From contig OX597821.1 in NCBI GenBank assembly GCA_951406725.2, forward strand, positions 70,370,001 to 70,434,000: DNA of 64,000 nt, read 5' to 3'. This DNA is from Octopus vulgaris (lineage: Eukaryota). Under the pieces are notes generated by a model. It saw only the letters and a list, made by a program, of their open reading frames with translations, did no database searches and was not told the DNA's origin. Positions 1 to 64,000 of this stretch are shown here, piece by piece. Numbering within the stretch: position 1 is the first letter of the stretch; every line of letters starts with the position of its first letter. A program made the position numbers and the translations under genes.

Positions 1-340
1 TTTCCCTAAAACATCTCTAGGAGCATCTTCATTATTGGTCAGCTTATATAGGCTCCTTTCTATGACATACAATCACACTGACAAAAAATACTACACATTA
101 GCAAAATACAGGTAGCTCGTTTGATTCGTTTCCCTAAAACATCTCCAGGCGCATCCTCATTATCGGTCAGCTTATATAGGCTCCTTTCTATGACATACAA
201 TCACACTAACAAAAAATACTACACATTAGCAAAATACAGGTAGCTCGTTTGATTCATTTCCCTAAAATATCTCCATGTGCAGCCCCAACATCCGGCAGCT
301 TATTTAGGCTCATTTCTATAACACAAAATCACACTGACAA
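1..340 (+). repeat. 128-bp satellite array (partial, runs off window start)
   Basis: tttccctaaaa recurs at 1, 129 and 257 (period 128). Confidence 0.9.
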
Positions 341-1059
341 TGATATAGATTGAATACTGTTGACAAATCAATATAAATCATATTCATTGCTATTGAAGAA
401 GGGGCTGGCCCCATTGAATAGAAAGAAGAGACTTCTTCAAAGAACAAGTCTAGGCTTGCTTTCTTCGTTCTTAAAACAAGCTACAGTCCATTTCTTGACT
501 TCATTGAATCCATGTCTTTAAAAGATGTCAAGCATCATGATTCTCACCCTCTGAAAGCTTATTTCCTTTTTGAGTTTTATTTATAATAGCCTTCACAGCT
601 TTTCAGAAATTTCTTGGCGATTTTCTAGGACCTTAAAAAAGCACATGTTGATCGGAGGCTGACCGACATACATACTTATATAAATACATACATACATACT
701 TGCATACATACATGGTGGCTGCCCCCTCGTTATCAAGTATGGCTATTGCAGGAAGCTTAATCAATGTTGTTATCGTGCAATGCCTGTGCAAGATTTTTTT
801 TAAAGTGAGGAAAGGCTGTGCACTCACCAAACAACAGCAGCCATAATCAGAAAAGAAGAACAAGTCAACATCATCAGTAACCACTGAGCCGCAGGTTTTA
901 CGTTGGAGTTATCCCAGTTATCTGAGTTACCTTCTCCTAGAAGGATACCCTAACAAAGACTAGGAGTCCTTCACTCCCAATGGTTTAACAGCGCGATCGG
1001 GTATACAGTCTGATTAATTCAATGTCCCCACACATGATACAGCCTTACATACATACATA

Positions 1060-1590
1060 CAATTTCAAATGGCGCATCCTCTCCTCGGAAACATCATTTA
1101 ACCACTCTGCCTATGTACGTGATGTAGATGACATCATGATAAATGGAAGGCATTGCATCAAGCAATTTTCCTTGCTCTACCCTTCAGTACATGCTCAAAG
1201 AAGTCACTTAACTGCCACAGTGAATCATCAGATGTAAAGATGAGTGTGTATCAGCAGAAGACCATGCATGGATATGATAAACAAAGCAGCGTATAATGGA
1301 CCAACAACCAGATTACAAACTCTCACTTTGAAGGGTATATGTTTACACTCCAACCATGACTATCAAGCCTTTCCTTCAGGCCTTCACTCAGAGCATGTGA
1401 TATGATTTCAAGAAAATATGCCTCCTATTTCTTACACATGGAGCTAACATGTAGAGTCTCCTTCATTGGTCCATAACACCGAAATTAACTTATATATTAT
1501 GTTATAAAGAACTTGAAGAATTGCTGTTAATGTTTGCCACTTATCTAATATATTCTACTGATTCTGAGGAAATGCTGTTTGCTATTATGA
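1060..1590 (+). mobile_element. Decayed LINE RT fragment (catalytic region)
   Basis: ILSSETSFN..YVRDVDDIMI resembles LSPxLFN..YxDD; many stops. Inverted copies at ~23060-23595 and ~31330-31860. Confidence 0.4.
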
Positions 1591-1859
1591 CCAATAGGTG
1601 TAGGCATGTTTGGAGGGGATAAGAAGCACCCTTTGAAAGCTAATGGTTCCAGGTTCAGTGGAACTGCACGGCACATTTCATAAATGTGTTATGCTATAGA
1701 CCTTCACTGATCAATGAGTACTTAGAGAATTTGGTAAGTAGAAACTGTGAGGAAGCCCATCGAGTATATATATGTGCTTGCGGATGTTTGAGTCAGTGAC
1801 TTTGTCACAACCAGTGTCTGTTTCAATCAGTGTAATTTAAGAATAACATAAAAACCACA

Positions 1860-2230
1860 CTTTAGCAAAATAGAAGGAGTTGATTTGTTTCCCAAAACCA
1901 TCTCCAGGTGCAACCCCAGCATCCGGCACCTTATTTAGGCTCATTTCTATAACATGCAATCACACTGACAAAAAATACTACACATTAGCAAAATACAGGT
2001 AGCTCTTTAGATTCGTTTCCTTAAAACATCTCCAGGTGCAACCCCAGCATCAGGCAGCTTAAATGGGCTCATTTCTATAACATACAATCACACTGACAAA
2101 AAATACTACTCATTAGCAAAATACAGGTAGCTCGTTTGATTCATTTCCCTAAAACATCTCCAGGTGCAACCTCAGCATCGGTCAGCTTATATAGGCTCCT
2201 TTTTATGACATACAATCACGCTGACAAAGA
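1860..2230 (+). repeat. 128-bp satellite, ~3 units
   Basis: Repeated ...catctccaggtgcaaccccagcatc...aatcacactgacaaaaaatactac unit. Confidence 0.88.
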
Positions 2231-2620
2231 TATTGATTGAATACTGGTAACAAATCAATACAAATGAAATTCCTTGCTATTGAAGAAGGGGCTTGCATCA
2301 TTGGATAGAAAGAAGAGACTTCTTCTAAGAACAAGTCTAGGCTTGGTTTCTTCACTTTTAAAACATGCTACAGTCCATTTCTTGACTTCATTATATCCAT
2401 GTCTTTAAAAGATGTCAAGCATCATGATTCTCGCCCTCTGAAAGCTTATTTCCTTTGGTCGTATGAGGTGGACAATTCAAGAGAACCTGATGAAACAGGC
2501 CACTTCCGGGAACACCAAATTCTAACTTGACATGGTCAGTTGCCTTTCCTAATTTCAACCACATTACAGATTTGAAATCATTTCCTACTCTACTGCAAAC
2601 AGATTTATTGAAAAGCATTA
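2140..2620 (+). mobile_element. Highly decayed LINE reverse-transcriptase relic (N-terminal RT motifs)
   Basis: Across frameshifts reads ARLIHFPK..SLYRLLFMT(YRLISIT in other units)..K..D(R)IL / HWIERRDFF..GF / HATVHFLTSL / KAY / RWTIQ.NL...SGN, in the order of non-LTR RT motifs IPxPK-YRPIxLT-ERI-QxGF-ST..L-KAYD-W..I..L..G. Other copies: ~250-570, 13320-13640, 22190-22650(-), 29690-30140(-), 34970-35460, 46360-46680, 57240-57720(-), 58560-58880(-). Confidence 0.5.
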
Positions 2621-2689
2621 TTTTTCAGATGCCTTTCATATACACTTGTATATTTAATCAAATAAAATAAATTTCAAGAAATAGATAAA

Positions 2690-4047
2690 AACAAACAAAA
2701 TAATTATTGTAAAAATAATGTTTTATTTATATGTTTGGTAAAGTTTATTTACAAGGTGAAATATAAAGGGTAAAGACCCCCTTCGGTCATGAATGACCAT
2801 GGGATTGCACCTAGAAAGTTACCCTCCTAGACACAAGTCCGGGCAAGGTTGTTTATGGAAGGCTAGCAGTCGCCCATGCATACCAGCCTCCCCTCTCCAC
2901 GCCACCAGTGTTATCCAAGGGAAAGACAAAGGTCGATACAGCTTGACACCAGTGACGTCGCAACTCATTTCTACAGCTGAGTGAACTGGAGCAACGTGAA
3001 ATAAAGTGCCTTACTGAGCCATGGGCCTACTAAAATATATTATATACCTATATGAATATATATATATAGAAAAGATTATTGACATGTCTGTTCAATTAAA
3101 ACAGTGTATGTATATATATTTTATCAAAAGATCCATCATTATTTACAGATATAAATTCATGCATAAAGTATAAATTAAAATGATATGGAATTAATATATA
3201 CATATACATACAAGTCAATTTATTTACAAGTTGAGACTTTTTAAATTTATATATAAAAAATATAAACTACCAAAATGAAATTTCATATAGATATGGAATT
3301 GATGTGACAATATTTACAAATATATATACGTATATTTATGAGAATAAACAGAACCATGAGGCAAGGAGATACACACATTATATAAATACAAAAGATATTA
3401 AATGAATATATACACATCATCTATATAAGCTTTGCGATACGGATAGTTTTATAATGCTCTCCATTTTTTAAATATATCTACATATATAAAGAACCAAATC
3501 ACACTTGGAATATAGGAAATATAAATTTCTTGCAGTGTAGTCTAATAATCCTTGTTGCTTTAGATTGTTCTAGGAAGAGGACCACAATTTGAAAAGAGGT
3601 GCAACAAGTGAATGAGTGCCATTCTGAGGAATCACACAACCCACGAGAAATGACAGGTAAATTCCCCAGCAAAACAAATTCTACCATTATACAAATAGGA
3701 AGAACACATTAGTCTATATTCCTCTTGATATCTAAAATGACAGCTTCCTTTCACCATTGAACTGTAGGGTCAGGATTTAGCCAGGGTTAAACGCCTGCAT
3801 CAATCATTATGTCGGTCCTCAGCACATATTTCATGGTAAGTCTGAAATAGAAAATAAAATACTCTTAGATATTATTTATTGATAATCTTACATATTTCAT
3901 ATATCATACATCATAATATGATCAGATTAAACAGATGCAATTTATCATAAAACATCTAAGCACACATTCATTTATTTAACAGGGTAGTTAAAGACAGATA
4001 TTAATTTCATCTTAATTATTCCTAATTAATTGCTAATATAAGAAGAA
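2690..4047 (-). pseudogene. PCF11-like 3' fragment (part of intron 7, exon 8 at 3841-3800, 3' UTR)
   Basis: TYHEICAEDRHND* exon with its acceptor. Intron homology ends at ataagaagaag (~4047), where an RTE-like LINE fragment begins. Confidence 0.8.
2766..3027 (-). mobile_element. Copy-specific SINE-like insertion
   Basis: GC-richer block interrupting aggtgaaatata|tactaaaatata, which is uninterrupted at ~13780, ~35595 and ~46820. Confidence 0.75.
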
Positions 4048-4350
4048 GTGAATCCTGATGGGCCAGGTACTTTCCCTGTCTTCATATCCTTAATTGCTTT
4101 ATCTACCAGTGTACTGTTGATTTGGGTAGCTGGTCCCTGAATTGGGTCGACATTTGGCAGACTCCTCCACCCATTCATTCTCCACAGCAGTCTTTCATAG
4201 TGGCATCTCCAAGACTCCCTCTTTAGAGAATCATTGAATGGAAGGTCACCATCATCCATGCAGACACATTGCTCTCTTATGACATCATGGTTTTCTCTCA
4301 CACACTCTCTTGCAATCTGTAATACTTCAGTTCTTTGGTCCTCACATTGC
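4048..4350 (-). mobile_element. RTE-like LINE ORF fragment
   Basis: RENHDVIREQCV..W..HYERLL..KAIKDMKTGKVPGPSG is typical of the pre-RT region (KAxGPxG) of RTE LINEs. Confidence 0.7.
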
Positions 4351-4490
4351 TGAAGTCTCTCTCCTCTTAATTAAAAATTGTATTTTATACTCTTATAAAA
4401 CTCTATATGTGAATTCACCTAAATAAGTCTATTTTATATATGACCCACTGATAAATTTTTTAATGATTTTTATCCTTTAATTATGTTTGA

Positions 4491-4522
<32 letters not shown>

Positions 4523-5479
4523 ATGTATTTATGAGTGTGTGTGTGTGTACGTGCGTGTGTGTCTTCATGTTTGTATTTGTCCAGCACCAATTCTTGACAA
4601 CTGATGTTGATTTGTTGTTTATGTCCTCATGACTTAGTGGCTGAGCAACAGAGACTGATAGAATAGGTATCGGGCTTAAAAATAAGACTTGGGCTTGATT
4701 TGTTTGATGAAGCCTTTCTAGGTAGTGCTCCAGCATTGCCACAGTCAAATGACTGAAACTAGTAAAAGCTAACAACTAGCATTTCTTGGTTTAGAACATT
4801 AAATGTATCAGTATTCACTTTGCTAATTAATCCTCCTGTAGTTTGGCCAATCAAAAATATTATGACCACTTGACAGAAATATTGCCGATCCCACCAAATA
4901 CTATGAAGGAATGATTATCTCCCTTGTATTAACTACCCAGAGGAAGAGGAAGTCTTCTGTACTCCATCTTGCTTATCATAACTACCATGTCAAAAGCAAG
5001 AATAGAAATTATTTATGTGACATTTTGATCTCTTAGAAATAGCAAAGAAATCTCTCTCAAATCACACCCAGTTGTCTTAAATAAAAAAAAAAAAAGGATA
5101 TATAAGAAAATGTTATCCCTGATATACAAAAAAAAAAAATGCAGAGGGTGGTCATGAATGGAGTGTCTCTTAGCTAAGAGCTAAGCAACAACAATCACTA
5201 TTAATGGAATTTAGTTAATTTAACAAACTATAATAGAACTGACAAGATAACTTTGGTGTCATCATGAATGTTCTGTGAAGAAGTTTAGTGAGGCTGATTT
5301 TCTATGATTGGATGCCTTTTCTATCAGTGACCCTCATCTGTTCCCGAGCAAAGTAATATTTAGCCCTGGCCAGACATGTTTTTCATGAAAAGCTCCAAAT
5401 GAACATCATTGCTTTCCTAATGATGATGCTTGTTTATAGCCATCACATGACATCTAAACTACGGAGCACACAAACATAC

Positions 5480-5514
5480 GCACATACATATATATATATA
5501 TGCATACATACATG

Positions 5515-5581
<67 letters not shown>

Positions 5582-5640
5582 GAATATATATATACATATG
5601 TGTATATATATATATACATATATATATGAATATATATATA
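5480..5640. repeat. (AT)n microsatellite
   Basis: Seen directly; others at 9960-10020, 11980-12070, 38160-38320, 38728-38770, 44999-45125, 60715-60800, 62830-62925. Confidence 0.95.
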
Positions 5641-6030
5641 GGCGCAGGAGTGGCTGCGTGGTAAGTAGCTTGCTAAGCAACCACATGGTTCGGATCCAGT
5701 CTCACTGCGTGGCATCTTGGGCAAGTGTCTTCTGCTATAGCCCCGGGCCGACCAATGCCTTGTGAGTGGATTTGGTAGACTGTCATATATGTATATATAT
5801 GTATGTGTGTGAATGTGTTTGTGTGTCTGTGTTTGTCTCCTTAGCATTGCTTGACAACCAATGCTGGTGTGTTTACGTCCCCGTCACATAGCGGTTTGGC
5901 AAAAGAGACTGATAGAATAAGTACTAGGCTTACAAAGAATAAGTCCCGGAGTTAATTTGCTCGACTAAAGGCGGTGCTCCAGCATGGCTGCAGTCAAATG
6001 ACTGAAACAAGTAAAAGAGTAAAGAGTATA
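5641..6030 (+). mobile_element. Octopus-type tRNA-derived SINE
   Basis: ggcgcaggagtggctgcgtggtaag head, ttgggcaagtgtcttc core, internal (TA/TG)n, 3' gtgctccagcatggc..tgactgaaacaagtaaaagag tail. Confidence 0.8.
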
Positions 6031-6529
6031 CATATATAAACATATGTGTGTATATATATATATATATATAATATAGAAACGGGTTTGTATGATTGTGTAT
6101 AGAGGGATATATTGTTGAAATACTCCTGATACAACCTGGGACCTTGAAGACTGCTATAATGCAAGAAAGTATACTAGTCCCTTAATATATTTTATATTCA
6201 ATATTTCATCTATTCAATAAGACAATCAATATTTCATCTTATTTTACTATATATATATTATTTATACTATATATTCTATATTCTACATTAATATTATAAA
6301 GAAAAAACAGAGTTGGAATTTCTTTGAACAATATATATATATATATATATATATTATTAATTCTCAACTTGCCATCGAATATTACAACTTGGAATTTCTT
6401 TATGTGCCTTGTTCCTTGCATAAAACTTCATAAATATTTCTTCAAGCCAGCCTTCGAATTCCTCACTTTGCCACATATGTTCTACTTCAAACCAACTTTC
6501 CAGAGATACTGAAGCTGCTCCAAAGCATC

Positions 6530-7200
6530 ATATTCTCTCTAGTGGCTCTTGGAACCAGCAAAAGAAAGACAAATTCTTCCACATATTTCACATTCACTAC
6601 TTTTGTCTGCAGCTTTTGATGATTCTGTTTGCTTCCTCTTCCAAATTGCTCTTTTGTATGAAATGTGTTGAATTCTTCGCTAAACCCTCAAAGATTTTTT
6701 TCTCCACTTTGCTCTATCAGTAGATCACTCTTCCCTGTTCTCAAGAGAAATAGCACATTTCTTGACATTCATCTTATAATAAAATTACTGTTTGGATTGT
6801 GAAGCTTTCCGCTTTCCATATTTCAATTCTCCAGAAAACAGATTCTTTACAATTCTAGTATTACTCGTTCAGACAAGATGTCCACTCCACCTTAAAGCAC
6901 ACCGAATGATAACAGCTTTAATGCCGCTCATTTGAGTTTTTTTCTAGAACTTCGTTGTCCAGGGTATGTGTGGTCCAGTTCACATTGAGTGTATATCTCA
7001 AGTAAGCATGCTTGAAACTGTTTGAGCATCTTTACTTGGTGTTTGTAGGTCATCCAAGTTTCACAGCCACACAATTCTGTGTGAGTTGTGAACCCACAAT
7101 CATCAGCATCGAACAGTCTCCTAACAAAAGACTCAAATATCTTAGTGTCGTCTCCTGACGTTGAACATATTTCCACAGGGTTCTTATTCTGATGTAGATT
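6530..7200 (-). mobile_element. RTE/BovB-like LINE 3' fragment
   Basis: RRLFDADDC, LCGCETW..Y, LRWSGHLV and a terminal CEICGRIC..SH knuckle; frameshifted and internally deleted. Confidence 0.75.
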
Positions 7201-8614
7201 CCCTTAGTGTTACTTTCGAATGCTCCCATGAATATTATTATGGTTTTCTGTTAAATATAGACTCAATGTATGCTTAATATGTATCATTACCCTTCATTTT
7301 CTGGAAAAAAAACAATGTCTAGATGGGCTATTTTCATTGAAAAGCTATTGGCATTGTTCACCCAAAAAGTGAAGAATCTTAAATAAAAAAGAAGGGCCAT
7401 TATACAGAATAAGGAAAACATAGCAATAGTGTTGCCATGGGGTGAAAACGTTTCATCAAAACTGATTCACAGAAAACCAAGAAATCTCAAATTTCACTCC
7501 TAAGCTATTAGCGTGGTTCTGGATGTGTGTGGGTGCACTTTTATATCAAGTTATAAAGACAATTTACCATTGAACCGAAGAGTTAGTAAATACTTTGCAC
7601 TCAGTCTATATTTATCAAACATGTCCAAGCGGAAGAGTGACAGTGACTTGGAAGCTTTTGCATGGCTCTCTTTCACTGGACTAGTCAATGACGGCTAGCA
7701 CCATCTGAAACATCAAAATCAATGTCATCATTCTTTTTGTAAGCGTATAATGTATATATGCATGTAAAACAGGCTTCTTTCAGTTTCCACCTACCAAATC
7801 CACTCACAAGGCTTTGGTCAGCCTGAGGCTGTGTAAAAATCTCTATCTAGGCTGTCCCATAGGATGCCCCTAATTCATAGGGGCTTCGGTTGCACATACT
7901 ATAGGAGACACAGTGTACTGCTCCATGTGGTGCTGCAGTTTGCATCTAACTAGGAATATTAGGGTCTTATCCATTGTCTTATATTCAAGATCCTCTGCAT
8001 GACATCCTGCTAGTTCAAAGCCAGGAATCTGATCAGTTACGTCCTGCCAATGCTTTGATTTATTGTCATTAAGGTTTTGTCTGTCTTTTACCTGGCCTGG
8101 TAAGACCTACCTGAAGATTGCTCTCCCTCCAGCACAGTTCTCCTGGTCAATGGAGCACACAGGCACTTCACCACGGCAAGGTACTTGTTGAAATTGGCCG
8201 TTGACTACACAGTAGTTCTTTTGCCCTTTGACAGGTTTTATTTTTTGTCCCTCAGTGTGTCCAACAATCCCCCTCCTCACCAAGCAAGCTCGATGGGGTT
8301 GCCAATGACCCGACTATGTGACAGGTTGTACTGGCCTACATGTTACCAGTAGCACTCAAGAATGACCTGACACAAAAAATGGAACCAGTGACCACATATT
8401 TGAGAAGTAAGCTTCTTAACCCTATAGTCACACCTGCCCCAATCACAATCACAAAGTGTAATTTCATTTAGTTATTATTCTATAGCCATCCTGACAAAAT
8501 ACTAAGCACTGTAACCACTCTAACTAAATATGCATTATTACCATTATTGCCATTACTGCACATTATTACCATTATCAGTATCATAATCACTCAGTAAAGA
8601 CTATACATATACAT

Positions 8615-9961
8615 TTACGGAGTGGTTGGCATTAGGAAGGGCATCCAGCTGTAGAAACTCGGCCAGATCAGATTGGAGTCTGGTGTAGCCATCTGGTTCG
8701 TTAGGCCTCAGTCAAATTGTCCAACCCATGCTAGCATGGAAAGCAGACGTTAAATGATGATGATGATGATGATGTAAATCGACTTAACTTGCTTCTCATT
8801 ACATTCACTCTTTTACTTGTTTTAGTCATTTGAATGCAGCCATGCTGGAGCACTGCCTTTAGTCAAACAAATAGACCACTGGACTTATTGTTTATAAGCC
8901 TAGTACTTATTCTATCAGTATCTTTTGTCGAGCTGCTAAGTTATGGGGTTGAAAACACACCAACATCAGCTGTCAAGCAATGGTGTGGGGGACAAACAGA
9001 CATACACACACACACACACATATATGCAATGGGCTTCTTTCAGTTTCCGTCTACCAAATCCACTCAGAAAGCTTTGGTCAGCCTGAGGCTATAGTAGAAG
9101 ACACTTGCCCAATGTGCCACGCAGTGGGACCGAACCCAGAAGTATGTTGTCGGGAAGCAAGCTTCTTACCACACAGCCACTACTATGCCTATGGCACCTG
9201 TGCTACTGGTATGTAAAACCACCAATTACACTCTTGGCGTTAGAAAGAGCATCCAGCCATAGAAAACCATTCCAAATCAGATTGGATCCTGGCATGACAG
9301 CCTAGTAAAACCGTCCAACACATGCCAGCATGGACAATAGACATTAAATGATGATATATATACGACAGGCTTCTTTCAGTTTCCCTCTACCAAATCCACT
9401 CACAAGGCTTTGGTCAGTTTGAGGCTATAGCAGAAGAAACTTGCCCAAGGTGCCACACATACAACACAGTCACATCTGTGCCTATGAAATGTTATCAGCA
9501 GGCAGCGATGGGAATTGAACCCATACCTCTCAGAGACAAGCTGAGTATTCTACCACTAAGCTAAACATCCCACTACATGTAGATTCAGGTTATATGTTAT
9601 ATGCAAGGCAGCGAGCTGGTAGAAACATTCAAATTCCGCTGAGATCAACTTTGCCTTTCATCCTTTCGGGGTCAATAAAGTAAGTAGCAGTTATGTACTG
9701 GGGTCGATTTATTCGACTGACCCCCACCGTCAAATTTTGTGCCTTGTGCCTAGAGTAAGAAAGACTATGTTAAAGAAACACAAAAATCAACAGTAACCCA
9801 TTCCACATATTTCTATATAGTGGCTATATGGTGAGAAGTTTACTTTCCAACCACATGGTTATGGGTTCAGTCCCACTGCATGGCACCATGGGCAGGTGTC
9901 TTCTACTATAGCCTAGGGCCAACCAAAGACTTGAGAAAATTTGGTAGATGGGAACTTATTG

Positions 9962-10016
<55 letters not shown>

Positions 10017-10165
10017 ATGTTTGTGCATCTATGTCTGTCCCCCTACCATCGATAGAATAGGTGCTTGACTTACAAAGAATAAGTCCCGGTGTCGATTTGT
10101 TCGACTAATGGTGGTGCTCCAGCATGGACGCAGTCAAACAACTGAAACAAGTAAAAGAGTATATA
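8615..10165. mobile_element. Cluster of nested SINEs and SINE fragments on both strands
   Basis: (GAT)n-tailed element 8615-8775(+), near full-length SINE 8805-9185(-), fragments 9190-9460 and 9605-9760, SINE 9820-10165(+). Confidence 0.75.
9501..9571 (-). pseudogene. tRNA-like pseudogene / tRNA-derived SINE head
   Basis: Reverse complement gggatgttTAGCTTAGTGGtagaata-CTCAG-cttgtct-CTGAG-aggt-ATGGG-TTCAATT-CCCAT: A/B boxes, anticodon arm and T arm pair, but the acceptor stem does not. Confidence 0.6.
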
Positions 10166-11259
10166 CACTCATTTTCTATGCCTAGTTAGGTTATTCTACA
10201 TTCATTTTATTTTGAGATTCTCTAAGCACTGCTTCAGCATGTCCAGGGAAGTTTATGCTTCACTGAAGAAATCCAATATGATAGAAATATGTCTTGAGTT
10301 GTCTCCCACTTGCTGAAATGTTTAAAATATCATCAACTATTGAACCAATGTTCTTCCCATCTATTTGATTTATTGAATTAGATTCTATTTTCTTTCTTCA
10401 TTAGATGCATCCACTCTTAACAAATATGGCAAAATACTGGGTGGGTGTGACCACTTATCTAACATAACATCGCATATGAAATACATTTTCCATAAAATCA
10501 CCCACAGAATGGTGTATAATCATATCATCATAAAATAGTATTTAGCTAATTGCTTCAAGAGAGAGCAGCTAAATGTCCCTCAAATCACATCATAATTTTA
10601 AATAAATGGGAAGGACACATTTGATTATTTAGTTGTAGAGACATAGAAAAATATAAGAAATGTCACAGCTGGATTGCTGAGTTTCAACTAAAATAACATA
10701 ACAACTGTTAAGATGCTGTGATATTATCTCAAATTAGTAAGATACGTAATTTATAAGGCGGTCAGTTGGCAAAATACCATCATTACATTCTGAGTTCAAA
10801 TACAGCTGGGGTCGGCATTGCTTTTCAAATTCTACCAAGGTGAACTTTGCCTTTCATCCATTTTGAGGTGGATTAAAAAATCACCAGTTGAGCACTGGTA
10901 TTGATGTAATTGACTCCACCCTCACCTCCGAAATGTAGGCCTAGTGTCAAAATTTGAAACTAATATATATGTGTAGTTAGTATAATTTGTAGCGTAAAGG
11001 GGGCAGGTGTGGATGCATGTTAAGAATCTTGCTTCCCTATTATGTGATCTTGGGTTCAACAGCTCTTGAAAAGATTGCAAGACAATGAAAATTTTAGTAA
11101 AAAGTAAATGAGTGGAAATCAGACCGATGAGTGTGTCAAATTAATAAGACACTAAAAGCAAATGACTCACCCCCAGACACAATAAAATAAGTTTCAACAC
11201 ATAAAGAATCTTGCAAACCAAATACTAAAAACAAAATCTATGTAAATATATATATATTT

Positions 11260-11560
11260 ATCATCATCATTTAACGTCCGCTTTCCATGCTAGCATGGGT
11301 TGGACGATTTGACTGAGGTCTGGCGAACCAGACTCCAATCTGATCTGGCAGAGATTCTACAGCTGGATGTCCTTCCTACTGCCAACCACTCTGAGAGTGT
11401 AGTGGGTGCTTTTATGTGCCACCGGCATGAGGGCCAGTTTGGTGGTACTGGCAATGGCCACGCTCAAATGGTGCTTTTTACATGCCACCTGCACCGGAGC
11501 CAGTCCAGTGGCACTGGCGACGACTTCGCTTGAATGTTTCACGTGCCACCAGCACAAGTG
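11260..11560 (-). mobile_element. (GAT)n-tailed SINE with internal tggcacgtaaaaagcac repeats
   Basis: catcatcatttaacgtccg..ctacagctggatg..ccttcctaatgccaaccac motif; copies at 43965-44270(-) and 61215-61520(+). Confidence 0.75.
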
Positions 11561-12017
11561 CTAGTAAAGCGACACCTTACTAGCACTATATATATATAGG
11601 TAGGTACATTAAATTCAGGGTGAATACTTGATAAGTGTAAGCACCTGTATATGCCAGTTAGTAGCAAAGGTGAGAGGGTATATGCATCAAATGAAATAAA
11701 AAACAGAACACAAAGGATGTCGCTGTTTCAAGCTTTATACAACAACCTATTTTTACATCAATGTGTAATCGACATAACAGATGGTTTAAAGCCCTCTTCA
11801 GCCGCATGCAATTGCTATACCAAAGACTTCCATCACATTATGAAAATGTACATTTTGTATTATCTATAATGGTTGGTATATTGAGTTTCACTGAGAAAGT
11901 TTGTAAATCTTCATAATCAAATAGGTATGTAGGGTATCATTGGACTTCAAAAATCCGTCCATACTCTATCATCAGTCAACATATATATATATACATATAC
12001 ATATATATATGTATATA

Positions 12018-12060
<43 letters not shown>

Positions 12061-12159
12061 GTATGTATATACACACAGATAAGACAGAAGTAAATAATCA
12101 TTAAAATTTATTTAAATCTTAAATTATGCATTCAAATTAATTACATATAATAATGTAAA

Positions 12160-12850
12160 TATCTTATATTTAGTAGAGATGCCCTTTGCATTTTTCGATT
12201 CAAGGATCCTATAAGACATTCTACTGCACAGATGTTGAATGTACTCTAGGAGAATTTCTTGCCAAGTTTCATGCAGTAATCTCAAAAGATCTGGCTTTCA
12301 GAATGCTTTGTTGTTCTTTTTATGAAGTGTCCTGTCCATTATGCCCCAGAGATGTTCAATCAGGTTCATACCCGGTGACTGGCTTGGCCATAGAAGCTTT
12401 TTAATGCCATTCTTTTCCAACGAATCTTGGCTCTTGCTAGCCATGTAACAAGGAGCCCCATCTTCAATAAATACAGAATCGTCTGGTTGGCAGCAACTTT
12501 TTAATGCCAATTTCTTGATCAAAGAGTCTCTAGACCCATTCCCGACCACTGTCAGAAAATACAGCAAATTTGGACTATTCAGAGAATATGATAGCGTCCT
12601 AAAGTGCTAGTGGCCACTCCATCATCTCACTGGCCTGATCCTTCCTCCAATTGGCATTGGATGGTTGAAGAAGTTGCTTCCTTCTTGCTGCTCTTCCATT
12701 GTAGCCAAGTTTGTGGAGATATCTGACAGCAGTTCTGGGACAGATATGAACTTGTTCTGCTATGTTAAATGTCTTGCAATGAGGTTCATCCTCCACATTT
12801 CACTTAATAAAGCAAAGGAACCTGTCAGAGGTCCCTGGTCAACCTAAGCA
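12160..12850 (-). mobile_element. Decayed Tc1-family (DD34E) transposase
   Basis: YLHKLGYNGRAARRKQLL (Tc1 DNA-binding linker) and EDGAPCY...WPSQSPGMNLIEHLW with exactly 34 residues between D and E; frameshifts and stops. Confidence 0.88.
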
Positions 12851-14682
12851 ACGTTTTGCGTCATGTTTATTTACTTCTGTCACGTTTGTGTGTGTGTATA
12901 TATATATATATTTATATATCGTGTATAAAGGAGTGAATGGGAAACTTGGGCATACAATTATCTATAAATGATGTGATGGTTCTAAGTTAGAAGCTTTGAT
13001 TCCAGACTTCCATGACAAAAATATCCAGCTATGGGGAAGAAATACCTTACTTGGAAACAAGTGACTGCTGTTGACAGGAAGAGCATCCAATTATAGAAAG
13101 TCTGCCTCAGTAAATTCCCCTAAACACATGCAAGCATAGAAAAGGGTACATTAATTGATGATTATGATGCCTTATCCATAATTACCTTCACAAAATGCAG
13201 TTAATATTCTATGAGATTTGGATTATAACAGCTTCTAAAATAACAGAAACTGTTATCTGCAGATTGGCATCCATCGTGAAAACATTTGCCTAAAACTATT
13301 ATCATAGAACATGGTGCAAAATTGGATAGAAAGAAGAGACTTCTTCAAAGAATAAGTCTAGGCTTGGTTTCTTCACTTTTAAAACATGCTACAGTCCATT
13401 TCTTGACTTCATTGAATCCATGTCTTTAAAAGATGTCAAGCATCATGATTCTCCCCCTCTAAAAGCTTATTTCCTTTGGTCGTATGAGGTGGACGATTCA
13501 AAAGAACCTGATGAAACAGGACAATTCAGGGAACACCAAATTCTAGCTTGACATGGTCAGTTGCTCTTCCTAATTCCAACCAGATTACAGATTTGAAATC
13601 ATTTCCTACTCTACTACAAACAGATTTAGTGAAAAGCATTTATTTTTCAGACTCCTTTTATATACACTTGTATATTTAATCGAGTAAAATAAATTTCAAG
13701 AAATAGATAAAAACAAACAAAATAATTATTGTAAAAATAATGTTTTATTTACATGTTTGGTAAAGTTTATTTACAAGGTGAAATATATACTAAAATATAT
13801 TTTATACTTATATGAATATATATATATATAGAAAAGAATATTGACATGTCTGCTCATATTTACATATTTTAGTGCATATTAAATAATTACAAGTAGAATT
13901 TTTTTACATATACATGCAAACACATGCATATATAGAGGGGTGTCAAATATTCATGATGTAAAACAGTTCTGAAAATATATGTGAAAAATAAAATTTATCA
14001 ATTAAAACAGTGTATGTATATATATTTTATCAAAAGATCCATCATTATTTACAGATATAAATTCATGCATAAAGTTTAAAATGATATGGAATTAATATAT
14101 ACATATACATACAAGTCAATTTATTTACAAGTTGAGACTTTTTAAATTTATATATAAAAAATATAAACTACCAAAATGAAATTTCATATAGATATGGAAT
14201 TGATGTGACAATATTTACAAATATATATACGTATATTTATGTGAATAAACAGAACAATGAAGCAAGGAGATACAGAATTTATGATAAATACAAAAGATAT
14301 TAAATGAATATATACACATCATCTATATAAGCTTTGTGATGCGGATAGTTTTAAAATATATCTACATATAAAAAGAACCAAATCACACTTGGAATAAAGG
14401 AAATATAAATTCTTGCAGTGTAGTCTAATAATCCTTGTTGCTTTAGATTGTTGTAGGAAGAGGAGCACAATTCGAAAAGAGGTGCAACAAGTGAATGAGT
14501 GCTATTCTGAGGAATCACACAACCCACTAGAAATGACAGGTAAATTCCTCAGCAAAACAAATTCTACCATTATACAAATAGGAAGAACACTTTAGTCTAT
14601 ATTCCTCTTGATATCTAAAATGACAGCTTCCTTTCACCATTGAACTGTAGAGTCAGGATTTAGCCAGGATTAAACGCCTGCA

Positions 14683-17600
14683 TCAATCATTATGTCGGTC
14701 CTCAGCACATATTTCATGGTAAGTCTGAAATAGAAAATAAAATACTCTTAGATATTATTTATTGATAATCTTACATATTTCATATATCACACATCATAAT
14801 ATGATCAGATTAAACAGATGCAATTTATCATAAAACATCTAAGCACACATTCAAAAATTTAACAGGGTAGTTAATGACAGTTATTAATTTCACCTTAATT
14901 ATTCCTAATTAATTGCTAATATAAGAAGAAGATGAGAAATTAGAGGAAAGAAGGATTGAGTCAATGACATCACCCACACAAATTAACTGCTAATTATTTT
15001 AATCACTCTGGGAAAAAATAAAATGTTAAAACAAGATCCAACAAGTTTTCACTTCATTAACAAAATAGGAAATAGAAATAAAAAAAAGAAAGACTTACGT
15101 TTCCATCTATATCAATGGCATCATTCAACTGCCATTCACCATCTTCATGATTGAAGAATTCAGTAAACTTTTCCTTACACACCAAACATACCTGTTGAAC
15201 ATGAAATCAGAAGGGATTAGAGAAGATTGTTTCAGCATTAAAAAAAAAAATCAGAGAAATGATAAGAGATTTATGGCCAGAATGATTTATGTGTCTGTAA
15301 ATTAATATTAACCGAGTTGAACAATAACTTGGAATTCACTAATCTATTGAAATATCTGAAATAAATTATACCAATTACTAAAAGAGGAAATCGCCCAGGT
15401 ATTTGTGGAGAGGAATTTACTTGTCGCACTCCTTATTCTAATGCTAGACATGGACTGATATGATTCTGGAAGGTGATGATGTACACAATCATGTGTAACT
15501 TGGAATTGCAATAAGTGAAAGACATCAAGATTGGCTAAAATAAGCTAAAGAATAAAAGTGCAAGAGGTAAGTGTCAGAAATGAACAGAGTCTTTTAATCC
15601 TGGGAATATGGCCATAATGGAGTACATCCATCAATGTATGTGACCAATCACCTCCATACCAATATGTACTTCATCCTGGCACATTGAATACATACAATGT
15701 TTTCACTGAACAGCTAAGTGAGAGGACACAGGCATAAACACATAAATATTACAGTACTTACTGCATAAATACTTATAATATTTCACAATATTTCTATGAA
15801 TTCCTACAATATTAAATACAGGTTTGTATTTATTTATAATTAGAATATATTTTAACATTAAAATATTTAGATTTCAAGCAACACATTTTAAAGGAGAACA
15901 AAGTAGAAATAAAACTAGAAACGGATATACTTACATCATTTCCAGAATGTTTTGTCGGTCCTGTAATATTCTTTTTCTTATTATGTTGGTGTTTTCTCAG
16001 TTGAAGTTCAAACGGGTTTTCTGGAAAATAACCATAATAATAATCACATTAAAACACATATAAAAAACGCCACGAAACAAATCAAAATATTACAACACAA
16101 TTTCTTATTTTGGCCTGTAAACAATATACAACAACAAAAATAAGAGTATATTACTGACCAAACATTTTTATAATTCCTAGATTTACCTTCAGCATAATCT
16201 TCTTGCAGGTACCAGTGCCTGTGTTTGGAATAGTTTCTGTGTTTTGCAAAAGAGTTTTCCCTGAAATGTGCATCCATGTGATCGTTATCAATACTGGATC
16301 TCCTATCACCACAAATCGAACATTGTTTCCCAGAGTAAAGTTGGTGGACGAGTGACTGAGAGACACTAAAAGAGAAAATAATGTCGTTTAGTCAAGATTG
16401 AGAATATGTTTCATGCAAATAGAGATAAATAAATATATTAATTATGATGTGGATTAAGAAAGATTATAATTGAAAGAAAGACGAAATGAACTTACGTTGT
16501 AAAGTTTGTTGTATCAAAATTTGGTAAAATATTCCTCATCTTCTGTTGAGATACGGAAGGGTACATTGGTGTGAGGCTGGACTTCACTTTCAGCTCATTA
16601 CCGTGTTCAAGTTTATACAGCTTCCATTTTGTTTGATTGGTGTTAACTTTCATCTTTGATTCGTTGTAATCTTTCATTGGTTCTTTCTGAAATATAAGGT
16701 GAACGAAATTGTTTATTAAAGACATCATACATATACAAGGGAAAGTGGGGAAATGTGTGCGTGAAACTATCTGGGATCTCAATTCGCATTATTTTCCTTT
16801 GTTTATAATCACATCCATCCACATTTACCTTTACTCTGAATAACTAATAAGCTAGCCACCTCCTTGTGAACAGAAAAGAATGAGATTTCAGCTAGAAATC
16901 CAACAAAGTAAGAACAATTCAAATATTTTGCTGTTCACCAAGAGATATAAAGAGTTTGTTAACTGTTATCGCTAACTTTTATAATATTCAATCTAATTAA
17001 CACTTTTAAAATTAATATAATACAATCGCATAGATTTATAATTTGAAAAAAAAAAGAAAGAAATAACAACATAAACATATTTACTTACATGGAATGCTTT
17101 TACATCGCAAATCTCTCCATTCTGCCTATTTTTGAAAAAATCTTCCACATAATGTACTTTTAAATTACAAGTGTTGTCCTTAATTTTGTCTACGAGAGAT
17201 TTAAAGCGAATTGTCGATTTTATCTTCAACTCGTTGCCATATTTCGCTTTATAATCTTTCCATTTTACTCGATTATTCTCTGATTTCCTTTCTTTTTCTT
17301 CACTTTTGTATTCTTGATTATTCTGAAAATATAGAAATAAAATCCAATAACGTATTAAAGAAACGATGAACTTGTGTCAGACTTTTGAAATCTCAGAAAC
17401 ATTCCTATGAAAATACGATAACATAAAAAAAACAAAAAAAAATGGAGCAAGAACGGATTAAATATAATGATTGTGAAATTACCTGAACATTGTTTACATC
17501 CGTTTTCATTTCAAGAGTACCTGAAGCATCAGGTTGGCCATATTGTTTATTTAATGTTGATAATCTCTGTCCATCCTGTACATGATTGCCGTTAAATTCT

Positions 17601-18119
17601 GAAAATATAGAAACGTTAATTAATTTATTAACATGAAATAATTTACGTATTAAACAAAGACTAACAATAGAAATCATGTATTTAAAGAGTAAAATTATTA
17701 GCAAAGTACTTACCGTGTGTACTTCCATCAGGAGCCTGGAGTACCTTGTTTTGTTGAACAACAGGCGGAATTGTATGATATGAGTCCATAGACACTATTG
17801 GGGATTGAAGCATTGAATTTGAATTGGTGGTGGTTGATTGCGATAAAAGCCATGGTTGCTTTTCATTTTGTCGTTGATAACGGCTTCTTGTATACTGTGC
17901 ATAATGCGATTGCTGCAAATTCCGATGTTGAAGATATCTTCTGCTGCCGTTTCCAAAGCCAGATAGGCTACGATGCCTTTGTAAGCAATAAGGCTGCCAA
18001 CGGTTATTTCTGTAACGATGGTAGTTGTTAAAGTAGGTACCCGTGTTCGATACTTGATACTCTGGCTGGTTTTCTTTCCCTTCTCCTTTCCAAACGTACC
18101 TGCTGTTATTTCGGTTCAT
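14683..18119 (-). CDS. PCF11: PCF11-like zinc-finger protein, copy A (8 exons, 448 aa, no recognisable CID)
   Basis: Exons (minus strand): 18119-17714, 17598-17483, 17322-17089, 16686-16496, 16365-16187, 16020-15935, 15191-15099, 14724-14683. All introns are GT..AG with consistent phases; total 1347 nt, open to TGA. Encodes LYSGKQCSICG..DHMDAHFREN..HRHWY and CLVCKEKFTEFFNHEDGEWQLNDAIDIDGNTYHEIC, which match the two PCF11 C-terminal zinc fingers (LYxGxQCxxCG..DHLDWH..RxWY; CxxCxExF..EW.L..A...DG..YHxxC). It is a paralog, not necessarily the ortholog. Confidence 0.85.
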
Positions 18120-18405
18120 TTCCTTGGCTGCTACTTTACAACGGAATTTAATATACGGCAATGTTATACTGAATAAACCAACCGAAAATGCTGCCCGTGT
18201 TTAATGTCTACAAATAAAACAGTTGTATCTCTCGCGAAAGTGTTTCGATCCTTGTCTGAAGACGCAAAGTGTTGGCTGTTTTTATTTACCTGTGAATAAA
18301 AAAGTAAATTAAAATTTGCGCGCAAACTTCTCATCCAATCAGAAGCCAGATAAATGTCATGTGATCTCATCAGTATTTTCAAAGCAATCACGTGTCACGC
18401 AGCAG
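18120..18405 (-). promoter_or_regulatory. Putative promoter of copy A
   Basis: Same CACGTG, CCAAT and GCGCGC motif set as upstream of copy C. Confidence 0.45.
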
Positions 18406-18444
18406 AAACATTTATCACTTACTACAACACTCCCATGCGATGAC

Positions 18445-18483
18445 AACAATAATAACAACAACAACGACTCACCACCAACACCG

Positions 18484-18524
<41 letters not shown>

Positions 18525-18545
18525 GCTACTACTACTATTACTATG
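18445..18545. repeat. (AAC)n/(ACC)n/(TAC)n compound trinucleotide microsatellite upstream of promoter
   Basis: Seen directly; variable-length homologs at 24715-24805, 32940-33030, 51645-51730, 52270-52360. Confidence 0.9.
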
Positions 18546-19099
18546 CATTGATAACAAAACCCATAAGAAATTCCAAATTTTTCCACGATATATATTTTAA
18601 CAATTTTTCCAGATAATACAGTTCTATTTTTTTTCTCTAATTTTAAAAGTGTTAATTAGATTGAATATATTATTAAAGTAGGCGATAACAGTTAACAAAC
18701 TCTTTATATCTCTTGGTGAACAGCAAAATATTTGAATTGTTCTTACTTTGTTGCGTTTCTAGCTGAAATTTCATTGTTTTCTGTTCACATGGAGGTGGCT
18801 AGCTTATAAGTTATTCAGAGTAAAGGTAACTAAGGACGAAATGGTCCTTTAATACGTTGGTAATGTGGTTAATTAACGAATTTATAAACCCCACATTGCC
18901 TATTCAATCATCTGGATATTTTTATGTAAATATATTTTTAGTTATTATGTCAATGTGGAAACATGTGATTATAAACAAAGGAAAATTATACGAATTGAGA
19001 TCCCAGATAGTTTCACGCACACACACACACATTTCCCCTACTTTCCCTTGTATATGTATGATGTCTTTAATAAACAATTTCGTTCACCTTATATTTCAG

Positions 19100-21123
19100 A
19101 ATGAACCAATGAAAGATTACAACGAATCAAAGATGGAAGTTAACACCAATCAAACAAAATGGAAGCTGTATAAACTTAAACACGGTAATGAGCTGAAAGT
19201 GAAGTCCAGCCTCACACTAATGTACCCTTCCGTATCTCAACAGAAGATGAGGAATATTTTACCAAATTTTGATACAACAAACTTCACAACGTAAGTTCAT
19301 TTCGTCTTTCTTTCAATTATAATCTTTCTTAATCCTCATCATAATTAATATATTTATTTATCTCTATTTGCATGAAACATATTCTCAATCTTGACTAAAC
19401 GACATTATTTTCTCTTTCAGTGTCTCTCAGTCACTCGTCCACAAACTTTACTCTGGGAAACAATGTTCGATTTGTGGTGATAGGAGATCCAGTATTGATA
19501 ACGATCACATGGATGCACATTTCAGAGAAAACTTTTTGCAAAGCACAGAAACTATTCCAAACACAGGCACTGGTACCTGCAAGAAGATTATGCTGAAGGT
19601 AAATCTAGGAATTATAAAAATGTTTGGTCAGTAATATACTCTTATTTTTGTTGTTGTATATTGTCTACAGGCCAAAATAAGAAATTGTGTTGTAATATTT
19701 TGATTTGTCTCGTGGCGTTTTTTATATGTGTTTCAATGTGATTATTATTATGGTTATTTTCCAGAAAACCCGTTTGAACTTCAACTGAGAAAACACCAAC
19801 AGAATAAGAAAAAGAATATTACAGGACCGACAAAACATTCTGGAAATGATGTAAGTATATCCGTTTCTAGTTTTATTTCTAGTTTGTCCTCCTTTAAATT
19901 GTTGTTTTACTTTAAAATTTGTTGCTTGAAATCTAAATATTTTAATGTTAAAATATATTCTAATTATAAATAAATACAAACCTGTATTTAATATTGTAGG
20001 AATTCATAGAAATATTGTGAAATATTATAAGTATTTATGCAGTAAGTACTGTAATATTTATGTGTTTATGCCTGTGTCCTCTCGCTTAGCTGTTCAGTGA
20101 AAACATTGTATGTATTCAATGTGCCAGGATGAAGTATATATTGGTATGGAGGTGATTGGTCACATACATTGATGTGTGTACTCCAGTATGGCCATATTCC
20201 CAGGATTAAAAGACTCTGTTCATTTCTGACACTAACCTCTTGCACTTTTATTCTTTAGCTTATTTTAGCCAATCTTGATGTCTTTCACTTATTGTGATTC
20301 CAAGTTACACATGATTGTGTACATCATCACCTTCCAGAATTATATCAGTCCATGTCTAGTATTAGAATAAGGAGTGCGACAAGTAAATTCCTCTCCAGAA
20401 ATACCTGGGCGATTTCCTCTTTTCGTAATTGGTATAATTTATTTCAGATATTTCTCTAGATTAGTGAATTCCAAGTTATTGTTCAACTCGGTTAATATGA
20501 ATTTACAGACTCATAATTCATCCTGGCCATAAATCTCTTATCATTTCTCTGTTTTCATTTTTTAATGGTGAAACAATCTTCTCTAATCCCTTCTGATTTC
20601 ATGTTCAACAGGTATGTTTGGTGTGTAAGGAAAAGTTTACTGAATTCTTCAATCATGATGATGGTGAATGGCAGTTGAATGATGCCATTGATATAGATGG
20701 AAAGGTAAGTCTTCCTTTTTTTTATTATTTCTATTTCCTATTTTATTAATCAAGTGAAAACTTGTTGGATCCTGCTTTAACATTTTATTTTTTCCCAGAG
20801 TGATTAAAATAATTAGCAGTTAATTTGTGTGGGTGATGACATTGACTCAATCCTTCTTTCCTCTAATTTCTCATCTTCTTCTCATATTAACAATTAATTA
20901 GGAATAATTAAGATGAAATTAATATCTGTCTTTAACTACCCTGTTAAATAAATGAATGTGTGCTTAGATGTTTTATGATAAATTGCATCTGTTTAATCTG
21001 ATCATATTATGATGTGTGATATATGAAATATGTAAGATTATCAATAAATAATATCTAAGAGTATTTTATTTTCTATTTCAGACTTACCATGAAATATGTG
21101 CTGAGGACAGACATAATGGTTGA
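19100..21123 (+). pseudogene. 5'-truncated, frameshifted PCF11-like copy B (exons 4-8 only)
   Basis: Homology starts inside intron 3 at ~18639. Exons 19100-19290, 19421-19598, 19765-19850, 20612-20704, 21082-21123. Exon 5 is 178 rather than 179 nt (aactttttgca vs aactcttttgca near 19531), a frameshift unless it is a sequencing error. No own promoter or exons 1-3. Confidence 0.85.
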
Positions 21124-22559
21124 TGCAGGTGTTTAACCCTGGCTCAATCCTGACCCTACAGTTCAATGGTAAAAGGAAGCTGTCATTTTAGATATCAAGA
21201 GGAATATAGACTAATGTGTTCTTCCTGGTTGTATAATGGTAGAATTTGTTTTGCTGGGGAATTTACCTGTCATTTCTCGTAGGTTGTGTGATTCCTCAGA
21301 ATGGCACTCATTTACTTGTTACACCTCTTTTCAAATTGTGGTCCTCATCCTAGAACAATCTAAAGCAACAAGGATTATTAGACTACACTGCAAGAATTTA
21401 TATTTCCTATATTCCAATTGTGATTTGGTTCTTTATATATGTAGATATATTAAAAAAATGGAGAGCATTATAAAACTATCCGTATCGCAAAGCTTATATA
21501 GATGATGTGTATATATTCATTAATGCCTTTTGTATTTATATAATGTGTGTATCTCCTTGCCTCATGGTTCTGTTTATTCTCATAAATATACTTATATATA
21601 TTTGTAAATATTGTCACATCAATTCCATATCTGTATTTAATTTCATTTTGGTAGGTTATATTTTTTATATATAAATTTTAAAAGTCTCAACTTGTAAATA
21701 AATTTACTTGTATGTATATGTATATATTAATTCCATATCATTTTAAACTTCATGTATGAATTTATGTCTGTAAATAATGATGGATCTTTTGATAAAATAT
21801 ATATACATACAGTGTTTTAATGCATAAATTTTATTTTTCACATATATTTTCATAACTGTTTTACCTCATGAATATTTTACACCCCTCTATATATGCGTGT
21901 GTTTGTATGTATATGTAAAAAAAATTCTACTTTTAATTATTTAATATGCACTAAACTATGTAAATATGAACAGACATGTCAATAATCTTTCCTATATATA
22001 TATATTCATTATAGGTATATAATATATTTTAGTATATATTTCACATTGTAAATAAACTTTACCAAACATATAAATAAAACATTATTTTTACAATAATTAT
22101 TTTGTTTGTTTTTATCTATTTCTTGAAATTTATTTTACTTGATTAAATATACAAGTGTATATAAAAGGAGACTGAAAAATAATGCTTTTCATTAAATCTG
22201 TTTGTAGTAGAGTAGGAAATGATTTCAAATCTGTAATCTGGTTGGAATTAGGAAGAGCAACTGACCATGTCAAGCTAGAATTTGGTGTTCCCTGAATTGG
22301 CCTGTTTCCTCAGGTTCTTTTGAATCGTCCACCTCATACGACCAAAAGAAAGTAAGCTTTTAGAGGGGGAGAATCATGATGCTTGACATCTTTTAAAGAA
22401 ATGGATTCAATGAAGTCAAGAAATGGACTGTAGCATGTTTTAAGAGTGAAGAAACCAAGCCTAGACTTGTTCTTTGAAGAAGTCTCTTCTTTCTATCCAA
22501 TGGTGCCAGCCCTTTCTTCAATAGCAATGGATTTGATTTGTCACCAGTATTCAATCTAT

Positions 22560-22800
22560 ATCTTTGTCAGTGTGATTGTATGTGATAGAAATGAGTTTAT
22601 ATAATGTGCCGGATGCTGAGGTTGCACCTGGAGATGTTTTAGGTAAACAAATCAAACGAGCTACCTGTATTTTGCTAATGTGTAGTATTTTTGGTCAATG
22701 TGATTGTATGTTTTGGAAATGAACCTAAATAAGCTGCAGGATGCTGGTGTTGCACCTGGAGATGTTTTAGGGAAACGAATCAAGTATTTCTATTTTGTTA
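22560..22800 (-). repeat. 128-bp satellite, ~2 units
   Basis: Reverse-complement units (gttgcacctggagatgttttagg) at ~22621 and ~22749. Confidence 0.85.
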
Positions 22801-23709
22801 AAGTGTGGTTTTTATGTTATTCTTATCTTACACTGATTGAAACAGAGTCACTGACTCAAACATCCACAAGCACAGATATATACTCGATGGGCTTCATCAC
22901 AGTTTCTTCTTACCAAATTCTCTAACAACACATTGATCAGGGAAGGTCTATAGCAAAACACATTTATGAAATGTGCCGTGCAGTTCCACTGAACCTGGAA
23001 CCACAAGCTTTCAAATGGTGCTCCTTATCCCCTCCAAACATGCCTACACCTATTGGTCATAATAGCAAACAGCATTTCCTCAGCATCAGTGGAATATACT
23101 AGATAAGTGGCAAACATTAACAGCAATTCTTTAAGTTCTTTATAACATAATATATAAGTTGATTTCGGTGTTATGGACCAATGAAGGAGACTCTACATGT
23201 TTGCTCCATGTGTAAGATATAGGAGGCATATGTTCTTCAAATTATATCACACACTCTGAGGAAAGGCTGGATAGTCATGGTTGGAGTGTAAACATATACC
23301 CTTCAAATTGAGAGTTTGTAATATGGTTGCTGGTACATTATACAGTGCTTTGTTAGTGTCATGCTGGGGCTTTTTGCTACCATATCCATGCATGGTCTTC
23401 TGCTGATACACACTCATCTTTACGTCTGATGATTCACTGTGTCAGTTAAGTGACTTCTTTGAGCATGTACTGAAGGGTAGAGCAAGGAAAATTGCTTGAT
23501 GCAATGCCTTCCATTTATCATGATGTGATCTACATCATGTACATAGGCAGAATGGTTAAAAGATGTTTCTGAAGAGAGAGGATGTGCCATTTGAAAGCAG
23601 TATCGATCGTTGTTAAGCTTCTGCCTCCTGCTTTTCGCTTTTGGAAGAGTCGTTCTACGTTGCTGTTTATCTGAAATTATGTGTGCTGGTCAGTATCTTT
23701 AGATGTTTC

Positions 23710-23925
23710 ACATGTATGTATGTATTTATGTATGTATATATGCATGCAAGTAGGTAAGTAGGTAGGTAGGTAGGAAGCTTGGTAGCTTGATAGGAGGGTA
23801 GGTAGTTAGCTAGTGAGGTAGGCATGTAAGGAGGTTGGTAGGTAGCTTGAAAGGAGGGTGGGTAGTTAGTTAGGTGGGTAGGTATATGATTATGTAGGTA
23901 GGTATGCATGTACGTATATATATAT
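23710..23925. repeat. Degenerate (TATG)n/(AGGT)n tetranucleotide repeat
   Basis: Seen directly; duplicate at 31978-32170. Confidence 0.85.
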
Positions 23926-24839
23926 TATGTATTTATTTAAGTTTGTGCCACTTTGTGCTTGCATTTGCTTCACACCACCACAAGTAAACCGTCGTTGGGT
24001 TGTTTGTGTCACCAAACCTTAGCGATTTATGGAAAGAGTATGGCCAGTACCTCACTGAATATTGCCTTATTCCCTTTACCAGAATTTATTGATGAAAATT
24101 CGTTGCTATATCAAGAATTTTAAAGAATACATTTAGTTTCAACAGAACGTATAATTCCCAAACGATGAAACGCCACAGCAAATAAATCGAAGAATATTTG
24201 TTGTTTAGCGTCAAATCGTAGCAATATAGAATTGGTCCTGAAACATGTTTTTAATAGAAATACAAGGAACCTTTATAATTCTCATGTGTGTTGCTTCTAA
24301 TTGTTTCTTTAATGCCAAAAATGATGAGCAAATGGTATTTTGAGATCAACGTAAAAGCTATTCATTTCAGTAGGTTTCAATGTGACGGCTTCTTTTTAAA
24401 ATAACTTTTTCGAGAATATCTGGAAAATACATTATATACATTTGACAGACATTTGTCCTCATCTTAAATATAGAACCGTGTTATGTAATAGGTACGGAGC
24501 CAACATTGGACTCCAATGGAGACATATAGAGAAACTCAATCAAAAGCTAGCTCGTCAGGTGTGGACAATTATCCGTCAAATGTAAATTAATGTAAATAAT
24601 ATACATATAATGTACATAATTCCTCCTTAAATATAGAACTGTATTATCTGGAAAAAGAGTTAAAATATATATCGTGGAATAATTTGGAATTTCTTATGGG
24701 TTTTGTTATCAATGCATAGTAATAGTAGTAGTAGCAGCAGTAGTAGTAGTAGTAGTAGTGGCGGTGGCGGTGGTGAGTCGTTGTTGTTGTTATTATTGTT
24801 GTCATCGCATGGGAGTGTTGTAGTAATTGATAAAAGTTT

Positions 24840-25125
24840 CTGCTGCGTGACACGTGATTGCTTTGAAAATACTGATGAGATCACATGACATTTATCTGGC
24901 TTCTGATTGGATGAGAAGTTTGCGCGCAAATTTTAATTTACTTTTTTTTTCACAGGTAAATAAAAACAGCCAACACTTTGCGTCTTCAGACCAGGATCGA
25001 AATACTTTCGCGAGAGATACAACTGTTTTATTTGTAGACATTAAACACGGGCAGCATTTTCGGTTGGTTTATTCAGTATAACATTGCCCTATATTACATT
25101 CTATTGTAAAGAAGCAGCCAAGGAA
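24840..25125 (+). promoter_or_regulatory. Putative promoter/5' UTR of copy C
   Basis: CpG-enriched relative to the flanks. CACGTG 24851-24856, ATTGG (CCAAT box) 24906-24910, palindrome TTTGCGCGCAAA 24919-24930, TTTCGCGAGA ~25006, Inr-like TCAGT 25073-25077. Homologs at 18120-18405(-), 33080-33373(+), 51325-51610(-), 52395-52681(+). Function is inferred. Confidence 0.5.
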
Positions 25126-28100
25126 ATGAACCGAAATAATAGCAGGTACATTTGGAAAGGAGAAGGGAAAGAAAACCAGCCAGAGTATCAAGTATCGAAC
25201 ACGGGTACCTACTTTAACAACTACCATCGTTACAGAAATAACCGTTGGCAGCCATATTGCTTACAAGGGCATCGTAGCCTATCTGGCTTTGGAAACGGCA
25301 GCAGAAGATATCTTCAACATCGGAATTTGCAACAATCGCATTATGCACAGTATACAAGAAGCCGTTATCAACGACAAAATGAAAAGCAACCATGGCTTTT
25401 ATCGCAATCAACCACCACCAATTCAAATTCAATGCTTCAATCCCCAATAGTGTCTATGGACTCATATCATACAATTCCGCCTGTTGTTCAACAAAACAAG
25501 GTACTCCAGGCTCCTGATGGAAGTACACACGGTAAGTACTTTGCTAATAATTTTATTCTTTAAATACATGATTTCTATTGTTAGTCTTTGTTTAATACGT
25601 AAATTATTTCATATTAATAAATTAATTAACGTTTCTATATTTTCAGAATTTAACGGCAATCATGTACAAGATGGACAGAGATTATCAACATTAAATAAAC
25701 AGGATGGCCGACCCGATGCTTCTGGTACTCTTGAAATGGAAACGGATGTAAACAATTTTCAGGTAATTTCACAATCATTATATTTAATCCGTTCTTGCTG
25801 CATTTTTTTGTTTTGTTTTATGTTATCGTATTTTCATAGGAATGCTTCTGAGATTTCAAAAGATTGACATAAGTTCATCGTTTCTTTAATACGTTATTGG
25901 ATTTTATTTCTATATTTTCAGAATAATCAAGAATACAAAAGTGAAGAAAAAGAAAGGAAATCAGAGAATAATCGAGCAAAATGGAAAGATTATAAAGCGA
26001 AATATGGCAACGAGTTGAAGATAAAATCGACAATTCGATTTAAATCTCTCGTAGACAAAATTAAGGACAACACTTGTAATTTAAAAGTACATTATGTGGA
26101 AGATTGTTTCAAAAATAGGCAGAATGGGGAGATTTGCGATGTAAAAGCATTCCATGTAAGTAAATATTATGTTTATGTTGTTATTTCTTTATTATTCTTT
26201 CAAATTATAAATCTATGCGATTGTATTATATTAATTTTTAAATTAGATTGTATATTATAAAAGTTAGCGATAACAGTTAACAAACTCTTTATATCTCTTG
26301 GTGAACAGCAAATTATTTGAATTGTTCTTACTTTGTTGCGTTTCTAGCTGAAATTTCATTGTTTTCTGTTCACATGGAGGTGGCTAGCTTGTAAGTTATT
26401 CAGAGTAAAGGTAAATAAGGACGAAATTGTCCTTTAATACGTTGGTAATGTGGTTAATTAACGAATCATCTGGATATTTTTATGTAAATATATTTTCAGT
26501 TATTATGTCAATGTGGATTGATGTGATTATAAACAAAGGAAAATAATGCGAATTGAGATCCCAGAGAGTTTCACGCACACATTTCCCCCACTTTCCCTTG
26601 TATATGTATGATGTTTTTAATAAACAATTTCGTTCACCTTATATTTCAGAATGAACCAATGAAAGATTACAACGAATCAAAGATGGAAGTTAACACCAAT
26701 CAAACAAAATGGAAGCTGTATAAACTTGAACACGGTAATGAGCTGAAAGTGAAGTGCAGCCTCACACCAAAGTACCCTTCCGTATCTCAACAGAAGATGA
26801 GGAATATTTTACCAAGTTTTGATACAACAAACTTCACAACGTAAGTTCATTTCGTCTTTCTTTCAATTATAATCTTTCTTAATCCACATCATAATTAATA
26901 TATTTATTTATCTCTATTTGCATGAAACATATTCTCAATCTTGACTAAACGACATTATTTTCTCTTTCAGTGTCTCTCAGTCACTCGTCCACCAACTTTA
27001 CTCTGGGAAACAATGTTCGATTTGTGGTGATAGGAGATCCAGTATTGATAACGATCACATGGATGCACATTTCAGGGAAAACTCTTTTGCAAAACACAGA
27101 AACTATTCCAAACACAGGCACTGGTACCTGCAAGAAGATTATGCTGAAGGTAAATCTAGGAATTATAAATATTTTTGCTCAGTAATATACTCTTATTTTT
27201 GTTGTTGTATATTGTCTACAGGCCAAAATAAGAAATTGTGTTGTAATATTTTGATTTGCCTCGTAGCGTTTTTTATATGTGTTTTAATGTGATTATTATT
27301 ATGGTTATTTTCAAGAAAACCCGTTTGAACTTCAACTAAGAAAACACCAACAGAAAAAGAAAAAGAATATTACAGGACCGACAAAACATTCTGGCAATGA
27401 TGTAAGTATATCCATTTCTAGTTTTATTTCTAGTTTGTTCTCCTTTAAATTGTTGTTTTACTTTTAGATGTGTTGCTTGAAATCTAAATATTCTAATGTT
27501 AAACTATATTCTAATTATAAATAAATACAAACCTGTATTTAATATTGTAGGAATTCATAGAAATATTGTGAAATATTATAAGTATTTATGCAGGAAGTAC
27601 TGTAATATTTATGTGTTTATGCCTGTGTCCTCTCACTTAGCTGTTCAGTGAAAACATTGTATATATTCAATGTGCCAGGATGAAGTACATATTGGTGTGG
27701 AGGTGATTGGTCACATACATTGATGGATGTACTCCATTATGGCCATATTCCCAGGATTAAAAGACTCTGTTCATTTCTGACACTAACCTCTTGCACTTTT
27801 ATTCTTTAGTTTATTTTAGCCAATCTTGATGTCTTTCACTTATTGCGATTCCAAGTTACACATGATTGTGTACTTAATCATCTGCCAGAATTATATCAGT
27901 CCATTACAATAAGGAGTGCGACAAGTAAATTCCTCTCCACAAATACCTGGGCCATTTCCTCTTTTAGTAATTGGTATAATTTATTTCAGATATTTCTATA
28001 GATTAGTCAATTCCAAGTTATTGTTCAACTCGGTTAATATGAATTTACAGACACATAATTCATTCTGGCCATGAATCTCTTATCATTTCTCTGTTTTTAT

Positions 28101-28662
28101 TTTTTAATGCTGAAACAATCTTCTCTAATCTCTTCTGATTTCATGTTCAACAGGTATGTTTGGTGTGTAAAGAAAAGTTTACTGAATTCTTCAATCATGA
28201 AGATGGTGAATGGCAGTTGAATGATGCCATTGATATAGATGGAAATGTAAGTCTTTCTTTTTTTTATTTCTATTTCCTATTTTGTTAATGAAGTGAAAAC
28301 TTGTTGGATCTTGTTTTAACATTTTATTTTTTCCCAGAGTGATTAAAATAATTAGCAGTTAATTTGTGTGGGTGATGTCATTGACTCAATCCTTCTTTCC
28401 TCTAATTTCGCATCTTCTTCTTATATTAGCTATTAATTAGGAATAATTAAGGTGAAATTAATATCTGTCTTTAACTACCATGTTAAATAAATGAATGTGT
28501 GCTTAGATGTTTTATGATAAATAGCATCTGTTTAATCTGATCATATTATGATGTGTGATATATGTAATATGTAAGATTATCAATAAATAATATCTAAGAG
28601 TATTTTATTTTCTATTTTAGACTTACCATGAAATATGTGCTGAGGACCGACATAATGGTTGA
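25126..28662 (+). CDS. PCF11: PCF11-like zinc-finger protein, copy C (8 exons, 448 aa)
   Basis: Exons 25126-25531, 25647-25762, 25922-26155, 26650-26840, 26971-27149, 27316-27401, 28154-28246, 28621-28662 (406+116+234+191+179+86+93+42=1347 nt), in frame. The exon 6 acceptor is AAG here versus CAG in the other copies. Same zinc-finger motifs as copy A. Confidence 0.83.
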
Positions 28663-29567
28663 TGCAGGCGTTTAATCCTGGCTAAATCCTGACTCTACAG
28701 TTCAATGGTAAAAGGAAGCTGTCATTTTAGATATGAAGAGGAATATAGACTAATGTGTTCTTCCTGTTTGTATAATGGTAGAATTTGTTTTGCTGGGGAA
28801 TTTACCTGTCATTTCTAGTGGGTTGTGTGATTCCTCAGAATAGCACTCATTTACTTGCTCCTCTTCCTACAACAATCTAAAGCAACAAGGATTATTAGAC
28901 TAGACTGCAAGAATTTATATTTCTTATATTCCAAGTGTGATTTGCTTCTTTTTATATGTAGATATATTTAATAAATGTGGAGCATCGCAAAGCTTATATA
29001 TCTGCATCGCAAAGCTTATATAGATGAGTTGTATATATTCATTAATGCCTTTTGTATTTATATAATGTGTTTATCTCCTTGCCTCATGGTTCTGTTTATT
29101 CTCATGAACATACGTATATATATTTGTAAATATTGTCACATCAATTACATATCTATATTTAATTTCATTTTGGTATGTTATATTTTTTATAAATAAATTT
29201 AAAATGTCTCAACTTGTACATAAATTTACTTGTATGTATATGTATATATTAATTCCATATCATTTTATACTTTATGCATGAATTTATATCTGTAAATAAT
29301 GATGGATCTTTTGATAAAATATATATACATACAGTGTTTTAATTGATAAATTTTATTTTTCACATATATTTTCAGTACTGTTTTACCTCATGAATATTTT
29401 ACACCCCTCTATATATGCGTGTGTTTGTATGTATATGTAAAAAACCTCTACTTTTAATTATTTAATATGCACTAAAACATGTAAATATGAACAGACATGT
29501 CAATATTCTTTTCTATATATATATATATTCATATAAGTATAAAATATATTTTAGTATATATTTCACC

Positions 29568-29640
29568 TTGTAAATAAACTTTACCAAACATGTAAATAAA
29601 ACATTATTTTTACAATAATTATTTTGTTTGTTTTTATCTA
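29568..29640 (+). terminator. Putative polyadenylation signal of copy C
   Basis: Tandem TGTA-overlapping AATAAA at 29573 and 29595 followed by a T/GT-rich tract (ttttgtttgtttttatct). Present in all copies ~0.9 kb after the stop and just before LINE-derived sequence. The AT-rich context weakens this call. Confidence 0.4.
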
Positions 29641-30044
29641 TTTCTTGAAATTTATTTTACTCGATTAAATATACAAGTGTATATAAAAGGGAAATGATTT
29701 CAAATCTGTATTGTGGTTGGAATTAGGAAGCGCAACTGACCATGTCAAGCTAGAATTTGGTGTTTCCTTAAGTGGCCTGTTTCCTCTGGTTCTTTTGAAT
29801 CGTCCACCTCATACGACCAAAGGAAATATGCTTTCAGAGGGCGAGAATCATGATGCTTGACTTCTTTTAAAGACATGGATTCAGTGAAGTCAAAAAATGG
29901 ATTGTACCATGTTAAAGAGTGAAGAAACCAAGCCTAGACTTGTTCTTTGAAGAAGTCTCTTAATTCTATCCATGGTGACAGGCCCTTCTTCAATAACAAT
30001 GAATTTCATTTGTATTGATTTGTCACCATTGTTCAATCAATATC

Positions 30045-31045
30045 TTTGTCAGTTTGATTGTATGTCATAGAAATGAGCCTATATAAGCTGCCGGATGCTG
30101 AGGTATCACCTGAAGAGGTTTTAGGGAAACGAATCAAACGAGCTACCTGTATTTTGCTAAAGTGTAGTATTTTTTGTCACTGTGTTTGTATGTTATAGAA
30201 ATGAGCCTGTATAAGCTGCTGGCATTTTGCCTGAAGATGTTTTAGGGAAATGAATCAAATGAGCTACCTGTATTTTGCTAATGTCTAGTATTTTTTGTCA
30301 GTGAGGTTGTATTTTATAGAAATGAGCCTATATAAGCTGCTGGATGATGGGAATGCACCTGGACATGTTTTAGGGAAACGAATCAAACGAGCTATCTGTA
30401 TTTCACTAATGTGTAGCACTTATTGTCAGTGTGATCGTATGTTATGAAAATGAGCATAAAAAAGATGCGGGATGCTGGCGTTGCATTTGGAGATGTTTTA
30501 GGGAAATTAATCAAACGAGCTACCTATATTTTGCTAATGTGTTGTATTTTTTGTCAGTGTGATTGTATGTTATAGAATTGAGCCCATATAAGCTGCCGGA
30601 TGTTGGGGTTGCACCTGGAGATGTTTTAGGGAAACGAATCAAATGAGCTACCTGTATTTTGCTAATATGTAGTATTTTTGTCAATGTGATTGTATGTTAT
30701 AGAAATGAGCCTATATAAGTTGCCGGATCCTGGGGTTGCACCTGGAGATGTTTTAGGGAAATGAATCAAATGAGCTACCTGTATTTTGCTAATGCGTAGT
30801 ATTTTTTATCAATGTGATTGTATGTCATATAAATGAGCCCATATAAGCTGCCAGATGCTGAGGTATCACTTGAAGAGGTTTTAGGGAAACGAATCAAATG
30901 AGCTACCTGTATAGTATTTTGCCAATATGTAGTATTTTTGGTCAATGAGATTGTATGTTATAGAAATGAACCTATATAAGCTGCCAGATGCTGGGGTTGC
31001 ACCTGGAGATGTTTTAGGCATACGAATCAACTACTTCTATTTTGT
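30045..31045 (-). repeat. 128-bp satellite, ~8 units
   Basis: Repeated gttttagggaaacgaatcaaa(c/t)gagctacctgtattttgctaa; one unit slightly shortened. Confidence 0.92.
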
Positions 31046-32929
31046 TAAAGTGTTGCTTTTATGTTATTCTTATCTTACACTGATTGAAACAGATACTGGT
31101 TGTGTCCCAGTCACTGACTAAAAAATCCACAAGCACCCATATATTCTCGATGGGCTTCCTCACAGTTTTTACTTACCAAATTCACTTACAACACATTGAT
31201 CAGTGAAGGTTTATAGCATAACATATTTATGAAATGTGCCGTGCAGTTCCTTCCACTGAACCTGGAACCACGAGCTTTCAAAGGGTGCTTCTTGTCCCCT
31301 CCAAACATGCCTACACCTATTGGTCATAATAGCAAACAGCATTTCCTCAGCATCAGTGGAATATATCAGATAAGTGGCAAACATTAACAGCAAGTCTTCA
31401 AGGTCTTTATAACATAATATATAAGTTGATTTCGGTGTTATAGACCAATGAAGGAGGCTCGACTTGTTTGCTCCATGTGTAAGATATAGGAGGCTTAAGT
31501 TCTTCAAATCATATCACATGCTCTGAGGAAAGGCTGGATAGTCATGGTTGGAGTGTAAACATATACCCTTCAAATTGAGAGTTTGTAATATGGTTGCTGG
31601 TCCATTATACGCTGATTTGTTAGTGTCATGCCGGGGCTTTTTGCTAACAAATCCATACATGGTCTTCTGCTGATACACACTCATCTTTACGTCTGATGAT
31701 TCACTGTGGTAGTTAAGTGAATTCTTTGAGCATGTACTGAAGGGCAGAGCAAGGAATATTGCTTGATGCAATGCCTTCCATTTATCATGATGTCATCTAC
31801 ATCACGTACATAGGCAGAGTGGTTAAATGATGTTTCCGAGGAGAGAGGAAGTGCCATTGAAATCAGTCTGGATCGTTGTTAAGCCTCTGCCTCCTGCTTT
31901 TCGCTTTCGGAAGAGTCGTTCTACGTTGCTGTTTATCTGAAATTATGAGTGCTGGTCAGTATCTTTAGATGTTTCACATGTATGTATGTATTTATGTATG
32001 TATATATGTATGCAAGTAGGTAGGTAGGTAGGAAGCTTGGTAGCTTGATTGGAGGGTAGGTAGTTAGCTAGTGAGGTAGGCATGTAAGGAGGTTGGTAGG
32101 TAGCTTGAAAGGAGGGTGGGTAGGTATATGATTATGTAGGTAGGTATGCATGTACGTATATATATATTATGTATTTATTTAAGTTTGTGTCACTTTGTGC
32201 TTGCATTTGCTTCACACCACCACAAGTAAACCGTTGTTGGGTTGTTTGTGTCACCAAACCGTAACGATTTATGGAAAGAGTATGGCCAGTACCTCACTGA
32301 ATATTGCCTTATTCTCTTTACCAGAATTTATTGATGAAAATTCGTTGCTATATCAAGAATTTTAAAGAATACATTTAGTTTCAACAGAATCTATACATCC
32401 CAATCGATGAAGCGACATGGCAAATAAATCGAAGAATATTTTTCGTTTACCGTCAAATCGTAGCAATATGGAATTGGTCCTGAAACATGTTTTTAATAGA
32501 AATACAAGGAACCTTTATAATTCTCATGTGTGTTGCTTCTAATTGTTTCTTTAATGCCAAAAATGTTGAGCAAATGGTACTTACAGATCAACATAAATGC
32601 TATTCATTTCAGTTGGTTTCAATGTGACAGTTTCTTTTTAAAGTAACTTTTTTGAGAATATCTGGAAAATACATTATTTACATTTGACAGACATTTGTCC
32701 TCATCTTAAATATAGAACCGTGTTATGTAATAGGTACGGAGCCGACATTGGACTTTAATGGAGACATATAGAGAAAGTCAATCAAAAGCTAGCTCGTCAG
32801 GTGTGGAGAAATATCCATCAAATGTAAATTAATGTACATAATTCCTCATCTCTTAAATATAGAACTGTATTATCTGGAAATATAGTTAAAATATATACCG
32901 TGGAATAATTTGGTATTTCTTATGAGTTT

Positions 32930-32948
32930 TGTTATCAATGCATAGTAA

Positions 32949-32980
<32 letters not shown>

Positions 32981-33402
32981 ATAGTAGTTTTATAACTAGT
33001 AATAGTCGTTATTGTTATTATTGTTGTCATCGCATGGGAGTGTTGTAGTAATTTGTAAGAATCCATTGATAAAAGTTTCTGCTGCGTGACACGTGTTTGC
33101 TTTGAAAATACTGATGAGATCACATGACAATGATCTGGCTTCTGATTGGATGAGAAGTTTGTGCGCAAATTTTAATTTACTTTTTTATTCACAGGTAAAT
33201 AAAAACAGCCAACACTTTGCATCTTCAGACTGGGATCGAAACACATTCGCGAGAGATACAACTGTTTGCAGGGTTTTATTTGTAGACATTAAACACGGGC
33301 AGCACTTTCGGTTGGTTTATTCAGTATAACATTGCCGTATATTACATTCCGTTGTAAAGTAGCAGCCAAGGAAATGAACCGAAATAACAGCAGGTACATT
33401 TG
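32930..33402 (+). pseudogene. PCF11-like copy D: promoter plus first 9 codons, cut off by satellite array
   Basis: Upstream region matches 24700-25150. ATG at 33374 (MNRNNSRYI) is followed by TGA and an abrupt switch to the 128-bp repeat at ~33403. Confidence 0.85.
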
Positions 33403-35070
33403 AAAAAAATACTACACATTAGCAAAATACATGTAGCTTGTTTGATTCGTCTTCCTAAAACCTCTTCAGGTGAAAACCCAGCAATCTGCAGCTTATATAG
33501 GCTCATTTCTATAACATACAATCACACTGAAAAAAAATAATACACATTAGCAAAATACAGGTAGTTCATTTGATTATTTTCCCTAAAACCTCTGCAGGTA
33601 AAATGCCAGCATACCGCAGCTTATACAGGCTCATTTCTATAACATACAATCACACTGACAAAAAATACTACACATTAGCATAATACAGGTAGCTCATTTG
33701 ATTCGTTTCCCTAATACCTCTTCAGGTGCAACACCAGCATCCGGCAGCTTATATAGGCTCATTTCTATAACATACAATCACACTAACAAAAAATACTACA
33801 CATTAGCAAAATACAGGTAGCTCATTTGATTTGTTTGCCTAAAACATCTACAGGTGCAACCCCAGCATCTGGCACCTTATTTAGACTCATTTCTATAACA
33901 TGCAATCACACTGACAAAAAATACTACATATTAACACAATACAGGTAGCTCCTTTGATTCGTTTCCCTAAAACCTCTTCAGGTGCAACACCATCATCTGG
34001 CAGCTTATATGGGCTCATTTCTATAGCATACAATCACACTGACAAAAAATACTACACTTTAGCAAAATACAGGTAGCTTTTTTGATTCATTTCCCTAACA
34101 CCTCTTCAGATAAAATGCCAGCATTCAGCAGCTTATACAGGCTCATTTCTATAACATACAAACACACTGACAAAAAATACTACACATTACCAAAATACAG
34201 GTAGCTCATTTGATTCGTTTCCCTAAAACTTCTTCAGATAAAGTGCCAGCATCCAGCAGCTTATACAAGGCTCATTTCTATAGCATACAACCACACTGAC
34301 AAAAAATACTACACATTAGCAAAATACAGGTAGTTTGTTTGATTCGTTTTCCTAAAACATCTTCAGGTGCAACCCCAGCATCGAGCAGCTTATAAAGGCT
34401 CATTTCTATAACATACAATCAAACTGACAAAAAATACTACATATTAGCAAAATACAGGTAGCTCAATTGATTTGTTTGCCTGAAACATCTACAGGTGCAA
34501 CCCCAGCATCCGGCAACTTATATAGGCTCATTTCTATAGCATCCAATCACACTGACAAAAAATACTACACATTAGCAAAATACAGGTTGCTCGTTTGATT
34601 CGTTTCCCTAAAACATCTTCAGGTGCAACCCCAGCATCCGGCAAATTATATAGGCTCATTTCTATAGCATACAATCACACTAGCAAAAAATATTACATAT
34701 TAGCAAAATACAGGTAGCTCCTTTAATTCGCTTCCCTTAGACATCTCCAGGTGCAACCCCAGCATCCGGCACCCTATATAGGCTCATTTCTATAACATAA
34801 AATCACACAGATAAAAAATACTACACATTAGCAAAATACAGATAGCTCGTTTGATTCGTTTCTCTAAAACATCTCCAGGTGAAACCCCAGTATCCGGCAG
34901 CTTATATAGGCTCATTTCTTTCACATACAATCATACTGACAAAAAATACTACACATTAGCAAAATACAGGTAGCTCGTTGGATTCGTTTCCCTAAAACAT
35001 CTCCAGGTGCAACCTCAGCATCGGTCAGCTTATATGGGCTCCTTTCTATGACATACAATCACACTGACAG
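33403..35070 (+). repeat. 128-bp satellite, ~13 units
   Basis: Largest array; diverged units of aaaaaatactacacattagcaaaatacaggtagctc...aatcacactgac. Confidence 0.95.
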
Positions 35071-35529
35071 ATTTAGATAGAATACTAGTGACAAATCAAT
35101 ACAAATGAAATTCAGTACTGTTGAAGAAGGTGCTGGCACCATTGGATAGAAAGAAGAAACTTCTTCAAAGAACAAGTCTAGGCTTGGTTTCCTCACACTT
35201 AGAACATGCTACAGTCCATTTCTTGACTTCATTATATCCATGTCTTTAAAAGATGTCAAGCTTCATGATTCTCGCCCTCTGAAAGCTTATTTCCTTTGGT
35301 CGTATGTGGTGGACAATTCAAAAGAACCTGATGAAACAGGCCACTTCAGGGAAGACCAAATTCTAACTTAACATGGTTTGTTGCTTTTCCTAATTCCAAC
35401 CACATTACAAATTTGAATACATTTCCTACTCTATTACAAAAAGATTTCGTGAAAAGCATTATATTTCAGACTCCTTTTATATACATTTGTATATTTAATC
35501 AAATAAAATAAATTTCAAGAAATAGATAA

Positions 35530-36735
35530 AAACAAACAAAATAATTATTGTAAAAATAATGTTTTATTTATATGTTTGGTAAAGTTTATTTACAAGGTGA
35601 AATATATACTAAAATATATTTTATACTTATATGAATATATATATATATAGAAAAGATTATTGACATGTCTGCTCATATTTACATATTTTAGTGCATATTA
35701 AATAATTAAAAGTAGAATTTTTTACATATACATGCAAACACACGCATATATAGAGGGGTGTAAAATATTCATGAGGTAAAACAGTTCTGAAAATATATGT
35801 AAAAAATAAAATTTATCAATTAAAACACTATATGAAAATATATTTTATCAAAAGATCCATCATTATTTACAGATATAAATTCATACATGAAGTTTAAAAT
35901 GATATGGAATTAATATATACATATACATACAAGTCAATTTATTTACAAGTTGAGACTTTTTAAATTTATATATAAAAAATATAGCCTACTAAAATGAAAT
36001 AACATATGGATATGGAATTGATGTGACAATATTTACAAATATATATACGTATGTTCATGAGAATAAACAGAACCATGAGGCAAGGAGATACACACATTAT
36101 ATAAATACAAAAGATATTAAATGAATATATACACCTCATCTATATAAGCTTTGCGATACGGATAGTTTTATAATGCTCTCCATTTTTTAAATATATCTAC
36201 ATATATAAAGAACTAAATCACAGTTGGAATATAGGAAACATAAATTTTTGCAGTGTAGTCTAATAATCCTTGTTGCTTTAGATTGTTGAAGGAAGAGGTG
36301 CAACAAGTGAATGAGTGCCATTCTGAGGAATCACACAACCCACTAGAAATGACAGGTAAATTCCCCAGCAAAACAAATTCTACCATTATACAAATAGGAA
36401 GAACACATTAGTCTATATTCCTCTTGATATCTAAAATGACAGCTTCCTTTCACCATTGAACTGTAGGGTCAGGATTAAACGCCTGCATCAATCATTCTGT
36501 CGGTCCTCAGCACATATTTCATGGTAAGTCTGAAATAGAAAATAAAATACTCTTAGATATTATTTATTGATAATCTTACATATTTCATATATCACACATC
36601 ATAATATGATCAGATTAAACAGATGCAATTTATCATAAAACATCTAAGCACACATTCATTTATTTAACATGGTAGTTAAAGACAGATATTAATTTCATCT
36701 TAATTATTCCTAATTAATTGCTAATATAAGAAGAA
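35530..36735 (-). pseudogene. PCF11-like 3' fragment (exon 8 at 36529-36488, 3' UTR)
   Basis: Duplicate of the 2690-4047 fragment; encodes TYHEICAEDRQND* and has the same LINE junction. Confidence 0.8.
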
Positions 36736-37050
36736 GTGAATCCTGATGGGCCAGGTACTTTCCCTGTCTTCATATCCTTAATTGCTTTATCAACCAGTGT
36801 ACTGTTGATTTGGGTAGCTGGTCCCTGAATTGGGTCGACATTTGGCAGACTCCTCCACCCATTCTTTCTCCACATTCAGCAGTCTTTCATAGTGGCATCT
36901 CCAAGACTCTTTCTTTAGAGAATCATTGAATGGAAGGTCACCATCATCCATGCAGACACATTGCTCTCCTATGACATCATGGTTTTCTCTCACACACTCT
37001 CTTGCAATCTGTAATACTTCAGTTCTTTGGTCCTCACATTGCTGAAGTCT
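36736..37050 (-). mobile_element. RTE-like LINE ORF fragment (duplicate)
   Basis: Copy of 4048-4350; ..HYERLLNVE. Confidence 0.7.
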
Positions 37051-38178
37051 CTCTCCTCTTAATTAAAAATTGTATTTTATACTCTTATAAAACTCTATAT
37101 GTGAATTCACCTAAACAAGTCTATTTTATATATGACCCACTGATAAATTTTTTTATGATTTTTATCCTTTAATTATGTTTGTATATGTGTGTGTGTGTGT
37201 GTGTGCATGTATTTGTGTGTGTGTGTACATACGTGTGTGTCTTCATGCGTGTGTGTCCAGCACCAATTCTTGACAACTGATGTTGATTTGTTGTTTATGG
37301 CCCTCATGACTTAGTGGCTGAGCAAGAGAGACTGATAGAATAGGTATCAGGCTAAAAATAAGACTTGGGCTTGATATGTTTGATGAAGCCTTTCTAGGTA
37401 GTGCTCCAGCATTGCCACAGTCAAATGACTGAAACTAGTAAAAGCTAACAACTAGCATTTCTTGGTTTAGAACATTAACTGTATTAGTGTTCACTTTGCT
37501 AATTAATCCTCCTGTAGTTTGGCCAATCAAAAATATTATGACCACTTGACAGAAATATTGCCAATCCCACCAAATACTATGAAGGAATGATTTTCTCCCT
37601 TGTATTAACTATCCAGAGGAACAGGAAGTCTTCTGTACTCCATCTTGCTTATCATAACTACCATGTCAAAAGCAAGAATAGAAATTATTTATGTGACATT
37701 TTGATCTCTTAGAAATAGCAAAGAAATCTCTCTCAAATCACACCCAGTTGTCTTAAATAAAAAAAAAAGGATATATAAGAAAATGTTATCCCTGATATAC
37801 AAAAAAAAATGCAGGGGGTGGTCATGAATGGAGTGTCTCTTAGCTAAGAGCTAAGCAACAACAATCACTATTAATGGAATTTAGTTAATTTAACAAACTA
37901 TAATAGAACTGACAAGATAACTTTGGTGTCATCATGAAGATTAAATGTTCTGTGAAGAAGTTTAGTGAGGCTGATTTTCTATGTTTGGATGCCTTTTCTA
38001 TCAGTGACCCTCATCTGTTCCCGAGCAAAGTAATATTTAGTCCTGGCCAGACATGTTTTTCATGAAAAGCTCCAAATGAACATCATTGCTTTTCTAATGA
38101 TGATGCTTGTTTATAGCCATCACATGACATCTAAACTACGGAGCACACAAACATACGCACATACATATATATATATGC

Positions 38179-38251
<73 letters not shown>

Positions 38252-38321
38252 CATATATATATGAATATATATATACATATGTGTATATATATATATACAT
38301 ATATATATGAATATATATATA

Positions 38322-38710
38322 GGCGCAGGAGTGGTTGCGTGGTAAGTAGCTTGCTAAGCAACCACATGGTTCGGGTTCAGTCTCACTGCATGGCATCTTG
38401 GGCAAGTGTCTTCTGCTATAGCCCCGGGCCGACCAATGCCTTGTGAGTGGATTTGGTAGACTGTCATATATGTATACATATGTATGTGTGTGAATGTGTT
38501 TGTGTGTCTGTGTTTGTCTCCCTAGCATTGCTTGACAACCATGCTGGTCTGTTTACGTCCCCGTCACATAGCGGTTCGGCAAAAGAGACCATTAGAATAA
38601 GTACTGGGCTTACAAAGAATAAGCCCCGGAGTCGATTTGCCCGACAAAAGGCGGTGCTCCAGCATGGCCGCAGTCAAATGACTGAAACATGTAGAAGAGT
38701 AAAGAGTATA
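38322..38710 (+). mobile_element. Octopus-type SINE (duplicate of 5641-6030)
   Basis: Same head, core and tail. Confidence 0.8.
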
Positions 38711-38726
38711 CATATATAAACATATG

Positions 38727-38772
<46 letters not shown>

Positions 38773-39224
38773 ACGGGTTTGTATGATTGTGTATAGAAGG
38801 ATATATTGTTGAAATACTCCTGACACAACCTGGGACCTTGAAGACTGCTATAATGCAAGAAAGTATACCAGTCCCTTAATATATTTTATATTCAATATTT
38901 CATCTATTCAATAAGACAATCAATATTTCATTTCATTTTACTATATATATATTATTTATACTATATATTCTATATTCTACATTAATATTATAAAGAAAAA
39001 ACAGACAGAGTTGGAATTTCTTTGAACAATATACATATATATATATATTATTAATTCTCAACTTGCCATCGAATATTACAACTTGGAATTTCTTTATGTG
39101 CCTTGTTCCTTGCATAAAACTTCATAAATATTTCTTCAAGCCAGCCTTCGAATTCCTCACTTTGCCACATATGTTCTACTTCAAACCAACTTTCCAGAGA
39201 TACTGAAGCTGCTCCAAAGCATCA

Positions 39225-39895
39225 TATTCTCTCCAGTGGCTCTTGGAACCAGCAAAAGAAAGACAAATTTTTCCACATATTTCACATTCACTACTTTTGT
39301 CTGCAGCTTTTGATGATTCTGTTTGCTTCCTCTTCCAAATTGCTCTTTTGTATGAAATGTGTTGAATTCTTCGCTAAACCCTCAAAGATTTTTTCTCCAC
39401 TTTGCTCTATCAGTAGATCACTCTTCCCTGTTCTCAAGAGAAATAGCACATTTCTTGACATTCATCTTATAATAAAATTACTGTTTGGATTGTGAAGTTT
39501 TCCGCTTTCCATATTTCAATTCCCCAGAAAACACATTCTTTACAATTCTAGTACTACTCATTCAGACAAGATGTCCACTCCACCTTAAAGCACACCGAAT
39601 GATAACAGCTTTGATGCCGCTCATTTGAGTTTTTTTTCTAGAACTTCGTTGTCCAGGGTATGTGTGGTCCAGTTCACATTGAGTGTATATCTCAAGCAAG
39701 CGTGCTTGAAACTGTTTGAGCCTTTTTACTTGGTGTTTGTAGATCATCCAAGTTTCACAGCCACACAATTCTGTGTGAGTTGTGAACCCACAATCATCAG
39801 CATCGAACAGTCTCCTAACAAAAGACTCAAATATCCTAGTGTCGTCTCCTGACGTTGAACATATTTCCACAGGGTTCTTATTCTGATGTAGATTC
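39225..39895 (-). mobile_element. RTE/BovB-like LINE 3' fragment (duplicate)
   Basis: ORF 39562-39870: ADDC..CGCETW..ALRWSGHLV. Confidence 0.75.
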
Positions 39896-41309
39896 CTTTA
39901 GTGTTACTTTCGAATGCTCCCATGAATATTATTATGGTTTTCTGTTAAATATAGACTCAATGTATGCTTAATATGTATCATTACCCTTCATTTTCTGGAA
40001 AAAAAAACTATGTCTAGATGGGCTATTTTCATTGAAAAGCTATTGGCATGGTTCATCCAAAAAGTGAAGAATCTTAAATAAAAAAGAAGGGCCATTATAC
40101 AGAATAAGGAAAACATAACAATGGTGTTGCCATGGGAAACGTTTTATCAAAACTGATTCACAGAAAACCAAGAAATCCCAAATTTCACTCCTAAGCAGGA
40201 TGGATGTGGTTCTGGATGTATGTGGGTGCACTTTTATATCAAGTTATAAAAACAATTTAACATTGAACCGAAGAGTTAGTAAATACTTTGCACTCAGTCT
40301 ATATTTATCAAACATGTCCAAGCGGAAGAGTGACAGTGACTTGGAAGCTTTTGCATGGCTCTCTTTCACTGGACTAGTCAATGACGGCTAGCACCATCTG
40401 AAACATCAAAATCAATGTCATCATTCTTTTTGTAAGCGTATAATGTATATATGCATGTAAAACAGGCTTCTTTCAGCTTCCACCTACCAAATCCACTCAC
40501 AAGGCTTTGGTCAGCCTGTGGCTGTGTAAAAATCTCTATCTAGGCTGTACCATAGGATGCCCCTATTCATAGGGGCTTCGGTTGCACATACTATAGGAGA
40601 CACAGTGTACTGCTCCATGTGGTGCAGCAGTTTGTATCTAACTAGGAATATTAGGGTCTCATCCATTGTCTTATATTCAAGATCCTCTGCATGACATCCT
40701 GCTAGTTCAAAGCCAGGAATCTGATCTGTTACGTCCTGCCAATGCTTTGATTTATTGTCATTAAGGTTTTGTCTGTCTCTTACCTGGCCTGGTAAGACCT
40801 ACCTGAAGATTGCTCTCCCTCCAGCACAGTTCTCCTGGTCAATGGAGCACACAGGCACTTCACCACGGCAAGGTACTTGTTGAAATTGGCCGTTGACTAC
40901 ACAGTAGTTCTTTTGCCCTTTGACAGGTTTTATTTTTTGTCCCTCAGTGTGTCCAACAATCCCCCCTCCTCACCAAGCAAGCTTAATGGGGTTGCCAATG
41001 ACCTGACTATGTGACAGGTTGTACTGGCCTACATGTTACCAGTAGCACTCAAGAGTGACCTGAAACAAAAGATTGAACCAGTGACCACATATTTGAGAAG
41101 TAAGCTTCTTAACACATAGTCACACCTGCCCCAATCACAACCACAAAGTGTAATTTCATTTAGTTATTATCCTATAGCCATCCTAACAAAATACTAAGCA
41201 CTGTAACCACTCTAACTAAATATGCATTATTACCATTATTGCCATTACTGCACATTATTACCATTATCAGGATCAGAATCACTCAGTAAAGAGTATACAT
41301 ATACATTTA

Positions 41310-42662
41310 CAGAGTGGTTGGCATTAGGAAGGGCATCCAGCTGTAGAAACTCGGCCAGATCAGATTGGAGTCTGGTGCAGCCATCTGGTTCATTAGACCT
41401 CAGTCAAATTGTCCAACCCATGCTAGCATGGAAAGCAGACGTTAAATGATGATGATGTAAATCGACTTAACTTGCTTCTCATTACATTCACTCTTTTACT
41501 TGTTTTAGTCATTTGAATGCAGCCATGCTGGAGCACCGCCTTTAGTCAAACAAATAGACCCCTGGACTTATTGTTTATAAGCCTAGTACTTATTCTATCA
41601 GTATCTTTTGTCGAGCTGCTAAGTTATAGGGTTGAAAACACACCAACATCAGCTATCAAGCAATGGTGTGGGGGACAAACAGACATACACACACACACAC
41701 ACACATATATGCAATGGGCTTCTTTCAGTTTCCGTCTACCAAATCCACTCAGAAAGCTTTGGTCAGCCTGAGGCTATAGTAGAAGACACTTGCCCAATGT
41801 GCCACGCAGTGGGACCGAACCCAGAAGAATGTTGTTGGGAAGCAAGCTTCTTACCACACAGCCACTACTATGCCTATGGCACCTGTGCCACTGGTATGTA
41901 AAACCACCAATTACGCTCTTGGCGTTAGAAAGAGCATCCAGCCATAGAAAACCATTCCAAATCAGATTGGATCCTGGCATGCCAGCCCAGTCAAACCGTC
42001 CAACACATGCCAGCATGGACAATGGACATTAAATGATGATATGTATACGACAGGCTTCTTTCAGTTTCCGTCTACCAAATCCACTCACAAGGCTTTGGTC
42101 AGTTTGAGGCTATAGCAGAAGAAACTTGCCCAAGGTGCCACACATACAACACAGTCACATCTGTACCTATGAAATGTTATCAGCAGGCAGCGATGGGAAT
42201 TGAACCCATACCTCTCAGAGACAAGCTGAGTATTCTACCACTAAGCTAAAAATCCCACTACGTGTAGATTCAGATTATATGTTATATGCAAGGCAGCGAG
42301 CTGGTAGAAACATTCAAATTCCGCTGAGATCAACTTTGCCTTTCATCCTTTCTGGGTCAATAAAGTAAGTAGCAGTTATGTACTGGGGTTGATTTAATCG
42401 CCTGACCCCCACCGCCAAATTTTGTGCCTTGTGCCTAGAGTAAGAAAGACTATGTTAAAAAAACACAAAAATCAACAGTAACCCATTCCACATATTTCTA
42501 TATAGTGGCTGTATGGGGAGAAGCTTACTTTCCAACCACATGGTTATGGGTTCAGTCCCACTGCATGGCACCATGGGCAGGTGTCTTCTACTATAGCCTA
42601 GGGCCAACCAAAGACTTGAGGAAATTTGGTAGATGGAAACTGAAAGAAGCTTATTGTATATG

Positions 42663-42716
<54 letters not shown>

Positions 42717-42865
42717 GATGTTTGTGTGTCTATATCTGTCCCCCTACCATCGCTTGACAACTGATGTTGGTGTGTTTATATCCCTGTAACTGGGGTCGAT
42801 TTGTTTGACTAATGGTGGTGCTCCAGCATGGACGCAATCAAACAACTGAAACAAGTAAAAGAGTA
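41310..42865. mobile_element. SINE cluster (duplicate of 8615-10165)
   Basis: Same order and orientation of elements. Confidence 0.75.
42186..42256 (-). pseudogene. tRNA-like pseudogene (duplicate)
   Basis: Copy of 9501-9571. Confidence 0.6.
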
Positions 42866-44703
42866 TATACACTCATTTTCTATGCCTAGTTAGGTTATTC
42901 TACATTCATTTTATTTTGAGATTCTCTAAGCACTGCTTCAGCATGTCCAGAGAAGTTTATGCTTCACTGAAGAAATCCAATATGATAGAAATATGTCTTG
43001 AGTTGTCTCCCACTTGCTGAAATGATTAAAATATTATCAACTATTGAACCAATGTCCTTCCCTTCTATTTGATTTATTCAATTAGATTCTACTTTCTTTC
43101 TTCATTAGATGCATCCATTCTTATAACAAATATGGCAAAAACCTGGGTGGGTGTGACCACTTATCTAACATAACATCGCATATGAAATACATTTTCCATA
43201 AAATCACCCACAAAATGGCGTATAATAACATCATCATAACATAGTATTTAGCTAATTGCTTCAAGACAGAGCAGCTAAATGTCCCTCAAATCACATCATA
43301 ATTTTAAATAAATGGGAAGGACACATTTGATTATTTAGTTGTAGAGACACAGAAAAATATAAGAAATGTCACAGCTGGATTGCTGAGTTTCAACTAAAAT
43401 AACATAACAACTGTTAAGATGCTGTGATATTATCTCAAATTAGTAAGATACGTAATTTATAAGGCGGTCAGTTGGCAAAATACCATCATTACATTCTGAG
43501 TTCAAATACAGCTGGGATCGGCATTGCTTTTCAAATTCTACCAAGGTGAACTTTGCCTTTCATCCATTTTGAAGTAGATTAAATAATCACCAGTTGAGCA
43601 CTGGTATTGATGTAATTGACTCCATCCTCACCCCCGAATTGTAGGCCTAGTGTCAAAATTTGAAACTAATATATATATGTAGTTATATATATATAAGGGG
43701 GCAGGTGTGGATGCATGTTAAGAATCTTGCTTCCCTATTATGTGGTCTTGGGTTCAATAGCTCTTGAAAAGGTTGCAAGACAATGAAAATTTTAGTAAAA
43801 AGTAAATAAGTAAATGAGTGGAAATCAGACCGATGAGTGTGTCAAATTAATAAGACACTAAAAGCAAATGACTCACCCCCAGACACAATAAAATAAGTTT
43901 CAACACATAAAGAATCTTGCAAACCAAATACTAAAAACAAAATATATGTATATATATATATCATTATCATCATCATCATTTAACGTCCGCTTTCCATGCT
44001 AGCATGGGTTGGACGATTTGACTGAGGTCTGGCGAACCAGACTCCAATCTGATCTGGCAGAGTTTCTACAGCTGGATGTCCTTCCTAATGCCAACCGCTC
44101 CGAGAGTGTAGTGGGTGCTTTTACGTGCCACCGGCATGAGGGCCAGTTTGGTGGTACTGGCAATGGCCACGCTCAAATGGTGCTTTTTACGTGCCACCTG
44201 CACAGGAGCCAGTCCAGTGGCACTGGCAACGACCTCGCTTGAATGTTTCACATGCCACCAGCACAAGTGCTAGTAAAGCGACGCCTTACTAGCACTATAT
44301 ATATATAGGTAGGTACAATAAATTCAGGGTGAATACTTGATAAGTGTAAGCACCTGTATATGCCAGTTAGTAGCAAAGGTGAGAGGGTATATGCATCAAA
44401 TGAAATAAAAAATAGAACACAAAGGATGTTGCTGTTTCAAGCTTTATACAACAACCTAATTTTACATCAATGTATAATCAACATAACAGATGGTTTAAAG
44501 CCCTCTTCAGCTGCATAGAATTGCTATACGAAAGACTTCCATCACATTATGAAAATGTACATTTTGTATTATCTATAATGGTTGGTATATTGAGTTGCAC
44601 TGAGAAAGTTTGTAAATCTTCATAATCAAATAGGTATATAGGGTATCATTGGACTTCAAAAATCCGTCCATACTCTATCATCAGTCAACATATATATATA
44701 TAT

Positions 44704-44998
44704 ATCATCATCATCGTTTAACGTCCGTTTTCCGCGCTAGCACGGGTTGGACGGTTTCGACCGGGGTCTGGGGAGCTCGGGACTGCCCCAGGCTCCAATC
44801 TAGTCTGGCAGTGTTTCTACAGCTGGATGCCCTTCCTAACGCCAACCACTCCGCGAGTGTAGTGGGTGTTTTTACGTGCCACCTGCACAGGTGCCAGAGG
44901 GGTCTGGCATCGGCCACGTTCGGATGGTGCTTTTTATAGAAATATAGGGGAGCACCAGTGGGGAGGGGTGGTTCAGAGAAATGATGACAGGTTCTAGA
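44704..44998 (-). mobile_element. Copy-specific (GAT)n-tailed SINE inserted in an (AT)n tract
   Basis: CpG-rich element absent from the paralogous sites at ~11990 and ~60790. Confidence 0.8.
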
Positions 44999-45033
<35 letters not shown>

Positions 45034-45035
45034 GA

Positions 45036-45123
<88 letters not shown>

Positions 45124-45199
45124 ATACACACAGATAAGTAAATAATCATTAAAATTTATTTAAATCTGAAATTATGCATTCAAATTAATTATTAATTAT

Positions 45200-45900
45200 A
45201 ATAATGTAAATATCTTATATTTAGTAGAGATGCCCTTTGCATTTTTCGATTCAAGGATCCTATAAGACATTCTACCGATCAGATGATGAATGTACTCTTG
45301 GAGAATTTCTTGCCAAGTTTCATGCAGTAATCTCAAAAGATCTGGCTTTGAGAATGCTTTGCTGTTCTTTTTATGAAGTGTCCTGTCCATTATGCCCCAG
45401 AGATGTTCAATCAGGTTCATACCCGGTGACTGGCTTGGCCATAGAAGCTTTTTAATGCCATTCTTTTCCAACGAATCTTGGCTCTTGCTAGCCATGTAAC
45501 AAGGAGCCCCATCTTCAATAAATACAGAATCGTCTGGTTGGCAGCAACTTTTTAATGCCAATTTCTTGATCAAAGAGTCTCTAGACCCATTCCCGACCAC
45601 TGTCAGAAAATACAGCAAATTTGGACTATTCAGAGAATATGATAGCGTCCTAAAGTGCTAGTGGCCACTCCATCATCTCCTGGCCTGATCCTTCCTCCAA
45701 TTGGCATTGGATGGTTGAAGAAGTTGCTTCCTTCTTGCTGCTCTTCCATTGTAGCCAAGTTTGTGGAGATATCTGACAGCAGTTCTGGGACAGATATGAA
45801 CTTGTTCTGCTATGTTAAATGTCTTGCAATGAGATTCATCCTCCACATTTCACTTAATAAAGCAAAGGAACCTGTCCGAGGTCCCTGGTCAACCTAAGCA
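45200..45900 (-). mobile_element. Decayed Tc1-family (DD34E) transposase (duplicate)
   Basis: ORF 45196-45618 carries the DGAP..WPSQSP..IE motif and ends ..NAKGISTKY. Confidence 0.88.
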
Positions 45901-47742
45901 ACGTTTTGCGTCATGTTTATTTACTTCTGTCACGTTTGTGTGTGTGTATATATATATATTTATACATCATGTATAAAGGAGTGAATGGGAGACTTGGGCA
46001 TACAATTATCTATAAATGATGAGATGGTTCTAAGTTAGAAGTTTTGATTCCAAACTTCCATGACAAATATATACAGCTATGGGGAAGAAATACCTTACTT
46101 GGAAACAAGTGACTGCTGTTGACAGGAAGAGCATCCAATTATAGAAAGTCTGCCTCAGTAAATTCCCCTAAACACATGCAAGCATAGAAAAGGGTACGTT
46201 AATTGATGATGCCTTATCCATAATTACCTTCACAAAATGCAGTTAATATTCTATGAGATTTGGATTATAACAGCTTCTAAAATAACAGAAACTGTTATCT
46301 GCAGATTGGCATCCATCGTGAAAACATTTGCCTAAAACTATTATCATAGAACATGGTGCAAAATTGGATAGAAAGAAGAGACTTCTTCAAAGAATAAGTC
46401 TAGGCTTGGTTTCTTCACTCTTAAAACATGCTACAGTCCATTTCTTGGCGTCATTGAATCCATTTCTTTAAAAGATGTCAAGCATCATGATTCTCCCCCT
46501 CTAAAAGCTTATTTCCTTTGGTCGTATGAGGTGGACGATTCAAAAGAACCTGATGAAACAGGCCAATTCAGGGAACACCAAATTCTAGCTTGACATGGTC
46601 AGTTGCTCTTCCTAATTCCAACCAGATTATAGATTTGAAATCATTTCCTACTCTACTACAAACAGATTTAGTGAAAAGCATTTATTTTTCAGACTCCTTG
46701 TATATACACTTGTATATTTAATCGAGTAAAATAAATTTCAAGAAATAGATAAAAACAAACAAAATAATTATTATAAAAATAATGTTTTATTTACATGTTT
46801 GGTAAAGTTTATTTACAAGGTGAAATATATACTAAAATATATTTTATACTTATATGAATATATATATATATAGAAAAGAATATTGACATGTCTGCTCATA
46901 TTTACATATTTTAGTGCATATTAAATAATTACAAGTAGAATTTTTTTACATATACATGCAAACACATGCATATATAGAGGGGTGTCAAATATTCATGATG
47001 TAAAACAGTTCTGAAAATATATGTGAAAAATAAAATTTATCAATTAAAACAGTGTATGTATATATATTTTATCAAAAGATCCATCATTATTTACAGATAT
47101 AAATTCATGCATAAAGTTTAAAATGATATGGAATTAATATATACATATACATACAAGTAAATTTATTTACAAGTTGAGACTTTTTAAATTTATTTATAAA
47201 AAATATAACCTACCAAAATGAAATTACATATAGATATGGAATTGATGTGACAATATTTACAAATATATATACGTATATTTATGTGAATAAACAGAACAAT
47301 GAGGCAAGGAGATACAGACATTATGATAAATACAAAAGATATTAAATGAATATATACACATCATCTATATAAGCTTTGTGATGCGGATAGTTTTAAAATG
47401 TTCTCCATTTTAAAAATATATCTACATATAAAAAGAACCAAATCACACTTGGAATATAGGAAATATAAATTCTTGTAGTGTAGTCTAATAATCCTTGTTG
47501 CATTAGATTGTTGTAGGAAGAGGAGCACAATTCGAAAAGAGGTGCAACAAGTGAATCAGTGCTATTCTGAGGAATCACACAACCCACTAGAAATGACAGG
47601 TAAATTCCTCAGCAAAACAAATTCTACCATTATACAAATAGGAAGAACACTTTAGTCTATATTCCTCTTGATATCTAAAATGACAGCTTCCTTTCACCAT
47701 TGAACTGTAGAGTCAGGATTTAGCCAGGATTAAACGCCTGAA

Positions 47743-50700
47743 TCAATTATTATGTCGGTCCTCAGCACATATTTCATGGTAAGTCTGAAATAGAAAATAA
47801 AATACTCTTAGATATTATTTATTGATAATCTTACATATTTCATATATCACACATCATAATATGATCAGATTAAACAGATGCAATTTATCATAAAACATCT
47901 AAGCACACATTCATTTATTTAACAGGGTAGTTAATGACAGTTATTAATTTCACCTTAATTATTCCTAATTAATTGCTAATATAAGAAGAAGATCAGACAT
48001 TAGAGGAAAGAAGGATTGAGTCAATGACATCACCCACACAAATTAACTGCTAATTATTTTAATCACTCTGGGAAAAAATAAAATGTTAAAGCAGGGTCCA
48101 ACAAGTTTACACTTGATTAATAAAATAGGAATAATAAAATAGAAATAATAAAAAAAAGAAAGACTTACCTTTCCATCTATATCAATGGCATCATTCAACT
48201 GCCATTCACCATCTTCATGATTGAAGAATTCAGTAAACTTTTCCTTACACACCAAACATACCTGTTGAACATGAAATCAGAAGGGATTAGAGAAGATTGT
48301 TTCAGCATTAAAAAAAACCCAGAGAAATGATAAGAGATTTATGGCCAGGATGATTTATGTGTCTGTAAATTCATATTAATTGAGTTGAACAATAACTTGG
48401 AATTGACTAATCTATAGAAATATCTGAAATAAATTATACCAATTACTAAAAGAGGAAATCGCCCAGGTATTTGTGGAGAGGAATTTACTTGTCGCACTCC
48501 TTATTCTAATGCTAGACATGAACTGATATAATTCTGGAAGGTGATGATGTACACAATCATGTGTAACTTGGAATTGCAATAAGTGAAAGACATCAAGATT
48601 GGCTAAAATAAGCTAAAGAATAAAAGTGCCAGAGGTAAGTGTCAGAAATGAACAGAGTCTTTTAATCCTGGGAATATGGCCATACCGGAGTATATCCATC
48701 AATGTATGTGACCAATCACCTCCACACCATTATGTACTTCATCCTGGCACATTGAATATATACAATGTTTTCACTGAACAGCTAAGTGAGAGGACACAGG
48801 TATAAACACATAAATATTACAGTACTTACTGCATAAATACTTATAATATTTCACAATATTTCTATGAATTCCTACAATATTAAATACAGGTTTGTATTTA
48901 TTTATAATTAGAATATATTTTAACATTAAAATATTTAGATTTCAAGCAACACATTTAAAAGTAAAACAACAATTTAAAGGAGAACAAACTAGAAATAAAA
49001 CTAGAAACGGATATACTTACATCATTTCCAGAATGTTTTGTCGGTCCTGTAATATTCTTTTTCTTATTCTGTTGGTGTATTCTTAGTTGAAGTTCAAACG
49101 GGTTTTCTGGAAAATAACCATAATAATAATCACATTAAAACACATAAAAAACGCCACGAAACAAATCAAAATATTACAACACAATTTCTTATTTTGGCCT
49201 GTAGACAATATACAACAACCAAAATAAGAGTATATTACTGACCAAACATTTTTATAATTCCTAGATTTACCTTCAGCATAATCTTCTTGCAGGTACCAGT
49301 GCCTGTGTTTGGAATAGTTTCTGTGTTTTGCAAAAGAGTTTTCCCTGAAATGTGCATCCATGTGATCGTTATCAATACTGGATCTCCTATCACCACAAAT
49401 CGAACATTGTTTCCCAGAGTAAAGTTTGTGGACGAGTGACTGAGAGACGCTGAAAGAGAAAATAATGTCGTTTAGTCAAGACTGAGAATATGTTTCATGC
49501 AAATAGAGATAAATAAATATATTAATTATGATGTGGATTAAGAAAGATTATAATTGAAAGAAAGATGAAATGAACTTACGTTGTGAAGTTTGTTGTATCA
49601 AAATTTGGTAAACTATTCCTCATCTTCTGTTGAGATACGGAAGGGTACATTGGTGGGAGGCTGGACTTCACTTTCAGCTCATTACCGTGTTCAAGTTTAT
49701 ACAGCTTCCATTTTGTTTGATTGGTGTTAACTTCCATCTTTGATTCGTTGTAATCTTTCATTGGTTCATTCTGAAATATAAGGTGAACGAAATTGTTTAT
49801 TAAAGACATCATACATATACAAGGGAAAGTGGGGGAAATGTGTGCGTGAAACTATCTGGGATCTCAATTCGCATTATTTTCCTTTGTTTATAATCGCATC
49901 CATCCTCATTGACACAACTGAAAATATATTTACATAAAAATATCCAGATGATTGAATAGGCAATGTGGGGTTTATAAATTCGTTAATTGACCAAATTACC
50001 AACGTATTAAAGGACCATTTCGTCCTTATTTACCTTTACTCTGAATAACTAATAAGCTAGCCACCTCCTTGTGAACAGAAAAGAATGAGATTTCAGCTAG
50101 AAATCCAACAAAGTAAGAACAATTCAAATATTTTGCTGTTCACCAAGAGATATAAAGAGTTTGTTAACTGTTATCGCTAACTTTTATAATATTCAATCTA
50201 ATTAACACTTTTAAAATTAATATAATACAATCGCATAGATTTATAATTTGAAAAAAAAAAATAAAGAAATAACAACATAAACATATTTACTTACATGGAA
50301 TGCTTTTACATCGCAAATCTCTCCATTCTGCTTATTTTTGAAAAAATCTTCCACATAATGTACTTTTAAATTACAAGTGTTGTCCTTAATTTTGTCTACG
50401 AGAGATTTAAAGCGAATTGTCGATTTTATCTTCAACTCGTTGCCATATTTCGCTTTATAATCTTTCCATTTTACTCGATTATTCTCTGATTTCCTTTCTT
50501 TTTCTTCACTTTTGTATTCTTGATTATTCTGAAAATATAGAAATAAAATCCAATAACGTATTAAAGAAACGATGAACTTGTGTCAGACATTTGAAATCTC
50601 AGAAACATTCCTATGAAAATACGAAAACATAAAAAAAACAAAAAAAATGGAGCAAGAACGGATTAAATATAATGATTGTGAAATTACCTGAACATTGTTT

Positions 50701-51324
50701 ACATCCGTTTCCATTTCAAGAGTACCTGAAGCATCAGGTTGGCCATATTGTTTATTTAATGTTGATAATCTCTGTCCATCTTGTACATGATTGCCGTTAA
50801 ATTCTGAAAATATAGAAACGTTAATTAATTTAATAACAGGAAATAATTTACGTATTAAACAAAGACTAACAATAGAAATCATGTATTTAAAGAGTAAAAT
50901 TATTAGCAAAGTACTTACCGTGTGTACTTCCATCAGGAGCCTGGAGTACTTTGTTTTGTTGAACAGCAGGTGGAATTGTTTGATATGAGTCCATAGACAC
51001 TATTGGGGATTGAAGCATTGAATTTGAATTGGTGGTGGTTGATTGCGATAAAAGCCATGGTTGCTTTTCATTTTGTCGTTGATAACGGCTTCTTGTATAC
51101 TGTGCATAATGCGATTGCTGCAAATTCCGATGTTGAAGATATCTTCTGCTGCCGTTTCCAAAGCCAGATAGGCTACGATGCCTTTGTAAGCAATAAGGCT
51201 GCCAACGGTTATTTCTGTAACGATGGTAGTTGTTAAAGTAGGTACCCGTGTTCGATACTTGATACTCTGGCTGGTTTTCTTTCCCTTCTCCTTTCCAAAT
51301 GTACCTGCTGTTATTTCGGTTCAT
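47743..51324 (-). CDS. PCF11: PCF11-like zinc-finger protein, copy E (8 exons, 448 aa)
   Basis: Exons (minus strand): 51324-50919, 50803-50688, 50528-50295, 49770-49580, 49449-49271, 49106-49021, 48261-48169, 47784-47743. Canonical splice sites, exon lengths identical to copy A, all Cys/His ligands retained. Confidence 0.85.
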
Positions 51325-52681
51325 TTCCTTGGCTGCTACTTTACAACGGAATTTAATATATGGCAATGTTATACTGAATAAACCAACCGAAAATGCTGCC
51401 CGTGTTTAATGTCTACAAATAAAACAGTTGTATCTCTCGCGAAAGTGTTTCGATCTTGGTCTGAAGACGCAAAGTTTTGGCTGTTTTTATTTACCTGTGA
51501 ATAAAAAAGTAAATTAAAATTTGCGCAAAAACTTCTCATCCAATCAGAAGCCAGATAAATGTCATGTGATCTCACCAGTATTTTCAAAGCAATCACGTGT
51601 CACGCAGCAGAAACATTTATCAATTACTACAACACTCCCATGTGATGACAACAATAATAACAACAACAACGACTCACCACCACCGCCGCCACTACTACTA
51701 CTACTACTGCTACTACTACTATTACTATGCATTGATAACAAAACCCATAAGAAATTCCAAATTATTCCACGATATATATTTTAACTATTTTTCCAGATAA
51801 TACAGTTCTATATTTAAGAGATGAGGAATTATGTACATTATTTACATTTGACGGATAATTGTCCACACCTGACGAGCTAGCTTTTGATTGAGTTTCTCTA
51901 TATGTCTCCATTGAAGTCCAATGTTGGCTCCGTACCTATTACATTACATTATTCTCCTTAAAATATCTTTTTCGAGAATATCTGGAAAATACATCATTTA
52001 CATTTGACAGACATTTGTCCTCATCTTAAATATAGAACCGTGTAATGTAATAGGTACGGAGCCAACATTGGACTTCAATGGAGACATACAGAGAAACTTA
52101 ATCAAAAGCTAGCTCGTCAGGTGTGGACAATTATCCGTCAAATGTAAATTAATGTAAATAACGTAGATAATTCCTCATCTCTTAAATATAGGACTGTATT
52201 ATCTGGAAAAATAGTTAAAATATATATCGTGGAATAATTTGGAATTTCTTATGGGTTTTGTTATCAATGCATAGTAACAGTAGTAGTAGCAGTAGTAGTA
52301 GTAGTAGTAGTAGTAACGGTGGTGGTGGTGAGTCGTTGTTGTTGTTATTTTTGTTGTCATCGCATGGGAGTGTTGTAGTAATTGATAAAAGTTTCTGCTG
52401 CCTGACATGTGATTGCTTTGAAAATACTGATGAGATCACATGACATTTATCTGGCTTCTGATTGGATGAGAAGTTTGCGCGCAAATTTTAATTTACTTTT
52501 TTATTCACAGGTAAATAAAAACAGCCAACACTTTGCGTCTTCAGACCATGGTTCGCAACACTTTCGCGAGAGATACAATTGTTTTATTTGTAGACATTAA
52601 ACACGGGCAGCATTTTCGGTTGGTTTATTCAGTATAACATTGCCGTATATTACATTCCGTTGTAAAGTAGCAGCCAAGGAA
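51325..52681. promoter_or_regulatory. Divergent (head-to-head) promoter region of copies E and F
   Basis: Two inverted promoter copies; start codons 51324(-) and 52682(+) are ~1.36 kb apart. Confidence 0.55.
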
Positions 52682-55600
52682 ATGAACCGAAATAACAGCA
52701 GGTACATTTGGAAAGGAGAAGGGAAAGAAAACCAGCCAGAGTATCAAGTATCGGACACGGATACCTACTTTAACAACTACCATCGTTACAGAAATAACCG
52801 TTGGCAGCCATATTGCTTACAAGGACATCGTAGCCTATCTGGCTTTGGAAATGGCAGCAGAAGATATCTTCAACATCGGAATTTGCAGCAATCGCATTAT
52901 GCACAGTATACAAGAAGCCGTTATCAACGACAAAATGAAAAGCAACCATGGCTTTTATCGCAATCAACCACCACTAATTCCAATTCAATGCTTCAATCCC
53001 CAATAGTGTCTATGGACTCATATCATACAATTCCGCCTGTTGTTCAACAAAACAAGGTACTCCAGGCTCCTGATGGAAGTACACACGGTAAGTACTTTGC
53101 TAATAATTTTACTCTTTAAATACATGATTTCTATTGTTAATCTTTGTTTAATACGTAAATTCTTTCCTGTTAATAAATTAATTAACGTTTCTATATTTTC
53201 AGAATTTAACGGCTATCATGTACAAGATGGCCGACCTGATGCTTCAGGTACTCTTGAAATGGAAACGGATGTAAACAATGTTCAGGTAATTTCACAATCA
53301 TTATATTTAATCCGTTCTTGCTGCATTTTTTTGTTTTGTTTTATGTTATCGTATTTTCATAGGAATGTTTCTGAGATTTCAAAAGTCTGACACAAGTTCA
53401 TCGTTTCTTTAATACGTTATTGGATTTTATTTCTATATTTTCAGAATAATCAAGAATACAAAAGTGAAGAAAAAGAAAGGAAATCAGAGAATAATCGAGT
53501 AAAATGGAAAAATTATAAAGCGAAATATGGCGACGAGTTGAAGATAAAATCGACAATTCGCTTTAAATCTCTCGTAGACAAAATTAAGGACAACACTTGT
53601 AATTTAAAAGTACATTATGTGGAAGATCGTTTCAAAAATAACCAGAATGGAGAGATTTACGATGTAAAAGCATTCCATGTAAGTAAATATTATGTTTATG
53701 TTGTTATTTCTCAATTTTTTATTCAAATTATAAATCTATGCGATTGTATTATATTAATTTTAAAAGTGTTAATTAGATTGAATATATTATAAAAGTTAGC
53801 GATAACAGTTAACAAACTCTTTATATCTCTTGGTGAACAGCAAAATATTTGAATTGTTCTTACTTTGTTGCGTTTCTAGCTGAAATTTCATTGTTTTTCT
53901 GTTCACAAGGAGGTAGCTAGCTTATAAGTTATTCAGAGTAAAGGTAAATAAGGACGAAATGGTCCTTTAATACGTTGGTAATGTGGTCAATTAACGAATT
54001 TATAATCGCCACATTGCCTATTCAATCATCTGGATATTTTTATGTAAATATATTTTCAGTTATTATGTCAATGTTGATTGATGTGATTATAAACAAAGGA
54101 AAATAATGCGAATTGAGATCCCAGATAGTTTCACGCACACACACACACATTTCCCCCACTTTCCCTTGTATATGTATGATGTCTTTAATAAACAATTTCG
54201 TTCACCTTATATTTCAGAATGAACCAATGAAAGATTACAACGAATCAAAGATGGAAGTTAACACCAATCAAACAAAATGGAAGCTGTATAAACTTAAACA
54301 CGGTAATGAGCTGAAAGTGAAGTGCAGCCTCACGCCAATGTACCCTTCCGTATCTCAACAGAAGATGAGGAATATTTTACCAAATTTTGATACAACAAAC
54401 TTCACAACGTAAGTTCATTTCATCTTTCTTTCAATTATAATCTTTCTTAATCCACATCATAATTAACATATTTATTTATCTCTATTTGCATGAAACATAT
54501 TCTCAATCTTGACTAAACGACATTATTTTCTCTTTCAGTGTCTCTCAGTCACTCGTCCACAAACTTTACTCTGGGAAACAATGTTCGATTTGTGGTGATA
54601 GGAGATCCAGTATTGATAACGATCACATGGATGCACATTTCAGGGAAAACTCTTTTGCAAAGCACAGAAACTATTCCAAACACAGGCACTGGTACCTGCA
54701 AGAAGATTATGCTGAAGGTAAATCTAGGAATTATAAAAATGTTTGGTCAGTAATATTCTCTTATTTTTGTTGTTGTATATTGTCTACAGGCCAAAATAAG
54801 AAATTGTGTTGTAATATTTTGATTTGTCTCGTGGCGTTTTTTATGTGTTTTAATGTGATTATTATTATGGTTATTTTCCAGAAAACCCGTTTGAACTTCA
54901 ACTAAGAAAACACCAACAGAATAAGAAAAAGAATATTACAGGACCGACAAAACATTCTGGCAATGATGTAAGTATATCCGTTTCTAGTTTTATTTCTAGT
55001 TTGTTCTCCTCTAAGTTGTTGTTTTACTTTTAAATGTGTTACTTGAAATTTAAATATTCTAATGTTAAAATATATTCTAATTATAAATAAATACACACCT
55101 GTATTTAATATTGTAGGAATTCATAGAAATATTGTGAAATGTTATAAGTATTTATGCAGTAAGTACTGTAATATTTATGTGTTTATGCCTGTGTCCTCTC
55201 ACTTAGCTGTTCAGTGAAAACATTGTATATATTCAAAGTACCAGGATGAAGTACATATTGGTGTGGAGGTGATTGGTCACATATATTGATGGATATACTC
55301 CGGTATGGCCATATTCCCAGGATTAAAAGACTCTGTTCATTTCTGACACTTACCTCTGGCACTTTTATTCTTTAGCTTATTTTAGCCAATCTTGATGTCT
55401 TTCACTTATTGCAATTCCAAGTTACACATGATTGTGTATATCATCACCTTCCAGAATTATATCAGTCCATGTCTAGCATTACAATAAGGAGTGCGACAAG
55501 TAAATTCCTCTCCACAAATACCTGGGCCAATTCCTCTTTTAGTAATTGGTATAATTTATTTCAGATATTTCTATAGATTAGTGAATTCCAAGTTATTGTT

Positions 55601-56182
55601 CAACTCGGTTAATATGAATTTGCAGACACATAATTCATCCTGGCCGTAAATCTCTTATCATTTCTCTGTTTTTATTTTTTAATGCTGAAACAATCTTCTC
55701 TAATCTCTTCTGATTTCATGTTCAACAGGTATGTTTTGTGTGTAAAGAAAAGTTTACTGAATTCTTCAATCATGAAGATGGTGAATGGCAGTTGAATGAT
55801 GCCATTGATATAGATGGAAACGTAAGTCTTTCTTTTTTTTATTATTTCTATTTCCTATTTTATTAATCAAGTGAAAACTTGTTGGATCCTGCTTTAACAT
55901 TTTATTTTTTCCCAGAGTGATTAAAATAATTAGCAGTTAATTTGTGTGGGTGATGTCATTGACTCAATTCTTCTTTCCTCTAATTTCTCATCTTCTTCTT
56001 ATATTAAGAATAATTAAGGTGAAATTAATATCTGTCTTTAACTACCCTGTTAAATAAATGAATGTGTGCTTAGATGTTTTATGATAAATTGCATCTGTTT
56101 AATCTGATCATATCTAAGAGTATTTTATTTTCTATTTCAGACTTACCATGAAATATGTGTTGAGGACCGACATAATGATTGA
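52682..56182 (+). CDS. PCF11: PCF11-like zinc-finger protein, copy F (8 exons, 437 aa; in-frame 33-nt deletion in exon 2)
   Basis: Exons 52682-53087, 53203-53285 (83 nt vs 116), 53445-53678, 54218-54408, 54539-54717, 54882-54967, 55729-55821, 56141-56182. Frame preserved; CSIC/H/H and CFVC/HEIC ligands intact. Confidence 0.85.
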
Positions 56183-57629
56183 TGCAGGCGTTTAACCCTG
56201 GCTAAATCCTGACTCTACAGTTCAATGGTAAAAGGAAGCTGTCATTTTAGATATCAAGAGGCATATAGACTAATGTGTTCTTCCTATTTGTATAATGGTA
56301 GAATTTGTTTTGCTGGGGAATTTACCTGTCATTTCTAGTGGGATTGTGTGATTCCTCAGAATAGCACTGATTCACTTGTTGCACCTCTTTTCGAATTGTG
56401 CTCCTCTTCCTACAACAATCTAAAGCAACAAGGATTATTAGACTACACTGCAAGAACTTATATTTCCTATATTCCAAGTGTGATTTGGTTCTTTTTATAT
56501 GTAGATATATTTTTAAAATGGAGAGCATTATAAAACTATCCGTATCGCAAAGCTTATATAGATGAGTTGTATATATTCATTTAATGCCTTTTGTATTTAT
56601 ATAATGTGTGTATCTCCTTGCCTCATGGTTCTGTTTATTCTCATAAACATACGTATATATATTTGTAAATATTGTCACATCAATTCCATATCTATATGTA
56701 ATTTCATTTTGGTAGGTTATATTTTTTATAAATAAATTTAAAAAGTCTCAACTTGTAAATAAATTGACTTGTATGTATATGTATATATTAATTCCATATC
56801 ATTTTAAAACTTTATGCATGAATTTATATCTGTAAATAATGATGGATCTTTTGATAAAATATATATACATACAGTGTTTCAATCCATAAATTTTAATTTT
56901 CACATATATTTTCAGAACTGTTTTACCTCATGAATATTTTACACCCCTCTATATATGCGTGTGTTTGTATGTATATGTAAAAAAATTCTACTTGTAATTA
57001 TTTAATATGCACTAAAATATGTAAATATGAGCAGACATGTCAATATTCTTTTCTATATATATATTAATATAAGTATAAAATATATTTTAGTATATATTTC
57101 ACCTTGTAAATAAACTTTACCAAACATGTAAATAAAACATTATTTTTACAATAATTATTTTGTTTGTTTTTATCTATTTCTTGAAATTTTTTTTATTTGA
57201 TTCAATATACAAGTGTATATGAAAGGCATCTGAAAAATAATGCTTTTCTCTAAATCTGTTTGCAGTAGAGTAGGAAATGATTTCAAATCTGTAATATGGT
57301 TGGAATTAGGAAGGGCAACTGACCATATCAAGCTAGTATTTGGTGTTCCCTGAAGTGGCCTGTTTCCTCAGGTTCTTTTGAATCGTCCACCTCATACGAC
57401 CAAAGGAAATAAGCTTTCAGAGGGCAAGAATCATGATGCTTTATATCTTTTAAAGACATGGATTCAGTGAGGTCAAAAAATGGACTGTACCATGTTCTAA
57501 GAGTGAAGAAACCAAGCCTAGACTTGTTCTTTGAAGAAATCTCTTCTTTCTATCCAATGATGCCAGCACCTGCTTCAATAGCAATGAATTTGATTTGTAT
57601 TGATTTGTCACCAGTATTCTATCTAAATC

Positions 57630-58360
57630 TTTGTTAGTGTGATTGTATGTCATAGAAAGGAGTCTATATAAGCTGCTGGATGCTGGGGTTGCATCTAGAG
57701 ATGTGTTAGGGAAACAAATCAAACGAGCTACCTGTATTTTGCTAATATGTAGTATTTATTGTCAATGTGATTGTATGTTATAGAAATGAGCCTATATAAG
57801 CTGCTCGATGCTGGGTTTGCAACTGAAGATGTTTTAGGGAAACGAATCAAACGAGCTATCCGTATTTTGCTAATAAGTAGTATTTTTTGTTAGTTTGATT
57901 GTATGTTATATAAAAATGAGCCTAAATAAGGTGCTGGATGCTGGGGTTGCACCTGGACATGTTTTAGGGAAATGAATGAAACGAGCTACCTGTATTTTGC
58001 TAATGCGTAGTATATTTTGCTGGTGTGATTTTATGTTATAGAAATGAGCCTATATAAGGTGCCAGATGCTGGGGTTGCACCTGGAGATGTGTTAGGCAAA
58101 CGAATCAAACAAGCTACCTGTATTTTGCTAAGGAGTAGTATTTTTTGCTAGTGTGATCGTATGTTATAGAAATGAGCCTATATAAGCTGCTGGATGCTGG
58201 TGTTTTACCTGAAGAGGTTTTAGGGAAATGAATCAAACGAGCTACCTGTATTTTGCTAATGTGATTGTATGTTATGGAAATGAGCCTAAATAAGGTGCAG
58301 GATGCTGGTGTTGCACCTGGAGATGATTTAGGCAAACGAATCAAGTATTTCTATTTTGTT
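57630..58360 (-). repeat. 128-bp satellite, ~6 units
   Basis: Reverse-complement units; one has a small internal deletion near 58260. Confidence 0.9.
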
Positions 58361-59625
58361 AAAGTGTGTTTTTTATGTTATTCTTAACTTACACTGATTG
58401 AAACAGACACTGGTTGTGTCAGAGTCACTGACTCAAACATCCACAAGCACAAATATATACTCGATAGGCTTCCTCACAGTTTCTTCTTACCAAATTCTCT
58501 AACAACACATTGATCAGGGATTAAATATACAAGTGTATATGAAAGGAGTCTGAAAATAATGCTTTTCACTAAATCTGTTTGTAGTAGAGTAGGAATTGAT
58601 TTCAAATCTGCAATGTGGCTGGAATTAGGACGGGCAACTGACCATATCAAGCTAGAATTTGGTGTTCCCTGAAGTGGCCTGTTTCATCAGTTCTTTTCAA
58701 TCAACCACCTCATACGACCAAAGGAAATAAGCTTTCAGAGGGTGAGGATCATGATGCTTGACATCTTTTAAAGACATGGATTCAATGAAGTCAAGAAATG
58801 GACTGTAGCATGTTCTAAGATTGAAGAAATCAAGCCTAGACTTGTTCTTTGAAGAAGTCTCTTCTTTGTATCCAATTTTGCACCATGTTCTATGGTAATA
58901 GTTTTAGACAAATGTCTTCACAATGGATACCAATCTGTAGATAACAGTTTCTGTTTTTTAGTGGCTTTTATAATCCAAATCTCATAGAATATTAACTGCA
59001 TTTTGTGAAGGTAATTATGGATAAGGCATCATCATCATCAATTAACGTACCCTTTTCTATGCTTGTATGTGTTTAGGGGAATTTACTGAGGCAGACTTTC
59101 TATAATTGGATGCTCTTCTTTTCAACAGCAATCACCTGTTTCCAAGTAAGGTAATTCTTCCCCATAGCTGGATATTCTTGTCATGGAAGTCTGGAATCCC
59201 CGCCACCACACACTCAGTGACACTGTGAAGTGGTCAAAACTGAAATTCTTTCTTTTTTTCCTTGGAGTCAATATTCTGTCCAGCAGACCAAAAAAAATTC
59301 TTTTCTTCTTCTTCCCTCTCCCTTCCCCTCTTTCTCTTTAGCACCCATCCCAGATACAAATACACATGCACACATACACACATGTTCTCTCTCTCACTTT
59401 CTCCTCATCCATCACCCTCTTGTACTGTCTTATATTCCTCCCACCACTACAAAACTCTATAAAATGGTCAAATCTCACACAGGAACTTAGTTTGATTTGA
59501 AAACCCCACTAGAATGGGAGAAAGCGCTAATGATCTAAGTGATATGATATATATATAAAAAAATGTAATATACAAATAAATATCTGGAAATATAAACCAT
59601 CCGATCTTCTGAGTACCACATTTCT

Positions 59626-59662
<37 letters not shown>

Positions 59663-59719
59663 CACACACACACACACACAAACGTGACAGAAGTAAATAG
59701 ACATGACGCAAAACGTTAT

Positions 59720-60680
59720 TTCATGTTTATTTTAGCTTGAAAATGTTCATATTTGTTATGAATGGATATTTTTAAGCTTCATGTTCTATATGTGGCTGGT
59801 TAATCATTCCATGTACAAAAGGAGCCTTGGAATTGTCCAAATTTCAAAGAAGCTGGATTGTAAGTCAAAATGAAGGTGGACTTAGTCAGTGTAATGTCGT
59901 AGAAAACCTTGCGATCCCACATTCTACATTCTACATTCTGCTTAGGTTGACCAGGGACCTCTGACCAGTTCCTTTGCTTTATTAAGTGAAATGTGGAGGA
60001 TGATCCTCATTGCAAGACCTCTGACATAGAACAAGTTCATATCTGTCCCAGAACTGCTGTCAGATATCTCCACAAACTTGGCTGCAATGGAAGAGCAGCA
60101 AGAAGGAAGCAACTTCTTCAACCATCCAATACCAATGGCCAGTGAGATGATGGAGTGGCCACTAGCACTTTGGGACACTATCATATTCTCTGAATAGTCC
60201 AAATTTGCTGTATTTTCTGACAGTGGTTGGGAATGGGTCTAGAGACTCTTTGATCAAGAAATTGGCATGAAAAAGTTGCTGCCAACCAGACGATTCTGTA
60301 TTTATGGAAGATGGGGCTCCTTGTTACATGGCTAGAAAGAGCCAAGATTCGTTGGAAAAGAATGGCATTAAAAAGCTTCCATGGCCAAGCCAGTCACCGG
60401 GTATGAACCTGATTGAACATCTCTGGGGCATAATAGACAGGACACTTCATAAAGAGAACAACAAAGCATTCTCAAAGCCAGATCTTTTGAGATTACTGCA
60501 TGAAACTTGGCAAGAAATTCTCCAAGAGTACATTCATCATCTGATCAGTAGAATGTCTTATAGGATCCTTGAATCGAAAAATGCAAAGGGCATCTCTACT
60601 AAATATAAGATATTTACATTATTATATGTAATTAATTTGAATGCCTAATTTCAGATTTAAATAAATTTTAATGATTATAA
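59720..60680 (+). mobile_element. Decayed Tc1-family transposon, inverted and longer copy
   Basis: ORF 60304-60648 DD34E tail. Also retains the N-terminal HTH remnant FQRSWIVSQNEGGLSQCNVVENLAIPHST (~59843-59930), absent from the other two copies. Confidence 0.88.
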
Positions 60681-60716
60681 GGGTGTCTATTTACTTCTGT
60701 CTTTTCTGTGTGTATA

Positions 60717-60770
<54 letters not shown>

Positions 60771-62624
60771 GGTATTTATATATATATATATATATATATA
60801 TTGACTGATGATAGAGTATGGACGGATTGTTGAAGTCCAATGATACCCTATAACTATTTGATTATGAAGATTTACAAACTTTCTCAGTGAAACTCAATAT
60901 ACCAACCATTATAGATAATACAAAATGTACATTTTCATAATGTGATGGAAGTCTTTTGTATAGCAATTGCATGCGGCTGAAGAGGGCTTTAAACCATCTG
61001 TTATGTCGATTATACATTGATGTAAAAATAGGTTGTTGTATAAAGCTTGAAACAGCGACATCCTTTGTGTTCTGTTTTTTATTTCATTTGATGCATATAC
61101 CCTCTCACCTCTGCTACTAACTGGCATATACAGGTGCTTACACTTATCAAGTATTCACCCTGAATTTATTGAACCTACCTATATATATATAGTGCTAGTA
61201 AGGCGTCGCTTTTTAGCACTTGTGCTGGTGGCATGTAAAACATTTGAGCGAGGTCGTCGCCAGTGCCACTGGACTGGCTCCTGTGCAGGTGGCACGTAAA
61301 AAGCACCATTTTAGCATGGCCATTGCCAGTACCACCAAACTGGCCCTCATGCCGGTGGCATGTAAATGCACCCACTACTCTCTCGAAGTGGTTGGCATTA
61401 GGAAGGGCATCCAGCTGTAGAAACTCTGCCAGATCAGATTGGAGTCTGGTTCGCCAGACCTCAGTCAAATCGTCCAACCCATGCTAGCATGGAAAGTGGA
61501 CGTTAAATGATGATAATGATATATATATATACATATATATTGTTTTTAGTATTTGGTTTGCAAGATTCTTTATGTGTTGAAACTTATTTTATTGTGTCTG
61601 GGGGTGAGTCATTTGCTTTTAGTGTCTTATTAATTTGACACACTCAGTGGTCTGATTTCCACTCATTTACTTATTTATTTTTTACTAAAATTTTCATTGT
61701 GTCTTGCAACCTTTTCAAGAGCTGTTGAACCCAAGATCACATAATAGGGAAGCAAGATTCTTAACATGCATCCACACCTGCCCCCTTTACGCTACAAATT
61801 ATACTAACTACACATATATATTAGTTTCAAATTTTGACACTAGGCCTACAATTCGGGGGTGAGGGTGGAGTCAATTACATCAATACCAGTGCTCAACTGG
61901 TGGTTATTTAATCCACTTCAAAATGGATGAAAGGCAAAGTTACCCTTGGTAGAATTTGAAAAGCAATGCCAACCCCAGCTGTATTTGAACTCAGAATGTA
62001 ATGATGGTATTTTGCCAACTGACCGCTTTATAAGTAATGTATTTTACTAATTTGAAATAACATCACAGCATCTTAACAGTTGTTATGTTATTTTAGTTGA
62101 AACTCAGCAATCCAGCTGTGACATTTCTCATATTTTTCTGTGTCTCTACAACTAAATAATCAAATGTGTCCTTCCCATTTATTTAAAATTATGATGTGAT
62201 TTGAGGGACATTTAGCTGCTATATCTTGAAGCTATTAGCTAAATACTATTTTATGTTGATGTTATTATACACCATTTTGTGGGTGATTTTATGGAAAATG
62301 TATTTCATATGCGATGTTATGTTAGATAAGTGGTAGCACCCACCCAGTATTTTGCCATATTTGTTATAAGAGTGGATGCATCTAATGAAGAAAGAAAATA
62401 GAATCTAATTGAATAAATCAAATAGATGGGAAGAACATTGGTTCAATAGTTGATGATATTTTAATCATTTCAGCAAGTGGGAGACAACTCAAGACATATT
62501 TCTATCATATTGGATTTATTCAGTGAAGCATAAACTTCCCTGGACATGCTGAAGCAGTGCTTAGAGAATCTCAAAATAAAATGAATGTAGAATAACCTAA
62601 CTAGGCATAGAAAATGAGTGTATA

Positions 62625-62831
62625 TACTCTTTTACTTGTTTCAGTTGTTTGACTGCGGCCATGCTGGAGCACCACCATTAGTCGAACAAATCGCCCCCAG
62701 GACTTATTCTTTGTAAGCCAAGCACCTATTCTATCGGTCTCTTGTGCCAAACTGCTAAGTTACAGGGATATAAACACACCAACATCGGTTGTCAAGCGAT
62801 GGTAGGGGGACAGACATATACGCACAAACAT

Positions 62832-62920
<89 letters not shown>

Positions 62921-64000
62921 CATATACAATAAGCTTCTTTCAGTTTCCATCTACCAAATTTTCTCACAAGTCTTTGGTTGGCCCTAGGCTATAGTAGAAA
63001 CACCTGCCCATGGTGCCATGCAGTGGGACTGAACCCATAACCATGTGGTTGGAAAGTAAGCTTCTCACCATACAGCCACTATATGGAAATATGTGGGATG
63101 GGTTACTGTTGATTTTTGTGTTTTTTTAAGATAATCTTTCTTACTGTGGGGGTCAGTAAATGATTAAATCAACCCCAGTACATAACTGCTACTTACTTTA
63201 TTGACCCCGAAAGGATGAAAGGCAGAGTTGATCTCAGCGGAATTTGAATGTTTCTACCTGCTCGCTGCCTTGCATATGACATATAATCTGAATCTACATG
63301 TAGTGGGATGTTTAGCTTAGTGGTAGAATACTCAGCTTATCTCTGAGAGGTATGGGTTCAATTCCCATCGCTGCCTGCTGATAACATTTCATAGGCACAG
63401 ATGTGACTGTGTTGTATGTGTGGCACCTTAGGCAAGTTTCTTCTGCTATAGCCTCAAACTGACCAAAGCCTTGTGAGTGGATTTGGTAGACGGAAACTGA
63501 AAGAAGCCTGTCGTATATATGTCATCATTTAATGTCCATTGTCCATGCTGGCATGTGTTGGACGGTTTGACTGGGCTGGCATGCCAGGATCCAATCTGAT
63601 TTGGAATGGTTTTCTATGGCTGGATGCTCTTTCTAACGCCAAGAGCGTAATTGGTGGTTTTACATACCAGCGGCACAGGTGCCATAGCCATAGTAGTGGC
63701 TGTGTGGTAAGAAGCTTGCTTCCCAACAACATACTTCTGGGTTCGGTCCCACTGCGTGGCACATTGGGCAAGTGTCTTCTACTATAGCCTCAGGCTGACC
63801 AAAGCCTTCTGAGTGGATTTGGTAGACGGAAACTGAAAGAAGCCCATTGCATATATGTGTGTGTGTGTGTATGTCTGTTTGTCCCCCACACCATTGCTTG
63901 ACCGCTGATGTTAGTGTGTTTTCAACCCCATAACTTAGCAGCTCGACAAAAGATACTGATAGAATAAGTACTAGGCTTATAAACAATAAGTCCAGGGGTC
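62625..64000. mobile_element. SINE cluster (inverted duplicate)
   Basis: Reverse complement of ~8875-10165. Confidence 0.75.
63305..63375 (+). pseudogene. tRNA-like pseudogene (inverted duplicate)
   Basis: Same element; the anticodon loop reads cttatct here. Confidence 0.6.

What the first reader, a model, noticed from the sequence alone, without database searches (positions are those of the whole stretch)
41560..64000. Gene-bearing palindrome with >10-kb arms and only a 92-bp spacer
Seen: copies E and F are head-to-head; the left arm ends ..cgtacctattacattaca (51948) and the right arm starts tgtaatgtaataggtacg (52041). Established: such ampliconic palindromes typify testis-gene families on sex chromosomes and are prone to cruciform formation and gene conversion. 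Inference: an ampliconic locus with a shared bidirectional promoter. The arms differ by many substitutions and indels, so it is not a simple fold-back read artefact.
Basis: partly seen in the sequence, partly recalled or inferred. Interest (0 to 1): 0.75.

Follow-up and report, generated by a model that had tools for sequence, protein, structure and literature searches.

The report
Old fold-back palindrome of Pcf11 copies
In an octopus genome two intact copies of a shortened RNA 3'-end-processing gene (Pcf11) sit back to back in a 34-kb mirror-image duplication whose halves differ by about 3%; it likely arose by a DNA-copying fold-back and is likely not a sex-chromosome amplicon, so the structure is ordinary, but it points to an expanded gene family of untested function.

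Summary
The palindrome is real and larger than reported: arms of 15.2 kb (36732-51948) and 18.9 kb (52041 to 6.9 kb past the window), a 92-bp spacer, 3.4% substitutions and many indels. Each arm holds an intact 8-exon Pcf11 paralogue with the two C-terminal zinc fingers. It lacks the CID and the third conserved Trp of the Clp1-binding motif. Five intact copies, a frameshifted copy, stubs and two older paralogues cluster here; canonical Pcf11 lies on another contig. Tool labels give Octopus vulgaris.

The spacer is ordinary upstream DNA, also present before three other copies: the mark of a fold-back or template-switch duplication, roughly 4 My old. The amplicon reading fails its tests. Arms are far below 99% identical, and the left gene is closer to a direct-repeat copy (1.8%) than to its partner (2.9%). 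The contig is probably autosomal, and each arm has its own promoter region. Expression and testis bias could not be tested.

The structure is a known kind; the truncated, mildly constrained Pcf11 family (dN/dS about 0.5) is what merits follow-up. The scan earlier noted a Penelope-centred palindrome elsewhere in this genome, but not this locus or family.

The parts
36732..51948 (-). Left arm of the palindrome (15,217 bp): gene E plus 3' distal sequence, read right to left
51949..52040 (.). 92-bp spacer: ancestral upstream sequence of the gene unit; 83-84 of 92 bases equal the same place before copies D, P and Z; 6 fixed differences in its first 18 nt
52041..64000 (+). Right arm; continues to 70907 in window coordinates (18,867 bp in all) and then runs into unique flank
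47743..51324 (-). Gene E coding span, 8 exons, 448 aa, open frame, AG/GT splice sites; CID-less Pcf11 paralogue (public protein P0004; last-exon end approximate)
52682..56182 (+). Gene F coding span, 8 exons (52682-53087, 53203-53285, 53445-53678, 54218-54408, 54539-54717, 54882-54967, 55729-55821, 56141-56182), 437 aa, identical to public protein P0006
54539..54717 (+). F exon 5: first zinc finger (CxxC..HxxxH) and R-x-W of the Clp1-binding motif; third conserved Trp absent
55729..56182 (+). F exons 7-8: second Pcf11 zinc finger (zf_PCFS4 28.6 bits, cut-off 27; Pcf11_C 32.6 bits on the whole protein, cut-off 26.7)
51979..52210 (.). ~220-bp remnant of a very high-copy dispersed repeat (Penelope-like by inference), bounded by the 11-bp direct repeat TATCTGGAAAA; the fold-back turns inside it; its mirror part lies at 51795-51948
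4044..18631 (-). B block: direct-repeat copy of the left arm (distal sequence plus gene B, CDS 18119-14683, 448 aa, intact); shares the left arm's outer junction
18631..18638 (.). Second head-to-head junction (B/C), asymmetric: B breaks inside the same repeat remnant, and C starts in intron 3
   Evidence: seen as a loose end in run X5
18638..22783 (+). Copy C: lacks the promoter region and exons 1-3, frameshifted in exon 5 (pseudogene-like)
22764..31077 (+). Copy D with its full 1.7-kb ancestral upstream region; CDS 25126-28662, 448 aa, intact
31011..33406 (+). Copy P: upstream region, promoter region and only the first ~33 nt of CDS, joined to an inverted satellite array
33404..36714 (-). 128-bp satellite (13 copies, 33404-35069) and A', a 3'-end-only copy (last exon, 3' UTR)
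57630..58344 (+). 128-bp satellite array downstream of F; present in the right arm, absent at the mirror place in the left arm

Best explanation
This is a real 34-kb interrupted palindrome holding two intact, back-to-back copies of a CID-less Pcf11 paralogue; it likely formed a few million years ago when DNA synthesis folded back on itself about 640 bp upstream of the start codon, and its arms have since diverged with little sign of arm-to-arm repair. Inferred steps: (1) a nascent or resected strand in the upstream region of the F lineage annealed to a short imperfect inverted match about 92 nt away and copied the gene and about 19 kb of unit backwards, leaving the loop as the single-copy spacer, with a few altered bases at the seam. 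(2) A second switch at the far end (36731/36732) closed the event. (3) The left arm with that outer junction was later duplicated in direct orientation to give block B, whose own head-to-head junction with C lost about 1.6 kb of one side. (4) Substitutions and indels have since removed most of the cruciform risk. The proteins keep both zinc fingers but lack the CID, the FEGP-type middle and one of three Clp1-contact residues. They are therefore predicted to bind RNA without supporting cleavage, as modulators or competitors of canonical Pcf11 rather than replacements. Each gene would be driven by its own duplicated promoter.
For: Shown here. The spacer equals the upstream DNA of copies D, P and Z (83-84 of 92), so both arm ends map within 92 bp of one unit. 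This matches the single-copy spacer of fold-back duplications (PMC3907307, passages) and ODIRA junctions with repeats within about 100 bp, 2-14 bp long, sometimes with secondary one-arm deletions (PMC10766183, passages). Z has a 6-bp and D a 4-bp inverted match at the seam, and the D sequence's best fold pairs the spacer edges. Distances: E-B 1.80%, E-F 2.94%, F-D 3.25%, E-D 3.58%, Z about 4.6% (4,279 columns); distal arms B-E 2.41%, E-F 3.07% (7,558 columns). No long identical E-F tract (p 0.42). The outer junction is identical in the B and E blocks. Five of six gene-length copies have open frames with AG/GT sites. Changes among them: 31 synonymous and 55 non-synonymous, omega 0.46, or 0.54 after ts/tv correction (p 0.010); 1 coding indel (33 nt, in frame) against 20 intronic ones. 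The parent on C13 has a CID (Pfam 30.7 bits, cut-off 23.9) and shares three intron positions; its CID and middle exons have no match in the 264 kb. The third Trp is kept in 100 of 102 library hits where the motif was found (147 examined) and absent in 7 of 7 octopus paralogues. Human Pcf11 fragments from residue 1123 or 1184 onward are inactive in cleavage; the 1123 fragment binds RNA like the active one, and a fragment from the first zinc finger still binds Clp1 (PMC6239180 section 7).
Against: The inverted microhomology is not above chance (p 0.08-0.57 in three copies) and the ancestral hairpin folds no better than shuffles (z 0.56 and 0.87), so the priming step is inferred. The order of events is only partly resolved: the tree places F with D at 54%, and P is 6% from E and F, so a single triplication with P as first copy does not fit. 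Some exchange among copies did occur: 4 of 5 triplet scans show tracts at p<0.05, including one (54220-56731) where E is relatively F-like, and in one distal 1-kb window E-F (10 differences) are closer than B-E (18). Old, partial E-F conversion is therefore not excluded. Constraint is weak: variable sites are 6.4% in exons against 6.8% in introns, and the zinc-finger part alone is not significant (p 0.11). The junction is bridged in only 1 of 8 runs in the displayed rows. Protein function and expression are untested.
Confidence: 0.72

Rival explanations
1. The high-copy repeat remnant in the upstream region triggered the rearrangements: its own 38-bp inverted pair, or a nick by its element's endonuclease, broke the DNA here, and repair folded back.
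For: Both head-to-head junctions (E/F at 52041, B/C near F-equivalent 52190) break inside the same ~220-bp remnant. The remnant has an internal inverted pair, 38 bp at 82% identity, and an 11-bp flanking direct repeat. Depth is 1e5-1e6 against 1e1-1e2 for the gene. An earlier scan note describes a palindrome centred on such an element elsewhere in this genome (unchecked).
Against: The fold-back did not use the element's own inverted pair: that would centre the palindrome at 52027-52118, not 51949-52040. The seam joins element sequence to unique flank. If B was copied from E, the two junctions are not independent. Rfam found no hammerhead in three outside copies, and their folds were not significant.
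Confidence: 0.25
2. The head-to-head pair came from inversion of one copy inside an older tandem array, not from a fold-back.
For: Tandem head-to-tail copies exist (C, D, P joined through the 128-bp satellite). The E-F distance (2.9%) is close to the general radiation of copies (3.0-3.6%).
Against: An inversion needs two independent breaks that happen to lie 92 bp apart in a ~20-kb unit. It should also leave E's lost upstream DNA at the other end, but the stub there (P) runs past the break and is 6.0% from E.
Confidence: 0.1
3. It is a sex-chromosome-type ampliconic palindrome of a testis gene family, kept alike by arm-to-arm gene conversion, with a shared bidirectional promoter.
For: Arms above 8 kb, a small spacer within the 77 bp-358 kb range of human X palindromes, and a young multicopy lineage-specific family.
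Against: Identity is 96.6% by substitutions and 93.9% with gaps. E is closer to B than to F, and 3 of 79 informative sites unite E and F. Z is chr16 in this species and this is C8. Octopus are ZZ/Z0 with no W reported. Each arm has its own upstream region.
Confidence: 0.05
4. The structure is an assembly artefact (misjoined haplotypes or chimeric reads).
For: The locus is a hard repeat cluster; only one displayed contig bridges the E/F seam, and it may come from the source sample.
Against: The arms differ by 3.4% plus kilobase insertions. Six copies form a consistent set of distances with distinct junctions. The seam has novel bases found in no other copy. The B/C seam appears in run X5. There are no N gaps in the 264 kb.
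Confidence: 0.05

Closest known systems
Fold-back inverted duplications with a single-copy spacer (human; PMC3907307, 12 passages read) and ODIRA inverted junctions (yeast; PMC10766183, 12 passages read)
   Same: Inverted copy joined to the parent through a spacer of parental sequence; ends within about 100 bp as in ODIRA; a neighbouring junction with a one-sided deletion of more than 1 kb.
   Different: Present in a germ-line assembly and a few million years old rather than de novo; much shorter spacer than the human cases (766 bp-70 kb); microhomology not above chance here; partner junction obscured by later events.
Mammalian X/Y ampliconic palindromes (PMC8327919, 10 passages read; 10.1101/800185, search listing only)
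   Same: Arms above 8 kb, protein-coding genes in both arms, small spacer.
   Different: Arms about 96.6% instead of above 99% identical; no sign of ongoing arm-to-arm conversion; probably autosomal; testis bias not tested.
Arabidopsis PCFS1/PCFS5, CID-less Pcf11 paralogues (PMC10839035, 12 passages read)
   Same: Lineage-specific, truncated Pcf11 copies with the zinc-finger end and no CID, beside canonical Pcf11.
   Different: PCFS1/5 are intronless and judged probable pseudogenes. The octopus copies keep three parental intron positions, have a new ~300-residue N-terminus with no Pfam match, are tandemly amplified, and show omega of about 0.5 with five open frames.
Engineered human Pcf11 C-terminal fragments deltaN1123/deltaN1184/deltaN1339 (PMC6239180, abstract and section 7 read)
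   Same: Two zinc fingers around the Clp1-binding region, without CID or FEGP repeats.
   Different: The octopus proteins lack the exon with the third conserved Trp (yeast W489; PMC1761425, 7 passages read), so Clp1 binding may be weaker or lost; this is untested.

Membership tests
Sex-chromosome ampliconic palindrome | Inverted arms longer than 8 kb | tested here: met
   15,217 and 18,867 bp; criterion
Sex-chromosome ampliconic palindrome | Arm-to-arm identity above 99% | tested here: not met
   3.4% substitutions, 93.9% BLAST identity
Sex-chromosome ampliconic palindrome | Arms kept alike by arm-to-arm gene conversion | tested here: not met
   E-B 1.80% against E-F 2.94%; 3 of 79 informative sites unite E and F; run test p 0.42. 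Old partial tracts are not excluded.
Sex-chromosome ampliconic palindrome | Located on a sex chromosome | tested here: inconclusive
   Z is chr16; the window is on C8, 118.9 Mb, while C16 is 58.8 Mb; that contig numbers equal chromosome numbers is inferred; Z primers of another species hit repeats
Sex-chromosome ampliconic palindrome | Testis-biased expression of arm genes | not testable with these tools
   No holder on record as RNA, and tissues are coded
Fold-back / ODIRA-type inverted duplication | Spacer is single-copy parental sequence between the inverted copies | tested here: met
   83-84 of 92 bases equal the upstream DNA of D, P and Z
Fold-back / ODIRA-type inverted duplication | Switch points within about 100 bp (ODIRA) | tested here: met
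   92 bp; criterion
Fold-back / ODIRA-type inverted duplication | Pre-existing short inverted repeat at the spacer edges | tested here: inconclusive
   4-6 exact bp, p 0.08-0.57; fold not better than shuffles
Fold-back / ODIRA-type inverted duplication | Matching second inverted junction giving a triplication | tested here: inconclusive
   The far end is complex (A', satellite, P stub), and P is 6% from E and F
Fold-back / ODIRA-type inverted duplication | Replication origin inside the amplicon | not testable with these tools
   No origin map
Pcf11 (canonical) | N-terminal CID | tested here: not met
   No CID hit in P0001, P0004, P0006; parent CID exons have no tblastn match in the 264 kb
Pcf11 (canonical) | First zinc finger (CxxC..HxxxH) | tested here: met
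   C331, C334, H345, H349 invariant in 20 aligned sequences
Pcf11 (canonical) | Second zinc finger | tested here: met
   Pcf11_C above cut-off; best fold matches 5m9z and 2nax, E about 0.005, prob 1.00
Pcf11 (canonical) | Clp1-binding motif R480/W482/W489 | tested here: not met
   R and the first W are kept; the third Trp and its 43-nt exon are absent in 7 of 7 paralogues but kept in 100 of 102 library hits with the motif
Pcf11 (canonical) | Middle region with FEGP-type repeats needed for cleavage | tested here: not met
   The parent's two long middle exons have no match in the cluster; requirement
Pcf11 (canonical) | Activity in cleavage and termination | not testable with these tools
   Needs biochemistry
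Penelope-like element remnant (centre repeat) | High copy number and flanking direct repeat | tested here: met
Penelope-like element remnant (centre repeat) | Hammerhead ribozyme in fuller copies | tested here: inconclusive
   A motif resembling a hammerhead core (recalled, seen by eye) in L034 and L036; no Rfam match; folds z about -1
Penelope-like element remnant (centre repeat) | Linked RT and GIY-YIG reading frame | not tested
   Not searched

The most novel reading that the evidence does not exclude
Octopuses evolved a family of CID-less Pcf11 proteins that keep the RNA-binding zinc fingers but have dropped polymerase and cleavage functions, and use them as tissue-specific (for example germ-line) competitors that shift poly(A)-site choice and termination; fold-back amplification at a fragile upstream region raised their dose in O. 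vulgaris.
Probability: 0.15. Interest if true: 0.7.

Novelty: new variant of a known kind. Interest (0 to 1): 0.38.

Why it matters
The palindrome is a clear natural record of a fold-back duplication that survived with a 92-bp spacer and diverged instead of being homogenised, a useful contrast to sex-chromosome amplicons but a known kind of event. The gene family matters more. Pcf11 dose sets poly(A)-site choice and termination (recalled), and cleavage-dead C-terminal fragments are known as engineered constructs and as probable plant pseudogenes. A constrained, amplified natural version would give a direct test of whether animals tune 3'-end processing with truncated Pcf11. A full-text search for Pcf11 with Octopus found 0 papers; subscription journals are mostly outside that library.

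Tried and rejected
Expression: no RNA holder listed. X12, guessed to be RNA, gave no spliced joints and covered intronic bases, so it says nothing on expression. Z-linkage by O. bimaculoides Z primers: 5 and 48 scattered hits, no primer pair on one contig, uninformative. CpG-island promoter: o/e 1.04, but 19% of 711 windows reach that, so rejected. Ancestral hairpin energy and microhomology were not above chance. Hammerhead identity of the centre repeat was not confirmed by Rfam or folding. Single-event triplication with P as first copy: rejected, P is too distant. C as a young sister of F from a whole-palindrome duplication: not supported, C-F 3.58% against B-E 1.97%, and C is a B/F mosaic. 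The N-terminal 300 residues have no Pfam family, no usable Atlas hit and pLDDT under 50. The PDB sequence search with exon 5 alone found nothing meaningful. Origin from cephalopod Pcf11: the best tree groups them, but at 76/95 support it is not shown. The first dN/dS run included mis-mapped last codons of E; the figures used come from one search, which drops the last codons. Clp1 binding of the paralogue was not modelled and stays open. Literature: Pcf11 + Octopus 0 papers; octopus/palindrome/tandem duplication 64 papers, none of the 10 listed relevant. Earlier scan notes: none near this place, none by sequence, none on Pcf11 among the 8 shown. No supplements were read; those of the bioRxiv Z-chromosome preprint are closed and could confirm chromosome numbering.
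Full report
Observation. The palindrome is as described at its centre: left arm to 51948, a 92-bp spacer, right arm from 52041. With 100 kb fetched on each side the arms extend to 36732 and 70907 in window coordinates, 15,217 and 18,867 bp, 34 kb in all. Ten chained blocks give 15,134 columns, 506 mismatches (3.4%), 412 gap columns and several arm-specific insertions of 0.3-1.5 kb. The window is G000:C8:70370001-70434000 in a 2.8-Gb genome of 227 contigs; proteins from a contig of the same length are labelled Octopus vulgaris. There are no N gaps in the 264 kb, and no other inverted match of 700 bp or more at 86% or more outside the cluster.

Is it an artefact? The arms differ too much for a read fold-back. 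One displayed contig of run X2 (105 nt, 1 difference) spans the seam, with 30 bases on the arm side, or 39 before the point where ancestral-type contigs begin to match. That is 1 of 8 runs laid, with most pieces not shown, and X2 may be the source sample. The second head-to-head seam (B/C) appears as a loose end in run X5.

The gene. The right-arm gene F has eight coding exons with AG/GT sites and gives 437 aa, identical to a public protein. Its last exons match the second Pcf11 zinc finger in Pfam, PDB sequences and fold. The ligands of the first finger are invariant in a 20-sequence alignment. Canonical Pcf11, with a CID, lies on C13 and shares three intron positions with the paralogues. The paralogues have no match to its CID or middle exons and lack the 43-nt exon with the third conserved Trp of the Clp1-binding motif. 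Of 147 library hits examined, the motif was found in 102 and the Trp kept in 100; it is absent in 7 of 7 octopus paralogues (residues from PMC1761425, passages). The first ~300 residues have no family and are predicted disordered. An unnamed Logan record 68% identical over exon 1 suggests a relative in another genome.

The cluster. From left to right: an old paralogue (+, upstream of the window), Z (-, intact, just upstream), a 3' stub A, B (-, intact), C (+, 5'-truncated and frameshifted), D (+, intact), P (+, 5' stub), a 3' stub A', E (-, intact), F (+, intact), and another old paralogue (+, 78377-82 kb). C, D and P are joined head to tail through a 128-bp satellite. Among the five intact copies there are 31 synonymous and 55 non-synonymous changes (omega 0.46; 0.54 with ts/tv weighting, p 0.010), and one in-frame coding indel against 20 intronic ones. 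Against strong constraint, exons are about as variable as introns (6.4% and 6.8%) and the zinc-finger part alone is not significant (p 0.11).

How the centre formed. The spacer is not new sequence: 83-84 of its 92 bases equal the same place upstream of D, P and Z, with six fixed differences in the first 18 bases. So both arm ends map within 92 bp of one gene unit. This is the signature of a fold-back or template-switch duplication: a single-copy spacer with short inverted matches at its edge (PMC3907307, passages), and repeats of 2-14 bp within about 100 bp, sometimes followed by deletion of one arm (PMC10766183, passages). The inverted match here is 4-6 exact bases and not above chance (p 0.08-0.57), and the ancestral hairpin is no better than shuffles, so the priming step is inferred. 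The turn lies inside a ~220-bp remnant of a very high-copy repeat with an 11-bp flanking direct repeat. I read it as Penelope-like from a recalled hammerhead-like motif in outside copies and from earlier scan notes; Rfam and folding did not confirm this. The B/C seam breaks in the same remnant, but the element's own inverted pair was not the one used.

History. E is sister to B (1.80%, 100% bootstrap), not to F (2.94%); 24 of 79 informative sites unite B and E, 3 unite E and F. The distal arms agree (B-E 2.41%, E-F 3.07%), and B and E share an identical outer junction, so block B was likely copied from the left arm after the palindrome formed. At 0.0036 substitutions per site per million years (PMC13282606, passages) E and F parted roughly 4 My ago; this is a rough figure from another species' rate. 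No pair shows a significant identical run after correction (10 and 15 pairs). Against a clean no-conversion history, 4 of 5 triplet scans show mosaic tracts, one making E relatively F-like, C is B-like near its seam and F-like further out, and one distal kilobase has E and F closest.

X and Y palindromes are defined by arms above 8 kb and above 99% identity, with conversion keeping arms alike (PMC8327919, passages). The identity and conversion tests are not met. The Z of this species is chr16 (10.1101/2024.12.09.627507, passages); this locus is on C8, 118.9 Mb, while C16 is 58.8 Mb. The mapping of contig to chromosome number is inferred, and a primer test failed. The start codons are 1,358 bp apart and each arm has its own copy of the upstream region that single copies also use, so two duplicated promoters are more likely than one shared one; no start-site data exist here. 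Wider spacers and divergence sharply lower inverted-repeat instability in double-stranded DNA (PMC10164571, passages); with a 48-bp perfect stem and a longest identical run of 154 bp cruciform extrusion is unlikely now.

Likely function. Human CF II binds RNA mainly through the two Pcf11 zinc fingers, and C-terminal fragments without the FEGP repeats bind Clp1 but do not cleave (PMC6239180, abstract and section 7). The octopus paralogues have that architecture minus one Clp1-contact residue, so I predict RNA-binding modulators or competitors of canonical Pcf11. The alternative is slow decay, as judged for Arabidopsis PCFS1/PCFS5 (PMC10839035, passages). Expression and binding were not shown.

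Verdict. The palindrome is a known kind of rearrangement; the truncated, amplified Pcf11 family is a new variant of a known kind, with no paper found on it. Interest 0.38.

Noticed in passing
window 31011-36714: Stub P keeps the upstream region and ATG but runs into an inverted satellite and 3'-end copy (A'); if transcribed it would make RNA antisense to the family's last exon and 3' UTR. The D 3' end and A' also form a 2.7-kb, 87% tail-to-tail inverted repeat.
   Followed up: no
window 1-340, 1882-2228, 30045-31030, 33404-35069, 57630-58344: A 128-bp satellite with 2.7-13 copies per array lies downstream of the gene copies and at the C/D, D/P and P/A' joins.
   Followed up: partly
window 45196-45657 (-) and 60271-60648 (+): Decayed DDE transposase fragments (Pfam DDE_3) in both arms; insertion predates the palindrome.
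   Followed up: partly
window 9500-9570, 42193-42248, 63306-63376: Weak Rfam tRNA matches in the three copies of the distal arm, probably tRNA-derived SINE heads.
   Followed up: no
L008/L009 (G000:C8:70343.5-70354.1 kb) and L012 (70448.4-70452.1 kb): Two older paralogues (public proteins P0009 and P0003) flank the cluster on the + strand; both also lack the third Trp. A second-finger exon and a likely last exon of the downstream one exist but are missing from its public model.
   Followed up: partly
L024:7636-9714: Canonical octopus Pcf11 has degenerate repeats resembling FEGP repeats (for example IRFDGP), which PMC6239180 describes as conserved in vertebrates but not in fly, worm or yeast.
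   Followed up: no
window 52363-53700 against run X10: Organism D gives one 1,462-nt unitig with several Z-like alleles, a weak hint of fewer copies in that organism.
   Followed up: no
window 53445-53678 and 54218-54408: Exons 3 and 4 share a short internal repeat (KWK.YK...GNELK.K) with no family match.
   Followed up: partly
L005 (about 55.1-53.2 kb upstream of the window): A ~536-bp tandem repeat with 99.8% identical copies.
   Followed up: no
P0014 cluster: Several Myotis records are C-terminal Pcf11 fragments of 300-789 aa, possibly another set of truncated copies or broken models.
   Followed up: no
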